Source of the DNA: Bacillota bacterium
GTDB taxonomy: Bacteria; Bacillota_I; Bacilli_A; RF39; UBA660
NCBI GenBank assembly: GCA_015059495.1
Contig: SVAI01000001.1
Coordinates: 435,246 to 499,245, forward strand
Direction: 5' to 3'
Length of the DNA: 64,000 bases
In this document: positions 1-64,000 of the stretch, piece by piece
How positions within the stretch are numbered: position 1 is the first letter of the stretch
Layout of the letters: each line of letters starts with the position of its first letter
The notes under the pieces: model-generated
What the model was told of the DNA's origin: nothing
The model's input: only the letters and a program-made list of their open reading frames with translations
Database searches by the model: none
Made by a program: the position numbers and the translations under genes

Positions 1-237
1 AATCAAATATTTATTAATTATTTTATTCTTATCTTTTAAATCCTTATTCTTTAACTTCAATCCCAAAAAGAATGTCGAAGCCACAAAGAAAAATGGTACA
101 GCACTTCTAAAAACACTATGAAATAATACATAATCAAAAGTATTATCAAAATCATAAAATATTTGAGCATGTATTCCTATAACACATATACAAAAAAATA
201 ATTTTAAATAATCTATATAAGCATAATTTTCTTTCAT
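1..237 (-). CDS. 5' part of a membrane protein continuing beyond the window start; possibly acyltransferase-3 family
   Basis: Manual translation of the minus strand from an ATG at 235-237 gives MKENYAYIDYLKLFFCICVIGIHAQIF...FRSAVPFFFVASTFFL, hydrophobic and open to position 1. It is not in the ORF track because it is truncated. The family assignment rests only on a weak motif resemblance. Confidence 0.3.
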   Translation of the reverse strand, partial: MKENYAYIDYLKLFFCICVIGIHAQIFYDFDNTFDYVLFHSVFRSAVPFFFVASTFFLGLKLKNKDLKDKNKIINKYLI

Positions 238-287
238 AATAACTACCCTCTTCAATTATTTTAAAACATAAATATAAAAAAAGAAAG

Positions 288-731
288 TTATTTAACTTTC
301 TTATATATGTAATTTAATAATGTATATACTATAGATCCACTAGTATCTATTAATACATCCTTTAAAGATGATACTCTGCCATCTACAAAGTATTGTATTG
401 ATTCATCAAAACTAGCAATAACTATACAAAATATAATAGTATATAAATATTTATATTTAAATTTAAATTCATTTAATACTACCATAGTTAATATAGCAAG
501 TATAAAAAATTCACTAAAATGAGCTACTTTTCTAATCATTGGATGTATTTCTTCAACTAACTTATTTAAGTTATCTTCACTATAATTATTAGTTATTTTT
601 AAATATATACTAGCAACACTTCTAGTAACACCAAAACTTGTTTTACTAGTTTCTTCAGACTTTTGAAAAGATAAAGAAAATATAACACCTATCCAACAAA
701 TAAGTAATAATACTTTAATTATTCTTTTCAT
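288..731 (-). CDS. VanZ-like family membrane protein
   Basis: 147 aa with several TM segments and a C-terminal FDESIQYFVDGRVSSLKDVLIDTSGSIV motif (D-x-Q..F..GR...D...N..G) typical of the VanZ family. Confidence 0.55.
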   Translation of the reverse strand: MKRIIKVLLLICWIGVIFSLSFQKSEETSKTSFGVTRSVASIYLKITNNYSEDNLNKLVEEIHPMIRKVAHFSEFFILAILTMVVLNEFKFKYKYLYTIIFCIVIASFDESIQYFVDGRVSSLKDVLIDTSGSIVYTLLNYIYKKVK

Positions 732-2712
732 TTAATATATCTAATACTTTCTTCTTTATACTTTCTTTATCAAAATTCATTTTTCTAATAACATCATTTT
801 CTTTACCACTATAACCAAATGTATTAAGACCAATAACATTATTATAATTAGTAAACTTACACCAGTTTTCTGGACTAGAAGATTCAATAGCAATAATCTT
901 AGTATTCTTAGGTAATACACTATTTTGATATTCTTTAGATTGATTTAAGAATAATTCTTGGCAAGGCATAGATACAACTCTTATATCATATGTATCTTCC
1001 AATTCAGAAGCAACTAATAATGTATTAGTTAAATCATTACCACAAGATAATAATATAGCATCTATCTTTTCTTTTTCTTTTTTAACAATATAACCACCAG
1101 TTAAAGATTTAACACCATTAGTACCTGCTAAAATATGATTCTTACCTCTATTAATTAATAATGATGATGGTTTAGCGTTTTTAGTAATAGCTTCCCAACA
1201 TCCAATTACTTCATTAATATCAGCAGGTCTATATACATACATATTAGGTATACTTCTAAGAGATATTAATTGTTCAATTGGTTGATGAGTTGGACCATCT
1301 TCGCCAACATTAATTGAATCATGAGTAAATATAAAAGTAGATGGTAAATTTTGCATAGCAGCAAGCCTTAAAGCTGGTTTCATATAATCACTAAACACCA
1401 AGAAAGTTGATGTAAATGGTCTTAAATTATATGTTGCCATACCATTAATTATCGCTCCCATAGCATGTTCTCTAATACCAAATGATATATTTCTACCACT
1501 ATAATCATTTCTAGAGAATTCACCATGTTTTAATAGTCTTGTATTACAACTAGCAAATAGATCTGCAGAACCACCAATAAAGAATGGAGTTCTATCAGCA
1601 ATAATATTCATTATCTTAGAATTACTTTCTCTTAAATCTTCAAAATAACTAGATTGAATTTTAAAGTTCTTAGCTTCATAATTTAATCCAATATCATTAT
1701 TTTGAACAAATCTATCAAATATTTGTACTTCTTTATAATTAGTTACATGGAATGTATTAAGATACTCATTATATTTCTTTATATCTTTAGACATTCTCTT
1801 TTCAATTCTATTTCTATATAGATCTAAATATCTAGCTACAATCTCAAACTTAGATGTATTAATGCCATAAGTTTGTCTTAGAGATGCTATATCATCTTTA
1901 GATAATGGTTTACCATGAACTATATTAGTTCCAGCATTAAATGAATCTTGACCTATAATAGTCTTAACTTCAATAATAGTTGGATTATTTTTATTTCTTT
2001 TAGCTCTATTAATTGCTTGATCTAATTTATTAATATTATTACCATCACTAACAAAATCAACATTCCAACCTAAAGCATCAAAACGTTTCATAAAGTTTTC
2101 TGAACTAGATTTTGATAAATTAGCATCTAATGTAACATTATTAGAATCATATATAACAATTAAATTATTTAATCCATATAAAGACGCTAAATTAGCAGCT
2201 TCATAAGAAATACCTTCTTCTAAATCACCATCAGATACTAAGCAATATACTTTATGATTTAATATCTTTTGTTTATCTACATATTTAGAAATATAACCTT
2301 CTAAATACTTATCTGCCATAGCCATACCAACAGCAGCAGCAAATCCTTGACCTAATGCACCAGTCGAATAATCAACTCCAGGTGTTAAATTCTTTTCAGG
2401 ATGTCCTGGTGTCTTTGAATTAATTTGTCTAAATCTAACTAAATCTTCTAATTTTATGTCATAACCAGCCATGAACAATGTCGAATAAAGTAGTGCTGAT
2501 CCATGACCAGGTGACATAACGAATCTATCTCTATCAAACCAATTAGGATTTTTAGTATCAATTCTTAAATGATTACCATATAAAGTATATAAAATTGGTG
2601 CAGCTCCTAAAACAATACCTGGATGACCTGAGTTAGCAGCATCAATCATATCTATTGCTAATAATTTTATTGTGTTTATTATTTTCTTATCTTCTTCATT
2701 CATATCACACAC
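715..2712 (-). CDS. tkt: transketolase
   Basis: 665 aa with the GHPG...G and SPGHGS motifs, the ThDP-binding GDG-x-EG region and a full-length match to the transketolase architecture. Confidence 0.9.
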   Translation of the reverse strand: MCDMNEEDKKIINTIKLLAIDMIDAANSGHPGIVLGAAPILYTLYGNHLRIDTKNPNWFDRDRFVMSPGHGSALLYSTLFMAGYDIKLEDLVRFRQINSKTPGHPEKNLTPGVDYSTGALGQGFAAAVGMAMADKYLEGYISKYVDKQKILNHKVYCLVSDGDLEEGISYEAANLASLYGLNNLIVIYDSNNVTLDANLSKSSSENFMKRFDALGWNVDFVSDGNNINKLDQAINRAKRNKNNPTIIEVKTIIGQDSFNAGTNIVHGKPLSKDDIASLRQTYGINTSKFEIVARYLDLYRNRIEKRMSKDIKKYNEYLNTFHVTNYKEVQIFDRFVQNNDIGLNYEAKNFKIQSSYFEDLRESNSKIMNIIADRTPFFIGGSADLFASCNTRLLKHGEFSRNDYSGRNISFGIREHAMGAIINGMATYNLRPFTSTFLVFSDYMKPALRLAAMQNLPSTFIFTHDSINVGEDGPTHQPIEQLISLRSIPNMYVYRPADINEVIGCWEAITKNAKPSSLLINRGKNHILAGTNGVKSLTGGYIVKKEKEKIDAILLSCGNDLTNTLLVASELEDTYDIRVVSMPCQELFLNQSKEYQNSVLPKNTKIIAIESSSPENWCKFTNYNNVIGLNTFGYSGKENDVIRKMNFDKESIKKKVLDILNEKNN

Positions 2713-2756
2713 ACCCTATCATATATAATATTACCATAATATATAAAAAAAATCTA

Positions 2757-3905
2757 TTAGTAATCTAATAGATTCTTTATTAATTTATACAAATTTTTCA
2801 TAGCAGTATTCTTAGTACTAATCTTAATACTTCTAGCATATTCATCTAATATATCACTATCTTTTAACATCTTAGTAATATATCTATTTAATCCAAATGA
2901 AGTTCTAAAATATTTACCATAATGTTCACTTTCAAAATACTTATAATTTGCTATTTCTTGACCACCACTATGTCTAATCATGAATACTGGCTTTTTAAAA
3001 TATAAACATTCAGTTAATTGAATACCACCTGGTTTAGATACAACAAAATCACTAAATTCTAATAACTCTGGCACATTAGTAACAAACCCTAAAGTTCTAA
3101 CATTATGTAAATTATATTCTCTAACATATTCATCTACATCATATTTAGAATTCTCATTCTTACCAGCAATATAAATTATATCTAAATTAGGATTATTCTT
3201 AGCTAATCTTTTAATATATGGTAGTGATTTAGATGATCCAGCACCTCCACCACCAAAGAATAAACATATTTTATTATCACCACTAAAATTAAATTCTTTT
3301 AATAATTTCTTCTTATTAAACTTATGTTCCATCTTAGGAGCTATAGGTATACCAAATACCTTAATTTTATCTTTATTAACCCCTCTTTTAATTAAATCAT
3401 GTTGCATTTCTTTATTACCAACAACAATATAATCCATAAATCTATGATTCTTCATCCATAGTTCAATAATATCATAATCAGTAACAACAGTAACAACTTT
3501 AGGATTAATAATACCCATATCTTGATAATGTTTAACTAAACTAGGTCCAAAGAAATGAGTACAAACAACTAAATCAGGATTAAAACTAGCTATTTGTTTT
3601 TTCATTCTCTTATTTTTAAATATAGTAGTACTTAAACTATCTATAACGTCTCCACCTACTTTAGTACCAGTTATATTATAAAACATATTATGAATATATG
3701 GAGTCTTTAACATAAAGAATAAATTAACCTTTTGAGATATCTTACCTACTACTTTCATTGAATAAGTTAAAATATCTAAAGTAGCTACTTCAATATTCTT
3801 ATCATTTTCTTTTAAATAATTAGCTACATAATTAGCAATTGCTTTATGCCCATTGCCATATGATGCATAAATAATTAATACTTTCTTCATAATATCTACA
3901 CCCAA
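2757..3905 (-). CDS. GT28-family diacylglycerol glycosyltransferase (MGDG synthase / UgtP-like)
   Basis: N-terminus KKVLIIYASYGNGHKAIANYV is the hallmark start of UgtP/MGDG synthase family enzymes. About 380 aa with a C-terminal glycosyltransferase GGG-rich segment. Confidence 0.75.
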   Translation of the reverse strand: MGVDIMKKVLIIYASYGNGHKAIANYVANYLKENDKNIEVATLDILTYSMKVVGKISQKVNLFFMLKTPYIHNMFYNITGTKVGGDVIDSLSTTIFKNKRMKKQIASFNPDLVVCTHFFGPSLVKHYQDMGIINPKVVTVVTDYDIIELWMKNHRFMDYIVVGNKEMQHDLIKRGVNKDKIKVFGIPIAPKMEHKFNKKKLLKEFNFSGDNKICLFFGGGGAGSSKSLPYIKRLAKNNPNLDIIYIAGKNENSKYDVDEYVREYNLHNVRTLGFVTNVPELLEFSDFVVSKPGGIQLTECLYFKKPVFMIRHSGGQEIANYKYFESEHYGKYFRTSFGLNRYITKMLKDSDILDEYARSIKISTKNTAMKNLYKLIKNLLDY

Positions 3906-4028
3906 TAATAATTATAAGTAAATAAGAAATAAAATGCAAGGAATAAAGTAACAACAAAATTACGTTTGATGCAATTTGATAAATAATTCATTTTATGTTA
4001 TGATAACCACAAGAAATGAGGTGTAATT

Positions 4029-4598
4029 ATGAAATATGATTTCGAAAAAGAAATTATAGAGCAAAAGCCCCTTACTGCCAAGCAAAAAAATATTCTAGAT
4101 TATATTAAAAAATATATCGCAGAATATAATTATGCACCAACTATTAGAGAAATTGGCGAAGGAAATAACTTGTCATCCTCAGCAACTGTACATACTTATA
4201 TAAATATTTTAATTACTAAGGGATGGTTAAAGAAGAGTGACTATAAATTTAGAACTCTTGAAGTAGTCGGCGAAAACGAATACTTAAACCAAGCTAGAGG
4301 CATAACTACTCTACCATTAATCAACGAAGATAAAGACTTTAAAGAACAACAAGAAAATGGTAAGAAAATTGATATTTATAATGATCAATTTGCCGTAACT
4401 AAAGAATCTCTAGTAATTAAAATAACTAAAGATGATATCTTTCAAAAAGATGATTACATTATCACTAAACCATCTAGTAAATATAAGGATAGTGATTATG
4501 TAGTTACTCTAAAAGATGATAAAGTTAGTATTGTAAAATACAAGGCTAATACTAAAAATATTATTGGTAAAGTCATTGCATCAATAAGAAAATATTAA
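4029..4598 (+). CDS. LexA-like transcriptional repressor with degenerate (probably non-cleavable) S24 domain
   Basis: N-terminus LTAKQKNILDYIKKYIAEYNYAPTIREIGEGNNLSSSATVHTYINILITKGWL aligns with the LexA winged-HTH (B. subtilis LexA: LSKRQLDILRFIK...[34 protein letters not shown]). The C-terminal end ...NIIGKVIASIRKY matches LexA ...ILGKVIGVFR. The GDSM catalytic-Ser position reads KDDI, and the segment between the Lys region and the C-terminus is deleted. RBS GAGGTG sits 7 nt upstream. Confidence 0.6.
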   Translation: MKYDFEKEIIEQKPLTAKQKNILDYIKKYIAEYNYAPTIREIGEGNNLSSSATVHTYINILITKGWLKKSDYKFRTLEVVGENEYLNQARGITTLPLINEDKDFKEQQENGKKIDIYNDQFAVTKESLVIKITKDDIFQKDDYIITKPSSKYKDSDYVVTLKDDKVSIVKYKANTKNIIGKVIASIRKY

Positions 4599-4630
4599 AA
4601 AAGATGTTTTAATAAACATCTTTTTTATTT
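4598..4630. terminator. bidirectional rho-independent terminator between the convergent lexA-like and TasA-like genes
   Basis: aaaagatgttt-taat-aaacatctttt hairpin flanked by A-run and T-run. Confidence 0.55.
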
Positions 4631-6283
4631 TGACTCTCGAGGAGAATTAATTGCTAACTTGTATGGATTATTTGATGTACCATTTCCTTCAAAAATTACA
4701 ACTGAATTATCAAGATAAACTACAGGGAAAACTCCCTTTACATTACTTCCAGTTTGTAATCCCATGTAACCACTTTCTCCTATACCAAAAGACTCACTAG
4801 CATTTCCTGACCAAGCATAAGGTGGAAATATCCAATACCAAATATTTTTGACTAGCCAAGTATTATTATAACAATCTGAAATATTTTCTATATTACTTTC
4901 ATCCATCCACATAAGCGGACCATAACTTATGCACGCACTTCTATTTAAGTTAGCACCACCACTACTTGAATAACCATAATCACTAGCATACAATAAGCCA
5001 ACCTTAGCAATAGTACTAGTAGTTCTTTCAACACTATCATTACAATATTTAGAAGATGCACATCCTTTTGAAATACTATTGCCTCTTTCATATGTATAAA
5101 AATCAACTATTGTAGTTTGACCAAGAGTATTATTCATTTCAGCTGGTAGAGAACCATGCTTCCAATTAACAGTACTAATCATTTTTTGAGCAGTTGCATT
5201 TAATGTTGAAGCTGGCTTAGCAGCTTTCTTTTTATTACCATCGCCATTATACCATTTACCATCAGTACCAACAGTTATATTACCTAAATAATCAGTATTT
5301 AATTCTCTATATAAGTCAGCACCTTCATAAGTTCCAGATGATCCCCATTGATTTATTCCCCATCCACTATTTATACTTGATGCACTAGAATCCCAAGAAT
5401 AATTACCAAGAGATACATCTCTTATAATTTTAACTCTAGGAGCAACATTACCATTTTGATCTTCAATATTATTAAATACACCAACAATTCGCCATTTTTC
5501 ACAAGTTGAATCCCCCATTACTTCAGGATCATCACTAGTACAATTAAAATAAACATAATTATTAGGATTTGCACCATAATATCTTAAGTTATTATCTTCA
5601 GTTCCATATTCTCCTAAAGTATCAACACCATCATATTCTAAATCACTAGCACCATTATTTTTTAATACAGTTAAATAATCAACTGCAGGTTTAATACTAG
5701 ATTCAAGATAATTGTTAATGTTTATCTTAGCAGTAAATCTTCTATTTTTGTTATCATCTTGATTAGAATTATCTTCCCTAAATTTAAATCTAATTAAGTA
5801 TGTATCAACTCTATCAACATCAATAGATCTAGTACTACCTATTTTTGAACTCTCACCAACTATACTTGGTACTACTTCATCATCCACTATTTTAGTAAAA
5901 CCAGTTAAATCCCCATAAACAAAAGTAAAATCAGTAGAATCATTTCTATAATAAAGATCATATACAAGATCATTTTTATCTACAAAAGTATTAATTATTT
6001 CAGACAAGTAAATATTATAGGCAGTTTCAACACTTCCATTATTATGAACACTAAACATTTTATCAATTTGAGCACCTGGAATAGCATCAAAAACAACTTT
6101 TTCACCATTATCATGAAAGTCTAAACTTAAAGTCCCACTAGTAATAACATTACTATTAGCATTATTATTACCTTCAACACTTGCAGTATAATATGCAAAA
6201 GATGCTACTGTAGCAATAGATAAAATTAAAAATGCTCCAATAACAACTAATAATTTAAAATATTTATTCATCATGTCAATCAC
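4625..6283 (-). CDS. secreted protein with SipW-cognate-type signal peptide and TasA/camelysin-like N-domain fused to a large C-terminal extension
   Basis: The TM/h-region is followed by SFAYYTASVEGNNNANSNVITSGTLSL (compare CalY GGTFAYFSDKEVSNNTFATGTLDL). The downstream block ...PGAQIDKMFSVHNNGSVETAY... resembles the TasA beta-sandwich (PGD...V.N.G). It is paralogous to five other genes in the window. Confidence 0.6.
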   Translation of the reverse strand: MIDMMNKYFKLLVVIGAFLILSIATVASFAYYTASVEGNNNANSNVITSGTLSLDFHDNGEKVVFDAIPGAQIDKMFSVHNNGSVETAYNIYLSEIINTFVDKNDLVYDLYYRNDSTDFTFVYGDLTGFTKIVDDEVVPSIVGESSKIGSTRSIDVDRVDTYLIRFKFREDNSNQDDNKNRRFTAKININNYLESSIKPAVDYLTVLKNNGASDLEYDGVDTLGEYGTEDNNLRYYGANPNNYVYFNCTSDDPEVMGDSTCEKWRIVGVFNNIEDQNGNVAPRVKIIRDVSLGNYSWDSSASSINSGWGINQWGSSGTYEGADLYRELNTDYLGNITVGTDGKWYNGDGNKKKAAKPASTLNATAQKMISTVNWKHGSLPAEMNNTLGQTTIVDFYTYERGNSISKGCASSKYCNDSVERTTSTIAKVGLLYASDYGYSSSGGANLNRSACISYGPLMWMDESNIENISDCYNNTWLVKNIWYWIFPPYAWSGNASESFGIGESGYMGLQTGSNVKGVFPVVYLDNSVVIFEGNGTSNNPYKLAINSPRESK

Positions 6284-6476
6284 ACCTACTACTATTTATA
6301 TAATTATAATATCAAATTTATTAAATAAAAAAAAGATTTATTTTCATAAATCTTATAAATATAAAGAAGAAGATTTTGTTGTGATTTTAGAAGATAAACA
6401 TGTTAAAACTGTTAAATACACCAAGAAGCCAGAGAAAGTTATTGGAAAAATAATCGCAGTTTACAAGAAATTTTAA
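6273..6476 (+). pseudogene. remnant of a LexA-like gene (C-terminal fragment only)
   Basis: The ORF C-terminus FVVILEDKHVKTVKYTKKPEKVIGKIIAVYKKF is clearly homologous to the C-terminus of the 4029-4598 protein (YVVTLKDDKVSIVKYKANTKNIIGKVIASIRKY). The N-terminal 35 aa are low-complexity and there is no HTH. Confidence 0.45.
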
Positions 6477-6503
6477 AAGAGGTATATTAATACCTCTTTT
6501 AAA
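6474..6503. terminator. rho-independent terminator
   Basis: aaaagaggtata-ttaa-tacctctttt hairpin with flanking T/A runs, between the LexA remnant and the convergent TasA-like gene end. Confidence 0.5.
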
Positions 6504-8070
6504 TTGCTAATTTATAAGGATTATCATATGATCCATCACCTTCAAGTACATATACATCATTTTTTAAATAAAGTGCAGGTCTAACACCATTCTTTTCAAA
6601 TAACATTCTCTCAGTTATATCACCACTCGAAGAAAGACAATAAACTGTATTTGCTGAATTTGATGTTCCAGAAGCAGTAATAGTAAATAAAGTTATATAA
6701 TTATATTCATTCCCAACTCCATATAGCCAAGAGGACGAACCGCAAAAAGTGTACCTATAACTCCAAAGTGAAAAATCAGTTTCCAAACATGTTCTTTTAT
6801 CATAATTATCACTACCACTAGTAGAATAACCGAATTCACTAACAGACATTAATCCGATCTTTCCAACCCACGATGATGTTCTTACAACAGTGTCACTACA
6901 ATCAACACCACCACTACAATATTTACCGTTATTTTCACTTCTTTCTAAATTATACATATTTTTAGGATTAAAACTCAACGTTGAATATCCTTTAGAACCT
7001 GTATACCATTTAGCTTCTTGAATCATATTTAAAGCATTACTCTTAATTGTTGATGTAGGTCTTTTTACAGTTCTTCTATTATAATAATCACCAACCCAAT
7101 ATCCATCAGCACCTATGGTATAATTACCCAAATAATCGGTATTTAATTCTCTCATAAGAAACGACCCAGGATATAAAGTACCATCTTCATATACAGATTC
7201 ACCCCATTGATTAACACCAGTACCTTGATTAACAGCTTTAATCGAACTATCCCAAGAATACAATCCTAAATATCCACTATGTATAATCTTAACTCGTGAA
7301 TCAGCATTACCTTCACCATCTTCGATATTATTAAAAATTCCCATAATTTGCCACTTTTGACAGGTATAAATAGACATTTCATCAGGATTAGAAGTATTAC
7401 AATTAAAATAAACATAATTATTTGGAAATTTTCCTACATATCTTAAATTATTATCTGAAGTTCCAACATCACCTAAAGTATCAACACCATCATATTCCAA
7501 ATAACTAGCACCTGCATTTTTATCTTCAATAATCTTAGTAGCTAATCTAATTTTAGGTACTTCCTCAGATAGTTCAACTTTAGCTCTAAATGTTTTACCC
7601 TTATTATTATCTTGATTTAAGTTAGTCTCTTTAAAAGTAATCTTTAATGTATAATTGTGAGTTTGACCAACACCAATTGCAACATTAGATGCTATTTTTG
7701 TATTTGTTTCTGGACAAGTAGTTTGATTAATATTATAACCTTCGCTACTAATTAATTCATAAACTAAATCACTTTTATTAGCGAAATCATTTATAACATC
7801 ATTTAAATATATATCATAAGCGGTATCAACTGTACCAGTATTTCTAACACTAAATGCTAAAGTTACATAGTCCCCTGGTAACATATTTGAAGTTGTACCA
7901 ACAACATTACCATTTTCAAAAGTAACCTCCATATACCCAGTAACAATAACAGTATTACTAGCCGTAGCATTCCCACCTATACTCGCAGTAAAATAAGCAT
8001 AAGATGTAATAGATACTAAAGCAATAATTAAAACACTTAATATATACAATATAGTTTTTTTATTATTCAT
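6499..8070 (-). CDS. secreted TasA/camelysin-like N-domain protein with C-terminal extension (paralog)
   Basis: The signal peptide is followed by SYAYFTASIGGNATASNTVIVTGYMEV. Residues 24-160 are identical to the 8087-9754 product. The central YDGVDTLG...YVYFNC...QWG...RELNTDYLGN module and the C-terminal NGVRPALYLK...NPYKLAI are shared with paralogs. Confidence 0.6.
   Translation of the reverse strand: MNNKKTILYILSVLIIALVSITSYAYFTASIGGNATASNTVIVTGYMEVTFENGNVVGTTSNMLPGDYVTLAFSVRNTGTVDTAYDIYLNDVINDFANKSDLVYELISSEGYNINQTTCPETNTKIASNVAIGVGQTHNYTLKITFKETNLNQDNNKGKTFRAKVELSEEVPKIRLATKIIEDKNAGASYLEYDGVDTLGDVGTSDNNLRYVGKFPNNYVYFNCNTSNPDEMSIYTCQKWQIMGIFNNIEDGEGNADSRVKIIHSGYLGLYSWDSSIKAVNQGTGVNQWGESVYEDGTLYPGSFLMRELNTDYLGNYTIGADGYWVGDYYNRRTVKRPTSTIKSNALNMIQEAKWYTGSKGYSTLSFNPKNMYNLERSENNGKYCSGGVDCSDTVVRTSSWVGKIGLMSVSEFGYSTSGSDNYDKRTCLETDFSLWSYRYTFCGSSSWLYGVGNEYNYITLFTITASGTSNSANTVYCLSSSGDITERMLFEKNGVRPALYLKNDVYVLEGDGSYDNPYKLAI
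7571..8004. repeat. copy 1 of a ~434 bp near-identical direct repeat (5' coding region of a TasA-like paralog)
   Basis: Direct reading shows the DNA at 7571-8004 and 9252-9685 is identical except for about 3 positions (for example gctc/gtac near the start and a/g at 7620/9300). Confidence 0.8.
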
Positions 8071-8086
8071 CTAAATCCTCCTTATC

Positions 8087-9754
8087 TTAATTTGAAATAG
8101 TTAATTTATATGGATTAGATGATGTTCCTTCACCTGAAGCTATAGATACTTCATTTTTTAAGAATAATGCTGGACGAACACCACCATTTTGGCTTGCATA
8201 ACCATCACTTGTAGTAATATCAAAGCCATGGTATTCGCTCGTCCAATAACCAGCACCACTAATGGAGCTACCGGTATAAGCAACACAATCAGTCCAATAA
8301 TTCATTGTTGTGGACGGAGACAAAAAATTATCCAAATAATCGATTTTAATAATCCATGAACTAGTTATACAATCACCTGTATATGATGTATTATTATAGT
8401 CTAAGCAAACATTTCTACTTAAACCATTAACTGGTTTTATAGAATAAGCAAAATCACTAGTATATATTAAAGCAATTTTTCCAATCCATGTTGTTGTTCT
8501 TACAACTGTATCATTGCAAACATTATCATAATCTTCCATATTTTTACACTGATCAGGATTATTATTACTTCTCTCACCTACATAAAAATTTTTAGCTGTC
8601 CAAGTTGAATACTCATGTTTTAAGGTTGTAACATCATAATATCCTTCTCTAGCTCCCAAATTCCATTTTACAGTTTGAATCATATTTTGAGCATTTTGAT
8701 TTAAAGTTGTTGTTGGCATGTCTATTTTATGTATAACTTCATCGGTTCCACTATTATAAATGTGGGTATACCACTTACCATCTGTTCCAACTGTTATATT
8801 CCCTAAGTAGTCAGTATTTAATTCTCTCATAAGGTCTGCACCTTCATATGGTGTACCATCTTCATATGTTGATGCACCCCATTGATTAATACCCCAACCC
8901 TGATTTATTTCTTCTACAGAATCATCCCAAGAATAATTACCTAGTGAATCATCTCTCATAATCTTTATACGAGAAGCACTATTTCCATTTTCGTCTTCAA
9001 TATTATTAAATACACCTACTATTCTCCATTTTTCACAAGTTTCATCATTCATTAAAGATGGATTTGTAGTTGTACAGTTAAAATAAACATAATTATTTGC
9101 ATCACTACCTACATATCTTAAGTTATTATCTATTGTACCTTCTTCACCTAATGTTGCAACACCATCATATTCTAAATCAGTTGCACCATTATTTTTTAAA
9201 TCAGTTAAAAAACTTACTATACCATTTGTAGGACTATCATTATTTTCCTCAAGTTCAACTTTAGTACTAAATGTTTTACCCTTATTATTATCTTGATTTG
9301 AGTTAGTCTCTTTAAAAGTAATCTTTAATGTATAATTGTGAGTTTGACCAACACCAATTGCAACATTAGATGCTATTTTTGTATTTGTTTCTGGACAAGT
9401 AGTTTGATTAATATTATAACCTTCGCTACTAATTAATTCATAAACTAAATCACTTTTATTAGCGAAATCATTTATAACATCATTTAAATATATATCATAA
9501 GCGGTATCAACTGTACCAGTATTTCTAACACTAAATGCTAAAGTTACATAGTCCCCTGGTAACATATTTGAAGTTGTACCAACAACATTACCATTTTCAA
9601 AAGTAACCTCCATATACCCAGTAACAATAACAGTATTACTAGCCGTAGCATTCCCACCTATACTCGCAGTAAAATAAGCATAAGAAGCTATTGTTGCAAC
9701 ACTTATTACAAAAATTGATAAAACCAAAAGAAAAGATTTTACTCTTCTATTCAT
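8087..9754 (-). CDS. secreted TasA/camelysin-like N-domain protein with C-terminal extension (paralog)
   Basis: Same N-terminal motif and domain as above. It is 16 bp upstream of the next paralog with an AGGAGG RBS in the gap, so the two are probably co-transcribed. Confidence 0.6.
   Translation of the reverse strand: MNRRVKSFLLVLSIFVISVATIASYAYFTASIGGNATASNTVIVTGYMEVTFENGNVVGTTSNMLPGDYVTLAFSVRNTGTVDTAYDIYLNDVINDFANKSDLVYELISSEGYNINQTTCPETNTKIASNVAIGVGQTHNYTLKITFKETNSNQDNNKGKTFSTKVELEENNDSPTNGIVSFLTDLKNNGATDLEYDGVATLGEEGTIDNNLRYVGSDANNYVYFNCTTTNPSLMNDETCEKWRIVGVFNNIEDENGNSASRIKIMRDDSLGNYSWDDSVEEINQGWGINQWGASTYEDGTPYEGADLMRELNTDYLGNITVGTDGKWYTHIYNSGTDEVIHKIDMPTTTLNQNAQNMIQTVKWNLGAREGYYDVTTLKHEYSTWTAKNFYVGERSNNNPDQCKNMEDYDNVCNDTVVRTTTWIGKIALIYTSDFAYSIKPVNGLSRNVCLDYNNTSYTGDCITSSWIIKIDYLDNFLSPSTTMNYWTDCVAYTGSSISGAGYWTSEYHGFDITTSDGYASQNGGVRPALFLKNEVSIASGEGTSSNPYKLTISN
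9252..9685. repeat. copy 2 of the ~434 bp near-identical direct repeat
   Basis: See copy 1. The repeat lies in the adjacent paralog, 1681 bp apart in the same orientation. Confidence 0.8.
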
Positions 9755-9907
9755 AAAAAATCACTCCTATAATTATATTTTTTTTAATTATCATGTTTAA
9801 AGACTTCATCTATAATAAGAATATCATTTAATTTAACATTTATCAATTACCTAAAGATAAATTTACGATTACTTTTACAAATAAAAAAAAGTCTTTATAT
9901 AAGACTT

Positions 9908-11047
9908 TTATTTAAAAAACATAAACACTACTAAGAATAAAATTAGCAAGATTAAAACTATACATCCATTAGCTCTTTCAGAAGTAGTTGCTTTATCACT
10001 TACACCAACAGCCATAGATGATAAATATCCACCAATTAAACCACCAATGTGTGCAAAATTATCAATGCCAGGTGTAATAAATCCTAAAGCTAAATTAAAT
10101 ATGATTAATGGTACTATTTGAGATTTAATAACTGTACTTAAATATAATCTATAATGATAACCAAAGTAAACTAACGCACCCATAAGACCAAATATAGCAC
10201 CAGATGCACCAACACTATAAGAATTTGAGAATACCATAGACATTAAACATCCAACTATACCACTAAATAAATATATTAATATATATTTAGTTTTACCTAG
10301 GAATGTTTCTATTTGATTACCTATTACATATAAAGCATACATATTAAATATTAAATGCATTATATTAGCATGCATAAACATAGCACTAAATACTCTATAA
10401 TAGTCTCCTGCTACAAATAATTCTCTATTAGCAGCAAAAGTATATAACATTGATGGATACATATAACTTAATAAATATATTAATACATTTATAACTATTA
10501 AAGCGTATGTAATAACTATTGTTTTAGGTTTAAAAGTCTTCTCATAAGCTTTATTTTCTTTAGCAGTCTTTTCATTAATATCATTAGTAACATTAATAAT
10601 TAAATCAATACCTTTAGTATCATTTAATAAATTATCCTTTATATTAGGAAAAGCATCTTTAATAAACTTATTTTTCTTAATATCTCCAACATTTTTAATC
10701 TTAACTGAATCCATATCTTTATCTTCAACTAACTTAACACCAGTATTTAGATCTAAGAATATATTTAAAGTATTAACTTTAAAAGATAAAGTTTTCTTTT
10801 TTATTTGTTTTATAACATTCTTAGTTTTATATAAATCTGCCTCTATTTGTTCATTATTATGAATATAATTAGTATTAATTCTTATAATTCTATAAGGACC
10901 ATCTAAATTCTCTAACCATACTTCATTTTTAACACCATTAACTATAATTGGTTGATAGTTTTCTTCAGTAATAAAATAATGAACTAAACGCATAACGATG
11001 TCTTCTTTTTTATCAACTACAACGTTCATAATTCTACCTCTTTTCAT
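9908..11047 (-). CDS. rhomboid family intramembrane serine protease with N-terminal cytoplasmic domain (GluP/YqgP-like)
   Basis: C-terminal half is polytopic with the catalytic GASGAIFGL (GxSG) motif and the later AHIGGLIGGY (His). The stop codon is embedded in an aaagtctt-tata-taagacttt terminator hairpin. Confidence 0.8.
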   Translation of the reverse strand: MKRGRIMNVVVDKKEDIVMRLVHYFITEENYQPIIVNGVKNEVWLENLDGPYRIIRINTNYIHNNEQIEADLYKTKNVIKQIKKKTLSFKVNTLNIFLDLNTGVKLVEDKDMDSVKIKNVGDIKKNKFIKDAFPNIKDNLLNDTKGIDLIINVTNDINEKTAKENKAYEKTFKPKTIVITYALIVINVLIYLLSYMYPSMLYTFAANRELFVAGDYYRVFSAMFMHANIMHLIFNMYALYVIGNQIETFLGKTKYILIYLFSGIVGCLMSMVFSNSYSVGASGAIFGLMGALVYFGYHYRLYLSTVIKSQIVPLIIFNLALGFITPGIDNFAHIGGLIGGYLSSMAVGVSDKATTSERANGCIVLILLILFLVVFMFFK

Positions 11048-11319
11048 ATAATCATAATTATATCATATATTTAATCAGGTGATATAATTTGTCTAATATA
11101 TCTAAAGATTTATTAGTATTTATTATTATAAATATAGTATTAACTTTTATATTATATATATTTTATTCCAATGAAACACTATTGTCCTTAATAATTAATC
11201 TTTTATTAATAATAAATAATATTTTAATAATAATTGAAATGAAATACATACATAATAAATATTATTATATTAATTATATATTTCTACTATTTTTTATTTA
11301 TAATATCTTTATATTATTA

Positions 11320-12219
11320 TTAAAGTTCTTCTAAAGAATCTAAAGTATCTTGAAACTCTTTAGGTAATGGACATTCAAAATACATCTTTTTATTTGTAAT
11401 TGGATGATTAAATTCCATAGAATAAGAATGTAAATATTGTCCAAATTCTGTTGCTTTATCTTTTGAATATATAGGATCATTAAATATAGGATGATTAATA
11501 TACTTCATATGTACCCTAATTTGATGTGTTCTACCAGTTTCTAGGCGACATTTAACTAAAGTAAAGTTCTTATACCTTTTTAATACTTTAACGTGTGTAA
11601 TAGCACTTTTTGAGTTTTTAGAAGTAACTTTCATCATTTTACGAGATGATTCATCTCTACCAATAGGTGCATCTATTAAAACACTATCACTATCTAATAT
11701 TCCATGTATTAAAGCAATATATTCTCTTTTAATACTATGTTCTTTAAAATATTCACCTAATATTTCTTGAGACTTATTATTCTTAGCTATAATAATTAAA
11801 CCAGAAGTATCTTTATCAATTCTATGTACTATACCAGGTCTATATTCTTCATAGCCATCACTTAAATTATCTGCATAATACATTAAACCATTAACTAAAG
11901 TGTTATCATAATTACCATTACCTGGATGTACTACTACTCCACTAGGTTTATTAATAACCATAATATCATCATCTTCATAAACAATATCTAAATCCATTTT
12001 CTTAGCTTCAACTTTAGTATCTTTAATAAATCCATCTTTAATTTCTATTTCATCATCAATATTAACTTTATATGATGGTTTTTCTACACTTCCATTAACT
12101 AATACATAACCATCTTTTAACATTTTTAATATTAATGATCTAGAATATTCAGTATTTTCAGCTAAAAACTTATCTAATCTAATATTATCTATTTCTACCT
12201 TTATTTTCATTATCTTCAC
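11320..12219 (-). CDS. rluD: RluA/RluD-family 23S rRNA pseudouridine synthase
   Basis: N-terminal S4-like domain plus catalytic motif VHRIDKDTSGLIIIAKN. Sits in the conserved lspA-rluD arrangement. Confidence 0.85.
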   Translation of the reverse strand: MKIMKIKVEIDNIRLDKFLAENTEYSRSLILKMLKDGYVLVNGSVEKPSYKVNIDDEIEIKDGFIKDTKVEAKKMDLDIVYEDDDIMVINKPSGVVVHPGNGNYDNTLVNGLMYYADNLSDGYEEYRPGIVHRIDKDTSGLIIIAKNNKSQEILGEYFKEHSIKREYIALIHGILDSDSVLIDAPIGRDESSRKMMKVTSKNSKSAITHVKVLKRYKNFTLVKCRLETGRTHQIRVHMKYINHPIFNDPIYSKDKATEFGQYLHSYSMEFNHPITNKKMYFECPLPKEFQDTLDSLEEL

Positions 12220-12652
12220 CCTTTATTATTGCTACTATTAAAAGTATTATCCCAATAACTATTGCACTATCTGCAATATTAAATATTGGATAATCATAAT
12301 TAAATATTTTAATATCTATAAAATCTATAACATAATTAGTAAATAATCTATTTAATAAATTACCAAGTATTCCACCATATAATAATGAGAATGCTAATAT
12401 ATTTCTATTATTTACTTTAAAATGCTTACTATATCTATATACTATAAATAATATTACAATACTAATAATATTAATTAATATAGTTTGATTACTAAGTATT
12501 GACCATGCAGCCCCAGTATTAATAGCATAACTAAATCTAAATATATTACCTATAATATTAATTGGTGTTTGAAAGCACATATATGCTATATATTTAGTAA
12601 TTATATCTATAAATAATACTATTAAAGATATTATTAATATTTTCTTATTCAT
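12185..12652 (-). CDS. lspA: lipoprotein signal peptidase II
   Basis: 155 aa, four TM segments, FNIADSAIVIG motif. Overlaps the downstream rluD. Confidence 0.85.
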   Translation of the reverse strand: MNKKILIISLIVLFIDIITKYIAYMCFQTPINIIGNIFRFSYAINTGAAWSILSNQTILINIISIVILFIVYRYSKHFKVNNRNILAFSLLYGGILGNLLNRLFTNYVIDFIDIKIFNYDYPIFNIADSAIVIGIILLIVAIIKGEDNENKGRNR

Positions 12653-12679
12653 AGGTCATCTCCCAATAAAAGTATTATA

Positions 12680-12913
12680 TCATAATTCCACTAAAATAAC
12701 ATCACTACCTATCCTTTTTATCTGTTTAAAAGATATATTAATATCACTATTACTACTTAATATATTTCTAATATTTCTTCTTTCATCTACCACTAAATAT
12801 TCTATAAATCCTTCACTATTTATCTTAGCATCTACTATTTTACCTATCTTTTTACCATCGTTAATATTAACAATATCTTTATCTTGTAACTCTGATAGCT
12901 TCATGTAAATCAC
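12680..12913 (-). CDS. YlmC/YmxH-family (PRC-barrel) sporulation protein
   Basis: 77 aa reading LSELQDKDIVNINDGKKIGKIVDAKINSEGFIEYLVV...FKQIKRIGSDVILVEL, which matches the YlmC/YmxH pattern (LSEL.GKEI.....G..LG.I.D...D...G.I..L). Confidence 0.7.
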   Translation of the reverse strand: MIYMKLSELQDKDIVNINDGKKIGKIVDAKINSEGFIEYLVVDERRNIRNILSSNSDINISFKQIKRIGSDVILVEL

Positions 12914-12982
12914 CTAATAAATTATATTGTATTATTTTAAATTTGTGCTAAAATAAAAATTGAAAGGAGTCGTTAAGTTTAT

Positions 12983-13396
12983 ATGTACACATATCCAAGC
13001 AGTAGTTTAGTTAGATCTGCTACAACTGCTAGTGCTAGTAATTCAAGTGTAGTTGCTATCGTTGCATTAATTTGTGCAATTGTAGGTTCAATTCTAGTAT
13101 TTGTACTTTTCTTAAGAAAAGACAATGAATCAAAATATACTGGATTTGTTAAATGGTTATATGATTACTTACAATTCAACAAATTAACAATAGATATTAT
13201 CTTAAGATTTACATATCTATTCTTAGCAATCTTCATAACAGTAGCTTCATTTGGATTAATCTCAACAAGTTTCTTAGGATTCTTATTATCATTAATCTTA
13301 GGAAACCTAGTACTAAGAGTAGTATATGAATTCTCTATGTTAGTAATCCTAATATATAGAAATGTAAGAGAACTAAACGAAAAAACTAAAAAATAG
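12983..13396 (+). CDS. small integral membrane protein (DUF4282-like)
   Basis: 137 aa with 3 TM segments. GGAGT RBS is present, followed by an aatagtttca/tgaaactatt terminator at about 13393-13420. The family call is tentative. Confidence 0.35.
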   Translation: MYTYPSSSLVRSATTASASNSSVVAIVALICAIVGSILVFVLFLRKDNESKYTGFVKWLYDYLQFNKLTIDIILRFTYLFLAIFITVASFGLISTSFLGFLLSLILGNLVLRVVYEFSMLVILIYRNVRELNEKTKK

Positions 13397-13636
13397 TTTC
13401 ATTTGAAACTATTTTTTTATTCAGTACTAATATAGCCATGATAAATGCAATAATCTAAAGTATCTCCAAGAGAACCTTTATAAGTAAAATAACCAGGTTT
13501 AACACTTTTACAATCAACTCTAGCATACTCTTTATCAATATGATTCGAATCATATGTCGTAGTAGTACCACCAACTTCGATATATGCAAGTAGTTGTCTT
13601 CAAGACTATTATTAAATAAATTATAACATACCTATA

Positions 13637-14404
13637 TTAATCAATCAATTTTTTTAGTTTTAATATCGCACTTTTTTCAATTCTAGATACTTGAGCTTGT
13701 GATATATCTAAACTAGATGCTATTTCACTTTGTGTCATACCATAAATATATCTACTTTCTAATACTTCTCTTTCTCTTAATTTAATATGTTCTAAAGCTT
13801 TTCTTAATGCTATTAAACTATCTTTATCTTTATTAGTATCTGCTATTTGATCACATAAATATATAGTATCTCCATTATCACTATATATTGGATCATATAA
13901 AGAATATACATCTTTTAAGCTATTTAATGCTAATCTAATATCATATTCATTTAAATTTAAATCTCTTTTAATATCTTCTATTGAAGGTTCTTTCCCATTA
14001 TTAATTAAATAATCTTCTTTATACTTTAATATTAAATAAGCATTATCTTTAATACCTCTAGATATCCTAATACTTGTATTATCTCTAATATATCTTTTTA
14101 TTTCTCCTAATATTAGAGGTACTGCATATGTAGAAAATAAACAATTATATGATAAATCAAAATTATCTACTGCTTTAATTAATCCTATTACCCCTATTTG
14201 AAATAAATCATCTAAATTATTATTTTTATTATTAAATCTCTTAATAATAGATAATACTAACTTTAAATTACCATTAATTATTATTTCTTTATTTTCTTTC
14301 TTACCATCTCTTAATCCTTTAAATAACTCTACCATATCTTTATTTGATAATACTTTTAAATTATTAGTATTAATACTAGTTATTTCAACACTATATTTAC
14401 TCAT
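13637..14404 (-). CDS. SigF/SigG-family (group 3, sporulation-type) RNA polymerase sigma factor
   Basis: Aligns along its length with B. subtilis SigF: DLFQIGVIGLIKAVDNFDLSYNCLFSTYAVPLILGEIKRYIRDN, DNGDTIYLCDQIAD, LREREVLESRYIYGMTQSEIASSLDISQAQVSRIEKSAILKLKK. No spoIIAA/AB or spoIIGA neighbours. Confidence 0.8.
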   Translation of the reverse strand: MSKYSVEITSINTNNLKVLSNKDMVELFKGLRDGKKENKEIIINGNLKLVLSIIKRFNNKNNNLDDLFQIGVIGLIKAVDNFDLSYNCLFSTYAVPLILGEIKRYIRDNTSIRISRGIKDNAYLILKYKEDYLINNGKEPSIEDIKRDLNLNEYDIRLALNSLKDVYSLYDPIYSDNGDTIYLCDQIADTNKDKDSLIALRKALEHIKLREREVLESRYIYGMTQSEIASSLDISQAQVSRIEKSAILKLKKLID

Positions 14405-14449
14405 AATAAAAATCCTTTCTAATCATATATTGATTAAAAAGGATTATTT

Positions 14450-15136
14450 TTATACTAAATTAGATAAATAATTAACAATCTCATTAATATTAAATAATAA
14501 CACAAATATTATACTTAAGAATATAATACCAATTATTATTATACCTATAGGTTTAAATTGATTAGATTGTTTAACTATTATTAAATTCTTATCTTTTAAT
14601 TCATTTAATATATTATCTATAGTATTTATATTATAATTACTTTCTTTTAAATCTAATAAAGACTTTCTAACATCTATATTAGGTATAGTATCAATAACTG
14701 CTTTAAATATTTCATTTAAATCATTATTATATTTATGATTACCTATAACATTTCTAAAAGTTAGTGCTAAAGAATTACCAATTCTATTAGATACTATATC
14801 TAAAGAATTCTTTAAATCTTTAGTAGTATTATATGATAACTTAAGCATATTAAATAAAAGAATAGCTTCATCATATAACTTATCACTTCTTATTTTAATC
14901 TTATTATCTATTAATATTAATGTATATAAATAATAAAATGATATAGATATTATTAATGCTAATAGCAATCCATATTTAGGTACTAATAAACATATAATAA
15001 ATAAGAATATTGATATTAATAATCTAGTTACTAAAAAATACTCTAATTTTAATTTATTATTAGGTCCTAAATAAGACATCTTTTTATTATATTTATTAAT
15101 ATATTTCTTACTAAAAATATTCTTTAATATATTCAT
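14450..15136 (-). CDS. TadC-like (type II secretion system F-domain) membrane protein
   Basis: 228 aa with N-terminal TM pair, helical cytoplasmic segment and C-terminal TM. Position and size fit the Tad locus inner-membrane platform. No strong motif. Confidence 0.4.
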   Translation of the reverse strand: MNILKNIFSKKYINKYNKKMSYLGPNNKLKLEYFLVTRLLISIFLFIICLLVPKYGLLLALIISISFYYLYTLILIDNKIKIRSDKLYDEAILLFNMLKLSYNTTKDLKNSLDIVSNRIGNSLALTFRNVIGNHKYNNDLNEIFKAVIDTIPNIDVRKSLLDLKESNYNINTIDNILNELKDKNLIIVKQSNQFKPIGIIIIGIIFLSIIFVLLFNINEIVNYLSNLV

Positions 15137-16113
15137 TTTCTAGCCTCCATCATCTTTCTAATAGTATGAATAAAGACTATATATATAAATACTATTACTT
15201 CTAATATAATTATTCCATATACATTATTAAATACATTATTAAAGTAATTAAAATCATTAATAGACATAAATAATATTATAGATAAAGGAAGTAACATAAA
15301 TACTATTTTAATAACATTTAATATTGTATTTAAAGAATCTTTATAAGTATTTTTCTTATCATAATATTCAAAATTACTTCTAACTATATGAAATGTATCT
15401 TCTAAATTATCTGAATCTATATCAAGTAAATGATATATAACTCTAATCTCAGGTATTCTAGTTCTTTTATAAAATCTTCTAAATGCTTGAGTTAAAGATA
15501 TATTATAAGATAAATCTATTAATATTCTTTGATATTCATCTGCTATATCATCATCTAATTCTCTAACTACTTTACTTAAAGCATTATATATATTAGTTTT
15601 AGATATGTTATCATCTAATACTATAATAGATTCATATAACTTATTAGATATATTCTTACATTTCTTTTCATATCTAATTTGCCAATATAAACTAGGTAAA
15701 ACAATTCCAAGTATAACAAATATAACAAGTAATATAATATTAAAACTAAATACTCTAGCTAATACTAAAAATAAATATAAAAGAATTGATAATATTAAAG
15801 ATATTAATATTACAGTTATATAATCTATTGGACTCTTAAAATCCTCTTCTTTAATTAATATGTATTTTTCATATCTAGAAGATAACTTCATTAAAACTCT
15901 ACTTTTATTTAATAAATTACTAATTAAATGTACTAAATTCCATAATACATGAGATATCTTTTCAAATGTAGTCGTATCATCAAAATCTTTTTTAGATAAA
16001 GAAAAATTACTAATTCTAGTTTCTAATAAAGATGATCTAATTGAATATATTACATTAAAGATAATAACTAAGGAGATAAATATTAAAATGAGTTGTATTA
16101 CATATGCATTCAT
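15133..16113 (-). CDS. TadB-like (type II secretion system F-domain) membrane protein
   Basis: 326 aa with topology similar to TadB/GspF-family platform proteins. Overlaps its neighbours (operon). Confidence 0.4.
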   Translation of the reverse strand: MNAYVIQLILIFISLVIIFNVIYSIRSSLLETRISNFSLSKKDFDDTTTFEKISHVLWNLVHLISNLLNKSRVLMKLSSRYEKYILIKEEDFKSPIDYITVILISLILSILLYLFLVLARVFSFNIILLVIFVILGIVLPSLYWQIRYEKKCKNISNKLYESIIVLDDNISKTNIYNALSKVVRELDDDIADEYQRILIDLSYNISLTQAFRRFYKRTRIPEIRVIYHLLDIDSDNLEDTFHIVRSNFEYYDKKNTYKDSLNTILNVIKIVFMLLPLSIILFMSINDFNYFNNVFNNVYGIIILEVIVFIYIVFIHTIRKMMEARK

Positions 16114-16125
16114 AATTTATCCCCC

Positions 16126-17424
16126 TTATTTAAGACTATCAAATATATCATCTATATAATCTATACCTTTACTAGATATCTTTTTATATGCTCTAGGTAT
16201 ATATTTATATAATTGGAATTCACCATCTACTCTACCACTATCAAGTAATTTCTTTTGTTTAAAAGCAAATATTTCTTTTAATACAATTTCACCTTTTTGA
16301 TTCTTATTTAATTCCAAAATAGATGTAATTCTATGTTTATTATCACTTAACTTAGATATAGTAACTATTAAATCTATAGCATTATACATAGTTTCTCTAG
16401 CTATTTTAGATGCTATATTCTTTTGTTCTACATATGCTGATTCTAAGAAATTAATAACTTCTAAAGCATTATTTGAAGAACACGTTTCCATTACATTAAT
16501 TGAATCATCTACCATAACATCAATACTAGATGAAACTAATTCTTTACTTAAATTATTAATAATTAATGTATTAGGATGTATATTTAATGCTGTTTTAATA
16601 ATATTATCATTAGTCTTTAAATTAACCACATTATTCTTTCTAATATTTAATTCATCGGTTGGTGATATAGTAATTAACCTCGAATAATCTGAAGATAAAT
16701 TAGCAAGAGAAGATAAAAGTGATGTCTTACCACTCTTTGATCCACCAGAGATGATAATATTAAGTTTAGCTTTAACAGCAGCCTCTAAAAATCTAGCCAT
16801 ATATGGTGTTAAAGTACCAAGTTTAACTAATTCATCCATATCAGTAACAACTGGATTAAATTTCTTAATATTAATAACAGGTCCATTAACAGATACCGGA
16901 GGCATAACTACAGTTAAAAGTGATCCATCACTTAAAGTAGTTTCAATAACATTAGATGAATCTAATTTAATATTTGAATTAGATAATAATTTCTTTATAG
17001 TTCTTATAATATGTTCATTATTAATAAATGATATTGAATTATCTCTAACTATCTTACCATCTACTAAAGCATATATTTCATTATAAGAATTAACCATTAT
17101 TTCTTCTACATTATCATCTTTTAACAATGATGATAATGGTCCATATCCATTAATTTCTTCATTAATAATATTATATAAATGATTTCTTTCTAAATTAGAT
17201 AAATTATATCCCCTAGTCTTTTCACTAATTACATCAAGTACTAATTCTTTAGTAATAGTAATATTCTTATAAGATTGATTACCTAATTCATTTAAAATAT
17301 TTCTTCTTAATATTTCTAATTCTTCTTTATTATTAAAAATATATTTTAAATCATCTTCTTTATAATCATAATTAACATCTAAATTAAATTCTTTAATTAA
17401 ACTATTTCTACTCATGAATATCAC
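16126..17424 (-). CDS. CpaF/TadA-type secretion ATPase (VirB11/GspE superfamily)
   Basis: Walker A IISGGSKSGKTSLLSSLANL (compare CpaF ISGGTGSGKTTLLNAL), length about 430 aa, N-terminal regulatory domain. Confidence 0.8.
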   Translation of the reverse strand: MIFMSRNSLIKEFNLDVNYDYKEDDLKYIFNNKEELEILRRNILNELGNQSYKNITITKELVLDVISEKTRGYNLSNLERNHLYNIINEEINGYGPLSSLLKDDNVEEIMVNSYNEIYALVDGKIVRDNSISFINNEHIIRTIKKLLSNSNIKLDSSNVIETTLSDGSLLTVVMPPVSVNGPVINIKKFNPVVTDMDELVKLGTLTPYMARFLEAAVKAKLNIIISGGSKSGKTSLLSSLANLSSDYSRLITISPTDELNIRKNNVVNLKTNDNIIKTALNIHPNTLIINNLSKELVSSSIDVMVDDSINVMETCSSNNALEVINFLESAYVEQKNIASKIARETMYNAIDLIVTISKLSDNKHRITSILELNKNQKGEIVLKEIFAFKQKKLLDSGRVDGEFQLYKYIPRAYKKISSKGIDYIDDIFDSLK

Positions 17425-18193
17425 CCCTCTTTTCAGTGATATCAGCTGCTATAGTAAGTAATGTTGAATAGTCTTTTTGATATACTCTAGCTACATCTTT
17501 TAATAATGTTGGTATATGTCCATTCATTAATATTCTATCAATATTTTCAATAAAGAATTCAGTAGATAAAGTATAATCTATATTTGCTTGTATAGTTTTC
17601 TTAATATCATACATAGAAAAATAATCTTTAAAAGGATTATTAGAATTATTTAATAATACTTTATAATTATCTATTCCTAAATTCTTTAATATAGCAAGAA
17701 CTGATCTAGTACTCTTTAAATTTAATGGATCATTATTAATCATAAATAATATATCATCTACTTTATCCATTAAATATAAAGTTGTTGGTCCAAGATCATG
17801 ATTAGAATCTATTAATATAACATCATAGATAAATCCAGCTTGATCTATAATCATATCTAAATATCTTAAATCAATCTTAGAGGCATCTCTAGGATCTTTA
17901 GGACATGCAATAGCGCTAATATATTTATTATATTTTAAAACATAATTATCAAAATCTTCGAAGACATTATTTTTTAAATCTTCACTCATTTCATATACAG
18001 ATTTATTATAAGATTTATTTAATGCTAGAGCTATTCCACCACTAGTTAAATCTAAATCTATAATTAATACTTTCTTCTCTAAAGAGCAGATTATACCTGC
18101 TAAATCTAAAGTAAATATGGTTTTACCCACGCCACCTTTAGTTGAAGCAATTAAAACTGATTTTGATTTTTTAGTACTTGCCATACTTACCAA
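17408..18193 (-). CDS. ParA/MinD-superfamily ATPase, CpaE/TadZ-like
   Basis: Deviant Walker A KGGVGKT (ASTKGGVGKTIFTLDLA). 4 bp overlap with the CpaF-like gene. Confidence 0.7.
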   Translation of the reverse strand: MVSMASTKKSKSVLIASTKGGVGKTIFTLDLAGIICSLEKKVLIIDLDLTSGGIALALNKSYNKSVYEMSEDLKNNVFEDFDNYVLKYNKYISAIACPKDPRDASKIDLRYLDMIIDQAGFIYDVILIDSNHDLGPTTLYLMDKVDDILFMINNDPLNLKSTRSVLAILKNLGIDNYKVLLNNSNNPFKDYFSMYDIKKTIQANIDYTLSTEFFIENIDRILMNGHIPTLLKDVARVYQKDYSTLLTIAADITEKRGDIHE

Positions 18194-18256
18194 CCCTTTA
18201 TTATTAATAATTATAACATAACCATATAAAAAAAGATAGATTTTTTTACCTATCTT

Positions 18257-19183
18257 TTATAATGCTAAAACAAATAATTCTAGTGCTAAATACTTATCCA
18301 TATTATTAGATTTTAACTTATAATCTAAGTCTAATAATTCTAATAATTTATCTTCTAAATCTTTACTAACATAATGATATGAATTATTAATAGTTTTATC
18401 TAATTGCCAGTCTAATAAACCTAGTTTTTTAGCTATATCACTATTAGAATAACCCTTATCTTGTAAATACTTAGCAAATAGCATTAATCTATATTCTCTA
18501 GCAAGTAATGATATTAAAACTATTGGTTCTATCTTAAATAATTTAAAATCTTTAATTAACTGCATAGCACTCTTAACATCTCTTTTAATAACGGCATCAA
18601 CAAACTTAAAATTATTATCATCAAGTGACTGAGATACTAAATTCTCTAAATCTATTTTCTTTATTTCACATGCTTCATTATAATATAACATTACTTTTTC
18701 TAATTGCATAATTGCTATATCATAATTAGATAATGATGCAAAAGTAATATATGAAGCATTACTTTCACTTAACTTATACCCTTCACTCTTAGCTTTAGCT
18801 ATTAACTTAGCATTAATATCTTTATAACCTAAAGGTTTAATATATATAAAAGCATTCTTATCTTTTAATAACTTAATTACTTTTTTTCTTTCATCTACTT
18901 TATCATTAAATAAAAATATTACTTCAGTTAATGGATTAGGATTCTCAATATACTTTTCAAGTATTTCAATATCATCTTTAGATTTAGCATCTAAAAAACT
19001 ACAATTCTTAACTAATATTTTCTTATGATCATCAAATAATGAAGTATAACTACATAAATGTACTATTTCAACTAAATTAGTATCATTATAATCAATTACT
19101 TCAACATCATCTAAACTTTTAAATATTTTAGTTATTTCTTCTAATCTTACATGATAAGAATTACTAGCAATTAAATATACCAT
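18257..19183 (-). CDS. holA: DNA polymerase III delta subunit
   Basis: 308 aa starting MVYLIASNSYHV. C-terminal LLAREYRLMLFAKYL...IAKKLGL is typical of HolA. Lies in the comEC-holA neighbourhood typical of Firmicutes. A terminator-like hairpin follows at about 18218-18250. Confidence 0.6.
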   Translation of the reverse strand: MVYLIASNSYHVRLEEITKIFKSLDDVEVIDYNDTNLVEIVHLCSYTSLFDDHKKILVKNCSFLDAKSKDDIEILEKYIENPNPLTEVIFLFNDKVDERKKVIKLLKDKNAFIYIKPLGYKDINAKLIAKAKSEGYKLSESNASYITFASLSNYDIAIMQLEKVMLYYNEACEIKKIDLENLVSQSLDDNNFKFVDAVIKRDVKSAMQLIKDFKLFKIEPIVLISLLAREYRLMLFAKYLQDKGYSNSDIAKKLGLLDWQLDKTINNSYHYVSKDLEDKLLELLDLDYKLKSNNMDKYLALELFVLAL

Positions 19184-19258
19184 AGTTATTACTCCTTACA
19201 TCTAAAATTATACCAAATAATAAATAAAAAAAGAACTATCTTTACAATAATTCTTTAA

Positions 19259-19648
19259 CTATTCATACATTAATGGACATCTACAATTATCTTTATCCCA
19301 CCTATTTAACTCTATATTACGTTTATTTATATAATCAATTATTTCTTCTTTATTAATACATCCACCAAAAGCAGTTCTACCTTCATCATCAAATACATTA
19401 TCTTTAATATAACTTACAAAAGGAAATCTATCATATAAATATATAATATCATTCATATAACCTACATTTTTATCATATACAATACTCTTATCATAACTAT
19501 CTTCAAAATCATGAATAAGTATACCTAAATCACCCATATCAAAATAACTTCCATCTTTTTTCACTAAAAATCCATTATCATCATATTTTAATTCGATTCC
19601 TAGAAAATAATATCTATCATTTATCTTAATTCTTTTTTCAATAGTCAT
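19259..19648 (-). CDS. hypothetical protein (129 aa, Cys-containing C-terminus)
   Basis: ORF only. No recognisable motif. Immediately downstream of the DUF1016 nuclease gene. Confidence 0.4.
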   Translation of the reverse strand: MTIEKRIKINDRYYFLGIELKYDDNGFLVKKDGSYFDMGDLGILIHDFEDSYDKSIVYDKNVGYMNDIIYLYDRFPFVSYIKDNVFDDEGRTAFGGCINKEEIIDYINKRNIELNRWDKDNCRCPLMYE

Positions 19649-19673
19649 ATTACCACATCCTATAATTATTATA

Positions 19674-20570
19674 TCATACTAACTCATATTCTCTAGCAAT
19701 TATTCTATCATCAGAACAATATTTAATAACATATTCATTATCTTGCTTACATATAATAATACCTACTGTATCATTTTCTTCTATAGTCTTAACATTTTTA
19801 TCAATGTAATTCATATATGTCATAACTTGGCCTGTATGTTCTTTCTTTAGTTCTGTCACTTTTATTTCTACCACTACATAACATTTGTATTTAATGTTAT
19901 ACAAAAGTAAATCAATGTAATTATATCTATCGCCTATTTTAATAGGATATTCACTTTTAATAAATGTAAATCCATTTCCTAGCTCGTCTAAAAAATTTTC
20001 AATATCTTCTAATATTAATTTTTGTAATACTTTTTCTGAAAATATATCATACTTGCTATTATTTTTAATGATAATTGGATTCTTTACAAAATCAACCACA
20101 TTAGACTTATCTTGGTTTATTATTTTATTTTTTGTAGATTCTGGTAGTCTTTCATACTCATTAGACTTTATTCTTTCTCTTAACTGCCTAATTGATAAAC
20201 TGTTTAATTCAGATATTTTAACATAATATTGAAACTTATTATCATCAAACCAAAGAATTTCACAGTAATGACTCCAACTTAATTTGGCAGACAGTGTCTG
20301 CCATTTTTGAGAAACTTTATAAAATTGTCTCATATTTCTTAAATTTCTTTGGCTATAACCTAAGCCTAACTCTTCAGTTAGCTTTAAAGAATATTCTTTA
20401 ATAATACTTTCTCCATATTGATTACCCGCGTCTAATAATAATTTACCAACATTATAGTATGTATCTAAATCACTTTTATTAATTGAATAGTTCTTTACTT
20501 TTCTATTTATCTCATTGTTTATTAATTCATTTTTAATCTCATTGTAATAATTCATATTTACTCCTTTCAT
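19674..20570 (-). CDS. YhcG/DUF1016-family PD-(D/E)xK nuclease-like protein
   Basis: N-terminal DUF1016 hallmarks LSWSHYCEIL and LSIRQLRERI. The C-terminal PD-(D/E)xK core reads FLDELGNGFTF...YIDLLLYNIKYKCYVVVEIKVTELKKEHTGQVMTYMNYID (D...E-x-K). Confidence 0.8.
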   Translation of the reverse strand: MKGVNMNYYNEIKNELINNEINRKVKNYSINKSDLDTYYNVGKLLLDAGNQYGESIIKEYSLKLTEELGLGYSQRNLRNMRQFYKVSQKWQTLSAKLSWSHYCEILWFDDNKFQYYVKISELNSLSIRQLRERIKSNEYERLPESTKNKIINQDKSNVVDFVKNPIIIKNNSKYDIFSEKVLQKLILEDIENFLDELGNGFTFIKSEYPIKIGDRYNYIDLLLYNIKYKCYVVVEIKVTELKKEHTGQVMTYMNYIDKNVKTIEENDTVGIIICKQDNEYVIKYCSDDRIIAREYELV

Positions 20571-20597
20571 AATTTTGTCACCAGTGGTGACACTTTT

Positions 20598-22676
20598 CTA
20601 TGGAATGCAAGTATCTATTTTTAATTTATTATTTTTAATCTTAAACATAATACTACCATCTTCATCTGTTCTATATATCTTTGAATGATTTAAAGTATTT
20701 AATACTTCTTTATTGGGATGTCCATATCTATTATTCTTTCCAACACTAATAATGGAATATTTTTGATTAATTTCATTTATAAACTCTTTACTTGAACTTG
20801 TTTTAGATCCATGATGTCCTACTTTTAATACATCTATATCAGGTAGATTATATTTATTTAATATTTCTTTTTCAGTAGTAACTGATGCATCTCCCATAAA
20901 CATAAATTTATATCCACTAAGTTCGGCATAAATTACATTTGAGTTATCATTCTCATTGTCATAAACTTTAGTTTGTAAAAACAACATATCTTCTAATTTA
21001 TTAATACAAGTATTGTATTTTATATTCTTTTTATCTAATACTTTTATTAATTCTTTTTCTAAATTGTTATAAGGACCACAGTTAAAAATAACACGCTCCA
21101 CTTTTATATTATTAATAATATTTATCGCTTCACCAACATGATCTTGATCACCATGACTAATAACTAAATTATTTATTCTACTTATCCCAATGCTATGCAT
21201 AAAAGAAATAGTATTATCACTCAAATGATATTCTTTGTTCTTCTTCTTCCATTTCTCTTCTTTAAATTTTACTAATCCACCAGTATCAATTAAAGTAACA
21301 TTCTTGTGTCTTGGACTAACAACAAGTGCACTATCTCCTTGCTGTACATCAAAAAAATAAACATAACTACTATCATCAAGGAAATAATTATATTTAACAA
21401 ATAATATCAATAATAAATAACAAAGTATCATTCTTTTATACCTGTAACTTAGTACTAAGAATATGTAATAAATAAATATTACCAACAAAGGAATCTTAGG
21501 AATAACAGCATTAATAATATTTATATTTATTAAAAAATTATTGATAATAAATAATAAATTTAAAGATAAATCAAATAAAGGATTAAATATAGGAATAATT
21601 AAAGTTAGAATACTTAATGGATAAACAATTAAACTAACTAAAGGAACTACAAATAAATTATTTATCGGACTCATTAAATTAATAACATAATTATTATTAA
21701 TAGTTATTGGTAAAGAAAATAAAAAAGCAATTATACTTACTTTTAATAATATATAAAAATAATTACCTCTTTTTAAGTAATTATTAAATTTAATTAATCC
21801 ATAAGTAGTTAAACTAGAATATAAGAATCCAATATCATATATAATAAAACAATCAATTATTATATTAATTACTATAGTTAAATAAAATAAATTCATAGTT
21901 TTAATATCTAATTTAAATATTTTATTTAATGATAACAATAAATATAAAGTATATGCTCTTTTAATAGATGATGGAAACGAACATAATAAACCATATATAA
22001 ATAAAACTATTAAAGATATTATTATAGGTATATTTTTATTCTTTAACTTAGATAATAAAAATAATACTACACAAGAAAACAACGTAATATGCATACCTGA
22101 AACACTAAATAAATGACTTATACCAAGTGTTTGATAATTATTTAAATCATCACTATCTATACTAGTCTTATCACCTAGTATAAATATTTTAATGTATTCA
22201 CTATTATCTCTTTTATCAATAGTATCACTTAAGAAATTCTTAAACCTATTAATTAAACTAATATTATTATTACTTATATTAAAACTACTAATATTAAATA
22301 TTTTATATATTCTTTTATTGTATAAATATTTCCTATAATTAAATGTATTAAATATACTATTATTACTTGGATCACTTAATTCACCAGTTAAATTAACATA
22401 ACTACCATATTTTAAATTATCTATAAAGTATTCTTTTTCTTCTTTTGTTTTTAGGTAATAAGTACCTACAACTTTCTCTTTATTAGTTTTAAAAGTTATA
22501 GATACTTTATTACCATCTATTTTTTTACTTAATACTACTCCATCTAATTTATTTTCAATAGTATATTTAGACTTATATGAAATTAAAACTGTTGAAAAAA
22601 ATACATATATAAAACTTAATATTAATAATAAATAATAAAATAAATTAGATTGTAATACTATCTTTAATCTTTTCAT
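20598..22676 (-). CDS. comEC: DNA internalization competence protein ComEC/Rec2
   Basis: 692 aa with a polytopic competence domain plus the C-terminal metallo-beta-lactamase motif HGDQDH. Adjacent to comEA. Confidence 0.85.
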   Translation of the reverse strand: MKRLKIVLQSNLFYYLLLILSFIYVFFSTVLISYKSKYTIENKLDGVVLSKKIDGNKVSITFKTNKEKVVGTYYLKTKEEKEYFIDNLKYGSYVNLTGELSDPSNNSIFNTFNYRKYLYNKRIYKIFNISSFNISNNNISLINRFKNFLSDTIDKRDNSEYIKIFILGDKTSIDSDDLNNYQTLGISHLFSVSGMHITLFSCVVLFLLSKLKNKNIPIIISLIVLFIYGLLCSFPSSIKRAYTLYLLLSLNKIFKLDIKTMNLFYLTIVINIIIDCFIIYDIGFLYSSLTTYGLIKFNNYLKRGNYFYILLKVSIIAFLFSLPITINNNYVINLMSPINNLFVVPLVSLIVYPLSILTLIIPIFNPLFDLSLNLLFIINNFLININIINAVIPKIPLLVIFIYYIFLVLSYRYKRMILCYLLLILFVKYNYFLDDSSYVYFFDVQQGDSALVVSPRHKNVTLIDTGGLVKFKEEKWKKKNKEYHLSDNTISFMHSIGISRINNLVISHGDQDHVGEAINIINNIKVERVIFNCGPYNNLEKELIKVLDKKNIKYNTCINKLEDMLFLQTKVYDNENDNSNVIYAELSGYKFMFMGDASVTTEKEILNKYNLPDIDVLKVGHHGSKTSSSKEFINEINQKYSIISVGKNNRYGHPNKEVLNTLNHSKIYRTDEDGSIMFKIKNNKLKIDTCIP

Positions 22677-23346
22677 AATAAGTTTCCCCTATACCAGATA
22701 CATTCTTAATATCCTCAATAGACTTAAATAAACCATTAGTATTTCTATATTCAATAATCTTTATTGCTTTAGCTTCACCAATACCATTTAAAGTGGTTAA
22801 TTCATCTACTGTTGCACTATTTATATTTACTTTATTTGGACTAACACATATATTATCTACTTTAGTTTCACTAGTACTTGAAGGGATATTACTAGTATTA
22901 TTTTGTTTTTCTTTTAATTCACTCTTTGTAGAAATATATATAACCATTTCATTATAAATAGCTTTAGATAAATTAATATCATCAGTAGTAGCACCACTCT
23001 TTAAGCCACCAGCAAGCACTATAACGTCATTAACTATCGAATTTTTATTTAATCTATAAACACCTGGTTTCTTAACTGCTCCTTTAATATCTACCAAAAC
23101 TTCTTCATTTATCTCTTCACATTCACACTTTTGCTCTTCTTGAGTTATTTCCATCGCACTCACTTCACTATTAAAAGAGCAGTAAACCAAAACACCAACT
23201 ACACTTAATGTAACAACTACAGATATACAAGCCACAATATTTTTCTTTAAAAAAGTTATCATCTTCTCACCTCCTTTATCTAACCCTTCATAGATAATAT
23301 TGTCTATAAATCTCTTATTTCCTTTTTTATTTTTAAAATTGTACAT
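22645..23346 (-). CDS. comEA: competence protein ComEA (helix-hairpin-helix DNA receptor)
   Basis: N-terminal TM anchor. C-terminal tandem HhH INSATVDELTTLNGIGEAKAIKIIEYR. Confidence 0.8.
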   Translation of the reverse strand: MYNFKNKKGNKRFIDNIIYEGLDKGGEKMITFLKKNIVACISVVVTLSVVGVLVYCSFNSEVSAMEITQEEQKCECEEINEEVLVDIKGAVKKPGVYRLNKNSIVNDVIVLAGGLKSGATTDDINLSKAIYNEMVIYISTKSELKEKQNNTSNIPSSTSETKVDNICVSPNKVNINSATVDELTTLNGIGEAKAIKIIEYRNTNGLFKSIEDIKNVSGIGETYYEKIKDSITI

Positions 23347-23494
23347 ATTTTTACATCATTTTTTTCATAGTTGACACACTAACTTTACAATTTAATAAAT
23401 ATACTGTAATATTATTGATATAAAGAAAAATAAATAAAACACTTTATTTTTTTGATACATTTTGATAAAATATTATGGCGTTAGAGGTGAGAAA

Positions 23495-24046
23495 ATGAAA
23501 TTACCAGATATTAAAATATTAGATGAAAAAGAAAAAGTACTTCACCAAGTAAGTAAAGAAGTAACTTTTCCACTTACAGATAAACAAAAAAAAGATATAA
23601 AAGATATGCTTTTATATCTAAGAATGTCTCAAATCGAAGAATATTCTGAAAAATATAACTTAAGACCAGGTATGGGATTATCTTATGTTCAAATTGGTGA
23701 ATTAGAAAGAATATTTGTTATTTGTGATGAGGTTGAAGAAGGACAATTCGAAGAATATGTTATTATAAATCCCGAAATTATTTCTCAATCAGAAGAAATG
23801 ATTTATGTTGGCGAAGGTGAAGGATGCTTATCAATCAACAGAGAGGTTGAAGGAATAGTACCAAGACATGCTAGAATCACAGTTGAAGCCTATGATGAAG
23901 ACGGAAACAAATTCCAAGTTAGAGTCAGAGAAGACATTGCAATCGCTTTCCAACATGAAATGGATCACTTAAATGGAATTTTATTTACTGATAAAATAGA
24001 TCCTAAAAATCCATTTAAGGGTGCTAATAACGCAAGAGAAATATAA
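23495..24046 (+). CDS. def: peptide deformylase
   Basis: GEGEGCLS and QHEMDHLNG metal-binding motifs. GAGGTGA RBS precedes the ATG at 23495 (the ORF track starts at an upstream in-frame ATG at 23462). A terminator aaagagac-acaa-gtctcttt follows at 24044-24072. Confidence 0.9.
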   Translation: MKLPDIKILDEKEKVLHQVSKEVTFPLTDKQKKDIKDMLLYLRMSQIEEYSEKYNLRPGMGLSYVQIGELERIFVICDEVEEGQFEEYVIINPEIISQSEEMIYVGEGEGCLSINREVEGIVPRHARITVEAYDEDGNKFQVRVREDIAIAFQHEMDHLNGILFTDKIDPKNPFKGANNAREI

Positions 24047-24069
24047 AAAGAGACACAAGTCTCTTTTTT

Positions 24070-24780
24070 TTATTTAATATTTATATTTTTAAATTGATTT
24101 ATAAATTGATCAAAAGTTTTAACTAAATTACTATCTAAATTAGAGTTATTACACCAATCTTTTAACTTATCCATATTTTCTGGCGTAGATAATATAGCAT
24201 ATAATCTGTTTTTATCATTTAAATCAACATTAGCAATTATCATTCCTTTAGAAGATTGTATTTCACTCTCATCCTTAGGATTGATAACAAATACAACACC
24301 ACAAGGTATAGTATAGTTTAAAGAATGTATATCACTATAACCATCTAAAGTAGTAATTATAGTATCTTTAGTAGTAACACTAACCTGATCAGTAGTATCA
24401 TAACTTGTTTCTGTGCCAATTCTATCTACTGAAGAAGATAATGATTTTGTTTCAATTATCTCTTTAGCAGTATATATAGGACATCCATGAAAACATAAAT
24501 GCAAATCTTCAGGTACATACTTTTCTATATCACTAGCATAATTTTCCATGATATTTTTTCTATATTCAATATCTTCTATCATTGGTTCTCTAAGATTATT
24601 TAATATATTTTTAATATCTTTTAAATAATTTTTTCTTCTAATAATCGTACCTTTATATATTCTCTTCTTAAATTCATTACTCTCATTATTAAGTAATTCT
24701 TCATACTTTTTAATGTCTTCACTGACACTTTTTTCTAATCTTTCATAATTTTTTTTATTCTTTAAATATTCATCACTCAT
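24070..24780 (-). CDS. hypothetical protein translationally coupled to smc
   Basis: 236 aa. Its start ATG overlaps the smc TAA by 1 nt (TAATG). The coiled-coil-like N-terminus and HLCFHGCP segment are not recognised. Confidence 0.45.
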   Translation of the reverse strand: MSDEYLKNKKNYERLEKSVSEDIKKYEELLNNESNEFKKRIYKGTIIRRKNYLKDIKNILNNLREPMIEDIEYRKNIMENYASDIEKYVPEDLHLCFHGCPIYTAKEIIETKSLSSSVDRIGTETSYDTTDQVSVTTKDTIITTLDGYSDIHSLNYTIPCGVVFVINPKDESEIQSSKGMIIANVDLNDKNRLYAILSTPENMDKLKDWCNNSNLDSNLVKTFDQFINQFKNINIK

Positions 24781-27725
24781 TACATATTATCCTCTAATTT
24801 AACACTAACTAGTTTAGATACACCACTCTCTTGCATTGTAATACCATATAAAGTATCTAAATATTCCATAGTTTTCTTTTTATGCGTAATAACAACAAAT
24901 TGAGTCTTATCTTGTTCCTTCTTTAAATATTTAGCAAACGCTAAAACATTTGGATCATCTAAAGCTGCTTCTACTTCATCTAAAATAACAAATGGTGTTG
25001 GTTTAATTTTTAATATTGCAAATAATAATGCAATAGCAGTTAAAGACTTCTCACCACCTGATAGCGAAGCAATTGTATTTAATTTCTTACCTGGAGGTAT
25101 AGCAACAATTTCTACACCAGTTTCAAGTAAATTATCAGGATCAGTTAAAACTAAATCAGCTTTACCACCCTTAAATAATTCTTTAAAGATTTCTTTAAAT
25201 TCTTTTTCTACATTATCAAATGTAGTCTTAAATCTTTCAATCATTATTTCATCCATAGATGATATTAAATTAGTTAATTCTTCAATAGATGCTACTATAT
25301 CATCTTTTTGTGAAGTTAAGAATTCATATCTAGTAGATACATTCTTATATTCTTCAATAGCACCTACATTAACTTCACCTAATTCTCTAATTTGTTTCTT
25401 TAACTTAGAAACTACAATCTTAGTATCATCTACATTAATATCTAAATTAGCACTCTCTAATGCTTTTTCATAAGTCATATTATAGACTTCATTTAAAGTA
25501 ATTAAATAATTATCTATTTTAACATCTTTCTTGCCTAAATCTATTTCAATATCTTTTAATTCATTAGATAAACTATTATATTTAGAATTAACTTGTCTAT
25601 TATTATTTTCTAAAGTAGTAATTTCTTCATATAAATTATCTATTTTTTCTTTTAATTTATTAGTAGATTTTTCTAAAGATTCTCTTTCACTTTCTTTAGC
25701 ATAAAACTTTTCTAATAATTCATTTAATTCTTTATCTAAAGTATTATCTTTAACATTTTGAGTTCCTACTAATTCATTATGCTTAACATTGTATTGCTTC
25801 TTTAAATCACTTAAAGTAATATTTTTTCTTTCTACTACTTCTCTTAAAGCAATAATTTCACTTTGTAATTTATAAGATTTATCATTCTTTTCTTGTTCTT
25901 CATTAACTAAAGCAGCATAATCACTAGCTAACTTCTTAACTTCAGAATTTAATTCTTCTAACATTTTATTTAATGAAGCAAGTTCTTCTTTTAATGCTAA
26001 ACTATTAGTTTGTTTCTTTAATGAACCACCAGTTAAAGCACCACCAACAAACAATACTTCACCACTAAGTGATACAACTCTATATTTATAACTAATTAAT
26101 TTACCAATTTTATTTAAAGCATCAATATCTTCTACTACAATAATATTACCTAATTGATTCTTAATAATATTATCATACTTAATATCATACTTAACTAAAT
26201 TAGATGCAATATTAACAAAACCTTTTTCTTTCTTAACTAATTCTAAAGTATCACTATCAACATTTCTTTCTTTAATAACATTTAAAGGAAAGAATGTTGC
26301 TCTACCTAAATGATTATCTTTTAAATAATTAATAGCATCTTTAGCAACACTTTCATTATCTACTACTAATACATTTAAATTAGCACCTAAAGATACATTA
26401 ATAGCAGTAATACATTCTTCATCTACATCAATTAAACTAGATATAGTACCATGAATACTAGAAAATCTAGGATTATTTAATATTTGTTTAACTGCATATG
26501 GAACTGAAGCATTTTCTTCTAAATTAGTTTGTAATATATCAATCTTATTTTTCTTTTCTAAAATTAATTTATTTTTAGAGTTAATACTAGCTTCTAAAGT
26601 ATAATGTCTATGAGTTAAATTTAAGATATCATCATCTAATTCTTTTTTAGCTTTATTCTTATCATTTAATTCATTATTAAGTGATTCTAATTCTTCTTCT
26701 AAAATAGTAATATTCTTATTTAAAGTTAACTCTTCTTCTTTTAAATTTAAAATATTATTTTGTAATTTTAAATCATCTACTTCATATTTCTTTCTTTCAC
26801 TAACTAATTGTTTTTGAGAAGAAAGATCTGCTAATTCTTTATTTAATTTAATAATATATTCTTTCTTTTGATTATAAGATTCATCTAAATTAATCTTTTC
26901 TAATTTTAGTTTTTCTAACTTAGATATATCAGTTGAATTAGTTAAATTAATATTTTCAATTTCTTTTTCAATATCATTTTTCTTTTCATTTAATTCTTTA
27001 ACTGTTTTATTTAAATCTTGTAGATCTTTAGCAATTAAAGATATTTCATTAGTTTCTAATTCATCTTTTAAATCTAAATACTTTTTAGCAACAAATGCTT
27101 GTTCTTTTAAAGGTTCAACTCTAGTTTCAAGTTCATTTATTAAAAGATTAACTTTTTCTAAATTATCATTAGTTTTAGCTAACTTCTTTAAAGTATCTTC
27201 TTTTCTCTTCTTATATTTTAATACACCAGCAGCACCTTCAAAAATAACTCTTCTATCACTAGCTTTAGAGTTAATAATATCAGTAACTGTTCCTTGAGAT
27301 ACTATATTAAATGATTTTGATGAAGCACCACTATCAATAAATAATTCTAAAATATCTTTAAGTCTAACCTTTGAATTATTAATAAAGTATTCATTTTCAC
27401 CAGTTTTATATAATATTCTTTTTATTTCAATTTCATTAAATTCACTATTTAAATAATGATCAGAGTTATCAAATGTAAGTGATACACTAGCACGTGTTGC
27501 AGCACTTCTTGTTTCACTACCATTAAAAATAACATCAGTCATGTTATCTCCACCACGAAGTGATTTTAATGATTGTTCACCTAAAACCCAACGTATAGCA
27601 TCAACCACATTAGACTTACCTGAACCATTAGGTCCTACTATACCAGTAATACCACCCTTTATTTCAATAGCAATATTATCTGCAAAAGATTTAAAACCAT
27701 GGGCACATATTTTCTTTAAATACAT
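24780..27725 (-). CDS. smc: chromosome segregation protein SMC (short form, 981 aa)
   Basis: N-terminal Walker A GPNGSGKSN, long coiled coil, hinge, and C-terminal LSGGEKSLTAIALLFAI signature with Walker B ILDEVEAALD. Confidence 0.9.
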   Translation of the reverse strand: MYLKKICAHGFKSFADNIAIEIKGGITGIVGPNGSGKSNVVDAIRWVLGEQSLKSLRGGDNMTDVIFNGSETRSAATRASVSLTFDNSDHYLNSEFNEIEIKRILYKTGENEYFINNSKVRLKDILELFIDSGASSKSFNIVSQGTVTDIINSKASDRRVIFEGAAGVLKYKKRKEDTLKKLAKTNDNLEKVNLLINELETRVEPLKEQAFVAKKYLDLKDELETNEISLIAKDLQDLNKTVKELNEKKNDIEKEIENINLTNSTDISKLEKLKLEKINLDESYNQKKEYIIKLNKELADLSSQKQLVSERKKYEVDDLKLQNNILNLKEEELTLNKNITILEEELESLNNELNDKNKAKKELDDDILNLTHRHYTLEASINSKNKLILEKKNKIDILQTNLEENASVPYAVKQILNNPRFSSIHGTISSLIDVDEECITAINVSLGANLNVLVVDNESVAKDAINYLKDNHLGRATFFPLNVIKERNVDSDTLELVKKEKGFVNIASNLVKYDIKYDNIIKNQLGNIIVVEDIDALNKIGKLISYKYRVVSLSGEVLFVGGALTGGSLKKQTNSLALKEELASLNKMLEELNSEVKKLASDYAALVNEEQEKNDKSYKLQSEIIALREVVERKNITLSDLKKQYNVKHNELVGTQNVKDNTLDKELNELLEKFYAKESERESLEKSTNKLKEKIDNLYEEITTLENNNRQVNSKYNSLSNELKDIEIDLGKKDVKIDNYLITLNEVYNMTYEKALESANLDINVDDTKIVVSKLKKQIRELGEVNVGAIEEYKNVSTRYEFLTSQKDDIVASIEELTNLISSMDEIMIERFKTTFDNVEKEFKEIFKELFKGGKADLVLTDPDNLLETGVEIVAIPPGKKLNTIASLSGGEKSLTAIALLFAILKIKPTPFVILDEVEAALDDPNVLAFAKYLKKEQDKTQFVVITHKKKTMEYLDTLYGITMQESGVSKLVSVKLEDNM

Positions 27726-27736
27726 TTGTTGTTCAC

Positions 27737-28402
27737 CTACTTTGCTCTCTTTTTAAATGCGTCCTTAGCAGCATTTTGTTCTGCTTCTTTTTTAGACTTA
27801 CCAGTACCCTTACCAAAAATCATGTCATCAATTCTAACTTCAACAACATAAGTCTTATCATGAGCAGGACCACTTTCACTAATAAGTACATATTCTAATG
27901 TCTTCTTATCAGTTTGAATACTTTCTTGTAAAGCACTCTTATAATCAGTTAAGAATACATCTCCCTTTTTAATATGAGGAATAACTACTTCACTAATATA
28001 TTTCTTAGCAACTTCAAATCCTTTTTCTAAATAAATAACACCTAGTATAGCTTCAAATATATCAGCAACAATAGTATCGTTAATATTATCTAATTGTCCA
28101 TGACCAACCCTAATAAAAGGAATAAATCCAACTTCTTTTGCATATGTAGCTAATGCTTCTTCACATACATATGAAGCTCTTTTCTTAGTCATAGAACCTT
28201 CACTAATAGTTTCATTATTAAATAAATAATCACTAACTATTAACTCTAAAACAGCATCACCTAAGTATTCTAATCTCTCATAATTATTGCAACTATGCTC
28301 GTTAGAATAACTACTATGAGTTAATGCTTCTAATAATAAATCTTTATTTTCTATTTCTATTTCATATTTTTTTAAGAAATCCATGATAATCACCTTATTC
28401 AT
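27737..28402 (-). CDS. rnc: ribonuclease III
   Basis: ERLEYLGDAVLELIVSDYLF catalytic signature plus a C-terminal dsRBD. Sits in the rnc-smc order. Confidence 0.9.
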   Translation of the reverse strand: MNKVIIMDFLKKYEIEIENKDLLLEALTHSSYSNEHSCNNYERLEYLGDAVLELIVSDYLFNNETISEGSMTKKRASYVCEEALATYAKEVGFIPFIRVGHGQLDNINDTIVADIFEAILGVIYLEKGFEVAKKYISEVVIPHIKKGDVFLTDYKSALQESIQTDKKTLEYVLISESGPAHDKTYVVEVRIDDMIFGKGTGKSKKEAEQNAAKDAFKKRAK

Positions 28403-28452
28403 TATAACAAATTATTTTACATTATTCAAAAAATATAGTAAAATTATTTAAG

Positions 28453-28668
28453 GTGATAGTTATAAAAAGAATATTTATATTTTTAATTAAACTTTATCAA
28501 GTAACACCACTTCATAGTCACTCAATGTGTAGATTTACTCCAACATGCAGTGAATATACAAAACAAGCTATTGAAAAATATGGTGTATTTAAAGGTTTAA
28601 GATTAGGAATTAAAAGAATATTAAGGTGTCATCCAAAAGGAAAATATGGATATGATCCAGTAAAGTAA
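28453..28668 (+). CDS. yidD: membrane protein insertion efficiency factor YidD
   Basis: YQ...SP...[10 protein letters not shown]...G...G..L...RILRCHP.G.YGYDPV motif pattern. Confidence 0.75.
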
Positions 28669-28679
28669 AGGAGATTATT

Positions 28680-29549
28680 ATGAAAAGAATATTTAAAGGG
28701 TTATTTTTAATAGGATTAGTATTAATGCTATCTACAAGTTGTATTAAAAGAGATGATATGGAAAATATAGAGATTTATACTACTATATATCCAATTAATT
28801 ATATTATTGAAAGATTATATGGTAGTTATTCAACAATTAATAGTATCTATCCTACTGGTGTAGATATTGATAATTATGAATTTACTGATAAACAATTAAA
28901 TGATTTTGCTAATGGTACATTATTTATCTATAATGGTTTATCAAATGAAAAACAAGTTGCTAGAAAATTAATTAATATTAATAGAGAATTAAAAATAATT
29001 GATGTAGCATACGGTCTTAAAAATGAATATGGCGATGATGATTCATCAGAACTATGGTTAAGTCCAAATAACTACTTAATGTTAGCTACTACCCTAAAAA
29101 ATAATTTAATAGACTATATTGATAATAACTATATTAAAGATGAAATTGAAAAGAATTATAAAAAATTACAAGAAGAATTAAGTTTAATTGATGCAGAAAT
29201 GAGAACAATTGCTTCTTCTTCTGCACAAAAGAGTAAGAATACTATAATAGTTGCTCAAAACAGTTTAAAATACTTAGAAAACTATGGATTTAATGTTATA
29301 TCTCTAGAAGATTCTAAAAACTATACAAATCAATTAAAAGCAAACTTTGATAGTGAAACATATAAATATATATTCTCACTTGATGGTAAAACAAATGATA
29401 AAGTTGATGATTTAGTTAAAAATCATAAAGCACAAATCGTAACAGTTAATACAATGAAAGTATTAAGTGATGAAGAAGTTAAAAATAATGAAGATTATAT
29501 AAACATAACTAGAACATTTATTAAAAACCTATCAGATGTAGTATTATAA
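28680..29549 (+). CDS. lipoprotein, TroA/ZnuA-like substrate-binding fold with degenerate metal site
   Basis: Signal peptide with Cys (LSTSC). IYTTIYPINYII...IYPTGVDIDNYEFTDKQ...LFIYNG resembles metal-SBP cluster A-I strands but lacks the conserved His of the dpHeYEp motif. A terminator follows at about 29551-29578. Confidence 0.45.
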   Translation: MKRIFKGLFLIGLVLMLSTSCIKRDDMENIEIYTTIYPINYIIERLYGSYSTINSIYPTGVDIDNYEFTDKQLNDFANGTLFIYNGLSNEKQVARKLININRELKIIDVAYGLKNEYGDDDSSELWLSPNNYLMLATTLKNNLIDYIDNNYIKDEIEKNYKKLQEELSLIDAEMRTIASSSAQKSKNTIIVAQNSLKYLENYGFNVISLEDSKNYTNQLKANFDSETYKYIFSLDGKTNDKVDDLVKNHKAQIVTVNTMKVLSDEEVKNNEDYINITRTFIKNLSDVVL

Positions 29550-29609
29550 GAAGCTATTTTAAAAATAGCTTTTTTCTTTTATAAATTTATGTAAACAAAA
29601 ATAAAATGG

Positions 29610-29638
29610 TTGACTATAATCCCAATTTATTATAAAAT
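29610..29638 (+). promoter_or_regulatory. sigma-A-type promoter for tRNA-Ser
   Basis: TTGACT (29610-29615), 17 nt spacer, TAAAAT (29633-29638). About 20 nt upstream of the tRNA 5' end. Confidence 0.5.
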
Positions 29639-29657
29639 TAATTTGTACTTGGTTAAT

Positions 29658-29748
29658 GGAGCAGTACTCAAGTGGTCGAAGAGGTGCCCCTGCTAAGGGT
29701 ATAGGTCGGGAAACTGGCGCGAGAGTCCGAATCTCTCCTGCTCCGCCA
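29658..29748 (+). tRNA. tRNA-Ser (anticodon GCT)
   Basis: GGAGCAG...CTGCTCC acceptor stem with G discriminator and encoded CCA. Anticodon loop CTGCTAA. Long variable arm. 91 nt. Confidence 0.85.
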
Positions 29749-29763
29749 TTATTAAGTATATTA

Positions 29764-29791
29764 AAAGATCCTAAGGTTTTAGGATCTTTTT
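29764..29791. terminator. bidirectional rho-independent terminator
   Basis: agatcctaa-ggtt-ttaggatct hairpin plus T-run. The last codons and stop of the convergent 29771-30946 gene lie inside the hairpin. Confidence 0.6.
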
Positions 29792-30946
29792 TATTTGTTC
29801 TGAATCAACATTATCTAAAGAATTAATTTTAATATTCATATATGATGATACTTCATTAGGATAATTAGTTATCTCTATATCTTTAAAATGATACATTAAT
29901 CTTTCAAATAACCTAATAAAATCTGTAGTTTTAGCTTTACTAATATAATCTTGTTTATTAGCCTTTTTTAAATATTCTCTATAACATTCTTCATATCTTT
30001 CTGGAGATAATTTCTTTAAATCTTCAGTCCATTTACTTTCAAAATTATATTTAATTCTCTTATCCATCTTTTCATGAAAATCATAATCTAAAACATACAT
30101 AGATGGAATACTAATATTTTTAATACCTCTAGAATATAATAATCTAATAAATAATACTAAAGATATTAACTTAGTAGGTTCAATATCTTCTTTTAATTCT
30201 TCTTCTACGCCTTCATTAACTTTGTATTTAAGCCTATTCATTACTTTGAAATAGTCTTTATTATACTTTTTATTAGCTATATTAAATTTATCTTGTATTG
30301 AGCCAATTTGGCATGTTTTAACACCATTATTATCATATATATCATATCTAACTACAGGTAGACAATAATCATTTCTTCGATCACTTAAAATAAATCTCAT
30401 TTGATTATTATCTTCATCATAAAGATACGCTCTAGAATCATTTGCAAATAGTATTTGTCCTTCATAAAAAGAAGTACTCTCAATTACCTTATCATCAACA
30501 ATATCATCAAAAGTATTATCATCTAACATTTTAATATTTCTTTTTAAAAATAAATTAACATCTAAAAAATCATCAGGTGTCATTCTTAAGAATAAATAAT
30601 CATAAGCAAACCCTAGATTAGTCATATATACTACTACTCTATCATCTTTAGAAAACTTTTTAGCATAATCCAACATTAAACTAAAGAACTCTTTATAATT
30701 AGATATTTCAATAACAGGATATCTATAATCAACATGATCTATAGAATAAAAAGTTTTTACTTTAATTTCATTACTAATTTCATCATTATTTATTAACAAT
30801 TGTTTTAGATATAATCGTGCTTCTTTTTCTTTAAAGTCAAAAGCTACATTAGCATTATCAATATCATTATATAATAATTTATATAGTTTTTCCCTGACAA
30901 ATACGTCAGCAGCAGTATAAACATCATCCATATTATAAGTAGCCAT
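29771..30946 (-). CDS. hypothetical protein (391 aa, acidic, no recognisable domain)
   Basis: Long clean ORF flanked by tRNA genes on both sides. No motif recognised. Confidence 0.45.
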   Translation of the reverse strand: MATYNMDDVYTAADVFVREKLYKLLYNDIDNANVAFDFKEKEARLYLKQLLINNDEISNEIKVKTFYSIDHVDYRYPVIEISNYKEFFSLMLDYAKKFSKDDRVVVYMTNLGFAYDYLFLRMTPDDFLDVNLFLKRNIKMLDDNTFDDIVDDKVIESTSFYEGQILFANDSRAYLYDEDNNQMRFILSDRRNDYCLPVVRYDIYDNNGVKTCQIGSIQDKFNIANKKYNKDYFKVMNRLKYKVNEGVEEELKEDIEPTKLISLVLFIRLLYSRGIKNISIPSMYVLDYDFHEKMDKRIKYNFESKWTEDLKKLSPERYEECYREYLKKANKQDYISKAKTTDFIRLFERLMYHFKDIEITNYPNEVSSYMNIKINSLDNVDSEQIKKILKP

Positions 30947-31025
30947 ATTAATCCCCTTCTTTTTATTGGTTGTATATTATAAAACAAAAATAAAAAAAAG
31001 TCCATATTGGACTTTAATTTCTAAA

Positions 31026-31101
31026 TGGTGACCCGTGCGGGATTTGAACCCACGTATGTATGCGTGAAAGGCATATGTGTTAACCGCTTCACCAACGGGC
31101 C
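31026..31101 (-). tRNA. tRNA-Glu (anticodon TTC)
   Basis: Reverse complement GGCCCGTTGGTGAAGCGGTTAACACATATGCCTTTCACGCATACATACGTGGGTTCAAATCCCGCACGGGTCACCA is nearly identical in body to B. subtilis tRNA-Glu. Anticodon loop CTTTCAC. Confidence 0.85.
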
Positions 31102-31109
31102 ATAAAATC

Positions 31110-31186
<77 letters not shown>

Positions 31187-31205
31187 ATTTGTAATGGACT
31201 ATTAA

Positions 31206-31234
31206 ATTGTACTAAAAATTTCGCAATTTTGCAA
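31206..31234 (-). promoter_or_regulatory. sigma-A-type promoter for the tRNA-Ile/tRNA-Glu pair
   Basis: Minus strand TTGCAA, 17 nt spacer, TACAAT. About 20 nt upstream of the tRNA-Ile 5' end. Confidence 0.5.
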
Positions 31235-31291
31235 TAGTTTTTTATCATTTTTTTTAATTTTTTGATATAATCTATTTAAGGACGTGAAAAA

Positions 31292-31576
31292 ATGAAAATT
31301 AAAGTTAGCAAAAAAGATGTCGAAACCTTCGATAAATCGGACATTGGTAAGATTAAGAACCAGCATTTAAAGAGAGCTAAAATAATTGGTGTTATTTTAA
31401 TAATGTTTGGATTATTATACATTTTATTTAATATATATTATCAAGTAGATAAAATATATGAATATGTTACTGCTTCTATCTCCATCCTATTTGGAATATA
31501 TTTTATAATTAATAGTAATATATTAAAGAAAAAAGAAGTAAATAAATATATTTATAATAAAAAGTCTTCAAAGTAA
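31292..31576 (+). CDS. small two-TM membrane protein
   Basis: 94 aa. An extended -10 TGATATAAT lies upstream, then an AAGGA RBS. A terminator aagtctt-caaagt-aagacttttttt follows at about 31561-31590. Confidence 0.4.
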   Translation: MKIKVSKKDVETFDKSDIGKIKNQHLKRAKIIGVILIMFGLLYILFNIYYQVDKIYEYVTASISILFGIYFIINSNILKKKEVNKYIYNKKSSK

Positions 31577-31615
31577 GACTTTTTTTGATATAATTATTAT
31601 AGAAAGGAGTTTATT

Positions 31616-32386
31616 ATGGGATATATTATAGGTTTTATTATCTTTATTGTTCTTATATCTTTAAGACAAGTTAATCAATATGAAAGAGGTATTAAATTTA
31701 GATTAGGTAAATTTGTTAAAATAATGAATCCTGGTTTAAATATAGTATTACCTATTATTGAATCTTATAGAAAAGTAGATATAAGAACTAAAGTTATTGA
31801 TGTTCCTGAACAAGAAGCAATAACTAAAGATAATGTATCAATTAAAATTAATGCAGTATTATATTTCCATGTATTTGATGCATCTAAAGCTATTCTTGAA
31901 GTTGAAGACTTTATATATGCAGCAGAACAACTCGCACAAACTACAATGCGTAATGCAGTTGGTGCTACATCTTTAGATGAATTATTATCTGAAAGAGAAA
32001 AGATTTCTTCAAATATTTGTCAAGTAATTGATAAAGCAACAGATCCTTGGGGATTAAAAGTTGAAAATGTAGAATTAAAAGATATTTCACTTCCAGAAGA
32101 AATGAAGAGAGTTATTGCAAAAGTTGCTGAAGCTGAAAGAGAAAAAGATGCAGTTATTACTAAAGCTAAAGGTGAAGTTGAAGCATCTAATAACTTAGCT
32201 GAAGCTGCAAGAACTATGTCAGCTGCTCCTGGAGCACTACATTTAAGAACTCTAGCAACATTAAACGATTTATCTTCAGACCAATCAAATACAGTAATCT
32301 TTGCTATACCAATTGAAGTATTAAGAGCAATGGAAAGTATGGGTGCTGATAAATTAGTAAATAAAATAACAAAAAAATCTGAATAA
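31616..32386 (+). CDS. SPFH/band-7 (stomatin/slipin-like) membrane protein
   Basis: N-terminal TM then QYERGIKFRLGKFVKIMNPGLNIVLPIIESYRKVDIRT..., the classic stomatin-domain start, with a coiled-coil tail. A terminator aaatctgaa-taat-ttcagattt follows at about 32375-32402. Confidence 0.8.
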   Translation: MGYIIGFIIFIVLISLRQVNQYERGIKFRLGKFVKIMNPGLNIVLPIIESYRKVDIRTKVIDVPEQEAITKDNVSIKINAVLYFHVFDASKAILEVEDFIYAAEQLAQTTMRNAVGATSLDELLSEREKISSNICQVIDKATDPWGLKVENVELKDISLPEEMKRVIAKVAEAEREKDAVITKAKGEVEASNNLAEAARTMSAAPGALHLRTLATLNDLSSDQSNTVIFAIPIEVLRAMESMGADKLVNKITKKSE

Positions 32387-32398
32387 TTTCAGATTTTT

Positions 32399-34153
32399 TT
32401 AATACCATAAATTAGTAATTGCAACATTTGTTGATACAGGCATTGGATCAGGAAGATCAAATTGTACAACAAGTGGAATGCTAAATGAATTACCAAAACA
32501 TAAAGCCATACCTGGATGTAATAATTTCAACTTCTCTTTTAACTCTTCAGTAACACTAGTTGATAATGATGTAACTACTTCAATATCGTCTAAATAATAC
32601 ATTTTAAAGGCTATAAAGTTACCACATTGTGATAAAACAGTAGAAGATAACTCTGTAGGTCTTTGAGTAATAATACCTAAGAAAATACCATATTTTCTAC
32701 CCTCTTTAGTAATACGTTCAAATATATTATAACCTAATACTTTAACATCACTATCATCTTGTACATATCTATGAGCTTCTTCAATAATAATATGAATTGG
32801 GAATGTAGTTCTATCTTCTAAACTAACAGTAAATTGAAAGAATATTTTAGATAATATTTTAGTTAACATTTTAACTGTTCTATCATCTAAATTTCCAAAA
32901 TTAACACCAACAATTTGAGATTGTTTTTCTCCCTTTTTAAAGAATTCACGTACAAATTCATCTTTAGTAATTACTCTATCAAATTCAAATACTTTCTTTA
33001 AATCACTATTCATAATAGCTCTAAGTCTAACTTTTAAGCTATTTAATTTATCAAATAATACATTAGCAGATAATATACCTTCATTTATTAATGAGAACTC
33101 TAATGCATTATATAGATCATCTAATGTATATACAAAATCTCTTTGTATTTCTACATTATCTAAATCTTTATTAACAAATCCTGCTACAAAATCAACTACT
33201 AAATTAATAGCATTAATTTTACCTTGATTATCTATTAATAAACATTGTCTTAAAGTTCTATCATATCCTGGTTGAGATATTATAGTATCTAAATTTAAAT
33301 CAGGAGTATTAAACTTAGTTAATACAGCTATAATTTGATCTCTTATTTGAGTAGAACTCTTACCACTAGATAATATATCTAATAAAGATGATGCAATTAT
33401 AGAATTTTGATACTTTCTAGCATTAGAATCATCAGATTTAAAGATATATGTAATTCTAAGTGTATTAGCAATTGCAGGTATTAATGATGGATCAGAAACA
33501 TCTAAAAGAATTGCTAAATCATCTACATCTAAAAAATAAGCTGGAATCTTAACATTATCTGCAAAATCATTATCAAAATCACATTTTAAATTTTTAAAAC
33601 TTAAACTTGGATGATTATTCATTGGTGCAAATGCAGTTGAATAATCATTAAAAGCATCAAAAATAACAAAATGAGCATTTTTAGGTACAACTCTATCATT
33701 TAAGAAAAATAAATTTTGTAATAATCTAGCCATACCGCAAGATTTACCACTACCTGTATTACCTACTATAGCAAAATGAGATACAAAGAAATTATCTTCT
33801 TTAACAGTTACTTTAAAATTATCATATATTTCACTATTACCTATTAATAAATTTTCTCTCTTAGTATAATCTTGTCCACCTAATATAGTTTCTAATTCTT
33901 GTTTAGCAATAACTCTACAAGTAGAATTAGCATTAGGTTTCTTTATAATACCAGCAGTAAACACATTATTTTTAATCTCACCAATTAAATTAATATCTAT
34001 ATAATCTTCAGTAATATTCTTAACTACTCCAACGTATTTTACAACATCACCTAAAAATACAACATGAACATTAATTATACTAATTTCTGCCTTTTTAGAT
34101 GTATTCATTACTCTAATTGTATTTCCATCAATACCTAATATTTTTCCAAACAT
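32399..34153 (-). CDS. HerA-like (DUF87, FtsK/HerA superfamily) ATPase
   Basis: N-terminal HAS-barrel-like segment. Walker A GNTGSGKS. Characteristic HerA/DUF87 motif ITQRPTELSSTVLSQCGNFIAFKM. Monocistronic, bracketed by terminators. Confidence 0.75.
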   Translation of the reverse strand: MFGKILGIDGNTIRVMNTSKKAEISIINVHVVFLGDVVKYVGVVKNITEDYIDINLIGEIKNNVFTAGIIKKPNANSTCRVIAKQELETILGGQDYTKRENLLIGNSEIYDNFKVTVKEDNFFVSHFAIVGNTGSGKSCGMARLLQNLFFLNDRVVPKNAHFVIFDAFNDYSTAFAPMNNHPSLSFKNLKCDFDNDFADNVKIPAYFLDVDDLAILLDVSDPSLIPAIANTLRITYIFKSDDSNARKYQNSIIASSLLDILSSGKSSTQIRDQIIAVLTKFNTPDLNLDTIISQPGYDRTLRQCLLIDNQGKINAINLVVDFVAGFVNKDLDNVEIQRDFVYTLDDLYNALEFSLINEGILSANVLFDKLNSLKVRLRAIMNSDLKKVFEFDRVITKDEFVREFFKKGEKQSQIVGVNFGNLDDRTVKMLTKILSKIFFQFTVSLEDRTTFPIHIIIEEAHRYVQDDSDVKVLGYNIFERITKEGRKYGIFLGIITQRPTELSSTVLSQCGNFIAFKMYYLDDIEVVTSLSTSVTEELKEKLKLLHPGMALCFGNSFSIPLVVQFDLPDPMPVSTNVAITNLWY

Positions 34154-34199
34154 TTTACAATCACCCTACTATATATAATTTTATCAAAATAGATATTAA

Positions 34200-34228
34200 T
34201 TGTAAATCAAAATAAACTATGTTATAAT
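34200..34228 (+). promoter_or_regulatory. sigma-A-type promoter for tRNA-Glu(CTC)
   Basis: TTGTAA (34200-34205), 17 nt spacer, TG-extended TATAAT (34223-34228). Confidence 0.5.
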
Positions 34229-34245
34229 TAATTTGTTGTTTAAAT

Positions 34246-34322
34246 GGCCCGTTGGTGAAGCGGTCTAACACATTGCCCTCTCAAGGCAACATTCATGGGT
34301 TCAAATCCCATACGGGCTACCA
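34246..34322 (+). tRNA. tRNA-Glu (anticodon CTC)
   Basis: GGCCCGTTGGTGAAGCGGTCTAACACATTGCCCTCTCAAGGCAACATTCATGGGTTCAAATCCCATACGGGCTACCA. The body is near-identical to the Glu-UUC gene at 31026-31101 but the anticodon stem-loop reads TTGCC-CTCTCAA-GGCAA. A terminator aagactga-ataatta-ctcagtctttttttt follows. Confidence 0.7.
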
Positions 34323-34347
34323 ATAAAAAACAAAAAAGACTGAATAA

Positions 34348-35016
34348 TTACTCAGTCTTTTTTTCATGTACTAATTTTTTAGCTCTAGAAACTAGTTCAT
34401 AATTAAAACCCAAAAATACAGAAAATGGAATACTAGAAAAAAAATCACAACATAAATAATAATTAGTTATAATATCCTTACCACTAACTCTATTAATAAC
34501 CTTTAAATTAAATAATTTTTCATAATCTTGCTTTGGCATAACTATGTTATGACTCCAATCCACAATAAATAATCTTCCTTCATTTATAAATTGAGTAACG
34601 GGATGTAAATGCTGATAATCGTCAACTTGTACTGTGCCAAAAAGAACCATTCCAACACTTAATTTAGAAGCAAGTATTATTGATTTTTTATAACAATACC
34701 TAGTTCTTTCTTCAGACAATAATTCTTCCTTTTCTCTTTCACTTAAAAAATAAAAGAACTCACTAGCTAATTCAAATCTATAACAATTACCATCACTAGC
34801 TTTATACTTATACATATTATCTATCTCACTATATCTAATTCTTTTAAATCTAATAATTCTCTTTAATAAAGAAGAATTAATATCAATACTATTAGAAGTA
34901 AATATACTAATATCAGCTATAGCAGTACCATTGGATGCATTATCATCAGTATGTTTATTATAACTATTAAATAACATGTTATAAGTATTTAAATTAATAC
35001 CATTAACACTTTCCAT
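34348..35016 (-). CDS. hypothetical protein (222 aa)
   Basis: ORF only. Second gene of a two-gene unit with its own promoter and terminator. Confidence 0.4.
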   Translation of the reverse strand: MESVNGINLNTYNMLFNSYNKHTDDNASNGTAIADISIFTSNSIDINSSLLKRIIRFKRIRYSEIDNMYKYKASDGNCYRFELASEFFYFLSEREKEELLSEERTRYCYKKSIILASKLSVGMVLFGTVQVDDYQHLHPVTQFINEGRLFIVDWSHNIVMPKQDYEKLFNLKVINRVSGKDIITNYYLCCDFFSSIPFSVFLGFNYELVSRAKKLVHEKKTE

Positions 35017-35090
35017 AATAATACCTTCCTAAGTGATGCTTATTATAGCATGTTATATATTAAATATCAAATAACAAAAAAACTAGATGA

Positions 35091-35453
35091 TTATAACCAT
35101 CTAGCAATATATATATTTCTTGTTCTACCTTCTTCAAACTTTTCAAATATACCTAAGATACTATTTACTAAATTATTTAATAAATTTTCTCTATCAGTAA
35201 TTTTAACTTGAGTAAGTTCAAATTTCATAGTTTTTCTAAATACATAGTCATCTATATACTTAGCTAACACATTATCAAGTTCTACTACTTTCTTTAAGTC
35301 AGATTCATTTAATGGATCTACACTAAAAATAAATGTACGATAAATTTTAATTAAACTAGCAGTAAAATTGTCATCTTCAAAATAATCAAAATTAACTATT
35401 TTATAAAAATTAGGACAATTCTCAATAATTTGTTTACTTTTATCCATTTTCAT
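35091..35453 (-). CDS. hypothetical protein (120 aa)
   Basis: Preceded on the minus strand by TTTACA, 17 nt, TATAAT (plus coordinates 35480-35508) and an AAGGA RBS. Confidence 0.4.
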   Translation of the reverse strand: MKMDKSKQIIENCPNFYKIVNFDYFEDDNFTASLIKIYRTFIFSVDPLNESDLKKVVELDNVLAKYIDDYVFRKTMKFELTQVKITDRENLLNNLVNSILGIFEKFEEGRTRNIYIARWL

Positions 35454-35529
35454 CTATCCTTCTTAATATGTATAAATAAATTATAATATATTTACTAATT
35501 AATGTAAAGTATAAAAAATATTTATTGAC

Positions 35530-36756
35530 TTATTTAAATAGTCCCATAAAGTATTTTTTCTTACCTCTTCTTATAACTAATACCTTATTTTCAATAGCTT
35601 TATCTCTAGTAATAACTTCATTTTCATCCATATATTTATCACCATTAATACTAATAGATCCAGCACTAATAAATTCTCTAGCTTCTCTTCTAGATGAAGC
35701 AATATTATTATTAACTAATAAATCAATTAATGATAATTCTTCACTTAATTCAAAGTTAGGAACATCTTTAAAACCATCCTCAATTTCATCTAATGATAAT
35801 TCTTTAATATTACCACTAAATAATGCTTCAGATATTCTTAAAGCCTTATTATATTCTTCTTCACCATGTAAGAATGTAATAACTTCTTTAGCTAATGTTT
35901 TTTGAGCAAGTCTAAGTTCTGGTTGTTCTTTATGTTTAGCTTCAATATCTTCAATTTCTTCTTTAGTTAAGAATGTTAGTTTCTTTAAATAATCAATAAC
36001 ACAATTATCATCACTATTAATTAAATATTGAAATAATTCATAAGAAGATGTTTTATTCTTATCTAACCATAAAGCATTACCTTCAGTTTTACCAAATTTA
36101 ACCCCATTAGCATCTAATACTAGTGGCATAGTTAAACCAAATAACTCAACATCATCTTTTTTTCTAGCTAGTTCAATACCAGTAGTAATATTACCCCATT
36201 GATCTGAACCTGCTACTTCTAAAGTACATCCTTTTTCATGATATAGATGTAAAAAATCTAAACCTTGTAATATTGTATAAGCAAATTCACAGAATGTAAT
36301 ACCACTCTCTAAACGTCTAGCAATAATATCTTTATCTAACATATAATTAACATTAATATATTTACCATAATCTCTTAAGAAATCTATAGTATTAATATCT
36401 TTAATCCAATCATAATTATTAACTACTTCAAATCCAAATATTTCTTTAGCTTGTTTAGTTAAACCTTCAACATTATGTTGTACTTGTTCTCTTGTAATCA
36501 TTTGTCTTTCTACAGATGGTTTTGGATCCCCAATAAGACCTGTTGCACCACCAACTAGTAAAATTGGCTTATGACCATATTTAGCTAGTCTTGTAGCTAT
36601 TAAAAATGATGAGAAATGACCAATGTGCATTGAATCAGCAGTTGGGTCAGTTCCAATGTAAAATGTTAACTTTTCATTATTTAATTTATTCTTTAATTCT
36701 GGACTTGATATATCTTTAATAAGTCCTCTGTATTCTAAATCTTCAAAACAATTCAT
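35530..36756 (-). CDS. tyrS: tyrosine--tRNA ligase
   Basis: HIGH motif (MHIGHFSSF), KMSKS equivalent KFGKTEG, class-I Rossmann fold, C-terminal S4-like domain. Confidence 0.9.
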   Translation of the reverse strand: MNCFEDLEYRGLIKDISSPELKNKLNNEKLTFYIGTDPTADSMHIGHFSSFLIATRLAKYGHKPILLVGGATGLIGDPKPSVERQMITREQVQHNVEGLTKQAKEIFGFEVVNNYDWIKDINTIDFLRDYGKYINVNYMLDKDIIARRLESGITFCEFAYTILQGLDFLHLYHEKGCTLEVAGSDQWGNITTGIELARKKDDVELFGLTMPLVLDANGVKFGKTEGNALWLDKNKTSSYELFQYLINSDDNCVIDYLKKLTFLTKEEIEDIEAKHKEQPELRLAQKTLAKEVITFLHGEEEYNKALRISEALFSGNIKELSLDEIEDGFKDVPNFELSEELSLIDLLVNNNIASSRREAREFISAGSISINGDKYMDENEVITRDKAIENKVLVIRRGKKKYFMGLFK

Positions 36757-36757
36757 A

Positions 36758-37948
36758 TTATTCTCCTCTTTCTTCTATTATATTATCATTTTTATCATAT
36801 TCAATATTCATAAAATTTCTTGATACTATATAATCACACATATGTACAAACTTTTGATGCTTTAATTTAGGCTTAGGCATCACTATATCACCTTTTCTGT
36901 TTGTATTCCACTGTCCCATATGTGAAACTACACATTCATAGATATAATTCATATCTTCTTCACTTAAATCTAATTCTTTATAATTAGTTTTAATATAATC
37001 TCCAATAACTAATGGATGTTCAAATATAGTATAAGGACTACCATTTAATCCATGTTTAAATGCATCATGAAATAATAATGAATAAATAATTAAATCTTTT
37101 TCTCTATCACTATATTCTTCATCATACATCTCTAAATTTAATAATTCATAACCAATTCTAACAACATTCTTGCTATGTCTTATTAAACCTTGAGGTCCTA
37201 AATCACATAATGGATGATATTTGCCAGATGATGAAGCAGCAACTTCAAAGAAATAATCAGGTAATCTAGATAATAACTTTTTAGCACTATTTCTAATACC
37301 TTCATCTTTAATATAATTTAATTCTTTATTAAATATAATATATCTAATATTATCTTCTATTTCACCTAAGTTATTTATAGATGTATACATATTACTTTCA
37401 CCAAGAAATAAATTATACATACCTAAACTACTAGTAGGTTCCATATCACTTCTAATACTATCTCCAACCATTAAACATTCACATGGAGCATAGTTTTCAC
37501 AAGCATTTAAAAATGCTTTCTTATCAGGTTTAATACCAGCATTTTCTATACCATATACCTTTTTAAAATACTTTAATATTCCAGCACATTCCAATCTCTT
37601 TTCTTGATCTTCAACATACCATTTACTTAAAGCAACTAATTCATATCTTTTAGATAACTTTTCTAAATAAGAAGGTATATTATCATCAATTAAAGTTCCA
37701 TGTTTTTGATATACTTTAAATATTATATTAAAATCTTCTTCTTTAAAAGACTTATCAAATTTCTCATTAATATAACTTACAATATCTTCTTTTTCATAAC
37801 TTCTATCTAATGAATCATATTCTTCAATAGTATTATAAAAATCACTAACTATTTTCTCATCTTTAAAAAATTCTATATAAGTATCATGAGTATCTTTAAG
37901 TGTATCTAAAAGTGTCATATCGATATCAAATATAATTCTTTTAATCAT
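36758..37948 (-). CDS. HAD-superfamily hydrolase fused to an HD-domain phosphohydrolase
   Basis: N-terminal IIFDIDMTLLDT (HAD motif I DxD) with a downstream GDS..D. The C-terminal half has LLFHDAFKHG (HD motif). 1 nt from tyrS, so it is the first gene of the tyrS transcription unit. Confidence 0.55.
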   Translation of the reverse strand: MIKRIIFDIDMTLLDTLKDTHDTYIEFFKDEKIVSDFYNTIEEYDSLDRSYEKEDIVSYINEKFDKSFKEEDFNIIFKVYQKHGTLIDDNIPSYLEKLSKRYELVALSKWYVEDQEKRLECAGILKYFKKVYGIENAGIKPDKKAFLNACENYAPCECLMVGDSIRSDMEPTSSLGMYNLFLGESNMYTSINNLGEIEDNIRYIIFNKELNYIKDEGIRNSAKKLLSRLPDYFFEVAASSSGKYHPLCDLGPQGLIRHSKNVVRIGYELLNLEMYDEEYSDREKDLIIYSLLFHDAFKHGLNGSPYTIFEHPLVIGDYIKTNYKELDLSEEDMNYIYECVVSHMGQWNTNRKGDIVMPKPKLKHQKFVHMCDYIVSRNFMNIEYDKNDNIIEERGE

Positions 37949-37949
37949 G

Positions 37950-38150
37950 TTATACCTCCTTTAAAAATAAAAAACACGAAAACATTTCAAAGGACGAAAT
38001 ATTTCCGTGGTACCACCTTTATTGGTTCTTTATAGTTTTATAGGTCTACACCTTTTAAACTCCAAGTAGTGTATTTCAACTTAATTACTTTAAATCATTT
38101 TCACCAACCATGATCTCTCTTTATAAATTAATTAAATCTACTTAATTACT
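37950..38150 (-). promoter_or_regulatory. T-box riboswitch leader (predicted Tyr specifier) upstream of the HAD/HD-tyrS operon
   Basis: The minus-strand transcript contains AGAGAG (stem I start), a region with UAC codons (GAAAUACACUACUUGG), the T-box sequence AAAGGUGGUACCACGG, and a 14 bp terminator hairpin CACGGAAAUAUUUC...GAAAUGUUUUCGUG followed by UUUUUUAUUUUU. A candidate promoter TTGTTT-17-TAAAAT lies at plus 38161-38189. Confidence 0.7.
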
Positions 38151-38205
38151 CATCAACATTTAACATACATATTTTAACATATTTAAATATTTAAAACAAG
38201 GAGTA

Positions 38206-39894
38206 TTAACGGAAACCGCCTCCGCCGCCTCCGCCACCGAAGGAACCTCCTCCTCCGCCACCGCTAGAGAAGCCTCCACCACCAGATGAATAACTTTGAG
38301 CTCTAGATCTAGCAGCACTAGCAGCACTAACAGATGTATAAGAGAAGTCATGTATTAAAATAACATTATTATACATATCATCAGTAATAACATCAGGATA
38401 TAAGTTTTTAAACTCTTTAGCTACTTCTTTAGCCATACCAAATATTTGAGCATATATTAAATATTCTCTCCACATTTGTACTTCAATAGCTCTTTTATCA
38501 CCCATATTATCAAATTCTTTAAAGAACTTCTTTAAACCAGCCATATGAGCAGCTTTTTCATTTAATATGTTAGTAGCACCCATAACTTGTTTTTCTCTAC
38601 CAAACATACCCTTAGTCATAACATTATCTATATATTGTTTATCACTAGATAACTTAGTATATTCATAACTTTCAACCTTATCAAACCAACCTAATACTTT
38701 AGAATAATGATTAGAACAATATCTCTTAAATTCATTCTTTTCTAAGATATTATCTTTAGCAGCAATCTTCATCATATCCCATAATTCTAATTCTTTAGCA
38801 TCAATTGGATCTTTAACAAATTCTATCTTAGTTTCTTTATTTTTAAATATACCCTTTTCTTCAGTAGTAACACTAACATTACCATCCTTAATCCATTTTA
38901 ATATAACAGCACCTAAATAATCAGTTTTTTGTTTAGTTAAATTATATTCATCAGCAACTAAATACGCTCTACCAAAATCATCTTTAAATGGTAAATCTCT
39001 AAATGCTAATACATCTTTACCAGGAAATACTTTATTTTTAATCTTAGAACCAGCATTTTTACCAGCAACACCAATAAGAATTGGAATACCTATAAACATA
39101 AATCCGTAGAATAATATACCTAAAATACCAAAGATAATATCCATAAAACTATCTTCATCTTCACTATATTTTGTAGTTCCCTCTTCAGCACCAGCAAATA
39201 TATCATCCCAACTCTTATTAATTTTATTTGTAGTATTAAAATAATTAGCAGGGAACTTAACTAAAACAGTCATATAATCACTAGATTTTAAACCTTTTTC
39301 AGGAGGTTGCATTTCAATATAACCATCATAAACATATGCAGTACCACCATAATTACCATAACCCCATACATCTAATGTATCTTCATATTTTTTATCACTA
39401 TAAATCTTAATATATACATCTTTAGGTTTAGGATTCATATCATATGGTATTAATTGCCAAAATAATATTTGATAACCATCAGTAGTATTATAAATATAAT
39501 TCTTAATAGTATATTTTAAAGTATAAGTTCTACTACCATAATTAGATATACCCCAACATAAATCTACTTCATTACCTGTTTTATATATACCATTCTTATA
39601 CTTTTTACTATCAAACGATGACTTAACATTCCAACTATTTAAATAAGTATATTCAGTACCACTATCATCTACTACACTAAAATCAGTAATAGTTGAATTA
39701 CCCATATTATAATATGGATGATATCCTTCAGTACCTTCATTTAATTTAGCATTCCATACTTCAGTAATATGTGCATCACCATTTGAATCAACATATATAT
39801 CCATACTTATTTTATTTAATGAATTAGCACTAACACTAGCACTAAAAATAAAAAACATAACTACTATACTTATCAAATAATATAACTTCTTCAT
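38206..39894 (-). CDS. DUF2207-family membrane protein with Gly-rich C-terminal tail
   Basis: Signal peptide, large extracytoplasmic domain, central TM pair (IIFGILGILFYGFMFIGIPILIGV), cytoplasmic domain, and terminal SSGGGGFSSGGGGGGSFGGGGGGGGFR tail. Confidence 0.7.
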   Translation of the reverse strand: MKKLYYLISIVVMFFIFSASVSANSLNKISMDIYVDSNGDAHITEVWNAKLNEGTEGYHPYYNMGNSTITDFSVVDDSGTEYTYLNSWNVKSSFDSKKYKNGIYKTGNEVDLCWGISNYGSRTYTLKYTIKNYIYNTTDGYQILFWQLIPYDMNPKPKDVYIKIYSDKKYEDTLDVWGYGNYGGTAYVYDGYIEMQPPEKGLKSSDYMTVLVKFPANYFNTTNKINKSWDDIFAGAEEGTTKYSEDEDSFMDIIFGILGILFYGFMFIGIPILIGVAGKNAGSKIKNKVFPGKDVLAFRDLPFKDDFGRAYLVADEYNLTKQKTDYLGAVILKWIKDGNVSVTTEEKGIFKNKETKIEFVKDPIDAKELELWDMMKIAAKDNILEKNEFKRYCSNHYSKVLGWFDKVESYEYTKLSSDKQYIDNVMTKGMFGREKQVMGATNILNEKAAHMAGLKKFFKEFDNMGDKRAIEVQMWREYLIYAQIFGMAKEVAKEFKNLYPDVITDDMYNNVILIHDFSYTSVSAASAARSRAQSYSSGGGGFSSGGGGGGSFGGGGGGGGFR

Positions 39895-39959
39895 AAACGT
39901 TCACATCCTCATATTCATTATATAATATTTTAAATAAAAAAAGAAGATAAAAAATCTTC

Positions 39960-41855
39960 TTAATTAGTTCTTAAAGTAAAGTATCCTGCTTTATTAGCAG
40001 AAGGATTATCTATTCTAGCATATTCACCATTTATATGACTATCAGTATAAGTAGTTCCAGCTCCACCTTTTAATTTAGTACTACCAATAAACATATTACC
40101 AGCACTATAAGATGAAGGATGAGCAAAATCACTAGGTACATAAACAGTTTCAAGTTCAGTACAATAATTCATCATATATTTAAGACTAGTAACCTTAGAA
40201 GTATTAAACTTAGGACCTAAATCAAGAACTCTAATAGATGATAACCAAGTAAACATAGCTTGCATATTAGTAACATTTGATGTATCAAAATTATTGCCTA
40301 AATTTAAATCAGTTAATGCATGCATACTAGCAAACATTGATTGCATAGTTGTTACTTTAGAAGTATCAAACTTATCACCTAAATCTAAACTAGCGACATT
40401 CTTTAACCCTGCAAACATACTTCTCATATAGCTAACATTTGATGTATCAAAATTAGAACCCAAATCTAATGATTCTAAAGCATCACAACTTTCAAACATA
40501 CTATTCATATTAGATACTCTACCAGTATTAAATTTATCACCTAAATCTAATGATTTAAGATTCTTCATATTATAAAACATATATTTCATATCACTTACAT
40601 TAGATGTATCAAAATTAGATCCTAAATCTATACTTTCCATACTTTGTAGATTAAAAAACATTCCTGACATATTCTTAACATTACCAGTATTAAAATTATT
40701 ACCAAAATTAATAGATGTAATATTAGCACAATTATAAAACATATCTTCCATAGTAGTAACATCACTTGTATCAAAGCTGTTTCCAAAATCTATAGCTTGT
40801 ATATAATAACTATTATAAAACAATCCATACATATTCTTAACACGAGATGCATTTAATTTTTCTAAATTTAAACTAGAATATCCCATGTTATTTGAAAACA
40901 TATAAGAACTATTTTCATTCATATAAATAGTAGGATTTTCAGAACTTATATATAATATTCCATTATAAACAAAAGCATAAATATCATCATCTCTATTATC
41001 AGATGAAACATCCATAATTGTAACATTTTCTAATATTTGAGAAGGTAAATCAGATATTTTTGTATTACTAATGGATAAAGCACGTATATATAATTTACCA
41101 TCATTTATAGTGCTTAATAAAGTATTATTATAATATTCCTCACATGTTAGACCAGATGTTTCAAAATCACTTTTACTAGCACAATAAGCATCTAAATCAA
41201 CACCAACATGATTTCTAGCCGATTCAACTGATAACTCACTAACTATTTGATTAAAGGTAGGACCATCAACAAGTTCAGCTACTCTTTCAGCTTCTTTATA
41301 ATCATTTATACTTATTTTACCCTTAAACTTTTTACCCTTATTATCATCTTGATTAGTTCCATCATCTTTAAAATAGAAAATTATTGTATAAGCATGAGCT
41401 TTACCAGCGCTTATCGAACAAGCAGAAAAAATTTTAGATTCTTCTCCTACCTCACTTGGAACAACTCTTTCTCCATCTACAGAACAACCATCTTCAAAAA
41501 TTTCAGAATTATGTTCATAATTAGATATGGAGTCAACATAATAAACTAAATCATTTTTATCAGCAAATGTATTTATTATTTCAGATAAATATACATCATA
41601 AGTAGTATCCATATTTCCTGAATTATAAACAACAAAAGACTTTTCTACACGTTGTGTTGGATAAGCATTATTTAAAGATACTTGATCGCCATCATAAAAT
41701 TCTAATCTTAAATCTCCAGATGTAATAACTGTATCATAAACACTCTCGTTACCTTTAACATTAGCTACGAAATACGCATAAGATGCACTAGTAACCAACG
41801 ATAATATTAAAAAGGCTGCAACTAATACAAGTGTTTTTATATATCTATTCTTCAT
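39960..41855 (-). CDS. secreted TasA/camelysin-like N-domain protein with C-terminal DUF285-type 26-residue surface repeats
   Basis: N-terminus SYAYFVANVKGNESVYDTVITSGDLRL plus a TasA-like domain (YLSEIINTFADKNDLVY shared with the 4625-6283 product). The C-terminal half has at least 8 tandem repeats of the form LDLG.NFDTSNVT.M..MF. Confidence 0.65.
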   Translation of the reverse strand: MKNRYIKTLVLVAAFLILSLVTSASYAYFVANVKGNESVYDTVITSGDLRLEFYDGDQVSLNNAYPTQRVEKSFVVYNSGNMDTTYDVYLSEIINTFADKNDLVYYVDSISNYEHNSEIFEDGCSVDGERVVPSEVGEESKIFSACSISAGKAHAYTIIFYFKDDGTNQDDNKGKKFKGKISINDYKEAERVAELVDGPTFNQIVSELSVESARNHVGVDLDAYCASKSDFETSGLTCEEYYNNTLLSTINDGKLYIRALSISNTKISDLPSQILENVTIMDVSSDNRDDDIYAFVYNGILYISSENPTIYMNENSSYMFSNNMGYSSLNLEKLNASRVKNMYGLFYNSYYIQAIDFGNSFDTSDVTTMEDMFYNCANITSINFGNNFNTGNVKNMSGMFFNLQSMESIDLGSNFDTSNVSDMKYMFYNMKNLKSLDLGDKFNTGRVSNMNSMFESCDALESLDLGSNFDTSNVSYMRSMFAGLKNVASLDLGDKFDTSKVTTMQSMFASMHALTDLNLGNNFDTSNVTNMQAMFTWLSSIRVLDLGPKFNTSKVTSLKYMMNYCTELETVYVPSDFAHPSSYSAGNMFIGSTKLKGGAGTTYTDSHINGEYARIDNPSANKAGYFTLRTN

Positions 41856-41955
41856 ATTATCACTACCTTATACATATTATCATTTTTAATAAAAAAAGTA
41901 AATTAATTTTATACAATATATTTCAAATAAAAAAAGAAGATATAAATCTTCTTTT

Positions 41956-43740
41956 TTATTTAATACCTCCACCAGCAGAGTCACAGTCAGACCATGACGA
42001 AGGTACACTACCGCTTGGTGTATATCCAGCGCTATATCCAGTATCACAAAATGCACTAGAACCATTCGTAACATTTGATATATCAAAATTATTTCCAAGA
42101 TTTAAGCTAAAATTTTGAGCATTATAACCCGCATCAGTAAACATATTTGACATATCATAAACATTAGAAGTATTAAAATTATTTCCTAAATCTATTGTTA
42201 AAGAATTAGCATTATAACCAAATTCCCCAAACATATGAGACATATTAGTAACACTAGATGTATCAAAGTTATTTCCTAAAACCAAATTAATATTAGCACC
42301 AGAAGCTCCAGCATTATAAAACATACTACTCATGTTTCTTACATACTTAGTATATAAATTATCTATGTGATCTATTCTTTCAAAAGGCATACCACTTAGT
42401 AATTCAGAAGTACTATAAGGAACTACCATATTTTCAAAATCAACAACACTAATTTTTCTATTATCTTCCCACGTCATAAAATCATAAGTATATTTATCCA
42501 TTTCTTCATCATAACTTAACAAACTAGGATTTTTTACAACATATACATCATCTCTTGCTACTCCAGTAGAATTAAAAGCTAATGTATATTTAGAATCATT
42601 TTTTATATACTTATAAATATATAAATCAAGTGTATTACCAGTAGGAATACAATTACCTAAATATCTATTTGGAGGATCATTTAAACATTCTTCAAGTGAA
42701 ATACCATGAATGCTACCATCTACAAAATTTTTTATAGAAACAAGCTGAGATTTTAATTCACAAGAAAAATTATATGCTCCGTTCGAATCCAAAAATTCAT
42801 AACAACTATTTTCATCATCAAAAATCAAATTATATGTTTTAGACTGATATTTTTGTTTATCAGCGTTAAATTCGCACATATAAGCAGAATTATCATTTTG
42901 GCATTCTTCTAATGTATCATATTCATTACGTGACATTGGTATAGTATATTTATTTTCTTTCATTTCACATAAAACTGTAAATCCCTCACTAGAATTTTCT
43001 AACGCTTGAGTATTACATTCCTCTAATGAATAGTAATTCGGATCAAAAAACTCCTCTTCATAATATTCATAATTAGCAATCTCCATGGTTGCTGGAGAAC
43101 AACTACCATAACCATTATTACTTATAGCATTATTACAATCTTGTTCATTGCTATAATTCTCATGATTATATTCATTTGCATAAAGATATGCAAATACAGG
43201 TGTTTGTGCAACTTCAATTTCTTCAATTCCAATTATAGAACTAAATGTAACCCCTTGATTATCACCTTGATCAGTATCATCAACTTTAAATGTAATAGTT
43301 AATATATAATGATGAGTTTGACCAACACCTATTCCTACTCCACTAGCAAACTTTCCACTTACAGATGGTGCAACTGTTTCATCTATATTAAAACCACCAT
43401 CATCAGATACTAAAGTATACACCAAATCATTTTTATCAACAAATGAATTAATTACATTATTAAAATATAAATCATAATAAGCTGTTACAGTACCAGTGTT
43501 AGACACTTCAAATGGTACCATAACGCTTTGACCCGGTATCATATTATCAGAAGAGCCAATAATATTACCTTGACTAAAGCTAACAGACATATTACCTGTA
43601 GTTATTACCATTTCTTGTGATCTACCAGCAACAGCCCCACTAAAATATGCATAAGATACTAAAGATACTATACAAAAAACAGAAAGACATATTGAAATTA
43701 TTGCTATTTTATTCTTTTTAGATAAATTCATTTTGCACAT
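41956..43740 (-). CDS. secreted TasA/camelysin-like N-domain protein with C-terminal DUF285-type repeats
   Basis: N-terminus SYAYFSGAVAGRSQEMVITTGNMSV. C-terminal repeats LGNNFDTSSVTNMSHMF / LGNNFNTSNVYDMSNMF / LGNNFDISNVTNGSSAF. Confidence 0.65.
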   Translation of the reverse strand: MCKMNLSKKNKIAIISICLSVFCIVSLVSYAYFSGAVAGRSQEMVITTGNMSVSFSQGNIIGSSDNMIPGQSVMVPFEVSNTGTVTAYYDLYFNNVINSFVDKNDLVYTLVSDDGGFNIDETVAPSVSGKFASGVGIGVGQTHHYILTITFKVDDTDQGDNQGVTFSSIIGIEEIEVAQTPVFAYLYANEYNHENYSNEQDCNNAISNNGYGSCSPATMEIANYEYYEEEFFDPNYYSLEECNTQALENSSEGFTVLCEMKENKYTIPMSRNEYDTLEECQNDNSAYMCEFNADKQKYQSKTYNLIFDDENSCYEFLDSNGAYNFSCELKSQLVSIKNFVDGSIHGISLEECLNDPPNRYLGNCIPTGNTLDLYIYKYIKNDSKYTLAFNSTGVARDDVYVVKNPSLLSYDEEMDKYTYDFMTWEDNRKISVVDFENMVVPYSTSELLSGMPFERIDHIDNLYTKYVRNMSSMFYNAGASGANINLVLGNNFDTSSVTNMSHMFGEFGYNANSLTIDLGNNFNTSNVYDMSNMFTDAGYNAQNFSLNLGNNFDISNVTNGSSAFCDTGYSAGYTPSGSVPSSWSDCDSAGGGIK

Positions 43741-43742
43741 CC

Positions 43743-44888
43743 CTACTTTTCTAAAATTATAACTGGTCGAACACCATAATGAACCTGATAGTATTTATAA
43801 TCATATTCATAATTATCCCAAACGAATTTTCCAGTTTTGTCCACTGCTACAATACTATAAGCACCAGATGCAGTACCAGACCAATAAGACGTTTGATAAA
43901 CCCATTCAGGCGCATTATGTGTACAGTCATTACCCAAAGACCAGCATCCTAAGCTATTCAATTCACTTTCAGTTATTAATCTGCCTGATACTCTTGCACC
44001 CTGACCATTTAAATAATTTACATAATATTCTACGTATTCAGCAATAGAATTAATATAAGTTCCATCATCATTTTTATTATTAGTATAAACATAAGCATGA
44101 TAATTATTACCATATTCAGGTTTAACATGATTTTGTGAATCATTCCAATAATTTATACTTGAAAATGGAACAGGAGAACCGTAACCAGCAAATTGCAAGC
44201 CATCTTTAAATCCATATTGAGCACCATCATCTCCAACATTTAAATTCCACTTAGAAAGAAGTTTAACATGTTCTTCGTCTTCTTGGCCTATTACATAGAA
44301 TTGTTCATTTGCTATTTTAACTATAGATCCAACAGTATATAAATCTCCTGATACAATCGTATATGGTGGCTTTGTATCTTCACTTAAACCTATTTTTGCG
44401 CTAAAAATCTTACCTTTATTATCATCTTGGTTTACACCAGTTTCATCAAAAGTTACTCTTAGTGTATAATTTTGTGTTGTACCAACAGGTAAACTTATAT
44501 GACGTTTAATTGCTTGATTAACGCTTGGACACGTTGCTTGTGCAACTGTTGTTCCAGAACCATCAATAAGTTCACATACTAAATCTTCTTTTGTAACAAA
44601 TGTATTTATAATATCATTTAAATCAACACTATAAAACATATCTACTGTACCTGTATTTTGTACAGAAAACGATTTTTCTATATATTGTCCTGGCAACATA
44701 TTTGATGTTGAACCAATAACACTGCCATCAATATAAGTTATTTCCAGCTGACCTGTTGTAACAACTGTTGCTCGTGATACACCAGTAATAGTTGCAAAGA
44801 AATGAGCGTAAGACACAGTTGAAATTAAGCAAACAATAAAAGCACATATTGCAACTAAAAATAATTTTTTATTCTTAGTTAATTTCAT
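43743..44888 (-). CDS. secreted TasA/camelysin-like N-domain protein with distinct C-terminal domain
   Basis: N-terminus SYAHFFATITGVSRATVVTTGQLEI plus a TasA-like domain. Ends in GVRPVIILEK (compare GVRPALYLK / GVRPALFLK in cluster-1 paralogs). 2 bp from the next paralog. Confidence 0.6.
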   Translation of the reverse strand: MKLTKNKKLFLVAICAFIVCLISTVSYAHFFATITGVSRATVVTTGQLEITYIDGSVIGSTSNMLPGQYIEKSFSVQNTGTVDMFYSVDLNDIINTFVTKEDLVCELIDGSGTTVAQATCPSVNQAIKRHISLPVGTTQNYTLRVTFDETGVNQDDNKGKIFSAKIGLSEDTKPPYTIVSGDLYTVGSIVKIANEQFYVIGQEDEEHVKLLSKWNLNVGDDGAQYGFKDGLQFAGYGSPVPFSSINYWNDSQNHVKPEYGNNYHAYVYTNNKNDDGTYINSIAEYVEYYVNYLNGQGARVSGRLITESELNSLGCWSLGNDCTHNAPEWVYQTSYWSGTASGAYSIVAVDKTGKFVWDNYEYDYKYYQVHYGVRPVIILEK

Positions 44889-44916
44889 ATTTAAGTCTCC
44901 TATATCATTAATGTAA

Positions 44917-44945
44917 TTATATAATAATTTTTATTTTCTAACAAC
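44917..44945 (-). promoter_or_regulatory. sigma-A-type promoter for the 44888 to 39960 TasA-like gene cluster
   Basis: Minus strand TTGTTA (plus 44940-44945), 17 nt spacer, TATAAT (plus 44917-44922), then an AGGAGA RBS before the ATG at 44888. Confidence 0.5.
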
Positions 44946-44992
44946 AAAAAAATAGAATTATTTACATTAAAAAAAGATTGGATAAACCAATC

Positions 44993-45547
44993 TTAGAATT
45001 TAACTTGTACGTTTTGTCTTTCTTCTGCAGAAGCTTCAAAGAAGTTAACTTCTTTAAATCCTAACATACCAGCAATTAATACTGTAGGGAATGTTTCTCT
45101 CTTAGTATTGTATTTTCTAACAATATCATTGTAGAATTGTCTAGCATATTGAATTTTATCTTCTGTTTCACTTAGTTCTTTTTGTAATGAATTAAAGTTT
45201 TCATTAGCTTTTAATTCTGGATAAGCTTCACTTAAAGCAAATAACTTAGAAATAGCTTTAGTTAATTCTCCATCAGCTTTCATTTGATCCTCTGGAGCAC
45301 TAGCACTAACATAAGTATTTCTAGCAGCAATTACAGCTTCTAAAGTTTCACTTTCATGTTTAGCATAACCTTTAACAGTTTCAACTAAATTAGGAATTAA
45401 ATCAAATCTTCTTTTTAATACAGTATCGATTTGAGCCCATTGATCTTTAACTTTATTTCTTAAAGATACTAATGAGTTATAAGTTGAAATTACCCAAAGA
45501 ACTAATAAAACAACGATAACTAGTACAACAATTAACCATGTTGGCAT
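44993..45547 (-). CDS. LemA family protein
   Basis: N-terminal TM then SLRNKVKDQWAQIDTVLKRRFDLIPNLVETVKGYAKHESETLEAVIAARN, the canonical LemA sequence. Its own terminator aagattgg-ataaa-ccaatctt lies at 44973-44992. Confidence 0.85.
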   Translation of the reverse strand: MPTWLIVVLVIVVLLVLWVISTYNSLVSLRNKVKDQWAQIDTVLKRRFDLIPNLVETVKGYAKHESETLEAVIAARNTYVSASAPEDQMKADGELTKAISKLFALSEAYPELKANENFNSLQKELSETEDKIQYARQFYNDIVRKYNTKRETFPTVLIAGMLGFKEVNFFEASAEERQNVQVKF

Positions 45548-45588
45548 ACATATACCTCCTTTATTAATAATATAGTATCACAATTATA

Positions 45589-46824
45589 TTATTTTTTAAA
45601 TATCTTTTTTAAAATATGATGTATAGTGTAAATGTAATTTACTTTAATTTCATATGCTCCAATTAACTCCTCAACATATCCATTAAATCCCTTTTTAAAT
45701 TCATATACACCATAATCTTTTTCATAATTTTTTTCATATAAATCCCTAATTCCATAGAAATTATATCTCTTATAATTATGTTCTGATGCATACTTAATCA
45801 TTTCATATTGTAATCTATATTGTCCATTAAATTTCATATATTCATCATATGAACCACTAAATAAATATACTATTTCAGAACCATATAATACAAACATAGC
45901 ACCACTTAATATTAATTCATCACCATGTTTATCTTTTAACTCTATAGCATTACTTATTCTATCATTAATATTTAATATATCTTTTTTAAATTGTTCTTTC
46001 TTCTTTAAATTAGAATTACTATCACTTAATTCTTCTATTTTTCTTTCTAATTCTTTTCTTTCACTCTTTAATTCATCTATATATAAATTTAAGTCTAACT
46101 TACATACTAAAGTCTTTAACTTATCACCAAATATCTTATACATATTTTGATAATAAGATAAACTTCTATCAACAAAATGTCTTCTATCACATGTATCTTG
46201 AGTAATTTTTTTAAATACATCTAACTTTTCATATGGTATTTCTTCAACTATTAATTTAAACTTATTTAATGTTTTATTAATACAATTTCTAGTATTAGGT
46301 TTCATATCACTTAATAGTTCATCAATACTCTTATTAGTATCAAGTACAAATGTCCATTTAACTTGAGCATTATTTTTAAGTGATTTATATCCCATTTTCT
46401 TTAGATATTTATCTACATATCTATTATCTATTCCATTTTCTACTTCCTTACCATCTATATCCCTCTCTACATACGGAATATAAGGATCTATTATTAATCT
46501 ATAACCTTTTTTATTCTTAATAAACTCTTTAATCTTTAAAGTAAAATACTTAACTAATTCTTCATTAGTATAATCTATTAAAAATCCTTTTAAAGCTTCA
46601 TATGTTTTATATCCCATAAATGAAGAAGAATTAGTAATTAATGTAGCACATATAATATTATCACTATCATCTTTTAATCCTAATAAATATACTTCTTTAT
46701 TTTCTTTTTCTAATAATTCTTTCATATATATTGATTGAAAGAAATTATTATGTTCATGCTTAATAGCATATTCATTAAATTCTTCATCATTTAATTCTAC
46801 TAATTTATAATTCATTATATTCAT
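45589..46824 (-). CDS. FemAB-family peptidoglycan aminoacyltransferase
   Basis: N-terminus NFFQSIYMKELLEKENKEVYLLGLKDDSDNIICATLI matches the FemABX FLQS..W...LLG pattern. Central coiled-coil insertion (ELKSERKELERKIEELSDSNSNLKKKEQ) as in FemA/FemB. Confidence 0.7.
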   Translation of the reverse strand: MNIMNYKLVELNDEEFNEYAIKHEHNNFFQSIYMKELLEKENKEVYLLGLKDDSDNIICATLITNSSSFMGYKTYEALKGFLIDYTNEELVKYFTLKIKEFIKNKKGYRLIIDPYIPYVERDIDGKEVENGIDNRYVDKYLKKMGYKSLKNNAQVKWTFVLDTNKSIDELLSDMKPNTRNCINKTLNKFKLIVEEIPYEKLDVFKKITQDTCDRRHFVDRSLSYYQNMYKIFGDKLKTLVCKLDLNLYIDELKSERKELERKIEELSDSNSNLKKKEQFKKDILNINDRISNAIELKDKHGDELILSGAMFVLYGSEIVYLFSGSYDEYMKFNGQYRLQYEMIKYASEHNYKRYNFYGIRDLYEKNYEKDYGVYEFKKGFNGYVEELIGAYEIKVNYIYTIHHILKKIFKK

Positions 46825-46868
46825 CTTCTCTCAAATATATTATAACATTAAATAAAAAAAACATTCAA

Positions 46869-47396
46869 CTACTCTTGAATGTTTTCACAAACAGCATCTT
46901 TAAATTCAAAGTCTAATAACTTTAAAAATTTATTTAATGGATAATTATTATCATTACTAATATATACTGTTCCATTACCAGCAGTTATATCATATAATCT
47001 CCATGGTATTTCACCATCATATTCTTTCTTCACTTCTTCTAGTCTTTGAGCGCCTTGTAAACCAAATATAGGTAATAAATTATATTCGTATAATCCATGA
47101 TCTATAAGCGTTTTATTATACATGCAACTATTATCTCTACATGTACAATTATAAGAATATGTATTATAAGAACCATCTTTATATACTTCTATTTCATCAC
47201 TAAATTTTTTATCTTTAGAATACTTACTAAGAGTAAATATTAACCCTTCTTCATTACTTAAAGAATCAATTGTTAATTCTTGAGCATAAACTTCAACATA
47301 ATCTGTATTCTTATTTTCAAAATAATAATGATATACTAGAAAACCTAGTAAACAAACTAAAATAAAACATGCAATTAAAAATACTACTCTTCTCAT
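46869..47396 (-). CDS. hypothetical membrane-anchored protein (175 aa, Cys-rich)
   Basis: N-terminal TM anchor. No motif recognised. Confidence 0.4.
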   Translation of the reverse strand: MRRVVFLIACFILVCLLGFLVYHYYFENKNTDYVEVYAQELTIDSLSNEEGLIFTLSKYSKDKKFSDEIEVYKDGSYNTYSYNCTCRDNSCMYNKTLIDHGLYEYNLLPIFGLQGAQRLEEVKKEYDGEIPWRLYDITAGNGTVYISNDNNYPLNKFLKLLDFEFKDAVCENIQE

Positions 47397-47618
47397 AAAA
47401 ATCCTCTACTCTTAAAATAATTATATCAAAAAATAAAAGAAGGTCAATAGCCTTCTTTTAAAAGTATAGAGAGTGGTATATATATGAAAAAATTATATAT
47501 TTAAATCTTATTTATTCTTTTTATATTTTATTTATATTAAACTATCATTTCTCCTTTCATGATTAAAGTATAAAACTCCAATATGAAGTTAATGTGAAAA
47601 GAATATGAAAAAAATAAG

Positions 47619-48347
47619 TTAATTAATTAACTTATTTAAAAACTCTTTACTCTTTAAAAATAAACCTGTATATCTATCATAATAAGTATTAATAAAATTA
47701 TTTATTTCTCTAGATACAACATCACTTATCTTTATAGTACTAATAGTTTTAATATCTACTAAATAATACATTCTTATTAATTTAATAGTCTTCTTATCTA
47801 CTATTACTTGATTAGTATAACAATTCTTACAAATAAATCCTCCATCATCACCATCTATAGTAACAATATCTTCTTTATTACCACACTTAACACAACTATC
47901 TAAATTAAGTGATATTCCTAAATAATCTAAATACTTTAATTCTACTATATTAGTAATTATTAAAGGATTTAACTTATTATTAATCTTATCTAAAGCATTA
48001 ATTAATATATCAAATATATTACTATCATCATTTTGTTTAACTACTTGATAAGTTAAATCACAAAGATAAGCCATATAAGATATTAACTCTATATCTAATC
48101 TAATATTAGAATAACTATTAATAATATCTACATTAGAAAGTAAAGATAATTTATTTTCTTTATAATAAATATAAAAATAACCATAAGTATAAGAATTACA
48201 TGCTGCCCTTAAAGGAGACTTAACACTCTTACATCCCTTAGCAATAACCCCAATAAGACCATGTTCTCTAGTTAATACTTGAAGTATTCTACTAGATTCT
48301 TGATAATCACTAATACTTAATATTATTCCCTCTACTTTCTCTATCAT
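47619..48347 (-). CDS. recO: DNA repair protein RecO
   Basis: N-terminal OB-fold (VEGIILSISDYQESSRILQVLTREHGLIGVIAKG) and C-terminal zinc-finger cysteines (CVKCGNK...CKNC). Follows era. A terminator aagaagg-tcaatag-ccttctt lies downstream at about 47437-47460. Confidence 0.8.
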   Translation of the reverse strand: MIEKVEGIILSISDYQESSRILQVLTREHGLIGVIAKGCKSVKSPLRAACNSYTYGYFYIYYKENKLSLLSNVDIINSYSNIRLDIELISYMAYLCDLTYQVVKQNDDSNIFDILINALDKINNKLNPLIITNIVELKYLDYLGISLNLDSCVKCGNKEDIVTIDGDDGGFICKNCYTNQVIVDKKTIKLIRMYYLVDIKTISTIKISDVVSREINNFINTYYDRYTGLFLKSKEFLNKLIN

Positions 48348-48474
48348 AAATATTACTTCCTTTTCTTATACTTTAAATAATACTCTATTTTTCCTGTTTC
48401 TTCAAACAATTTCCAATATTTATCTTTCATAAAAAATCACCTCTCATTAATATAATGAGAGGTTTATTTATTTT

Positions 48475-49359
48475 TTATTCATTATCTAGTATTCCAAATT
48501 CTCTTAAAGATCTTTCTTTTTCTCTCCAGTTATCTACAGTCTTAACATATAACTCTAAATAAACCTTCTTACCAAGTAACTCTTCAATATCTTTTCTAGA
48601 TTCTTGACCTACTGTTTTAAGTAAAGAACCATCTTTACCAATAACTATCTTCTTTAAAGAATCTCTATCTACTATAATATCTACACCAATATTAGTAATA
48701 TTTTCTTTTTCTTCATAAGAAGTAGTAACACAAGTTATTGAATGAGGTACTTCTTGTTTTAAATACTTAAATAACTTTTCTCTAACATATTCACTTATCA
48801 TAAATTGTTTAGATAAATTAGTTACTTCATCATCATTAAAATATTTAACATTCTCAGGAATATACTTCTTAATAACACTAATTAATCTTTCAATATTATC
48901 ATTTTCTAAAGCAGATACAGGTACTATTTCAGCAAAAGAATATAAATCTTTATAAGTATCTATAGCTTTAAATATTTGTTCATTATTTAATTTATCTATT
49001 TTATTTAATACTAGTATAACAGGTACATCAACACTTTTTAAGGTATCAATAATCATCCTATCACCTTTACCAATACCTGCATAAGCATCAACTACAAATA
49101 ATATAACATCACTATCTTTATACATACCAGTAGCATGTTTATTTAAATATCTACCCATCTTATTAATTGCTTTATGAATACCTGGTGTATCTAAAAATAT
49201 TATTTGTGAATCATCATCATTATAAATACCTTGAATAACAATTCTAGTAGTACCTGATATTGGTGATGTAATAGCTAAATGACACTCTAAAATACTATTT
49301 AAAAGTGAAGATTTACCTACATTTGCTCTACCAATAATACTAACAAAACCACACTTCAT
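48475..49359 (-). CDS. era: GTPase Era
   Basis: G1 GRANVGKSS, G3 DTPG and G4 NKID motifs. C-terminal KH domain. Confidence 0.9.
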   Translation of the reverse strand: MKCGFVSIIGRANVGKSSLLNSILECHLAITSPISGTTRIVIQGIYNDDDSQIIFLDTPGIHKAINKMGRYLNKHATGMYKDSDVILFVVDAYAGIGKGDRMIIDTLKSVDVPVILVLNKIDKLNNEQIFKAIDTYKDLYSFAEIVPVSALENDNIERLISVIKKYIPENVKYFNDDEVTNLSKQFMISEYVREKLFKYLKQEVPHSITCVTTSYEEKENITNIGVDIIVDRDSLKKIVIGKDGSLLKTVGQESRKDIEELLGKKVYLELYVKTVDNWREKERSLREFGILDNE

Positions 49360-49369
49360 TAATTATCAC

Positions 49370-49807
49370 CTATCTTGTTATATTTAAGCTGTCTAATATT
49401 TCATCTTGTAAATCAAACATAACCTTTTCTTCTTCTTTATTGTTTACGTGATCATAACCAAGTAAATGAAGTAAACCATGACATACTAAAAAGGATAATT
49501 CTCTTTTTTCACTATGATTATACTCTTTAGCTTGTTCCTTCATCCTAGGAATACATAAATAAATATCTCCTAATATTCTATCTCCCACTAACTTTTCATC
49601 ATTATCTTCTAATGCAAAAGATATAACATCAGTAACTCTATCTATATTTCTATAAGTTCTATTAATCTCTTGTATTTCATCATTATCTACAAAAATAACA
49701 CTAAGATAAGCATCTGATGCATTCTCATGCTCTAATGTAGTTTTAATAACATCATTTAAATAATCATAATCTTTATATAAATTATTATCTACAATTTCAT
49801 AATTCAT
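49370..49807 (-). CDS. ybeY: rRNA maturation endoribonuclease YbeY
   Basis: HGLLHLLGYDH zinc-binding motif. Confidence 0.9.
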   Translation of the reverse strand: MNYEIVDNNLYKDYDYLNDVIKTTLEHENASDAYLSVIFVDNDEIQEINRTYRNIDRVTDVISFALEDNDEKLVGDRILGDIYLCIPRMKEQAKEYNHSEKRELSFLVCHGLLHLLGYDHVNNKEEEKVMFDLQDEILDSLNITR

Positions 49808-50433
49808 TATAGTTTAATTCCTCCACCTAAGTTATATAAATATAAAACAATAACGATTAATATTATAAAACATATAATATTATAAATAAAGTCTTTTTGT
49901 AAAAACTTAGGCAAATGAGTTCTAATAGCATTAAGTGCTACATAGATAAAATAACCTATCATACCACCTACTACATTTAATATAATATCATCTACATCAA
50001 AACTTCTACCTAATTTAACTTGTAATATTTCAACAGTTAAAGAAGTAATAAAACTAATAATAAATATTTGATATAAACTCTTACCATTAATATATCTAGT
50101 AACAAAATAACCATAAGGTACAAATAATAATATATTACCTAGTGTATTATATATAAACATCTTAGATCCAACAGGATATCTAAATATCTCTGAAAAAGGT
50201 ACTAAATTAATACCAGTACCACTATTATTTTCAGTACCAGTAAGTAATTCAAATAATAATAAAATATATACAATAAATAATAGATTTAAGAATTCTTCAT
50301 GAAAAGAAATCTTCTTACTACTATTTCTTAAAGCAAATATTCTAACAGCAACTAATACTACAATAAATATAGTTAATTGTGGCCAAATATTAAGTATAGT
50401 CTTATTTAAAGTATCTAAAAACATGATAGTCAA
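49807..50433 (-). CDS. VanZ-like membrane protein
   Basis: Polytopic, with C-terminal FDVDDIILNVVGGMIGYFIY (D.DD...N..G..G) VanZ-type motif. Confidence 0.45.
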   Translation of the reverse strand: MTIMFLDTLNKTILNIWPQLTIFIVVLVAVRIFALRNSSKKISFHEEFLNLLFIVYILLLFELLTGTENNSGTGINLVPFSEIFRYPVGSKMFIYNTLGNILLFVPYGYFVTRYINGKSLYQIFIISFITSLTVEILQVKLGRSFDVDDIILNVVGGMIGYFIYVALNAIRTHLPKFLQKDFIYNIICFIILIVIVLYLYNLGGGIKL

Positions 50434-50438
50434 CTCCC

Positions 50439-51548
50439 TTAATTGTTATATGTAATTTGCCTACTTATTATCTTCTCTATTATTACAAATAACTCTACTA
50501 TTATTCTACTATCATTTTCATCTTTTTTCAAAACTTTTTTACTAATTATTTTCTCATCATCACTTAAATTTAATTTTAACTTTTCTTCTACTAACTTATT
50601 AACCCTATTATCAAAATCACTATCTTCATAACTATATTCTTTATATTTATATTCCCTTTCTCTTAATAAATATAACTTTCTACCTAATATAGATATTATT
50701 TGATATCTATCTGTATCATAATTACTTAATCTACTTTTTAATATCTTATATTCTTTATTATTATCATATAATAAATTATATCTATACTTTTTAGTATATT
50801 CTTTTACCTTATATGTTTTAGGTAACTCTACACTAACACTATACCATTTTCTAGCATATACTTTACCTTGAGCACACACTCTAATACTATCTATATCATT
50901 TATTTTAATATCACCAGATATTAATAAATCTCCTTCTTTAACTATTTTATTTAATTTAGTTACAATAACCCCACTAGAAGATATAATCTTACTTATTTCT
51001 CCATCTGTGCTAGATACAACATCACAACTATTATATTTAATACTATTCTTAACATCTTTTCTTTCTTCTAAACTAATTTTATAAGTCATACCAATACTTT
51101 CTATTTCTATCCATTCTAATCTAGACTTATATTCTTCTAACATCTTATCTTTTATACTTTTTAATTCTTCATAACTCTTTTTAATACTTAATCTTTTAAT
51201 ATCATAACTATCTAAAGTATTACTAATATCTTTAACTAAATTAATATTATTAGATTCAATATTTATATCTAATATAATATTACTAATAAATAAAAAAGTA
51301 ATTATCCCAAGTATTACTATAATATAATTAACAATATTATTTTTAATACTATTTATAACATATTTAATATTATAATTCTTAATAACCTCTACTTTATAAT
51401 ATTTATTTAATATAGATAAATCATCATTATTAATATAACATGTAATATAATTATTATTATATTTTAAATCATATACATTAATATTATTAATAAATATAAT
51501 ATTAATAAAATCATCTATATCACACTTAATCTTAATTAGTATCTTCAT
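50439..51548 (-). CDS. sporulation protein YqfD-like
   Basis: 369 aa with a single TM (IIVILGIITFLFISNIIL). Its position immediately downstream of a YqfC-like gene and upstream of ybeY/era matches B. subtilis yqfC-yqfD synteny. Sequence evidence alone is weak. Confidence 0.45.
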   Translation of the reverse strand: MKILIKIKCDIDDFINIIFINNINVYDLKYNNNYITCYINNDDLSILNKYYKVEVIKNYNIKYVINSIKNNIVNYIIVILGIITFLFISNIILDINIESNNINLVKDISNTLDSYDIKRLSIKKSYEELKSIKDKMLEEYKSRLEWIEIESIGMTYKISLEERKDVKNSIKYNSCDVVSSTDGEISKIISSSGVIVTKLNKIVKEGDLLISGDIKINDIDSIRVCAQGKVYARKWYSVSVELPKTYKVKEYTKKYRYNLLYDNNKEYKILKSRLSNYDTDRYQIISILGRKLYLLREREYKYKEYSYEDSDFDNRVNKLVEEKLKLNLSDDEKIISKKVLKKDENDSRIIVELFVIIEKIISRQITYNN

Positions 51549-51792
51549 TAATAATTATTCTTTCTATATTACAAGTTAACTCTAATTCTTTATTTTCAGA
51601 TCTTATTAATTTAATGTTATTACCATTTATAATAACTTTCTTATTATTAAATAACACTACTAATTTAGTATCACTTATTTCATCAATAGATATAATATTA
51701 TATAAATATATCTTATTATCTAATACACATATAAAATTATGATTATCACATATAAAGTTTCTTATATTATTATATATATTCAATATAATCAC
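51532..51792 (-). CDS. YqfC-like sporulation protein
   Basis: 86 aa, overlaps the YqfD-like gene. Beta-rich pattern ...KLVVLFNNKKVIINGNNIKLI...ELELTCNIERIII is compatible with the YqfC family. Call is mainly by synteny. Confidence 0.4.
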   Translation of the reverse strand: MIILNIYNNIRNFICDNHNFICVLDNKIYLYNIISIDEISDTKLVVLFNNKKVIINGNNIKLIRSENKELELTCNIERIIINEDTN

Positions 51793-51819
51793 CTATAAAA
51801 TTATATGAAAAAAGATAGA

Positions 51820-52263
51820 CTATATTAGTCTATCTTTAATTAATTTACTTACTAAAGATTTATCAGCCTTAACACCAAATAATGTATTAGCTTCAGCCAT
51901 AAGTCTACCCATATCTTTAATAGATGTTGGATTAACTTTAGCAAATATTTCATCTAAACCTTTATTAATTTCGTCTTCACTTAATTCTTCAGGTAAATAT
52001 TTACTAACTAATTCTACTTCTCTTTTTAAGTCGTTAACGATATCATCTTTACCATACTTAGTATATTCTTCAATGTTATCTTTCTTTTGTTTAACAAACT
52101 TTTTTAAAGTATTAATTATTTCATCATCATTTAATTCATGATTAACTCTAATCTTTTCACTTTGTAAAGCATTCTTAGCCATTCTAAGTGTTGTTAAATT
52201 AGCTTTATCTTGATTCTTCATAAATGATACAATATCAGCATCAATATTTTTAACTATATCCAT
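51820..52263 (-). CDS. yqeY: GatB/YqeY domain protein
   Basis: 147 aa. IVSFMKNQDKANLTTLRMAKNALQSEKI... matches the YqeY family. Adjacent to rpsU as in Firmicutes. Confidence 0.8.
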   Translation of the reverse strand: MDIVKNIDADIVSFMKNQDKANLTTLRMAKNALQSEKIRVNHELNDDEIINTLKKFVKQKKDNIEEYTKYGKDDIVNDLKREVELVSKYLPEELSEDEINKGLDEIFAKVNPTSIKDMGRLMAEANTLFGVKADKSLVSKLIKDRLI

Positions 52264-52275
52264 ACTTTATTCACC

Positions 52276-52473
52276 CTAGTAATTTCTATTTCTTTTATTC
52301 TTTTTCTTTGCGTTTCTAGTCATTTCTTCTTTTTCTCTTCTTAATTTAACGCCTGGTTTTTCAGCATATCTTTTTTCTTTAAGTTTAGAAGGGACACCGC
52401 TCTTAGCAACACTAACTTTAAGTCTTCTTAAAGCTGCATCAATGTTACCATCTTTTACTGTAATTTTTGCCAT
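52276..52473 (-). CDS. rpsU: 30S ribosomal protein S21
   Basis: MAKITVKDGNIDAALRRLKVSVAKSGVPSKLKEKRYAEKPGVKLRREKEE... is a typical bS21. Confidence 0.9.
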   Translation of the reverse strand: MAKITVKDGNIDAALRRLKVSVAKSGVPSKLKEKRYAEKPGVKLRREKEEMTRNAKKKNKRNRNY

Positions 52474-52593
52474 TTAATTTCCCTCCCTTCTCGCAATTAC
52501 GTTTATTATAACACTCATTATTTTTATTGACAAGTTTTTTTACGTAATTTCTAGGGAAAGAATACATTTTAACAACATTTTATATCCATACTA

Positions 52594-54327
52594 TTATTTT
52601 TCAAATAACTCAGTCTTACATAACTGTTTATAGTACTTATTAGATTCAAACAATTTTTTGTGAGTTCCTGAATCAGATATTTTACCTTCTTCTAAAATAA
52701 ATATCTTATCACAATTAACTATAGTAGATAATCTATGAGCTATTATTATAATTGTATAATTACCTTTTAAATTATCAATAGCTTTTTGGATTTTTGATTG
52801 TGTTTCATTATCAAGTGCACTAGTTGCTTCATCAAAAAGTATTATTTTTGTGTCTTGAATTAATGCTCTAGCAATAGCAAGTCTTTGTCTTTGACCGCCA
52901 GACAAATTAACTCCACCTTCACCTACGACTGTATCATATTTATCAGGTAAAGTATTAATGTAATCACTTAAACACGCAAGTTCACAAGCTTTAGCAATTT
53001 CTTCATCACTAACATCATTCTTAACTAATTTTAAATTATCCCTAATAGACATATTAAATATATAAGGACTTTGACTAATTATAGTAATATTACCTCTTAT
53101 AGATTTTTCATCTAAATTATTAATATCTTTTCCATCGATTAAAATATTACCAGAATTAACATTATATAATTTATTAAGTAAATTAAATATAGTTGTCTTT
53201 CCAGATCCACTCTTACCAACTAATCCATAAGTTTTACCACTATTAATTTTTAAATTTAACCCATTTAATACTAAAGTATCATTATATCCAAATTTAACAT
53301 TTTTAAATTCAAAATTACCATCTATTTTTTTAATCTCATCTGTACCAAACTTTTCTTTCTTAAATTCTTTATTATTAACTATTGAGAAAACTCTATCAGA
53401 TGAAATATTAAAGTTCTTACACTCTTCTAATAACTCAGATACAATATCCATAAAATTAGTTAAAACAGTATTTCTATAATTATAAAGAGCAATAGCAACA
53501 GCAACAGTTAAAACATTATTTCTTATTAATGCAACTAATAATAATACTGAAGCAAATTCTAATATCATCTTAATATATCCAATAAATAAATTATAATTCA
53601 TATCAATATTTCTCATTTCAAAATTCTTTTCATTTTGAATTATAATTCTTTCATCAAGATTCTTCATAAAGCTTTCTTTAGCATAAAGCATTTTTATATC
53701 TCTAGCACCTCTAACAAGTTCACCTGTAAGGCCTGCTACTTTATCACTTTCTTTTCTAAACTCTCTATCTTTTTCTCCTACTTTTTCATTTTTAACATAA
53801 TTTAAAATTGTAAGTACTAACGATGCAATAAAATAATATAAGAACATATGATAATCTATTATAAGTATTGCTATAAAAGAACCAATAGCAGATAAGAATT
53901 TAATAATTATTACCATACCATTAGTAAATATCCTAGACATTTTTTCAGTATCATTTGTTAATCTTTGAATAAAAGTACCACTAGAATTAGAATCTAAAGT
54001 TTCTTGTTCTAAAGAAAGTATTTCTCTTCCTAAAGACATTTGAATACTTCTAACTGTACCTCTTCTAAATACTTGATTATGTTTTCTAATTAAAAGTATT
54101 TTAATATTTTCTATTGCATATACCCCTAAAATAATTAGTGACATATAAATAGCTTGTTCAAATTTAGAATCAGTAAAATTAATTATAAATTTAGCTGATA
54201 ATAAAGGTATACATATATTAGTAAATATTCCAAATAAACTAAATATAAATATTTTAACTAATGATGATTTATACTCTTTACCATATTTTTTATAAACTCT
54301 TTTTAAGTTACTAAACGTTTCTTTCAT
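52594..54327 (-). CDS. ABC transporter, fused permease/ATP-binding protein (exporter type)
   Basis: N-terminal 6-TM domain. Walker A GKSGSGKTT, signature LSGGQRQRLAIARAL, Walker B ILFDEATSALD. Confidence 0.85.
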   Translation of the reverse strand: MKETFSNLKRVYKKYGKEYKSSLVKIFIFSLFGIFTNICIPLLSAKFIINFTDSKFEQAIYMSLIILGVYAIENIKILLIRKHNQVFRRGTVRSIQMSLGREILSLEQETLDSNSSGTFIQRLTNDTEKMSRIFTNGMVIIIKFLSAIGSFIAILIIDYHMFLYYFIASLVLTILNYVKNEKVGEKDREFRKESDKVAGLTGELVRGARDIKMLYAKESFMKNLDERIIIQNEKNFEMRNIDMNYNLFIGYIKMILEFASVLLLVALIRNNVLTVAVAIALYNYRNTVLTNFMDIVSELLEECKNFNISSDRVFSIVNNKEFKKEKFGTDEIKKIDGNFEFKNVKFGYNDTLVLNGLNLKINSGKTYGLVGKSGSGKTTIFNLLNKLYNVNSGNILIDGKDINNLDEKSIRGNITIISQSPYIFNMSIRDNLKLVKNDVSDEEIAKACELACLSDYINTLPDKYDTVVGEGGVNLSGGQRQRLAIARALIQDTKIILFDEATSALDNETQSKIQKAIDNLKGNYTIIIIAHRLSTIVNCDKIFILEEGKISDSGTHKKLFESNKYYKQLCKTELFEK

Positions 54328-54358
54328 GTTTTGTTTTCCTAATTTCTTATACTATTAA

Positions 54359-55009
54359 CTACATACCTTTATACTCGGTATTATACCCATGATTTTCTTT
54401 AGGTCTCATATCATTTGGATACATAGTATCTGAATAAATATCAGTTTGTATTTTTTTAACTAAATCATATACTTTGTTATATTCAGAAATACTAGCAATT
54501 GTAATACCAGGCATAACAGCACCATTTGTACTTACTGCAGTAGTTGAAGATAAAACTATATCTCCTACACCAAACTTTTGATCAAAAAATCCTCTATGTA
54601 AATTAACATGTGATAATTCTGCAAAAGGTTTTCTATTAATAGTTCTAGATATAATACCACTTGATAAATAAACAGCTTTATCAGTAACAATATACGCAGT
54701 ATTTTTATATCTTCTTGAACTCATTATTACTCCACCTAAATATATCCAAACAGGCATCAAATGAAATAATAAGAACACAAGAATAAATGATCCACCAAAA
54801 AGTCCTATATCACTAGCACCAACACTTTTAACTGTATTTTCTACTGCAAAAAATGATTTAAAAAAGAATAAATCAAATAATCCCCAAACAATAGCAAAAG
54901 GTAATAATGGATTAAAAATACTTTCAAATATAAAACACTTTTTATTAGGTCTTCCTTCCCACATAATTCTTTCATCAGTTCCAACTGTTCTTCTTAATTC
55001 TTCTATCAT
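54359..55009 (-). CDS. membrane protein with bacterial PH (DUF304-like) domain
   Basis: The ERIMWEGRP start and two TM segments are followed by an about 100 aa beta-rich domain typical of YdbS/YdbT-like bPH proteins. Confidence 0.45.
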   Translation of the reverse strand: MIEELRRTVGTDERIMWEGRPNKKCFIFESIFNPLLPFAIVWGLFDLFFFKSFFAVENTVKSVGASDIGLFGGSFILVFLLFHLMPVWIYLGGVIMSSRRYKNTAYIVTDKAVYLSSGIISRTINRKPFAELSHVNLHRGFFDQKFGVGDIVLSSTTAVSTNGAVMPGITIASISEYNKVYDLVKKIQTDIYSDTMYPNDMRPKENHGYNTEYKGM

Positions 55010-55063
55010 ATATAATCCTCCATATTTTAAGTATACATAAAAAAACTAGTATAATCAATCAAA

Positions 55064-56467
55064 TTATACTAGTTTACCATCTAAAGAAAAACTCTTAGCA
55101 TCAGTAATTAAAACATCAACAATTTTACCGATAGTATCTATAGGTGCTTCAACATTAACTAATTTCATATCTTCAGTATATCCACATACTTTTCCTTCAC
55201 CTTTTTGAGATTTTTCAGTAACTAATACTTTAACTACTTTATTTAAATAAGTTTGATTCTTTTCATTAGAATATTTATTAACTAATTTATTTAATTCTTG
55301 TAATCTTGCTTCTTTAACTTCCTTACTTATAGAATCTTTCATCTTAGCAGCAGGTGTACCTACTCTTGGAGAATAAATAAAAGTAAATGCAGAATCATAC
55401 TTACATGTATTAACAACATCTAAAGTTTCTTTAAAATCTTCATCACTTTCATTTGGGAATCCTACAATTATATCAGTAGTAATAGCACATCCAGGAATTC
55501 TTTCTTTAATCTTATTGAATAACTCTAAATACTCTTCTTTAGTATATTTTCTACCCATAAGCTTTAATATTCTAGATGAACCTGCTTGTAATGGTAAATG
55601 AATATAAGGCATTATATTATCATATTTAGCTATTACATCAATCATTTCATCAGTAAAGTCCCATGGATGAGATGTAACAAATCTTAAACGTTCAATACCA
55701 CTCTTAGCAACCATCTCTAAAAGTTCAGCAAACGATACTTCACAATCCATATCTTTTCCATATGCATTAACATTTTGACCAAGTAATGTTATTTCCTTAT
55801 AACCCTTACTTATTAAATCTTCAACCTCATGCATAATATCTTTAGATTTTCTACTTCTTTGTTTACCTCTAGTATATGGAACAATACAATAAGTACAGAA
55901 CTTATCACATCCATACATTATATTAACCCAAGCACTTATCTTAGAATCTCTCTTATAAGGAACATTTTCATAAACATCCCCTTCTTTAGAGTATACTTCA
56001 ATATCTTGTTTATTCTTATGTTCAACAATTAAATTAGGTAATTCATGAATATTATGAGTTCCAAATACTATATCTACATATGGATGTTTTGTCTTTATTT
56101 CATCTACAACACTTTCTTCTTGTGCCATACATCCACATATGCAAATCATAAAATCCTTATCTTGTTCTTTTTTATGCTTACATCTACCTAAATATCCAAA
56201 TACTTTATCATGAGCATTTTCTCTAACAGCACATGTATTTAAAATAGCAATATCACTATCTTCTAACACTTCTGTTCTAGTTGCACCCATATTTTCTAAA
56301 TGAGCAGCTAATTCTTCAGAATCATGCACATTCATTTGACATCCATAAGTTTTTAAATAATATTTTTTATCTTTTAAAAAGTTAGAATATTCTTCATCAT
56401 TTAAATAAACATACTCTACTTCTTTATCAGTTCTTAATCTTTCCTCTTCATAATTAGGTAATTTCAT
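55064..56467 (-). CDS. miaB: tRNA-2-methylthio-N6-dimethylallyladenosine synthase
   Basis: N-terminal UPF0004 cysteines (YGCQMN...NTCAVRE...CGCMAQ), radical-SAM CDKFCTYCIVPYTRG, and a C-terminal TRAM domain. Confidence 0.9.
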   Translation of the reverse strand: MKLPNYEEERLRTDKEVEYVYLNDEEYSNFLKDKKYYLKTYGCQMNVHDSEELAAHLENMGATRTEVLEDSDIAILNTCAVRENAHDKVFGYLGRCKHKKEQDKDFMICICGCMAQEESVVDEIKTKHPYVDIVFGTHNIHELPNLIVEHKNKQDIEVYSKEGDVYENVPYKRDSKISAWVNIMYGCDKFCTYCIVPYTRGKQRSRKSKDIMHEVEDLISKGYKEITLLGQNVNAYGKDMDCEVSFAELLEMVAKSGIERLRFVTSHPWDFTDEMIDVIAKYDNIMPYIHLPLQAGSSRILKLMGRKYTKEEYLELFNKIKERIPGCAITTDIIVGFPNESDEDFKETLDVVNTCKYDSAFTFIYSPRVGTPAAKMKDSISKEVKEARLQELNKLVNKYSNEKNQTYLNKVVKVLVTEKSQKGEGKVCGYTEDMKLVNVEAPIDTIGKIVDVLITDAKSFSLDGKLV

Positions 56468-56533
56468 AATACCTCACCTCGACTTGCATAATTATATCAA
56501 AAAAGGTGCAATAATGCACCTATTATTTTATTA

Positions 56534-57832
56534 TTATTCTTCTACGTATGGTCTTAATATTTTAGAACGAGATGGATGTCTTAGTTTTCTTAAAGCTTTT
56601 GCTTCAATTTGTCTAATTCTTTCTCTTGTTACATTAAATATTTTACCAACTTCTTCTAAAGTTCTTGGATGTCCATCATTTAAACCAAATCTTAATGCAA
56701 GAACTTTTTGTTCTCTTTCAGTTAATGTACCTAATACTTCAATAATATCATTTCTCATTATATTATAAAATTGAGGTTCAATAAATAAATTATCATTATT
56801 ATCATCTGGTATGAAATCTGCTAAAGTACTATCATCTTCACTATCACCAACAGGTGTTGAAATAGATACAGGTTCTTGACTAATTCTATATATATCTCTT
56901 ACTTTTTCTACTGGCAATTTAGTCATTTCTGCTAATTCTTCCATACTTGGCTCTCTACCATGTTCAGTAACAAAATTACGTTCAATTCTTCCAACTTTAT
57001 TTATAGTTTCTACCATATGAACTGGAATTCTAATTGTTCTAGCTTGGTCAGCTATAGCTCTAGTAATTGCTTGTCTAATCCACCAAGTAGCATATGTAGA
57101 AAACTTAAACCCTTTAGATAAATCAAATTTATCTACAGCCTTCATTAAACCAATATTACCTTCTTCAATTAAATCTAAGAATAGCATACCTCTACCAATA
57201 TATCTTTTAGCAATACTTACAGTTAATTTTAAATTATGACTAGCAAATTCTTTTCTTTGTTCAGAAACAAGTTCTTCATATTTTTTCTTTTCTTCTAATA
57301 AAGATGGATCAACAACATTAATTTTATTATATAATTTTATTTCTTCATTAACATCTTCTAGCGCTTTCCTATAATTAACTAACAAAGCAAAAGCTTCAGC
57401 TTCTTGTTGAGCACTATATAAAGGAATTTTACCAATATCCTTTAAATACATTCTAACTGGATCAAAATCTGTAGCAGATTCATCATATTGTAATAAATCA
57501 AATTCTTTAAGTTCTTTTTCAATAGCCTCTTCTTCAGCATCAGAAAGTAGTGCTTTATCAGCATCTTCTTCTTCTTTTTTATTTAATATAGATATTAATT
57601 TATTTGTAGATGCATCTAATTCTTCATTAACATTTGATAATTTGTTAAGAATAGAATAAAAAGCATCATTACTATCAAGCAAATTATATACCAATGTCTT
57701 AGTTAATTTAATATTATTATCCTTCATAAATTTTAATATATTATTAACTAAAGCTAATAATTCCTTCTTTTTAGAAGGTATTTCTGCTATATTATTTTGT
57801 ATATATAAATTAATTTTTTCAATATCTGTCAT
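56534..57832 (-). CDS. RpoD-like (group 1/2) RNA polymerase sigma-70 factor, second copy
   Basis: Regions 1.2-4 present: [87 protein letters not shown] terminator aggtgca-ataa-tgcacct lies downstream at 56504-56522. Confidence 0.85.
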
Positions 57833-57901
57833 AAGTTCATCCCCTTACGAATTGCAAAATATTATAGCATTTAATCTATTTTTTTGCAAATTAAAAGACT
57901 A

Positions 57902-59164
57902 TTAGTCCTTAAATTGGAACACATAGTCTTCAATTACAACATCATCGCCTCTTTTAGCTCCTGCTTCTTCTAAGGCTTCTTCAACACCCATATTCTTTAA
58001 TTTCTTAGCAAATCTAATGACACTTTCTTCTTCATTAAATTTAGTCATCTTAAATAATCTTGATATTTTTTCACCACTAACTAACCAAGCATCATCTAAT
58101 TTCTCAATAGTAAATGGTACTTCTTCTTCAAATTTATAAACCTTCTCTTGAACTATTTCAACTTCTTCAGGTTCTACAGTATCTAAAATATCAGCTAACT
58201 TCTTAACTAATTCTTCTACACCATCTAAACTATAAGCACTTATTGGAATAATATCTAGATTTGGATATTCCTTTTTAAATCTTTCTAAGTTATCTTTAGC
58301 ATCAGGTAAATCCATCTTATTAGCAATAACTACTAACTTTTTCTTATCTAAATTATGCCCATACTTTTCGATTTCATTTTGAATTACTTTAAAATCTTCT
58401 ACTGGATTTCTTAATTCTTCAGCTCCCATATCAACTACATGAGCAATAACTTTAGTACGAGAAGCATGTCTTAAGAATTTTAAACCTAAACCTAAACCCT
58501 CAGATGCACCTTCAATTAAACCAGGTAAATCAGCCATAACAAAGTTTCTACCATCTTTTAATTTAACTACACCTAAATTAGGATTTAATGTAGTAAAGTG
58601 ATAAGCAGCAATCTTTGGTTTAGAAGCACTAATAACAGAAAGTATAGTTGACTTACCAACTGATGGTAATCCAACTAAACCAACATCAGCTAAAACTTTT
58701 AACTCGCACTTAACTTGTTTTACTTCACCAGGTTCACCATTTTCACTAATTCTTGGTGCTGGATTATCATGTGTAGCAAAGGCTGCATTTCCTTTTCCAC
58801 CTCTACCACCTTTAGCAACAACAAATTGTTGTTTATCTTCAACTAAATCACAAATAAACTCTCCAGTTTCTGCGTCTGTAACAGTAGTTCCTTGTGGTAC
58901 TTTAATAATAACATCTTCAGCGTTAGCACCAGTTCTATCACTACCCTTACCATTAACACCCTTATCACCTTTAATTATTTTATGATATCTTAAATCAACT
59001 AAAGTTTTAAGTCCTTTTTCAACTTCAAAAATAATGCTAGCACCTCTACCACCATTTCCACCATCTGGACCTAAATTAGGCATACACTTTTCATGATGGA
59101 AAGAAGTACATCCATCTCCACCATTACCAGCTATTAATTTTACTACGATTTCATCTACAAACAT
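57902..59164 (-). CDS. obg: GTPase Obg/CgtA
   Basis: N-terminal Gly-rich Obg fold (MFVDEIVVKLIAGNGGDGCTSFHHEK...), GTPase motifs GLPSVGKST, DLPG and NKMD, and a C-terminal OCT domain. Confidence 0.9.
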   Translation of the reverse strand: MFVDEIVVKLIAGNGGDGCTSFHHEKCMPNLGPDGGNGGRGASIIFEVEKGLKTLVDLRYHKIIKGDKGVNGKGSDRTGANAEDVIIKVPQGTTVTDAETGEFICDLVEDKQQFVVAKGGRGGKGNAAFATHDNPAPRISENGEPGEVKQVKCELKVLADVGLVGLPSVGKSTILSVISASKPKIAAYHFTTLNPNLGVVKLKDGRNFVMADLPGLIEGASEGLGLGLKFLRHASRTKVIAHVVDMGAEELRNPVEDFKVIQNEIEKYGHNLDKKKLVVIANKMDLPDAKDNLERFKKEYPNLDIIPISAYSLDGVEELVKKLADILDTVEPEEVEIVQEKVYKFEEEVPFTIEKLDDAWLVSGEKISRLFKMTKFNEEESVIRFAKKLKNMGVEEALEEAGAKRGDDVVIEDYVFQFKD

Positions 59165-59251
59165 AAATCAATCACCGCCAAGATTATACCATAAACATGC
59201 TTATTTTTAAACTATTTTGTTTATTTTAATATAATATATTAGGTGATACTT

Positions 59252-59470
59252 ATGAATAACAATCTTTTTAATTTGCCTAAAATAATTGATTCATTAAATA
59301 AAGGATTAACTTTATTCTCTAAAGCAATACCAGTCTATCAAAAAATAAAACCTATAATATCTAATAAAGATTATCTAAATAATATCCTAAATTTAATAAA
59401 TAAAGATAATAAAGAAGAGGAAAAAGAAACAAAAAAAGTAGATAATAACTTACCTACATTCTTTCAATAA
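59252..59470 (+). CDS. possible small protein (72 aa from ATG at 59252); may be spurious
   Basis: AGGTGA RBS 6 nt upstream of ATGAATAAC. Lys/Asn-rich with no motif. It is the only plus-strand ORF in a minus-strand block. Confidence 0.2.
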   Translation: MNNNLFNLPKIIDSLNKGLTLFSKAIPVYQKIKPIISNKDYLNNILNLINKDNKEEEKETKKVDNNLPTFFQ

Positions 59471-60100
59471 TTTTTTAAGTAACATAACATTACTTTTTAA
59501 TTCATTTATTAAATCAGTATTAGTCTTAGGAATCTTTTTTAATATATCACTATAATATTCAATTAAATAAGTATAGTAATCTATTTTATCTTCTCTTATA
59601 AGACCAAATCTAATTTCTTCATTAGTATTCTTTTTTTGTCCTTTAACAAATTTACAAATAACATAATATATATCATTTTCATATACAGTTATTTCATCTT
59701 CTAAATAATACCCCATATTATTAATGCAACTTCTTAAGATATCCAAATCATTATTAGATTGAATTACAAGTTTATTAATAGTATTCTTTTTCTTTAAATC
59801 ACTAAGTATTTTTATTATTGTTTGAGTACCCATACCACTAATAGAGATGGCATTATATTTTTTTATCTTAATATTTTTTATACCATCTGTTAAAAGTGTA
59901 TTTATCTCTAATTGATATTTCTTAATATTTTCAATTGCATTATTTAAAGCACTTTTTCTTAAATCAGTTAATAATAAATCATTTACTTTATTATTCTTCT
60001 TTAAATAAATACCTAAATAACCATGATCACAACCAACATCAATTAAATTATCATTACTATCTATAAATTTAGCTATTGCTAATAATCTTTTACTATTCAT
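59450..60100 (-). CDS. trmK: tRNA (adenine22-N1)-methyltransferase TrmK-like
   Basis: SAM-binding LIDVGCDHGYLGIYL motif near the N-terminus. Located immediately downstream of sigA as B. subtilis trmK (yqfN) is. Confidence 0.7.
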   Translation of the reverse strand: MNSKRLLAIAKFIDSNDNLIDVGCDHGYLGIYLKKNNKVNDLLLTDLRKSALNNAIENIKKYQLEINTLLTDGIKNIKIKKYNAISISGMGTQTIIKILSDLKKKNTINKLVIQSNNDLDILRSCINNMGYYLEDEITVYENDIYYVICKFVKGQKKNTNEEIRFGLIREDKIDYYTYLIEYYSDILKKIPKTNTDLINELKSNVMLLKKLLKECR

Positions 60101-61401
60101 TAATCAGTTAAGAAATCCCTTAATTTTCTAGCACGAGATGGATGTCTTAGTTTTCTTAAAGCCTTAGCTTCAATTTGTCTAATTCTTTCTCTTGTTACAT
60201 TAAATTTCTTACCAACTTCTTCTAGGGTATGAGAAGTTCCATCTTTAAGTCCAAAACGTAATTCTAATACTTCTTTTTCTCTATCTTGTAAAGTATCTAA
60301 TACATTTTTAATTTCTTCTTTTAATATTTCATTAGTAGCATATTCTTCAGGAGACATATTAGATTCATCTTGAATAAAATCTCCTAAATGTGAATCATCT
60401 TCTTCACCAATAGGTGTTTCTAAAGATACAGGATCTTGGCTTATCTTCATAACTTCTCTAACTTTATCTACAGAAATACCCATCTTCTTAGATAACTCTT
60501 CTTCAGATGGTTCTCTATTTAATTCTAAAGTCATTTGTCTTTGAATTCTAGCCATCTTATTGATTGTTTCAACCATATGTACTGGAACACGAATTGTTCT
60601 AGCTTGATCTGCTAAAGCACGAGTAATCGCTTGTCTAATCCACCATGTAGCATATGTAGAGAACTTAAATCCTTTATCATAATCGAACTTTTCTACAGCT
60701 TTCATTAAGCCAATATTACCTTCTTGGATTAAGTCTAAGAAAAGTAATCCTCTACCAACATAACGTTTAGCAATAGATACAACTAAACGTAAGTTAGATT
60801 CAGCTAGTACTCTTTTAGCTTCTTCATCACCATTAGCAGCTTTAACAGAATATTCTAATTCTTGTTCAGCAGTTAAAAGTGGAATTCTACCAATTTCTTT
60901 TAAATACATTCTAACTGGATCATTGATATTAACATCTTTAGTGATTTCTTCATCACTTAACATTACTGATTCTTCTTCTTGAATTTCTTTATTTTTTTCT
61001 TCATCAGCAACTACTTCGATATGATTTTCTACTAATACATTATAAATTTCATCTAAATTATCTGCATCAATATCTAATCCTTTTAATGCAGCAGCTAAGT
61101 CTTCAAAAGTTAAATGTCCTTTTTCTTTACCTAACTTAATTAATTCTTCTTCTCTTTCTTTTAACCCTTTGATTTCAGTAATTTTACCTACCTTAGCTTT
61201 AACTTTCTTAGTTTCTTCAGTAGCATCACCATCATCAATTACAATATTATTTTCTTCTAAAAAATTATTAATATGTGATAATACTTCCTCATTGATTTCT
61301 ATATCACCTAAAGCATTTCTTAATTCTTCTTGTGTTAAGCTTCCTTTTTCTTTACCTAACTTTAATATATTTTTTTCAACAGTTTTAATTCCTTTAATCA
61401 T
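60100..61401 (-). CDS. sigA: RNA polymerase sigma factor SigA/RpoD
   Basis: Regions 1.1-4 present: [87 protein letters not shown]. Overlaps the dnaG stop (dnaG-sigA operon). Confidence 0.9.
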
Positions 61402-63169
61402 TTTTTACACTCCCTTGTTTAATCACTGCTATTTCTTCTAATAACTTCTTTTTCTTATCTATATCTAGTTCTAACTTAATTTGTTCCTTAATTTTCTTAA
61501 TTCTTAATTCACTACTCTTTTGATTTAAAACTTTGATATAGTTTATAAACTCTAACTCATTTAATTCACTATCATTAGCATCTATTATTTCAAATACCAC
61601 TTTACCTAACTTTTCATTAGTTTGAATATATGAAATAAAATCCGCCACATTTATTGTTTGATTCTTTTCACTATAATATACTATTTCATTAGCTATATCT
61701 CTATATAACTTATCTTCAAAGAATCCTATTTTATTTTGATATAACTTAATATATTTTATATCATTCATCATATAAAATAATATCTTTCTAATCGCTATAT
61801 CAATTCCATTAAGTTTCTTTACTTCCTTTTTATCACTAACAAATATCTCTTTAGCTATCTTTTCTTCTTTATTTAAACTATCTAGTTTATTTTTTAATAT
61901 ATCTAATGAAATATTATATTCAGTTGATATTTTATTTAAAGTAACTTCTTTTAATATTGGATCTTTAATATTACTTACATCAACAATTATTTTATTAATA
62001 TATGTTGCTAATTCTTCAGTATTATTAATATTAATTTCTTTCTTTTGTGCTTTTATTTTAAAATCAATATAATCAATTGCATTACTAATATTATCTTTAA
62101 AAGCATCAATACCTTTATTAATAATATATTCATCTGGATCTTTATAATCTGATAATCTAACAACTTGAACATTAATATCATTTTTAGTTAATAGATCACC
62201 ATTTACTAATGTTGCTTTTTCACCAGCACTATCACCATCTAAACATAAAATAACTTTAACATTTAATCTTTTAATTAGATTTATTTGATTTTGTGTTAAT
62301 GCAGTACCACCTAAAGCAACAACGTTTTCTAAACCAGATGAGTAAACTCTAATTGCATCCATCTGACCTTCAACAATTATTATTTGTTTTTCCTTTTTAG
62401 ATGGTCCTCTAGCCTTATAATAATTAAATAAATTATTACCTTTAGTAAATATTAATGTTTCTTTAGTATTAACATATTTAGATGTATCTTTTTCTCCACG
62501 ATAGATTCTTGCAGAAAAACCTACAACATTTCCTTCAATATCTAATATCGGAAATACAACTCTACCTTTAAAGAAATCATACACTTGATCATTAACTATT
62601 GTTACAAGTCCAAGTGACTCAAGTAAATCAGCACTATAACCTTTACTATGTAACAATTTAAAAAGATCATCTTTACCATCAAGAGCTAAACCAATTTGGA
62701 AGTCATTAATGATCTTTTCATCAATTTTTCTATCCTTTAAATATTTTTTAGCTTCAATACCACTTGATGTATTCAAATTATTTTGAAAGAACATAGTTGC
62801 TAAATTTAAAATGTCATGTTCTTTTTTATGTTTATCTACTCTTTGTACTGATATATCATTTTTTAAATGATAATCAATCTTTTCTGCTACTATTTTTACA
62901 GCTTCAACAAATGAAACTTTTTCATAGTTTTGAACAAAAGTAAATACATTACCACCTTCACCACAAGCAAAGCACTTATAAATCTGTCTTGAAACAGATA
63001 TAGACATACTTGGTGAATGATCATTATGGAAAGGACAAACACATACATAGTCTTTACCCTTTTTAATAACTTCAATGCCATAACTTGATATTATATCTAC
63101 TATATTAGCTTTAGATCTTATATCATTTAACTCTTCATTGTCTACATAAGCCATAAAAACATCCCTCAC
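61394..63169 (-). CDS. dnaG: DNA primase
   Basis: Zinc-ribbon [20 protein letters not shown] domain ([10 protein letters not shown]...CLDGDSAG), C-terminal DnaB-interaction region. Confidence 0.9.
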
Positions 63170-63261
63170 TTATATATATTATAGGTATGTGCCCAATTTC
63201 CTTTATTTTTAACGAAAAAAATGCAAAAAATTCAATTTTTGCACTTAAATTTGACACAATT

Positions 63262-63972
63262 TTACACTTTTTGCCTAATTTTAACTCTAATTTTATTAAT
63301 TATTATTCCAACTATTATTATTAATAATGTAATAAATATAACATAAAATATTACTTGACTATTATCTACACTCTTGTCATTTTCTTTACTCTCAGAGTAC
63401 ACTAAAGCACCCTTATTATCACTGTCAACTCCTATATTCATAGCAAGTAATGTATTATCTTCTATTTTTTGACTATTTTCAGGCGTTTTAACAGCTTTTT
63501 TACTATTATTTATAGATTTAGTTATATTTTTATTATTTACGTCTATAACACTCTCTTTTTTATCTTCAATTATAATAGGTACTTCTTCTTTAATTGGTAT
63601 GGTTATTTCTTCTTTAATTGGTATTTCTCCAACAATAGATTCTTCTTCTTTTATAGGTATTTCATCAATAATCGGTTCTTCTTTAATTACTTCATCAATA
63701 ATTGGTTCTTTTTCTATAACTGGTTGTTCTTCCTTGATTGGTTCTTCTATAATAGGTTGTTCTATAACCGGTTCTTCTTTTTTTATAAACTCATTAACTA
63801 ATACCAAGTCTATATCATCTTGAACATCTAAATCATACCTATCTATCTTAATATAATCACCATCTACAGTTTCCTGTCTAATAAAATATTTACCAGATAA
63901 AACATTAAATAATGCTTTACCATAATAATTAGTATTTAAACATTCCATTTGTAAATATTTATAATCATACAA
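63262..63972 (-). CDS. hypothetical C-terminally membrane-anchored protein with E/P/I-rich tandem repeats
   Basis: The central region is made of (E)EPII(D)E(V/I)(P)IKEE repeats. A C-terminal TM (VIFYVIFITLLIIIVGIIINKI) is present. The start is near the window edge and may extend upstream. Confidence 0.4.
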   Translation of the reverse strand: MYDYKYLQMECLNTNYYGKALFNVLSGKYFIRQETVDGDYIKIDRYDLDVQDDIDLVLVNEFIKKEEPVIEQPIIEEPIKEEQPVIEKEPIIDEVIKEEPIIDEIPIKEEESIVGEIPIKEEITIPIKEEVPIIIEDKKESVIDVNNKNITKSINNSKKAVKTPENSQKIEDNTLLAMNIGVDSDNKGALVYSESKENDKSVDNSQVIFYVIFITLLIIIVGIIINKIRVKIRQKV

Positions 63973-64000
63973 ACATAATAAAGTATTTCTAACTAGATTA

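Follow-up and report, generated by a model that had tools for sequence, protein, structure and literature searches.

Self-cleavage of LexA is the textbook trigger of the SOS response; it sets repair and mutagenesis in motion, induces prophages and drives the dissemination of mobile elements. The CI repressor of coliphage 186 carries a non-catalytic S24-like C-terminal domain that serves for oligomerisation. In E. coli LexA, an Ala-Gly bond, a Ser and a Lys have been established as the elements required for self-cleavage (PMC4759255). The LexA of Synechocystis sp. PCC 6803 (sll1626) is non-cleavable and regulates non-SOS genes; it has lost the Ala-Gly bond, its Ser is replaced by Asp, and no recognisable SOS box precedes its own gene (PMC1524924, PMC3091678, PMC4759255). 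The papers on this protein report the Ala-Gly and Ser substitutions with the Lys retained, and they report no deletion in the C-terminal domain (PMC1524924, PMC3091678, PMC4759255).

Here we analysed a lexA-like gene in a 64-kb stretch of bacterial DNA (hereafter the window). Judged from sequence comparison and a predicted structure, it is likely that this gene is the lexA orthologue of its lineage, converted from a damage-cleavable switch to a non-cleavable DNA-binding regulator. The closest precedent, by analogy, would be the Synechocystis LexA, which is likewise an orthologous LexA with Asp for Ser, the Ala-Gly bond lost and the DNA-binding domain kept. Unlike in Synechocystis, the C-terminal domain is shortened, the Lys appears to be gone from its aligned column, the carriers are Bacillota with small genomes from gut and rumen, and the loss is recurrent. 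As the loss arose inside this order, the protein is an analogue of the Synechocystis form and not of the same lineage; its nearest relatives are canonical LexAs of Bacilli. By its fold, the C-domain also resembles that of 186 CI and may be compared with it in function; beyond the fold the sequences are unrelated, and CI, a repressor of a phage and no chromosomal LexA, has another N-terminal DNA-binding domain. No description of a trimmed Firmicute LexA of this form was found in the literature searched.

The lexA-like gene and its product

The preliminary description of this DNA had placed a LexA homolog at positions 3990-4630. The gene is real, and its open reading frame falls within that span. 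The features of the gene and its product are as follows.

3976..4004, + strand: sigma-70-type promoter, TTGATA - 17 nt - TATGAT with TG before the -10 hexamer (consensus scan, 10/12 matches)
4018..4023, + strand: ribosome-binding site GAGGTG, 5 nt from the ATG, read from the sequence (GAGG in relatives)
4029..4598, + strand: lexA-like coding sequence, 189 aa with an ATG start, positional lexA orthologue with a dead self-cleavage domain
4065..4256, + strand: winged-helix LexA DNA-binding domain, residues 13-76, with recognition helix SSSATVHTY
4311..4343, + strand: former cleavage-site region, residues 95-105 (LPLINEDKDFK), with D103-F104 in the Ala-Gly columns
4428..4439, + strand: K134-D135-D136-I137, replacing the nucleophile motif G-[DE]-S-M and followed by a 4-residue deletion
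4524..4544, + strand: V166-S-I-V169-K170-Y-K, replacing V-T-L-K-T-F-Y in the alignments and followed by the hairpin deletion
4557..4595, + strand: conserved C-terminal strand NIIGKVIASIRKY, counterpart of the LexA tail ILGKVIGVFR
4596..4627, both strands: bidirectional intrinsic terminator common to the lexA-like gene and the convergent TasA-like gene, with a 14-bp perfect stem and a 4-nt loop

The window is very AT-rich, with a G+C content of 24.8%. In an alignment of the closest relatives (clade A, defined below), the -10 hexamer and the spacing of the lexA-like promoter are conserved. The terminator hairpin lies between runs of A and T, and its folding energies are -13.1 kcal/mol for one strand and -12.7 kcal/mol for the other (z-scores of -6.2 and -7.4). 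As the preliminary description had noted, this shared terminator is all that separates the gene from the TasA-like gene at 4625..6283 on the - strand. The gene product is annotated as 'hypothetical' by NCBI and as 'repressor LexA' by IMG, and neither names the cleavage-dead form.

The N-terminal part of the protein was assigned to LexA by its match to the Pfam family LexA_DNA_bind (PF01726), which covers residues 13-76 with an E-value of 7.1e-15 and 55 bits against a cutoff of 23.7. This bears out the LexA-type winged helix-turn-helix that had been proposed from the sequence. Peptidase_S24 (PF00717) gave no Pfam match in the 189-aa protein at E-values up to 1, and the lexA equivalog TIGR00498 aligned to residues 13-178 with 74.1 bits, below its cutoff of 110.95. 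The relatives found by protein search were 12 short ones of 172-194 aa, with PF01726 alone and at 44-89% identity, and after them canonical LexAs (206-213 aa, PF00717 and PF01726) at 33-37% identity. With 12 intact family members at these levels of identity, the resemblance is not due to chance. Compared with the canonical LexAs of E. coli and B. subtilis, the protein retains the N-terminal winged helix, the C-terminal strand IIGKVI..R, the genomic position and a linker motif KFRTLEVVGENEY that it has in common with its closest canonical relatives, and a putative box lies near the -35 hexamer of its promoter. It differs from them in the loss of the Ala-Gly bond, the Ser, the Lys of the aligned column and the hairpin, in the absence of an S24 match, and in its score below the TIGR00498 cutoff.

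The catalytic features were located in MAFFT alignments with the 7 nearest canonical LexAs, repeated with larger sets, and in a separate alignment of the family profile to E. coli LexA 1jhf. At the cleavage site, the canonical GKITAGNP with its Ala-Gly bond is replaced by NEDKDFK, the AG aligning with D103-F104, and AG is absent from this region in 12/12 family members. The preliminary description had read K-D-D-I at the GDSM position, and the MAFFT alignments give the same residues, K134-D135-D136-I137, with D136 in the Ser column. In the profile alignment, G-M-S119 of 1jhf sits in a gap, so that no Ser is found under either alignment. The column of the general-base Lys (K156 in E. coli) holds V169, which is variable across the family and is also Val against 1jhf. 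At the +1 position of this column, K170 is Lys in 10/12 family members, and a one-residue shift of register is possible. Even if shifted in register, K170 has, on these alignments, no Ser or Ala-Gly to work with. An intact Ser-Lys dyad, which would have spoken against the loss of catalysis, was thus placed by neither method.

The stretch between the Lys region and the tail had also been described as missing, and the alignments agree: the 19-20-residue hairpin HIRLQPENDTMEPIILPNC (HIRLQPEND...PIIL) is deleted. Relative to canonical LexA, about 20 hairpin residues and about 6 further residues are gone. More has been lost than was first listed: the Ala-Gly bond is absent too, and so, in these alignments, is the Lys of the general-base column. 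With no Ala-Gly, Ser, column Lys, hairpin or S24 HMM match, RecA-stimulated self-cleavage is not expected. The proposal of a LexA-type DNA binder that does not autocleave is therefore supported by the absence, in these alignments, of the three required elements.

The C-terminal domain appears to be trimmed rather than lost. The tail NIIGKVIASIRKY aligns with ILGKAIGLYRK of canonical LexA, in agreement with the LexA-like tail noted before, and the family retains the strand I-[IL]-G-K-[VA]-I, in which G180 never varies and K181 does not vary among family members. The AlphaFold2 model reached a pLDDT of 86.5 with a mixed alignment and again 86.5 with a family-only alignment of 12 sequences, with the same secondary structure; the C-domain scored 85-94, and residues 178-186 form a strand with a pLDDT of about 90. 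We take this tail strand here as the strand of the dimer interface. Foldseek searches with the model returned full-length LexA first (3jsp_B, TM 0.66, E 2.7e-8). The C-domain is thus predicted to keep an S24-type beta-fold, trimmed but with the strand of the LexA tail, IIGKVIASIRKY, at its end.

Selection was estimated by the Nei-Gojobori method from 11 family genes. The N-domain gave omega values of 0.02-0.10 and 86-93% amino-acid identity across the genus, and the C-domain gave values of 0.18-0.45 (0.23-0.30 in the pairs with unsaturated dS) and 37-57% identity. These values indicate that the DNA-binding domain is fully maintained and that the C-domain is relaxed but not neutral. Such a relaxed and still constrained domain is as expected if it serves as a structural or dimerisation module.

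Position of the gene and recurrence of the loss

In the window, the gene order is VanZ - tkt - MGDG synthase - lexA-like - TasA-like genes - rhomboid - rluD - lspA, and it is the same in two other assemblies of the same organism (L001 and L002). We compared this order with 63 GTDB loci from species-representative genomes and with metagenome loci. The presence of tkt and/or MGDG synthase upstream and of rhomboid - rluD downstream recurs, and most loci have the arrangement tkt(-) - MGDG synthase(-) - lexA(+) - rhomboid(-) - rluD(-). The loci belong mostly to metagenome-assembled genomes (MAGs) of uncultured 'Bacilli', 'Tenericutes', 'Erysipelotrichaceae' and Ca. Coprovivens, and the MAGs come from the gut of goat, buffalo, rabbit, mouse and human. 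In locus L003, the tkt - MGDG synthase - lexA slot encodes P0014 (PF00717 and PF01726), the canonical LexA closest to the protein of the window. The window and the loci L007, L076, L077, L078/L072 and L006 form clade A, which is sister to L003 in the tkt and rhomboid trees (single-gene neighbour-joining trees without support values). By position, the gene for the 189-aa protein is the orthologue of lexA and probably not an extra copy. A prophage or mobile origin of the gene was considered and rejected, since its neighbours are conserved housekeeping genes.

The same slot encodes LexA-like proteins of about 182 aa in a second group, clade B, which consists of five loci of species-representative MAGs from rumen and omasum (L045, L046, L058, L059 and L068). 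In the alignment, these proteins are without AG, Ser, Lys and hairpin, and the boundaries of their gaps differ from those of clade A. Canonical lineages lie between clades A and B in the single-gene neighbour-joining trees of tkt, rhomboid and the LexA N-domain, which carry no support values, and the N-domains of A and B are 49% identical to each other, whereas each is 61-66% identical to canonical LexAs. Judged from these sequences, the conversion took place independently in one or more further clades of gut and rumen Bacilli with small, AT-rich genomes.

A search with an HMM of the family profile extended the comparison to the 150 best-listed representatives of 50% clusters, 82 of which looked complete. 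Among these best 150, part of the triad was missing from 68 of the 82 complete-looking proteins; 41 of the 68 were also without the hairpin, and 27 kept its length. This mix of hairpin-less and full-length forms suggests a graded series of decay. Metagenomes thus hold many further decayed LexAs. One triad-deficient protein, P0141, is again encoded upstream of rhomboid - rluD - lspA. Another, P0162, reads NG and D-D-M with the Lys kept and is encoded elsewhere on the chromosome; one protein of its 90% cluster occurs on 592 contigs. A metagenome scan for further DNA of the family returned 6 loci only.

It is quite possible, and we put it forward tentatively, that LexA was repeatedly converted in place across the order, from a RecA-cleavable switch to a trimmed, non-cleavable DNA binder. 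Such a conversion would have passed through graded decay and would leave no classical SOS induction, with LexA kept for another job or input. In this order-wide reading, Ala-Gly, Ser or Lys appears to be lost first, the hairpin to be deleted next, and the operator to erode last.

The gene could instead be an extra, non-cleavable LexA paralogue that acts beside a normal LexA and damps the SOS response by competition for SOS boxes or by mixed dimers, in line with the 'SOS-box competitor' of the preliminary description. The DNA-binding domain is well conserved, bacteria with two LexAs are known, e.g. Leptospira (PMC3789691), and the DNA read is the 64-kb window of a genome contig of at least 1.26 Mb, which leaves room for a coexisting paralogue. 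We nevertheless consider a paralogue unlikely: the ancestral lexA slot is occupied by this gene, the sister locus L003 has a canonical LexA there, and two clades show the same replacement in situ. A search by tblastn found no second LexA/S24 gene in the 64-kb window. None of the 120 canonical LexAs closest to P0014 matched a contig of this genome by length, which is a weak check because only 120 of at least 8000 matches were listed. For the surroundings of the gene, tblastn found no recA in the 64-kb window; the RecA query was not a database sequence but suffices for a protein this conserved. Repair genes are likewise absent from the window, recO excepted.

Operator and TasA-like neighbours

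The consensus of the LexA box in this group is RAAC-N4-GTTT, also written AAACATTTGTTT. In 51/54 canonical lexA loci, RAAC-N4-GTTT(GAC), typically AAACATTTGTTTGAC, overlaps the -35 hexamer at a fixed distance. Clade B has a perfect box GAACATTTGTTT in its own promoters, with GAACATTTGTTTGAC in 5/5 loci. Clade A has a site at the homologous position, but most of its loci have given up the critical C at the fourth base (GAAT, GAAA), and bases other than A and T have entered the spacer. The site in the window is the following.

3956..3970, + strand: probable remnant of the autoregulatory LexA box, AAAATTACGTTTGAT, with one mismatch to RAAC-N4-GTTT (fourth base C to A)

The window and L007 share the site AAAATTACGTTT (3956-3967) and an insertion of 10 bp, which created a new -35 hexamer downstream and places the box 10 bp upstream of it. 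The right half of the box cannot be told apart from the -35 hexamer, so that information comes from the left half alone. The 3956 site is the only match to RAAHN4GTTTGAY in the window, where one match equals the chance expectation, and the other box-like sites there are as frequent as chance predicts. The order-specific box RAACWWWWGTTY had 2 matches in the window, at chance level and both within coding regions. The Firmicute Cheo box GAACN4GTTC with at most 1 mismatch had 7 matches in the window against 8.1 expected, none of them upstream of the gene. Inverted repeats that could mark a new operator were sought in the promoter, and a weak 11-nt pair at 3988-4019 was the only one found. By these sequence criteria, autoregulation seems plausible in the family and doubtful in the species of the window.

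The interval between lexA and rhomboid is a variable slot, which holds three TasA-like genes in the window. It holds one TasA-like gene in L076 and in L078, a 623-aa gene that is probably TasA-like in L077, and, in L006, unrelated genes with a Coat_F set. The slot is empty in L007, where rhomboid directly follows the lexA-like gene; the LexA-like proteins of L007 and of the window are 97% identical. Canonical lexA also has convergent TasA-like neighbours in L003, L027, L048 and L050. The preliminary description had reported a second, decayed copy of the lexA-like gene within an ORF at 6273-6476, and this region contains two features.

6350..6476 (start approximate), + strand: pseudogene fragment within the ORF at 6273-6476, a remnant that comprises the final ~42 codons of another lexA-like allele
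6472..6503, both strands: second bidirectional terminator, carried with the remnant

A 3' remnant of lexA with a terminator does lie before the second TasA-like gene, but it is not a recent copy. The remnant and its hairpin are 89% identical in DNA to the allele of L079 (P0008) and 68% identical to the resident gene, and the match to P0008 was found at the protein level in a joint alignment as well. These values identify the remnant as the relic of another allele, left by recombination, import or a very old duplication. The arrangement recurs in L001, L002 and L075. The remnant is best read as a stump left as a block of lexA plus TasA recombined in. The idea that such a unit was duplicated as a block stands as far as the arrangement of remnant and terminator goes, but its source would be an L079-like allele rather than the resident gene.

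The two genes had further been suggested to be functionally linked, and the lexA-like protein might accordingly be pictured as a regulator devoted to the neighbouring genes for TasA-like surface or fibre proteins, the whole set being passed on and duplicated together. We regard this as highly improbable. The convergence over a shared terminator, the lexA-like 3' remnant that is likewise placed ahead of the next TasA-like gene, and the TasA-like content of the slot in L076, L078 and probably L077 are in its favour. The absence of a TasA-like gene in L007 and the unrelated genes in L006 argue against it, as do the TasA-like neighbours of canonical lexA. No LexA-box-like site was found upstream of the TasA-like genes at either cluster in the window, and convergent genes with a terminator between them are not co-transcribed. 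The association of lexA with TasA is positional, and a functional one is not supported.

Proposed function and significance

The least probable alternative is that of a decaying gene heading for loss with its function gone: the catalytic machinery is absent, the C-domain evolves at about 5 times the rate of the N-domain and, in this species, the operator is being eroded, but intact ORFs with promoter and ribosome-binding site persist in more than 10 diverged lineages with saturated synonymous sites, omega stays at 0.02-0.1 in the N-domain and below 0.5 in the C-domain, and the predicted fold is confident.

The best reading of the LexA-like protein, from its sequence and its model, is a dimeric, non-self-cleaving repressor of the LexA type. 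The protein would dimerise through the retained C-domain. It may bind LexA-box-like DNA, as its recognition helix is near that of its canonical sisters and clade B keeps a perfect box. Transcription would be repressed at such sites, and activated RecA would be unable to inactivate the protein, so that relief would have to come by another route, which may be the level of expression, turnover by housekeeping proteases or an anti-repressor. As the box of the window is eroding (AAAATTACGTTT, 10 bp upstream of the -35 hexamer), the regulon is probably shrinking or drifting. The switch-off by DNA damage has probably been lost while DNA binding is still kept.

If the order-wide conversion is true, an anti-repressor or turnover could be the other input to the retained LexA. 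The parallel trimming in these lineages offers a natural series in which the parts of the S24 domain that serve catalysis only may be told apart from those that serve dimerisation. An abundant clade of the herbivore gut whose sole visible LexA is non-cleavable would react to DNA-damaging drugs, and control its prophages, in another way.

Promoter and protein features of the lexA-like gene

Alignment with relatives (reference loci L072, L073, L076, L077 and L079) revealed a 10-bp insertion in the lexA-like promoter, and the encoded protein carries additional residues ahead of the LexA fold.
3966-3981: 10-bp insertion duplicating a TTGAT motif (TTGATGCAATTTGATA)
4029-4064: 12-residue N-terminal extension (MKYDFE...)

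The insertion is common to the window and L007, the locus whose lexA-like protein is 97% identical to that of the window, and an insertion of similar size is present in the related locus L006. A new -35 hexamer arises from the inserted sequence, which also uncouples the old LexA box, a one-mismatch variant of RAAC-N4-GTTT, from the promoter. The N-terminal extension, whose predicted structure is of low confidence, is kept across the genus but missing from the alignment rows of P0012, P0013 and the canonical LexAs.

Intermediate LexA forms occur among the representatives of LexA-like clusters (proteins P0138-P0286). Ala-Gly is gone and both Ser and Lys are retained in P0236, P0245, P0261 and P0286; Arg replaces Lys in P0165, P0170 and P0202; and P0155, P0162 and P0166 have lost Ser while retaining the hairpin, a 19-20-residue block of the canonical C-domain. 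At the sequence level, these forms jointly look like a stepwise decay series, although some of them may result from misalignment or represent phage repressors.

The lexA-rhomboid slot and the TasA-like clusters

The slot between lexA and rhomboid (4599-9907 in the window) is hypervariable among close relatives. Across the window, L006, L007, L076-L078 and L081, it contains nothing, one or three TasA-like genes, a Coat_F set or an Mbeg1-like gene. Because the contents differ between such close relatives, the slot is suggested to be a hot spot where surface-protein genes insert and recombine. TasA-like genes form the following clusters in the window.
4625-9754, minus strand: three paralogous TasA-like proteins of 523-555 aa (ORF calls and Pfam scan)
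39960-44888, minus strand: three genes whose products begin with a TasA/camelysin-like (Peptidase_M73) domain

Each paralogue of the first cluster has a weak Pfam match to Peptidase_M73 and a signal peptide ending in S[FY]AY[FY]TAS, which we take to be a SipW-type motif. Their C-terminal ~350 aa, conserved as DLEYDGV.TLG...NNLRY.G...NNYVYFNC...W[RQ]I[VM]G[VI]FNN, gave no match in Pfam. In the second cluster, DUF285/BspA-type LRR repeats are fused to the M73-like domain in two of the three products, and thus this N-domain acts as a module joined to differing C-domains.

Neighboring genes and the type of organism

11089-11334, plus strand: 81-aa ORF between rhomboid and rluD, extremely hydrophobic and I/L/N-rich
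13637-18193, minus strand (1081-2046 in L001, another assembly of the same organism): sporulation-type genes and a T2SSE/ParA-like ATPase pair
19674-20570, minus strand: YhcG-type PDDEXK nuclease gene (DUF1016) between holA (18257-19183) and comEC (20598-22676)

The nuclease gene may be an inserted element. The small ORF, matched in position by a 108-aa plus-strand ORF called in L006 and L077, may encode a genuine small membrane protein, or it may be an artefact of the AT-rich sequence.

The sporulation-type genes comprise a SpoIVB-like Peptidase_S55 and extra sigma-70 family factors, with Coat_F in L006; despite them, these MAGs are labeled 'Tenericutes'. Judged from gene content, these genes together with the ATPase pair indicate that the organism is a walled small-genome Bacillota, which is probably spore-forming.

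Follow-up and report, generated by a model that had tools for sequence, protein, structure and literature searches.

Three tandem genes, all on the minus strand and paralogous to one another (43-48% identical overall), are found in the analysed 64,000-nucleotide stretch (the window) of the DNA of a small-genome rumen bacterium; they are referred to as genes 1 to 3 and are listed with the associated features in Table 1. Gene 2, the product of which is identical to the NCBI MAG protein E7159_02145, lies 16 bp downstream of gene 3, and the two are probably co-transcribed. To judge by its sequence, a hairpin of which the stem begins inside the gene 2 stop codon (6499-6501) is likely the terminator of this gene 3-gene 2 unit, in which case gene 1 would have its own promoter. 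The start of gene 1 is probably the ATG at 6274, which yields a product of 549 aa (NCBI P0031 has 549 aa; the JGI call has 548 aa). Genes 2 and 3 share a tract of 99% DNA identity and are 70-76% identical outside it, a pattern that reads as recent gene conversion or recombination, homogenising the N-domain while the cargo diverges.

An earlier note on this DNA, made from the letters alone, had described several motifs shared by the three products. Two of these, S(Y/F)AY(F/Y)TAS..GN and PGD/PGA..FSV.N.G..TAY..YL..IN.F..K.DLVY, were recovered as quoted, and the central motif LEYDG..DNNLRY..NNYVYFNC..KW.I.G.FNNIED..YSWD..NQWG..RELNTDYLGN is likewise present in genes 1-3. Of the shared C-terminal ending, G.G...NPYKL stands, but GVRPAL does not extend to gene 1, which has the divergent KGVFPVVYLDN and in which the N-domain insert is longer.

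Table 1. Positions of the genes and predicted features in the window
Feature	Position	Strand	Remarks
Gene 1 (ORF 552 aa), architecture as gene 3	4625..6283	-	PF12389 21.2 bits
Hairpin with 14-bp stem, then T-run, at 3' end of gene 2	6472..6503	-	likely terminator
Gene 2 (523 aa), architecture as gene 3	6499..8070	-	PF12389 25.6 bits
Gene 3 (555 aa)	8087..9754	-	PF12389 23.5 bits
Gene 3, C-type-lectin-like/DUF6273-related module (predicted)	8090-9190	-	residues 189-555
Gene 3, linker helix (predicted)			around residues 175-188
Gene 3, TasA-like beta-sandwich (predicted)	9245-9616	-	residues 47-170
Putative gene-conversion tract in gene 3 N-domain coding DNA	9252..9551	-	99% DNA identity to 7571-7870 in gene 2
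Gene 3, conserved donor-strand-like segment	9617-9676	-	residues 27-46
Gene 3, signal peptide (predicted)	9677-9754	-	residues 1-26
Paralog 4 (631 aa), N-domain and DUF285/PARCEL leucine-rich-repeat cargo	39960..41855	-	PF12389 26.5 bits; DUF285 3.6e-37
Paralog 5 (594 aa), N-domain, Cys-rich spacer and DUF285 repeats	41956..43740	-	PF12389 26.7 bits; DUF285 3.2e-15
Paralog 6 (381 aa), N-domain and smaller C-terminal domain, end YGVRPVIILEK	43743..44888	-	PF12389 29.5 bits

A TasA-like domain behind a candidate donor strand

Matches to PF12389, PDB profile matches and Foldseek matches agree in placing the first ~180 aa in the TasA/camelysin (Peptidase_M73) superfamily, as had been proposed. The window holds six paralogs with the same N-domain (genes 1-3 and three at 39960-44888), which score 21.2-29.5 bits with PF12389, five of them at or above its curated gathering threshold of 22.5 bits; the match of gene 1 is just under this cutoff, yet it spans residues 14-178. 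Paralog 6 in addition weakly matches the BsaA-family model TIGR04090 (E=1.8e-4), and no cargo-less TasA-like 'major subunit' was found within the window. PF12389 is matched by 69 of 75 representatives of the N-domain family (E<=1e-3; best E=2.3e-11). When an N-domain-only profile was compared with PDB sequences, TasA (5of1, E=0.0019; 8aur, E=0.0024) and AbpX came out on top, and the top Foldseek match in the PDB is the TasA fibre 8aur (E=8.6e-5, prob 1.0), with a low TM-score to TasA (0.3) and with Pfam scores near threshold. In the AF2 model (nine strands, residues 48-167) the predicted fold is a jelly-roll/beta-sandwich similar to TasA. Three conserved Cys pairs count among the extracellular features, and neither the HExxH zinc motif nor an LPxTG sorting signal ([LS]PxTG) is present in any of the six paralogs.

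The signal region has a Sec-type n/h/c layout with an invariant small-x-Ala site (S-Y/F-A) followed by Y-F/Y-T-A; comparison by eye upholds the likeness of this cleavage-site and donor-strand region to CalY/TasA. At the predicted cleavage site Ala is invariant at -1 and Ser/Thr is conserved at -3. The AF2 model shows a clean TM helix at residues 3-23, after which residues 25-44 are predicted to be disordered in the monomer (pLDDT 36-49); A26, F28, A30 and V42, within the disordered segment, are invariant or near-invariant. We infer from the model that this conserved ~20-residue segment is a candidate donor strand, and the donor strands of BsaA and TasA show the same conserved-but-disordered behaviour (PMC11580942, PMC9674648). 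The label 'SipW-cognate' that the signal had been given was not sustained: TIGR04088 has no match at E<=1 on genes 1-3, and an NCBIfam search of the three proteins matched nothing meaningful.

A single lectin-like domain as cargo

The remainder of the proteins had been described as a central module and a C-terminal ending, neither of which could be assigned to a family. Structure prediction instead folds the central and C-terminal motifs as a single globular domain of ~370 aa (pTM 0.88), which, by fold similarity to solved members, is predicted to be of the C-type-lectin-like fold (CTLD / DUF6273 / DUF1566 / FGE superfamily). Its relation to DUF6273 is distant; nearest to it stands the N-terminal domain of the Thomasclavelia ramosa IgA protease (IgAse; PDB 9qa6), the only significant Foldseek match (E=2e-6). 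On the modelled fold this kinship is visible by structure only, the sequence profile of the C-module giving no IgAse match in the PDB. PF19789 (DUF6273) has no match at E<=1 on the window proteins; the domain is matched weakly by 7 of 95 C-module homologs (best E=0.003) and at 4e-9 by one N-domain family representative. The IgAse domain has been described as a CTLD-like DUF6273 (PMC12237041, PMC12402451) that is without the long loop, is not needed for the cleavage of IgA and is without an assigned function (PMC12237041); in phage DGR targets, DUF6273 serves as a receptor-binding domain of the C-lectin fold (PMC10743442). C-type lectins proper are marked by the long loop and by Ca2+/carbohydrate-binding motifs (EPN/QPD, WND), and IgAse has a zinc site (D78/H90/C126). 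The C-module varies most in a stretch directly ahead of its conserved GVRPA strand. Within the CTLD-like fold family, ligand-binding variability is usually carried in the region before that strand.

Size of the family and exchange of its parts

The N-domain profile recovers 6,604 cluster representatives at E<=1e-3 (676 at E<=1e-30), and homologs of the C-module number more than 1,258, counts that argue against a chance pattern. In all of the 150 best N-domain representatives the domain is placed at the N-terminus, and most of these proteins (166-1254 aa) are long enough for a C-terminal fusion; the cargo among the representatives comprises DUF285, Flg_new, LRR, GH5 cellulase and pectate lyase. 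The census bears out the earlier suggestion that the TasA fold, placed at the N-terminus, assembles or anchors a variety of cargo. Of the best 120 C-module homologs, 46 have a full TasA-like domain ahead of the module, 49 only a signal and a donor-strand-like peptide, and 6 the N-terminus of a type IV pilin. The short forms (signal, 'ARFE..YSLI.G' and lectin-like module), of which the same genome has two, keep exactly the donor-strand-like segment without the sandwich. Domain identities, family size, cargo diversity and the alternative N-terminal partners are direct observations.

Signal peptidases and neighbouring genes

The earlier statement that the window is without sipW holds, the best match in an unfiltered search with a SipW-type HMM being at E=1.3. 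A SipW-type (archaeal/ER-type, TIGR02228) signal peptidase was not found in the flanks (9.7 kb left, 7.4 kb right) or within 10 kb of the two short-form paralogs either; within the 1.25-Mb genome the search covered the window and its flanks, by regex and HMM scans, and these two contexts. A SipW of this genome was not located by homology search with the relatives' SipW or by a metagenome scan. In relatives, a SipW-type peptidase is encoded near family members (loci L021 and L061-L065), and TIGR04088 matches neighbours of family members. For instance, one relative has a family member of exactly this architecture in the midst of small TasA-like ORFs, with a TIGR02228-positive SipW-type peptidase 680 bp upstream of it, and a single array on human-gut contigs unites sipW and tasA-like genes with genes for a TIGR04088 protein, an N-domain-plus-CTLD protein and a C-module protein. 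A weak SipW-HMM match at locus L017 was set aside, as it is without the SipW catalytic motifs and by eye looks like a membrane-anchored LytM/M23-like protein. The earlier note had made the TasA reading depend on a SipW homolog in the genome, which is too strict given that, for archaeal TasA homologs, processing by the generic signal peptidase is assumed (PMC9245690).

The rhomboid gene that had been placed downstream lies on the same minus strand (9908-11047), hence transcriptionally upstream. Its adjacency is seen in the same species only and is not conserved outside it, on which ground the rhomboid was rejected as a dedicated processing enzyme. A Tad/type IV-filament-like locus (14450-18193; TadA-family ATPase, CpaE/MinD-like ATPase and two polytopic membrane proteins) lies 4.7 kb away, separated from genes 1-3 by the housekeeping genes rhomboid, rluD, lspA and sigG. 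Neither phage genes nor a reverse transcriptase or a template repeat were seen in the ORF lists, and a repeat scan of genes 1-3 and their surroundings (4500-9900) found no template repeat.

Proposed mechanism and alternatives

We consider it probable that genes 1-3 encode secreted, modular fibre or oligomer subunits of the TasA/camelysin superfamily that display a putative ligand-binding module. The predicted layout would be a Sec signal, a ~20-residue donor strand, a ~120-residue beta-sandwich, a short helical linker and a ~370-residue C-type-lectin-like domain. We infer that, after export, the signal would be cleaved, by a SipW-type enzyme if the genome has one and else by the general signal peptidase I, and that the N-terminal strand of one subunit would complete the beta-sandwich of another, be it a paralog or a cargo-less TasA-like subunit. 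The resulting cell-associated oligomers or fibres would hold the lectin-like module outward, where it may bind a glycan or protein ligand, with paralogs presenting LRR or enzyme modules. The bulky cargo on most family members could sterically hinder a homopolymer.

The products might instead be monomeric, membrane-tethered surface proteins in which the sandwich serves only as a stalk or spacer keeping the lectin-like module clear of the membrane, without polymerisation, the hydrophobic N-terminus being an uncleaved signal-anchor, or cleaved with non-covalent cell association. The clean TM helix, the lack of both a major-subunit gene and a SipW nearby, the bulky cargo in nearly all family members and the fact that BsaA oligomers are themselves membrane-anchored (PMC11580942) are in keeping with such a tether; we nevertheless regard it as rather unlikely, though still to be reckoned with, because the residues at -1 and -3 fit a cleavage site, the strong conservation of the ~20 residues past that site would be needless in a stalk, the short forms retain exactly this segment and no sandwich, the same cargo is grafted onto type IV pilins, and relatives place family members in sipW/tasA-like operons.

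It is very unlikely that the proteins are minor pilins or other substrates of the Tad-like machinery, processed by a prepilin peptidase and placed at the pilus tip. The ATPases and membrane proteins of that locus are close by, other organisms do have the C-module attached to genuine type IV pilin N-termini, and secretion of C. perfringens BsaC and BsaA partly depends on type IV pilus genes (PMC11580942); against this, the N-termini are of the Sec type and not class III signals (G|FTLIE, or more generally G|F/M-T-L-x-E, as in type IV and Flp pilins), N_methyl has no match on the window proteins (the motif is confined to other C-module carriers), unrelated housekeeping genes intervene, and the Tad ATPase is missing from all family loci of relatives. 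With the wrong signal type and no co-occurrence, the Tad-like locus was rejected as primary assembly machinery. Hardly to be credited is the view that the genes encode secreted camelysin-type metalloproteases or phage-derived receptor-binding/DGR-target proteins, which the Pfam name Peptidase_M73 and the DUF6273 domains among DGR targets of phage receptor-binding proteins (PMC10743442) would suggest: the metalloprotease reading was rejected for lack of HExxH in any of the six paralogs, the M73 'peptidase' label is itself regarded as a likely misidentification (PMC11580942), and the genes are surrounded by housekeeping genes, with none of the phage or DGR components mentioned above in view.

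Implications and comparison with known systems

TasA-type fibres are known as cargo-less biofilm scaffolds in Bacillus, Clostridium and archaea. The present family suggests that uncultured rumen/gut Bacilli have converted the same donor-strand module into an all-purpose N-terminal handle by which binding domains and polysaccharide-degrading enzymes are displayed. Tentatively, we can imagine heteropolymeric fibres of the TasA type, built by small-genome rumen/gut Bacilli independently of sortase and without chaperones, of which most subunits bear a functional head (lectin-like, LRR adhesin, GH5 cellulase, pectate lyase) and into which the short 'donor-strand-only' forms plug as initiating or terminal subunits, while gene conversion keeps neighbouring N-domains compatible and cargo cassettes turn over rapidly between strains. 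In function, such a protein-display filament would resemble a cellulosome or an adhesive pilus. If the subunits polymerise, this would be a new Gram-positive-type route to multifunctional surface filaments without sortase or chaperone-usher, with a bearing on fibre adhesion, plant-cell-wall degradation and host interaction. The module itself could find use as a self-assembling display scaffold. The DUF6273-like N-terminal domain of the T. ramosa IgA protease, for its part, gains a context and more than 1,200 relatives.

With TasA/CalY of Bacillus and BsaA of Clostridium perfringens the proteins share a Sec signal with an x-F/Y-A then Y/A-F cleavage region, a conserved putative N-terminal strand ahead of a beta-sandwich, and, in relatives, genes beside SipW-type peptidases. 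The sequence similarity is marginal (21-29 bits), and polymerisation of the gene 1-3 products is presumed. Unlike these stand-alone proteins of ~200-260 aa, genes 1-3 add a 370-aa lectin-like domain, and paralogs or relatives add LRR or enzyme domains; unlike the tapA-sipW-tasA or bsa-type operons, the locus is without sipW or tapA. TapA of B. subtilis and AbpB of Pyrobaculum, accessory proteins with extra domains from which the first fibre subunit receives a strand, resemble especially the short forms, in that a donor-strand-like N-terminal peptide precedes non-fibre domains, and the distal domains of AbpB have been proposed as adhesins (PMC9245690). This likeness is one of architecture; the cargo here is CTLD-like and the long forms include a complete acceptor sandwich.

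The C-module has the C-terminal GVRP-type strand in common with DUF6273 (PF19789), as found in the T. ramosa IgA protease (PDB 9qa6) and in the 'tentaclin' heads of phage DGR targets, but it is larger (~370 aa versus ~170 for the PF19789 model and 290 for the IgAse domain) and has its own strongly conserved N-terminal half (LEYDG..DNNLRY..RELNTDYLGN). A final parallel is offered by the modular type IV pilins of Streptococcus sanguinis (PilB with vWA, PilC with a lectin), in which a binding module is grafted onto a polymerising filament subunit, and the same lectin-like C-module occurs on type IV pilin N-termini in some relatives; here, however, the presumed polymerising part is a beta-sandwich with a candidate donor strand in place of a pilin alpha-helix, and different machineries would serve export and assembly.

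Results and Discussion

Organization of the genes and their genomic surroundings

The three genes of cluster 1 (genes 1 to 3) encode proteins with a mutual identity of 43-48%, in a window with a G+C content of about 25%. Gene 1 probably starts at the ATG at 6274; its product is listed with 549 residues at NCBI (the identical protein P0031) and with 548 in the JGI call. The product of gene 2 is identical in every residue to E7159_02145, a hypothetical protein of a Firmicutes bacterium MAG at NCBI (contig of 1,256,952 bp), where E7159_02140 is the counterpart of gene 1. Nearly identical contigs were recovered from JGI samples 3300021319 and 3300021326, and the related MAGs, from rumen and gut, bear the labels Erysipelotrichaceae, Tenericutes or Bacilli. 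Because genes 3 and 2 are separated by 16 bp and gene 2 ends in a hairpin with a 14-bp stem, which begins inside the stop codon and is followed by a T-run, genes 3 and 2 appear to be transcribed together, with gene 1 as a separate unit. The sequence motifs that the earlier note had quoted were all found in the three proteins, save that the ending GVRPAL(Y/F)LKN, held to be common to all, is present in genes 2 and 3 and reads GVFPVVYLDN in gene 1.

Positions of the features in the window
Feature	Position	Strand	Remarks
LexA-like gene	4029-4598	+	convergent to gene 1
Gene 1	4625-6283	-	ORF, 552 aa
LexA-like remnant	6273-6476	+	67 aa, convergent to gene 2
Hairpin	6503-6472		3' end of gene 2
Gene 2	6499-8070	-	ORF, 523 aa
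Near-identical tract, gene 2	7571-7870		300 nt
Gene 3	8087-9754	-	ORF, 555 aa
Near-identical tract, gene 3	9252-9551		300 nt
Rhomboid protease	9908-11047	-
sigG	13637-14404
Tad/type IV-filament-like locus	14450-18193	-	adjoins sigG and holA
TadA-family ATPase	16126-17424	-	in Tad-like locus
MinD/CpaE-like ATPase	17408-18193	-	in Tad-like locus
DUF2207 gene	38206-39894		flanks cluster 2
Cluster 2	39960-44952
Paralog	39960-41855		N-domain of genes 1-3, other C-terminus
Paralog	41956-43740		N-domain of genes 1-3, other C-terminus
Paralog	43743-44888		N-domain of genes 1-3, other C-terminus
LemA gene	44993-45547		flanks cluster 2
Sigma-70 gene (RpoD/SigA-like)	56534-57832	-
Sigma-70 gene (RpoD/SigA-like)	60100-61401	-

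The LexA-like protein has the LexA DNA-binding domain and no recognisable S24 catalytic motif. Since a remnant of the C-terminus of such a gene is convergent to gene 2, a tandem duplication of the unit 'cargo gene plus lexA-like gene' is suggested. The rhomboid protease, which has an N-terminal cytoplasmic extension of about 160 residues, had been placed downstream of the cluster; it actually lies directly upstream of gene 3, and the adjacency is probably coincidental because it was found in the same species only. Elsewhere in the window, the Tad-like locus also holds two polytopic membrane proteins that match no family, and the two sigma-70 genes, 2.3 kb apart, share about 75% nucleotide identity across their C-terminal 680 nt.

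The N-terminal domain belongs to the TasA/camelysin superfamily

Several lines of evidence bear out the proposal that the N-terminal domain of about 180 residues (N-domain) is TasA-like. All six paralogs in the window match PF12389 (Peptidase_M73, the TasA/camelysin family) with 21.2-29.5 bits, five of them above the gathering score of 22.5 bits, and in gene 1 and paralog 4 the match covers the entire domain. A profile of the N-domain alone has TasA as its best match in the PDB (5of1, E=0.0019; 8aur, E=0.0024); archaeal AbpX comes next. The AF2 model (pLDDT 79) consists of a transmembrane helix (3-23), a disordered segment (25-44), a nine-strand sandwich (48-167) and a linker helix (175-188), and Foldseek ranks the TasA fibre first among PDB structures (E=8.6e-5), with a Sulfolobus thread subunit also among the matches, the TM-scores being only about 0.3. 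We consider membership of the superfamily established, with divergent details.

Within the family, position -1 is always Ala and position -3 is a conserved Ser/Thr, in agreement with cleavage by a signal peptidase before Tyr27. Few parts of the domain are better conserved than the 20 residues past this predicted site (A26, F28, A30, V42), and these are nevertheless disordered in the model of the monomer. This candidate donor strand thereby resembles its counterparts in TasA (residues 28-38; PMC9674648) and BsaA (PMC11580942), for which the same combination of conservation and disorder in the monomer has been described. Asn35, Lys148 and Glu149 are conserved as well and might make up an isopeptide triad of the BsaA kind. 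The paralogs of the window contain no LPxTG motif.

The C-terminal module is lectin-like

The central module and the C-terminal ending, listed separately in the earlier note, turn out to form a single globular domain of about 370 residues (the C-module, residues 189-555 in gene 3; pLDDT 83.5, pTM 0.88). Its sole significant Foldseek match is the entry of the T. ramosa IgA protease (9qa6, E=2e-6). We attribute the match to the N-terminal domain of the protease, because the other matches are CTLD folds and this is the only CTLD-like domain of the protease. That domain (residues 31-321) is an enlarged C-type-lectin-like domain annotated as DUF6273, binds a structural zinc (site D78/H90/C126) and is not needed for the cleavage of IgA (PMC12237041, PMC12402451). 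As PF19789 does not match the window proteins, yet weakly matches 7 of 95 C-module homologs, the C-module is a distant sister of DUF6273 and not a member. Three Cys pairs and the N-terminal half of the module are conserved, the latter highly, whereas its residues ~300-340, which immediately precede the conserved GVRPA strand, form a hypervariable stretch that contains indels and is modelled with low confidence.

Combinations of carrier and cargo

The C-module has more than 1,258 homologs. Among the best 120, a full TasA-like domain precedes the module in 46, and in another 49 there is only a signal peptide with a segment of about 20 residues (...FSFA|RFES...YSLI.G...), which follows the same motif logic as the candidate donor-strand region; genuine type IV pilin N-termini (N_methyl, best E=1.8e-8) and another N-terminal region of about 280 residues are found in six each. 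Two such short forms, which have the signal, the donor-strand-like peptide and the C-module and lack the beta-sandwich, are P0022 (E7159_00195) and P0027 (E7159_01745), encoded by solitary genes elsewhere in the window's own 1.25-Mb genome.

The N-domain profile retrieved 6,604 cluster representatives (676 at E<=1e-30). Each of the best 150, with lengths of 166-1254 residues, has it at the N-terminus, which establishes the domain as a widely used N-terminal carrier of surface cargo. In the 75 of these 150 in which cargo families were scored, we counted DUF285 (17), Flg_new (7), pectate-lyase-like beta-helices (3), GH5 cellulase (2) and the ALK/LTK glycine-rich domain (2), next to BspA-type LRR, DUF4832/DUF4874, Big_3, Laminin_G_3, the M26 N-terminal region, DUF6273 and FGE-sulfatase; in relatives there are also subunits of about 200 residues that carry no cargo. 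A large surface protein of 1003 residues with the same type of cargo (Flg_new and DUF285 repeats), apparently devoid of the TasA-like N-domain, is encoded some 0.9-3.9 kb to the left of the window (L018, 11584-14595).

Gene conversion and cassette turnover

A stretch of 300 nt within the N-domain coding sequence is 99% identical between genes 2 and 3, which outside it share 70-76% of their nucleotides. The pattern indicates local and probably recent gene conversion, confined to and homogenising the putative assembly domain. Cluster 2 lies between LemA and DUF2207 genes, and in the closely related and collinear MAG contig CAMOFW010000007 the nucleotide identity on either side is 96% and 92%. 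The same interval (L015, 6344-9081) holds two different family genes there versus three in the window, and spans 2.7 kb versus 4.3 kb with only patches of ~68% identity. Judged from this comparison, cluster 2 is a strain-variable cassette hotspot, and the difference in gene content between such similar flanks points to a rapid turnover of the cargo genes.

Association with SipW

As had been noted, the window lacks a SipW-type peptidase: with filters off, the best hit of a SipW-type HMM had E=1.3, nor was a signal peptidase I of another type found in it. Neither the flanks (9.7 kb and 7.4 kb) nor the surroundings of the two short-form genes contain a SipW-type peptidase. Even a genome devoid of a dedicated SipW would not refute the TasA assignment, as archaeal TasA homologs are believed to be processed by a generic peptidase (PMC9245690).

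In relatives, the link between the family and SipW is real. On ENA scaffold_2286, P0017, with exactly the same architecture, is encoded 680 bp downstream of a SipW-type peptidase (TIGR02228, 76.6 bits; cutoff 51.85), in an array that further comprises another active copy (80.9 bits), a degenerate one without the serine and a number of small TasA-like ORFs; from a syntenic contig the cargo gene is missing. Human-gut contigs have an array of the order sipW(degenerate) - tasA-like - sipW - tasA-like - TIGR04088 protein - N-domain+CTLD - ... - C-module protein, and a gene with N-domain and/or C-module occurs within 10 kb in 10 of the 71 metagenomic loci that were fetched with this type of SipW.

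The sipW loci of relatives (L021, 1729-9928; L061, 8824-12194) contain two active archaeal-type SipW paralogs beside a degenerate one that has lost the catalytic Ser by substitution (...DNDEMEP...); the L021 locus also holds an inserted McrBC-like pair. This SipW type, of 250-300 residues, has a long charged C-terminal extension that ends in the conserved tail EYTIRLDLNEIQKNI.KSVK.

Interpretation and comparison with known systems

It is established that the products of the three genes are exported and modular, with a TasA-superfamily domain followed by a C-type-lectin-like module. Most likely, the signal would be cleaved at Ala26|Tyr27, after which donor-strand exchange would lead to oligomers or fibres that display a ligand-binding head; the paralogs could form heteropolymers, with short forms priming or capping these. 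The main alternative, that the proteins are membrane-tethered monomers with the sandwich as a spacer, we consider less likely: against a simple stalk speak both the grafting of the same head on type IV pilins and on a bare donor-strand-like peptide, and the presence of family members in sipW/tasA-like operons.

Other readings are unlikely. For a Tad pilus, the window does offer a Tad-like locus, in which no pilin gene was identified; the signals of the proteins are of the Sec type and have no N_methyl match, and the Tad ATPase is absent from the family loci of the relatives. For a protease, there is the name of the Pfam family; HExxH is absent from all six window paralogs. A phage/DGR origin might be considered in view of DUF6273, which in phages forms C-lectin-fold receptor-binding heads that are targets of diversity-generating retroelements (PMC10743442); the ORFs listed for the window include no phage gene or reverse transcriptase, and a repeat scan of 4500-9900 revealed no template repeat.

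A search of the full-text literature returned no description of the C-module family or of TasA-type subunits with lectin-like, LRR or glycoside-hydrolase cargo. What has been described are modular type IV pilins, the accessory proteins TapA/AbpB and the fibres of TasA, CalY, BsaA and AbpA/AbpX; these fibres are cargo-less, whereas the window proteins combine a TasA-type domain with lectin-like cargo.

What the first reader, a model, noticed from the sequence alone, without database searches (positions are those of the whole stretch)
7571..9685. ~434 bp near-identical direct repeat between adjacent paralogs (gene conversion / recombination cassette)
Nucleotides 7571-8004 (in gene 6499-8070) and 9252-9685 (in gene 8087-9754) differ at only about 3 positions. 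The rest of the two genes is only moderately similar. The signal-peptide codons immediately 5' of the repeat are also diverged.

The repeat covers mature residues about 24-160, which is the TasA-like domain. Such a sharp identity block in 25%-GC DNA implies recent gene conversion. It provides a 1.7 kb-spaced direct repeat that can delete or duplicate the intervening gene. This could work as a copy-number or variation mechanism for surface proteins, or it could reflect strong selection to keep the N-domains identical for co-assembly.
Basis: seen in the sequence. Interest (0 to 1): 0.65.

Follow-up and report, generated by a model that had tools for sequence, protein, structure and literature searches.

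The report
Gene-conversion block between adjacent secreted-protein paralogs
Two neighbouring genes for secreted proteins in a small-genome gut bacterium share a 434-base stretch, coding for their TasA-like front domain, that recombination has made almost identical; this is a real but ordinary example of gene conversion, and the assembly software probably overstates how identical the copies are.

Summary
Window 7571-8004 (gene g2, 6499-8070, minus strand) and 9252-9685 (gene g3, 8087-9754) are 431/434 identical. They share a 385-nt exact run, and the flanks are about 52-65% identical.

The block encodes the mature TasA/camelysin-like N-domain. It starts at the conserved SYAYF motif at the end of the signal peptide.

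Outside the block g3 is a mosaic: its central part is closer to the third tandem paralog g1 than to g2. The block is therefore an interlocus gene-conversion or recombination tract, not a young duplication.

Relatives show similar events. One has a different tract (promoter + signal peptide + about 26 mature residues) between its tandem pair. One has a homology break at the same SYAYF codon. One has a single gene at the syntenic locus.

New caveat: two JGI assemblies that are otherwise identical over 21.7 kb differ only at five sites, and those five sites flip together in both copies. All five lie more than 127 nt from any base that distinguishes the copies. This is what metaSPAdes bubble collapse (k up to 127) would produce. 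The real copies probably differ at 8 sites, not 3.

There is no evidence for deletion or duplication junctions. Selection for identical N-domains is not supported, because the other four N-domain paralogs in the window are 35-50% identical. This is a new member of a known kind, of modest interest.

The parts
7571..8004 (-). Block copy in g2 (g2 nt 67-500, codons 23-167): the mature TasA-like N-domain
   Evidence: 431/434 identical to 9252-9685, with an exact run at 7620-8004
9252..9685 (-). Block copy in g3 (g3 nt 70-503, codons 24-168)
6499..8070 (-). g2: 523-aa secreted protein (NCBI MBE6158610, E7159_02145). Signal peptide + TasA-like N-domain + about 350-aa C-domain with no Pfam match
8087..9754 (-). 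g3: 555-aa paralog (MBE6158611, E7159_02150), 16 nt upstream of g2. It is a mosaic: its N-domain equals g2's, and its central C-domain is closer to g1
4625..6283 (-). g1: third tandem paralog. Its N-domain is diverged (about 40% aa identity to g2/g3) and carries insertions; its C-domain is 73-82% nt identical to g3 centrally
8005..8070 (-). g2 signal-peptide codons, unrelated to those of g3 (38% aa identity). The block edge lies at the first codon of the SYAYF motif
9686..9754 (-). g3 signal-peptide codons. The ortholog h in L084 loses homology at the same point
9440..9538 (-). Five sites in g3's copy (9538, 9503, 9446, 9443, 9440 = g3 nt 217, 252, 309, 312, 315) that differ between assemblies L001 and L083
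7759..7857 (-). The five homologous sites in g2's copy (7857, 7822, 7765, 7762, 7759), which flip together with those in g3. This is probably a collapsed assembly bubble hiding real differences between the copies
   Evidence: JGI assembly k-mer sizes
9772..9801 (-). Promoter-like site upstream of g3 (consensus match only)
6472..6503 (-). Terminator-like 14-bp hairpin right after the g2 stop. Together with the 16-nt g3-g2 gap it suggests a g3-g2 operon
39960..44888 (-). Three more genes with the same TasA-like N-domain fused to other C-domains (DUF285/BspA-like repeats; a 205-aa domain ending GVRPVIILEK). N-domains are 36-51% identical to g1-g3 (tblastn)

Best explanation
g3, g2 and g1 are tandem members of a large, recombining multigene family of secreted proteins in an uncultured gut Bacilli bacterium (about 1.25 Mb contig, 25% GC). 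Each protein has a signal peptide, a TasA-like N-domain and a lectin-like C-domain. A homologous-recombination event (interlocus gene conversion, presumably RecA-dependent) copied about 390-430 nt encoding the mature N-domain from one of g3/g2 into the other. One edge fell at the nucleotide-conserved SYAYF signal-peptide motif and the other near the domain linker. The tract is a passive product of recombination between adjacent paralogs, not a dedicated cassette mechanism. The two copies have since diverged at about 8 sites (1.8%). Five of these are hidden in each assembly because metaSPAdes merged the interior of the repeat into one path that is traversed twice. Shown here: the block, its edges, the mosaicism of g3, comparable events in relatives, and the paired flips between assemblies. 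Inferred: the recombination pathway, the direction of transfer, and the assembler collapse.
For: Block and sharp edges. Far beyond chance. Incongruence: in alignment columns 256-330 g3 is 71-82% nt identical to g1 but 63-70% to g2, while in the block g2 equals g3. Recurrence in the family: the L085 tandem pair is 92-100% identical from about -50 (76% from -99) to +150 and then about 55-60%. The ortholog h in L084 is about 94% identical to g3 from the SYAYF codon to the stop, but about 52% in the signal peptide and upstream. The syntenic locus in L088 holds one family gene instead of three. Among 63 family proteins, 13 pairs have N-domain identity >=85% with C-domain identity <=70%, and no pair shows the reverse. 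Assembly collapse: L001 and L083 are identical over 21,668 bp except for 5 + 5 homologous sites. These sites are 148 nt and 140 nt from the nearest base that distinguishes the copies (g3 nt 69 and 455), which exceeds the largest k (127) of the JGI metaSPAdes workflow. Both haplotypes are old: a third strain (L089) carries A,C,G,G,C and the ortholog h carries A,T,A,T,T, against G,C,A,T,T in the window and A,T,G,G,C in L083. Four of the five changes are synonymous third positions. A LexA gene adjoins the array, consistent with an SOS/recombination system being present.
Against: No reads were available, so the collapse is inferred. The paired flips could instead be two co-existing sublineages, each with homogenised copies. 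I could not confirm that samples 3300021319 and 3300021326 were assembled with the published JGI settings. The direction of transfer is unresolved. Between h and g3, dS is 0.17 in the block and 0.053 in the rest of the gene. So either g2 was the donor or h has itself been patched. The tract coincides almost exactly with the mature N-domain, which a purely random tract would do only occasionally. recA itself was not seen, as it lies outside the window.
Confidence: 0.68

Rival explanations
1. Active, ongoing concerted evolution. Conversion between the two N-domain copies is frequent enough that sublineages in the enrichment cultures each carry two identical copies (haplotype 1 or haplotype 2). 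Identity may be favoured because g3 and g2 are co-transcribed and their N-domains co-assemble into one TasA-like, donor-strand polymer.
For: The paired flips are also what two homogenised sublineages would give. g3 and g2 look like one operon. The N-domain has a disordered stretch after the cleavage motif (residues 25-44, pLDDT <50), like the donor strand of TasA/BsaA (PMC9674648, PMC11580942). Pairs with similar N-domains and diverged C-domains are common in the family.
Against: It needs two opposite conversion events with zero other mutations in 21.6 kb. The flipped sites sit only in the zone that k=127 cannot resolve. g1 and three other N-domain paralogs are 35-50% identical, so identity is not required of family members. 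The L085 tract covers a different part of the gene. The N-domain evolves under purifying selection (omega 0.26) and the C-domain at omega about 1, which by itself yields similar-N/diverged-C pairs at the protein level.
Confidence: 0.17
2. Domain or cassette replacement by a one-off non-homologous or microhomology-mediated event (a partial duplication pasted into the neighbour at the SYAYF motif), rather than classical homology-driven gene conversion.
For: Present-day flanks are only about 52-65% identical, which is poor substrate for RecA. Two independent homology breaks fall at the SYAYF codon. There the nucleotide sequence TCTTATGCTTATTTTACTG is shared by g2, g3 and h and is partly conserved in other paralogs.
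Against: The replaced segment keeps exact reading frame and length with no junction scars. The pre-conversion N-domains may have been similar enough for homologous recombination, since h and the block differ by only about 7%. The outcome cannot be told apart from conversion using sequence alone.
Confidence: 0.1
3. The whole block is an assembly artefact: one gene's N-domain was wrongly written over by the other's.
For: The assemblies do mishandle the interior of the repeat. g2's copy is seen only in assemblies from one project.
Against: De Bruijn bubble collapse needs shared k-mers on both sides, so it cannot turn about 65%-identical sequence into a 385-nt exact match. Six assemblies agree. 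An independent contig (L089) carries g3's block contiguous with both of its unique flanks. The three differences in the last 49 nt of the block (its linker end) are reproduced in both assemblies.
Confidence: 0.04

Closest known systems
Interlocus (ectopic) gene conversion / concerted evolution between tandem paralogs of bacterial surface or secreted proteins (for example Brucella omp2a/omp2b, PMC7050475; adhesin and receptor domain shuffling, PMC8860441)
   Same: A sharply bounded near-identical tract inside otherwise diverged adjacent paralogs. The phylogeny is mosaic, and independent tracts recur in relatives.
   Different: The family involved has not been described: a TasA-like N-domain joined to a lectin-like C-domain in uncultured small-genome gut Bacilli. 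The tract coincides with one whole domain. The degree of identity is partly an assembly effect.
TasA / camelysin (Pfam PF12389 Peptidase_M73) biofilm-fibre proteins of Bacillus, and BsaA of Clostridium perfringens
   Same: The N-domain shares the motif region (G-T/N-L/M-E/D ... PGD ... F.V.N.G). It has a beta-sandwich fold with TasA as top structural hit, a hydrophobic signal peptide ending in an aromatic-rich A-Y-F type motif, and a disordered stretch where TasA/BsaA have their donor strand (PMC9674648, PMC11580942).
   Different: Here the TasA-like module is only the first about 145 mature residues and is fused to a large C-terminal domain. No SipW peptidase was found among the 35 distinct window ORFs scanned. 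Fibre formation is untested. Sequence similarity is marginal.
Thomasclavelia ramosa IgA peptidase (IgAse, PDB 9qa6), most likely its N-terminal C-type-lectin-like domain
Mycoplasma-type antigenic variation by conversion from silent cassettes (for example vlhA, MgPa repeats; from general knowledge)
   Same: A reduced-genome, low-GC, host-associated bacterium of the Bacilli, with a multicopy surface-protein family showing recombination mosaics and a fast-evolving exposed domain (omega about 1).
   Different: No silent or truncated donor copies are in the window, as all six copies are full-length genes. No switching was observed. The homogenised part is the conserved domain, not the variable one.

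Membership tests
Interlocus gene-conversion tract | Block of near identity with abrupt edges inside diverged paralogs, beyond chance | tested here: met
   431/434 identical with a 385-nt exact run. Flanks are 52-65% identical. The shuffled maximum run is 33.
Interlocus gene-conversion tract | Phylogenetic incongruence between the tract and the rest of the gene | tested here: met
   Outside the block g3 is nearer to g1 (71-82% nt, alignment columns 256-330) than to g2 (63-70%). The block's dS to ortholog h (0.17) differs from that of the rest of the gene (0.053).
Interlocus gene-conversion tract | Identifiable donor and recipient (non-reciprocal transfer) | tested here: inconclusive
   h and L089 support the block being long associated with g3 (93% and 98% identity). 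However, the elevated dS in the block leaves the direction open.
Interlocus gene-conversion tract | Identity is real in the molecule and not produced by assembly | not testable with these tools
   No reads are available. The paired flips between L001 and L083, all beyond k=127 from any distinguishing base, suggest 5 hidden differences. The bulk of the identity cannot arise from bubble collapse.
TasA / camelysin (PF12389 Peptidase_M73) | Match to the family model above its curated cut-off | tested here: met
   g2 scores 25.6 bits and g3 23.5 bits against a cut-off of 22.5, but only over about 70 residues. g1 scores 21.2, below the cut-off. NCBIfam gives no match.
TasA / camelysin (PF12389 Peptidase_M73) | TasA-type beta-sandwich fold | tested here: met
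   [not shown]
TasA / camelysin (PF12389 Peptidase_M73) | Cognate SipW-type signal peptidase encoded nearby | tested here: not met
   None was found among the 35 distinct window ORFs scanned with Pfam; one search rescanned only C-domain fragments of genes already covered plus one L090 ORF. Neighbours include a rhomboid protease and LspA. About 20 ORFs of the window and the rest of the genome were not scanned.
TasA / camelysin (PF12389 Peptidase_M73) | Polymerises by donor-strand exchange into fibres | not testable with these tools
   The only hint is that residues 25-44, after the cleavage motif, are modelled as disordered.
Diversity-generating retroelement (TR/VR pair) | Adjacent reverse transcriptase, with differences confined to adenines of one copy | tested here: not met
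   The differences are C/T, T/A and A/G, with the A in different copies. The flips are G/A, C/T, A/G, T/G and T/C. No RT domain is in the scanned neighbours. The repeat is 434 nt and lies at the N-terminus.
Silent-cassette antigenic variation system | Truncated or promoterless donor copies plus one expression site | tested here: not met
   tblastn of g1-g3 against the window finds only six full-length genes.
M64 IgA peptidase (igalysin) | Catalytic HExxHxxxGxxD zinc site | tested here: not met
   g2, g3 and h have no HE..H motif. The similarity is structural and limited to 208 residues.

The most novel reading that the evidence does not exclude
The TasA-like N-domain is a common polymerisation or anchoring 'handle' that lets one donor-strand fibre display interchangeable 'heads': the lectin-like domain of g1-g3 and the DUF285/LRR domains of the 40-45 kb genes. 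Recombination repeatedly resolves at the nucleotide-conserved SYAYF cleavage motif and at the handle-head linker. Signal peptides, handles and heads are thereby shuffled as modules, giving a surface-variation system in small-genome gut Bacilli. On this reading the identical g2/g3 handles are a selected or frequently renewed state rather than a one-off accident.
Probability: 0.15. Interest if true: 0.6.

Novelty: new member of a known kind. Interest (0 to 1): 0.3.

Why it matters
There are three modest points.

(1) Method. Two assemblies of one genome differ only by a paired flip inside a repeat. This is a clean worked example of how metagenome assemblers can make paralogous repeats look more identical than they are. 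Any claim of "recent conversion" or "concerted evolution" drawn from metagenome-assembled genomes needs read-level phasing.

(2) Biology. It documents recombination-driven mosaicism in an undescribed, highly multicopy family of secreted proteins in uncultured gut Bacilli. Relatives are labelled Coprobacillus sp. CAG:605, Ca. Caccenecus or "uncultured Tenericutes". The proteins combine a TasA-like module with a domain whose best structural match is IgAse (PDB 9qa6), probably its lectin-like N-terminal domain. The C-domain evolves at omega about 1 between close orthologs, which suggests host- or phage-facing function.

(3) If the handle-and-heads idea held, it would extend TasA-type fibres from matrix scaffolds to adhesin display. 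Nothing here shows that.

Tried and rejected
DGR template/variable repeat: rejected. There is no adenine bias, no RT, and the size and position are wrong.

Silent-cassette system: rejected for the window. Only six full-length copies are present.

RNA elements: Rfam found only three tRNAs, far from the locus.

Promoter and terminator scan: counts are at shuffle level apart from one hairpin after g2.

First self-megablast with a filter at >=85% identity did not list the repeat. BLAST had extended the hit to 896 nt at 83.7% identity, so this is a filter effect, not a contradiction.

Same-species genomes: the species-representative genome collection holds only distant relatives, <=39% aa identity. 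The orthologous array could therefore not be compared there.

All-against-all megablast of the 80 related loci found few within-genome near-identical blocks. This is uninformative, because short-read MAGs break at such repeats.

Exact 40-mer scan of the metagenome collection: one extra contig only (L089), with no deletion or duplication junctions.

L090, L091 and L092 were fetched to look for further homogenised tandem pairs. Only L091 has two copies. They lie 5 kb apart, with N-domains about 85-95% and C-domains about 45-80% nt identical. This is suggestive but not a sharp tract.

Sequence searches of g3 and of the family profile against the PDB gave nothing for the C-domain. Pfam at E<=10 also gave nothing for the C-domain.

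A SipW-type peptidase was not found among the 35 distinct window ORFs scanned.
Full report
**1. Observation**

The window holds three tandem paralogs on the minus strand:
- g1, 4625-6283
- g2, 6499-8070
- g3, 8087-9754

At a fixed offset of 1681 nt, 7571-8004 (g2) and 9252-9685 (g3) differ at three positions: 7584, 7585 and 7619. Positions 7620-8004 are an exact 385-nt match.

Identity drops immediately on both sides:
- In the signal-peptide codons it falls to about 0.52-0.60.
- In the linker, just 3' of the block in gene orientation, it falls to about 0.59-0.65 and there is a 6-nt indel.

Shuffling the g2/g3 match vector 10,000 times gave a longest run of 14.8 on average and never more than 33. 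Window GC is 24.8%.

**2. What the genes are**

- The window matches JGI contigs 100%. It also matches the NCBI MAG "Firmicutes bacterium", proteins E7159_02145 and E7159_02150, on a 1.26-Mb contig.
- The neighbours are ordinary chromosomal genes: transketolase, a glycolipid synthase, LexA, a rhomboid protease, RluD and LspA.
- Each paralog has an N-terminal hydrophobic signal peptide ending in S-Y/F-A-Y-F/Y. An N-domain of about 145 residues follows, then a linker and a C-domain of about 350 residues.

Evidence that the N-domain is TasA/camelysin-like:
- Pfam PF12389 scores just above its cut-off for g2 and g3.
- A 63-sequence family profile hits TasA in the PDB at E about 0.02, on the G-T-L-D ... 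PGD ... F.F.N.G motif.
- Residues 25-44, just after the cleavage motif, are modelled as disordered. This is where TasA and BsaA carry their donor strand (PMC9674648, PMC11580942).

Evidence on the C-domain:
- It has no Pfam or PDB sequence match.

Three further genes at 39960-44888 carry the same N-domain fused to DUF285/BspA-like repeats or another domain. The family is highly multicopy in related gut Bacilli MAGs.

**3. Why this is conversion and not a young duplicate**

A codon alignment of the three paralogs shows:
- g2 and g3 are 99-100% identical in the block.
- Further along the gene, g3 is 71-82% identical to g1 but only 63-70% to g2 (alignment columns 256-330).

g3 is therefore a mosaic. 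Rapid protein divergence after a recent duplication cannot explain about 35% nucleotide divergence right next to a 385-nt exact match.

**4. The same kind of event in relatives**

- L085/L086, a related organism. A tandem 534-aa + 515-aa pair is 92-100% identical from about -50 (76% from -99) to +150. That span covers promoter, signal peptide and the first about 26 mature residues. The pair is about 55-60% identical thereafter. This is an independent tract with different end points.
- L084. Gene h is about 94% identical to g3 from the SYAYF codon to the stop. Its signal peptide and upstream DNA are about 52% identical, and it sits in a different genomic context. This is a second, independent homology break at the same codon as the 5' edge of the block. 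The motif DNA TCTTATGCTTATTTTACTG is identical in g2, g3 and h and is partly conserved in the other paralogs, so it forms an island of homology.
- L088, a species with 78-83% nt identity across the flanking syntenic genes. The syntenic interval from rhomboid to LexA holds one family gene instead of three.
- Among 63 family proteins, 13 pairs have N-domains >=85% identical with C-domains <=70% identical. No pair shows the reverse. Part of this asymmetry is expected from different selective constraint. Between h and g3, the block has omega 0.26 and the C-domain has omega 1.04.

**5.

A second JGI assembly (L083, sample 3300021326) is identical to the window's assembly (L001, sample 3300021319) across 21,668 bp except at 10 positions. 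Five are in g3's block (gene nt 217, 252, 309, 312, 315). The other five are the exactly homologous positions in g2's block. Four of the five changes are synonymous third-position changes.

Both haplotypes look old:

| Source | Bases at the five sites |
|---|---|
| Window (L001) | G,C,A,T,T |
| L083 | A,T,G,G,C |
| L089, an independent contig of a third strain (96.7% identical to the window overall) | A,C,G,G,C |
| Ortholog h (L084) | A,T,A,T,T |

Two old haplotypes in genomes with no other difference are most simply the two real copies. The five sites lie 148 nt and 140 nt from the nearest base that distinguishes the copies (g3 nt 69 and 455). That is just beyond the largest k-mer (127) of the JGI metaSPAdes workflow. 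By contrast, the three differences the assemblies do preserve lie within 49 nt of the unique flank.

A de Bruijn assembler would merge the interior bubble, pick one branch, and traverse the merged edge twice. That would give two artificially identical copies, and sister assemblies would make different picks. The observed split is 4 contigs to 2.

I therefore estimate the true identity at 426/434. The alternative is two sublineages, each homogenised by opposite conversions. It cannot be excluded without reads, but it needs two events and no other mutation in 21.6 kb.

**6. Interpretation**

The best-supported reading is a passive interlocus gene-conversion tract in a recombining multigene family.

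The direction of transfer is open. h and L089 tie the block to the g3 lineage. However, the block is three times more diverged from h at synonymous sites than the rest of g3 is.

The idea that the 1.7-kb direct repeat drives copy-number change is mechanistically reasonable. From general knowledge, a direct repeat of about 430 bp is a good RecA substrate. LexA is next door, and gene number differs between species. Against this:
- None of the six assemblies shows a junction product.
- None of the 90%-identity protein clusters shows one.
- The metagenome 40-mer scan found none.

The idea of selection for identical N-domains is not supported. Four other N-domain paralogs in the same 64 kb are only 35-50% identical, and the L085 tract covers a different segment. 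One observation is compatible with co-assembly: g3 and g2 look co-transcribed, given their 16-nt gap, a promoter-like site upstream of g3 and a hairpin after g2. It proves nothing.

**7. Comparison with known systems and novelty**

Gene conversion between adjacent surface-protein paralogs is well known. This is a new example in an undescribed family.

- It is not a DGR: there is no RT and no adenine bias.
- It is not a silent-cassette variation system: all six copies are full-length.
- It is not an IgA peptidase: there is no catalytic motif.
- Membership of the N-domain in the TasA family is marginally supported by sequence and fold. No SipW peptidase was found among the 35 distinct window ORFs scanned. 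Fibre formation is untested.

**8. Verdict**

The core of the interpretation, gene conversion of the TasA-like domain, is supported. The functional extensions are unsupported.

The main added value is twofold: the evidence that the assembly overstates the identity, and the placement of the event in a family-wide pattern of modular recombination. Interest is about 0.3.

Noticed in passing
window 39960-41855, 41956-43740, 43743-44888 (minus strand): A second cluster of three genes with the same TasA-like N-domain. Two are fused to DUF285/BspA-type leucine-rich repeats. The third is fused to a 205-aa domain ending GVRPVIILEK. The N-domain therefore acts as a shared module with varied C-terminal 'heads'.
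   Followed up: partly
L001 vs L083 (window 9440-9538 and 7759-7857): Two assemblies of the same genome differ only by five sites that flip together in both repeat copies. This is probably collapse of the repeat interior by metaSPAdes, a general trap for inferring concerted evolution from MAGs.
   Followed up: yes
L084 2653-4317 vs window 8087-9754: The close ortholog h of g3 has dN about equal to dS in the C-domain (0.055 vs 0.053; 49 non-synonymous against 12 synonymous changes). The N-domain, in contrast, has omega 0.26. The lectin-like head may be under diversifying or relaxed selection. h also has an unrelated signal peptide and lies in a different genomic context.
   Followed up: partly
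L085 8315-11548 (also L086): In a related organism the tandem pair shares a near-identical tract. It covers an upstream hairpin/promoter region, the signal peptide and the first about 26 mature residues (the putative donor strand). It crosses two different N-domain subtypes.
   Followed up: partly
window 9908-11047; L088 8800-9924: A rhomboid intramembrane protease gene sits immediately upstream of the family gene(s) in both this genome and a species about 82% identical. No SipW was seen. Whether rhomboid processes the SYAYF-type signal anchors is an open question.
   Followed up: no
window 13637-18193 (minus strand): An operon-like run of genes: a ParA/CpaE-like ATPase, a T2SS/T4P-type ATPase (PF00437), two membrane proteins without Pfam matches (326 and 228 aa) and a sigma-70 family factor. 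It resembles a Tad/T4P-like secretion set. In C. perfringens, secretion of TasA-like matrix proteins depends on T4P genes (PMC11580942).
   Followed up: no
[not shown]
   Followed up: partly
window 57401-57464 and 60859-60922; 31029-31186 and 34246-34319: There is a 65-nt direct repeat at 86% identity inside two roughly 430-aa ORFs (56534-57832 and 60100-61401), possibly paralogs. The 75-nt inverted match at 31 kb/34 kb is between tRNA genes (Rfam).
   Followed up: no
L091 1434-2978 and 8001-9527: Two family genes lie 5 kb apart on one contig. Their N-domains are about 85-95% nt identical and their C-domains about 45-80%. This is an older or partial version of the same pattern of similar N-domains with diverged C-domains.
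   Followed up: partly

Follow-up and report, generated by a model that had tools for sequence, protein, structure and literature searches.

Three adjacent ORFs, here called C, B and A, on the minus strand of the 64-kb stretch of DNA analysed (the window; Table 1) each fuse a small TasA-type fibre-subunit domain to a ligand-binding domain of a different kind, and near-identical strains carry a replacement of the entire three-gene block. Judged from sequence, the block thus looks like an exchangeable cassette of surface adhesins that uses a biofilm fibre as its scaffold. The block was aligned with L015, a contig from a near-conspecific MAG. The flanks of the block are 93-99% identical to L015 at the nucleotide level, whereas the interior of the island is either 63-71% identical or unalignable. 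The gene content of L015 differs precisely from the lemA terminator to the end of gene A, and outside these limits LemA is 100% identical and the DUF2207 protein 91% identical between the two. Further alleles of A-like genes were found in two other contigs (L022 and L023). Comparison of the C-terminal modules across strains, as suggested in an earlier note on this DNA, thus revealed that the cargo is exchanged between near-identical strains.

Table 1. Features of the three-gene block and its flanks, in window coordinates
Feature	Coordinates	Strand	Basis or remark
lemA	44993..45547	-	Pfam LemA 1e-61; flanking context, outside cassette
lemA terminator	44974-44994	-	
Strain-variable island	40040..44952	.	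Nucleotide identity to L015 falls inside limits; promoter lies within upstream edge at 44952
Sigma-70-like promoter TTGTTA-17-TATAAT	44916..44944	-	lemA/C gap
Gene C, 381 aa	43743..44888	-	ORF; C-terminus GVRPVIILEK
C signal peptide, residues 1-28	44805-44888	-	Motif-predicted; ends S-Y-A
C putative donor strand and TasA-like jellyroll, residues 29-173	44370-44804	-	
C C-type-lectin-like cargo, residues 174-381	43746-44369	-	
Gene B, 594 aa from first ATG	41956..43740	-	Gene caller: Met4 start, 591 aa
B signal peptide, residues 1-31		-	Motif-predicted; ends S-Y-A
B N-module, residues 32-178	43207-43647	-	
B five Cys-pair mini-repeats, residues 196-364	42649-43155	-	[YF]x(S/T)xEEC-x(8-15)-C
B short DUF285 block, residues 457-566	42043-42372	-	3-4 repeats of 30 residues
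Gene A, 631 aa	39960..41855	-	ORF; C-terminal cap after solenoid
A signal peptide, residues 1-27		-	Motif-predicted; ends S-Y-A
A N-module, residues 28-188	41292-41774	-	
A helical linker, residues 198-251	41103-41264	-	
A LRR-like solenoid, residues 292-600	40056-40982	-	Pfam/TIGRFAM scores, AF2, Foldseek
A 8 clean 27-residue PARCEL repeats, residues 351-566	40158-40805	-	
AT-rich terminator-like hairpin	39934..39961	-	Overlaps A stop codon
DUF2207 membrane protein, Gly-rich tail	38206..39894	-	N and C domains both match; outside cassette
Terminator of DUF2207 gene	37975-38009		

Transcription signals, flanking genes and export functions

The promoter that the earlier note had assigned to the cluster was located in the gap between lemA and C, and the ATG of gene C is preceded, at a distance of a few bases, by a GGAG ribosome-binding site. 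The region has no excess of promoter-like matches (44, against 65.8 expected from shuffles), so the cassette promoter is a positional rather than a statistical call. At the end of gene A there is a hairpin with an 8-bp stem and a 5-nt loop followed by U7AUUU (dG -7.1 kcal/mol, z -2.0), which is conserved in L015. A consensus scan missed it because its stem has fewer than three G-C pairs. From its features, this hairpin probably terminates the cassette transcript as a weak terminator.

The position of the cluster between lemA, with its own terminator, and a DUF2207 Gly-tail protein, all on one strand, was borne out by Pfam matches and by the terminator call. The proposal that these two genes act as functional brackets was not. 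LemA and DUF2207 genes are directly adjacent, with no TasA-like genes between them, in three other loci (L065, L067 and L102), and an unrelated 240-aa ORF separates them in L026. The bracketing therefore appears incidental, the cassette being an insertion into a pre-existing pair. Among 80 DUF2207 loci, no gene with the N-terminal module of A, B and C (the N-module) was found beside DUF2207 outside the window's own lineage. Neither lemA nor a DUF2207 gene is present at cluster 1, the second group of paralogs in the window, or at about 15 other loci of the family.

These data also bear on the alternative that the cluster, lemA and the DUF2207 gene form one unit with a dedicated SipW-type export and assembly pathway. 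All of the genes are on the same strand and separated by short gaps, the signal peptides are TasA-like, and in a second MAG (L102) a triple cluster of N-module and DUF285 genes lies 2.5 kb from a LemA-DUF2207 pair, which may reflect a loose association. We nevertheless consider a single unit improbable, given the terminator of lemA, the adjacency of the pair elsewhere, its absence from other family loci, and the DUF2207 gene's own TATAAT and GAGGA ribosome-binding site, which follow the hairpin in the 65-nt upstream gap. The dedicated pathway itself found no support, since no SipW or other type I signal peptidase was detected near any of about 25 loci. The S26/S24 peptidase search covered the window's small ORFs, 21 related loci (about 300 kb) and 10 kb past the window edge, all with negative results. 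No accessory gene recurs beside family members, and neither a TapA-like nucleator nor an anchor protein was found near the examined loci. CanX, a member of the TasA superfamily, is also encoded without a co-located dedicated signal peptidase or TapA-like accessory (PMC12518558). Co-location with such neighbours is therefore typical but not obligatory.

The shared N-module and its signal peptide

The N-module, of ~145-150 residues, is common to A, B, C and the three paralogs of cluster 1 (4625-6283, 6499-8070 and 8087-9754). BLASTP among the six paralogs gave 31-51% identity (E 1e-22 to 1e-55) over the N-terminal ~175-190 residues, in agreement with the earlier note. The motif YLSEIINTF(A/V)DKNDLVY, described there as conserved across clusters, is exact only in A and in 4625-6283; the four other paralogs have a degenerate core. 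The invariant core positions in the six-paralog alignment are I94, N95, F97, K100, D102, L103 and V104. HMM annotation matched A, B and C to Peptidase_M73 (PF12389), the TasA/camelysin family in Pfam, at 26.5, 26.7 and 29.5 bits, respectively (curated cut-off 22.5 bits). By sequence, the PDB entries that matched best were TasA (5of1/8aur, E about 2e-3) and AbpX, an archaeal protein. AF2 models of C and A were confident (pLDDT 87-89) and contained a jellyroll β-sandwich like that of TasA, preceded by a low-confidence, unstructured post-signal segment. When these models were searched with Foldseek, the TasA fibre 8aur_A ranked first for C and second for A, with a probability of 1.0. By Pfam match and predicted fold, the description of the N-module as TasA-like holds. 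For the NCBIfam models of the TasA equivalog (NF046066) and BsaA (TIGR04090), C scored 15 bits (cut-off 450) and 21.3 bits (cut-off 60), far too low in both cases, and A and B had no match.

The Pfam family name is the one point that favours secreted camelysin-like metalloproteases or otherwise soluble enzymes, a reading to which we attach very little probability. HExxH or another zinc motif was found in none of the six paralogs, the fold is that of the TasA jellyroll, and the cargo consists of predicted binding domains (LRR and CTLD). A search of the six paralogs also revealed no LPxTG motif and no second hydrophobic segment.

Searching with a profile built from the six N-modules retrieved 3,933 cluster representatives (E<=1e-3). 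Among the 150 best, the module is located at the N-terminus or at most about 20 residues from it. Of 91 representatives examined for domains, 87 matched Peptidase_M73, and the cargo included DUF285 (28), Flg_new (8), LRRs, a pectate-lyase-like domain, GH5, Big_3 and LamG. One mosaic protein, P0035, combines C-type cargo with B-type Cys-repeats and DUF285. Together, the profile family, the diversity of cargo, the mosaics and the exchange between strains support the earlier suggestion of one conserved N-terminal handle with interchangeable adhesin-like cargo. The variable surface layer proposed in the same note is plausible as a hypothesis. Other MAGs contain cargo-less family members of 180 aa in tandem, as expected for plain fibre subunits; no such cargo-less major subunit was found in the 64-kb window. 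The family is carried by uncultured Erysipelotrichaceae, 'Bacilli' and 'Tenericutes' MAGs. The bearer of the cassette is an uncultured low-GC gut or rumen bacterium.

A, B and C each have an S-Y-A↓[YH]-F motif at the putative end of the signal peptide, and in all six paralogs the signal ends in S-[YF]-A. Motifs of the S-Y-A-Y-F type occur in 141 of 148 representatives, and the alignment columns that hold S26, A28 and F30 in the first sequence show at least 90% conservation. Mature TasA begins at residue 28, with F29 within the donor strand (PMC9674648). The conserved S-Y-A-Y-F site matches this mature N-terminus, with cleavage predicted from the motif. No lipobox (L-x-x-C) is conserved in the six paralogs, and neither A, B nor C has a prepilin leader (G↓[FM]-[TS]-L-x-E).

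It is possible, though unlikely in our judgement, that the proteins are instead monomeric membrane-anchored adhesins, in which an uncleaved N-terminal helix serves as a signal anchor, the jellyroll is a mere stalk carrying the lectin or LRR cargo across the wall, and no fibre is formed. The AF2 models contain a long helix at residues 4-24, which, left uncleaved, would account for cell retention of proteins that have no C-terminal anchor. SipW, chaperone and anchor genes are absent nearby, and all paralogs in the window bear bulky cargo, an unusual feature for a major fibre subunit. Several features argue against such an anchor. The small-x-small site S-Y-A is highly conserved right where the hydrophobic region stops, the invariant F located two residues past the site copies the processed N-terminus of TasA, and hydrophobic regions of about 17 residues, as in the paralog signals, are typical of cleaved signals. 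Despite their conservation, the 12-20 residues past the site are predicted to lack structure, and the cargo-less 180-aa members would be pointless as stalks.

Cargo domains of A, B and C

The earlier note described eight or more tandem repeats of ~26 residues in two of the proteins and assigned them to TIGR02167/DUF285. For A this was largely correct. The array has eight clean repeats, but of 27 residues, flanked on both ends by degenerate copies, and scores above cut-off with both TIGR02167 (PARCEL; 130.8 bits in six stretches, cut-off 30) and DUF285 (127 bits, cut-off 25), as well as 31.5 bits with LRR_5. The AF2 model of A (pLDDT 88.9) has one short strand per 27 residues, and its Foldseek matches comprise an LGR5 LRR and the BspA-type LRR 4h09 in addition to the TasA fibre. 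For B the description stood only in part: there are three clear copies and one degenerate copy with a 30-residue period, and DUF285 scored 56 bits, above its cut-off, while TIGR02167 scored 21.7 bits, below its own.

PARCEL members of Listeria and Mollicutes are lipoproteins. The cargo of A, with a solenoid like 4h09, is a genuine array of the PARCEL family (TIGR02167; PMC2996958), but here a TasA-like module replaces the lipobox N-terminus, and the period is 27 (A) or 30 (B) residues. Homologs, including the N-module-bearing P0294 and P0324, are named BspA family LRR surface proteins by NCBI.

In C, Pfam detected no DUF285 and the cargo reached no model. Two homologs of this cargo (P0202 and P0247) have precomputed matches to PF19789 (DUF6273). 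The C cargo ends in a G-V-R-P-V motif, and its closest known counterparts are DUF6273 and the C-type-lectin-like N-terminal domain of the Thomasclavelia ramosa IgA peptidase (9qa6), the latter at only 15% identity; unlike the IgA peptidase, C has no peptidase domain after its CTLD-like cargo. T. ramosa belongs to Erysipelotrichaceae.

Related filament systems and a proposed mechanism

The cassette proteins resemble TasA, CalY (camelysin) and BsaA in their predicted Sec signal, which ends in [S/T]-aromatic-A followed by x-F, and in a putative N-terminal strand followed by a jellyroll. The N-module is shorter, at about 145 residues compared to about 234 in mature TasA, and lacks the C-terminal segment that forms the second inter-subunit interface in the TasA fibre (PMC9674648). 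The cassette proteins also differ in carrying 200-450 residues of cargo after the N-module, and the locus has no sipW or tapA. In TasA-superfamily loci, tip and minor subunits are predicted to co-assemble by donor-strand complementation; those of AbpX/Tafi similarly combine a TasA-like domain with an extra adhesin part, but their loci also encode a major subunit together with a dedicated signal peptidase I, and in many cases anchors, none of which was seen here (bioRxiv 10.64898/2026.01.04.697558).

Modular pilins are widespread, and in Streptococcus sanguinis the type IV pilins PilB and PilC carry a vWA and a lectin module, respectively (PMC8179133). They share with the cassette proteins a small N-terminal filament-subunit module, a bulky C-terminal adhesin graft and many architectures. 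Where those pilins have an α1 helix and a G↓F-T-L-x-E site, the cassette proteins use a TasA-type jellyroll as carrier, and their site is of the signal-peptidase-I type. The likeness is one of design, not membership, and implies no type IV machinery. CTLD cargo was also found behind type IV prepilin leaders (P0227, P0260, P0268 and P0276), as was DUF285 cargo (P0284, P0368 and P0306). Both kinds of cargo thus recur on filament-subunit carriers.

The explanation we favour, at roughly an even chance, is a self-contained, strain-variable cassette encoding modular TasA-like subunits that are exported by Sec and present their adhesin cargo, possibly on fibres held together by donor strands. The cassette would consist of the promoter, C, B, A and the weak terminator, inserted within an older lemA-DUF2207 pair. 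Each product would comprise a Sec signal ([S/T]-aromatic-A↓x-F), an amphipathic segment of ~12-20 residues, a compact jellyroll and ligand-binding cargo. The predicted cargo is C-type-lectin-like in C, Cys-pair repeats with a short DUF285 LRR in B, and a helical linker with a long PARCEL/BspA-type LRR solenoid in A. After Sec export, a type I signal peptidase encoded elsewhere would cut after S-Y-A. The freed strand, Y-F-x-A-x-V, could then complement a neighbouring N-module's jellyroll, in the manner of TasA fibres, and the paralogs may thus homo- or co-polymerise, or cap the fibre. The cargo would jut from the fibre as an adhesin, by the same logic as in pilins that bear a grafted module. 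Replacement of the cassette through recombination between strains would diversify binding specificity or antigenicity.

The shared N-terminal module and its TasA-type signature

The open reading frames of genes A, B and C of cluster 2 are present as the earlier note had described them. The first 175-190 residues of their products are homologous to one another and to the three paralogs of cluster 1 (BLASTP, 31-51% identity, E 1e-22 to 1e-55), and 26 columns are invariant in the six-way alignment of this shared N-terminal domain (N-module). A, B and C all scored above the Pfam cut-off for Peptidase_M73, the family that the note had named. The 19-residue motif YLSEIINTF(A/V)DKNDLVY, said to be conserved across both clusters, is exact in A and in the cluster 1 gene at 4625-6283, but only a degenerate core is left in the other four paralogs. 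The coordinates of all features discussed here are collected in the table.

Features of the window and of the comparison loci
Feature	Location	Coordinates	Strand	Remark
Cluster 1 paralog	window	4625-6283		exact 19-residue motif
Cluster 1 paralog	window	6499-8070		
Cluster 1 paralog	window	8087-9754		
Rhomboid intramembrane protease	window	9908-11047		immediately upstream of cluster 1
Sporulation-type genes and FemAB	window	13637-14404, 50439-51548, 56534-57832		YqfD, extra sigma factors
63-aa ORF	window	38160-38351	as DUF2207 gene	over Gly-rich tail, other frame
DUF2207 gene	window	38206-39894		Gly tail
Gene A	window	39960-41855	minus	PARCEL/DUF285 cargo
Return of identity to L015	window	~40040		last 75 nt of A
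Gene B	window	41956-43740	minus	Cys-pair repeats and DUF285
Gene C	window	43743-44888	minus	putative C-type-lectin-like cargo
Promoter-like TTGTTA-17-TATAAT	window	44944..44916		
Loss of identity to L015	window	44952		just past lemA terminator
lemA terminator	window	44994..44974		
lemA	window	44993-45547		
Unrelated 240-residue ORF	L026	2891-3613		LemA/DUF2207 gap
829-residue family member	L016, L017	1052-3541 (both)		
Three N-module+DUF285 genes	L102	10001-20545		between rpoC and aminoacyl-tRNA synthetase gene

The best PDB sequence matches of a profile built from the six N-modules were TasA (5of1, 8aur; E about 2e-3) and the archaeal bundling protein AbpX. AlphaFold models of C and A (pLDDT 87.3 and 88.9) have a common layout, in which an N-terminal helix corresponding to the signal peptide leads into a segment without structure, modelled with low confidence (residues 25-48 of C, 25-36 of A), and then into a compact beta-sandwich. 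When these models were compared with the PDB using Foldseek, the TasA fibre 8aur_A was the top match of C (E 2.4e-5) and came second for A, and the Sulfolobus 0406 thread was also among the matches of C. The signal peptide ends in S-Y-A followed by [Y/H]-F, a motif class found in 141 of 148 family representatives. In an alignment of 91 full-length representatives, conservation is 90% or higher at the positions matching S26, A28 and F30 of the first sequence. Mature TasA begins at residue 28, its donor strand comprises residues 28-38, and F29 makes one of the hydrophobic contacts (PMC9674648); the window proteins therefore keep the processing-site and donor-strand signature of TasA. Collectively, these results show that the N-module has the TasA fold and that its signal and N-terminal signature are of the TasA type. 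All six paralogs lack a zinc motif, a sortase signal and a second hydrophobic segment, and a reading as metalloproteases was rejected because the zinc motif is missing.

In both clusters the N-module subtypes follow the same order, two genes of the B/C/E/F type and then one of the A/D type, the latter being marked by an insertion of 15-18 residues and the exact YLSEIINTF.DKNDLVY motif. The corresponding block of L015, a near-conspecific MAG contig, likewise ends with an A-type gene. This shared arrangement could point to a set sequence of subunits or a division of roles. The cluster 1 genes at 6499-8070 and 8087-9754 (83.7% DNA identity over 896 nt) encode N-modules that are nearly identical residue for residue over about 130 residues from S-Y-A, whereas their signal peptides and C-terminal domains differ, which suggests a recent duplication or a gene conversion confined to the N-module.

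Cargo domains and the extent of the family

The domains carried behind the N-module (cargo) differ from gene to gene. A is a strong PARCEL/DUF285 protein (TIGR02167 130.8 bits, DUF285 127 bits, LRR_5 31.5 bits), and its model shows a helical linker (residues 198-251) leading into an LRR-like solenoid with one short strand per 27 residues, for which Foldseek returned LRR ectodomains and the BspA-type LRR protein 4h09. The earlier note had assigned eight or more repeats to two of the proteins. This is correct for A, which has eight clean repeats of 27 residues with degenerate copies at both ends, but wrong for B, since B has just three clear copies and one degenerate copy with a period of 30 residues. 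B does pass the DUF285 cut-off (56 bits) but falls short of the TIGR02167 cut-off (21.7 against 30 bits), and five Cys-pair mini-repeats, [YF]x(S/T)xEEC...C, lie between its N-module and its DUF285 repeats. No DUF285 was detected in C by Pfam scan, and a PDB sequence search with its putative C-type-lectin-like cargo gave chance matches only. The cargo of A, B and C consists of ligand-binding types of domain. Pfam matched nothing in the C-terminal halves of the cluster 1 proteins. Their terminal sequence, G-V-(R/F)-P-(A/V)-x-Y/F-L and then NPYKL, resembles the G-V-R-P-V end of the lectin-like domain of C, and these halves may represent a larger relative of that fold.

The same cargo is also found on other carriers. 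Of 118 homologs of the C-type domain, 25 lie behind TasA-like modules, and the domain also follows type IV prepilin leaders (e.g. P0227, P0260, P0268 and P0276), plain signal peptides and other N-modules. Among the best 120 matches of the A-type cargo, 44 have TasA-like modules, and P0284, P0368 and P0306 have prepilin leaders. This recurrence on type IV prepilin carriers supports a parallel with the modular type IV pilins (PMC8179133). In P0186, P0201, P0225, P0234, P0249 and others, the lectin-like domain sits on further N-termini whose hydrophobic segment ends in, for example, G-T-S-Y-A-L-F, V-V-Y-A-A-L-S or G-F-A-A-V-A-T. Such N-termini are candidates for TasA-like or pilin-like carriers too divergent for the N-module profile.

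A word-indexed homolog search with the N-module profile gave just 20 matches, mainly fragments, so an exhaustive search of cluster representatives was needed to see the family. This returned 3,933 representatives at E<=1e-3, of which 2,046 reached E<=1e-10. In the best 150 of the 3,933, the N-module lies at the N-terminus or at most about 20 residues from it, and most of these proteins are 330-1,200 residues long. Peptidase_M73 was matched in 87 of 91 scanned representatives. Downstream of it, the 91 carry, among others, DUF285 (28), Flg_new (8), several LRR types, an ALK/LTK glycine-rich domain, pectate-lyase-like domains, GH5, DUF4832/DUF4874, Big_3 and LamG. BLAST assigned A-type cargo to 36, C-type to 11 and cluster-1-type to 20 of 168 sequences, and one protein, P0035, combines a C-type domain with the Cys repeats and the long-period DUF285 of B. 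The modularity proposed for the window, a conserved N-terminal handle with varied cargo, thus holds family-wide, extending to DUF285, Flg_new, LRR, GH5 and other domains. In an 829-residue member, seen in L016 and L017, the N-module profile also matched in part around residues 337-399, 586-611 and 800-825, and this protein may contain internal copies of the module's last strand motif.

Cargo-less members of 180 residues occur in tandem pairs or triplets in other MAGs. The main rival to a polymerising module is the reading as monomeric adhesins that are retained by a signal anchor which is not cleaved off; it accords poorly both with these cargo-less proteins and with the strictly conserved cleavage-type motif. 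Because it would explain why any other anchor is lacking, we rate it as unlikely rather than negligible.

Replacement of the cassette between lemA and the DUF2207 gene

The identities of LemA and of the Gly-tailed DUF2207 protein on either side of cluster 2 were borne out, as was the lemA terminator. The window and L015 are closely similar in the genes around the cassette (amino acid identity of 98% for FemAB, 100% for LemA, 91% for DUF2207 and 95% for a HAD/HD protein), and sliding nucleotide identity is 93-99% on both flanks. Between the two breakpoints listed in the table the whole gene block differs. A right edge at 40636 was discarded, as it arose from BLAST extension through diverged sequence. 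L015 has two genes where the window has three. The first encodes a 509-residue protein (length of the ORF counted from the preceding stop codon) whose cargo is of another kind and contains Cys, and the second is A-like but just 43% identical to A, with six clean repeats against eight. L022 carries an allele of the L015 type (86% identical to L015, 44% to A) and L023 a third allele. These results show that the cassette has been replaced between strains. Given how sharp this strain-level replacement is, the cassette is a likely target of diversifying selection, be it exerted by the host, by phage or through ligand specificity.

At its downstream end, A shares its stop codon with an AT-rich hairpin of 8 bp that carries a U-tract (dG -7.1 kcal/mol, z -2.0). 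The hairpin is kept in L015, and a TATAAT and a GAGGA lie between it and the DUF2207 start. The promoter-like site reported for the cluster is present at the upstream edge, but sites of this kind are no more frequent than expected in so AT-rich a region. From these sequence signals, the cassette seems to be transcribed as a unit of its own. The 63-aa ORF over the DUF2207 tail is almost certainly spurious.

The proposal that lemA and DUF2207 form a functional bracket did not hold. Across 80 metagenomic loci, no N-module genes were found at DUF2207 outside the window's own lineage. LemA directly adjoins DUF2207 in L065, L067 and L102, and in L026, where DUF2207 is 71% identical and FemAB-LemA synteny is kept, the gap holds an unrelated ORF without a signal peptide. 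The interval is therefore a lodging site of foreign genes, seemingly a recurrent one, and the flanking genes lie outside the system. L102, which comes from another MAG, has three N-module+DUF285 genes 2.5 kb from the LemA-DUF2207 pair; this proximity could be coincidence or a loose association.

The window has a G+C content of ~25% and nearly all of its genes are on the minus strand. Its sequence matches a stretch of a 1.0-Mb contig from JGI metagenome 3300021326 without a difference. Its housekeeping genes (FemAB, recO, era, tyrS, YqfD, sigma factors) make the neighbourhood that of a walled spore-former. The nearest public genome record, the MAG of L015, is labelled 'uncultured Tenericutes', and other family-bearing MAGs are labelled uncultured Erysipelotrichaceae (RUG12834) or uncultured Bacilli. 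Sporulation-type genes and FemAB are present, on contigs of about 1 Mb, despite the 'Tenericutes' label. This label is probably misapplied to what is a walled lineage of Bacilli with a small genome.

Export, assembly and a possible display scaffold

A dedicated SipW-type export and assembly pathway, as the earlier note had suggested, was not supported. Pfam scans of window ORFs up to about 410 aa revealed no S24/S26 peptidase, and no peptidase was found in the 10 kb past the right window edge. Neither a B. subtilis SipW probe nor the S-x-S-M-x-P box motif matched any ORF of the window or of 21 loci. When ORFs lying up to 6 kb from an N-module gene were compared with one another by BLAST, no neighbour family recurred, and only the synteny between the window and L015 emerged. 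The rhomboid protease next to cluster 1 was dropped as a processing enzyme, since it does not recur beside other family loci. TasA, AbpX, AbpA and Tafi loci usually contain signal peptidase I (bioRxiv 10.64898/2026.01.04.697558), but the CanX branch of the TasA superfamily has no such gene at its locus and polymerises without helpers (PMC12518558). Given this precedent, the missing peptidase weakens the claim that the module is cognate to SipW and not the claim that it is a TasA-like fibre subunit.

We envisage that a general signal peptidase would cut A, B and C after S-Y-A, that donor-strand complementation between N-modules could then build a homo- or heteropolymer or cap a fibre, and that the cargo would be displayed as adhesins. 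More broadly, it is possible, though doubtful, that a TasA-type donor-strand polymer requiring neither a chaperone nor SipW serves as a general surface-display scaffold in uncultured Bacilli with small genomes from gut and rumen (Erysipelotrichaceae and lineages labelled 'Tenericutes'). This would be a 'modular TasA pilus' with adhesin or enzyme cargo on every subunit, and strains would exchange whole cassettes and so alter its specificity.

Current accounts present the fibres of the TasA superfamily as matrix scaffolds of plain subunits with a few tip proteins. Our literature search found no report of a TasA-like module joined to PARCEL or lectin-like cargo, nor of such proteins in Erysipelotrichaceae. 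Every component is already known, and the proteins exist under generic names: some N-module+DUF285 proteins are called 'BspA family leucine-rich repeat surface protein' at NCBI, and present database labels offer only this or hypothetical. New here are the strain-variable cassette and the occurrence of this architecture as a large family: across thousands of protein clusters of uncultured Firmicutes from gut and rumen, the same small jellyroll is the N-terminal carrier of many cargos. If the modules polymerise, this would account for the display of PARCEL/BspA-type adhesins without a lipobox or sortase signal, and would carry the 'modular pilin' principle beyond type IV pili to fibres of the donor-strand kind. 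A modular TasA pilus, if it exists, would be a third carrier system beside sortase pili and modular type IV pilins.
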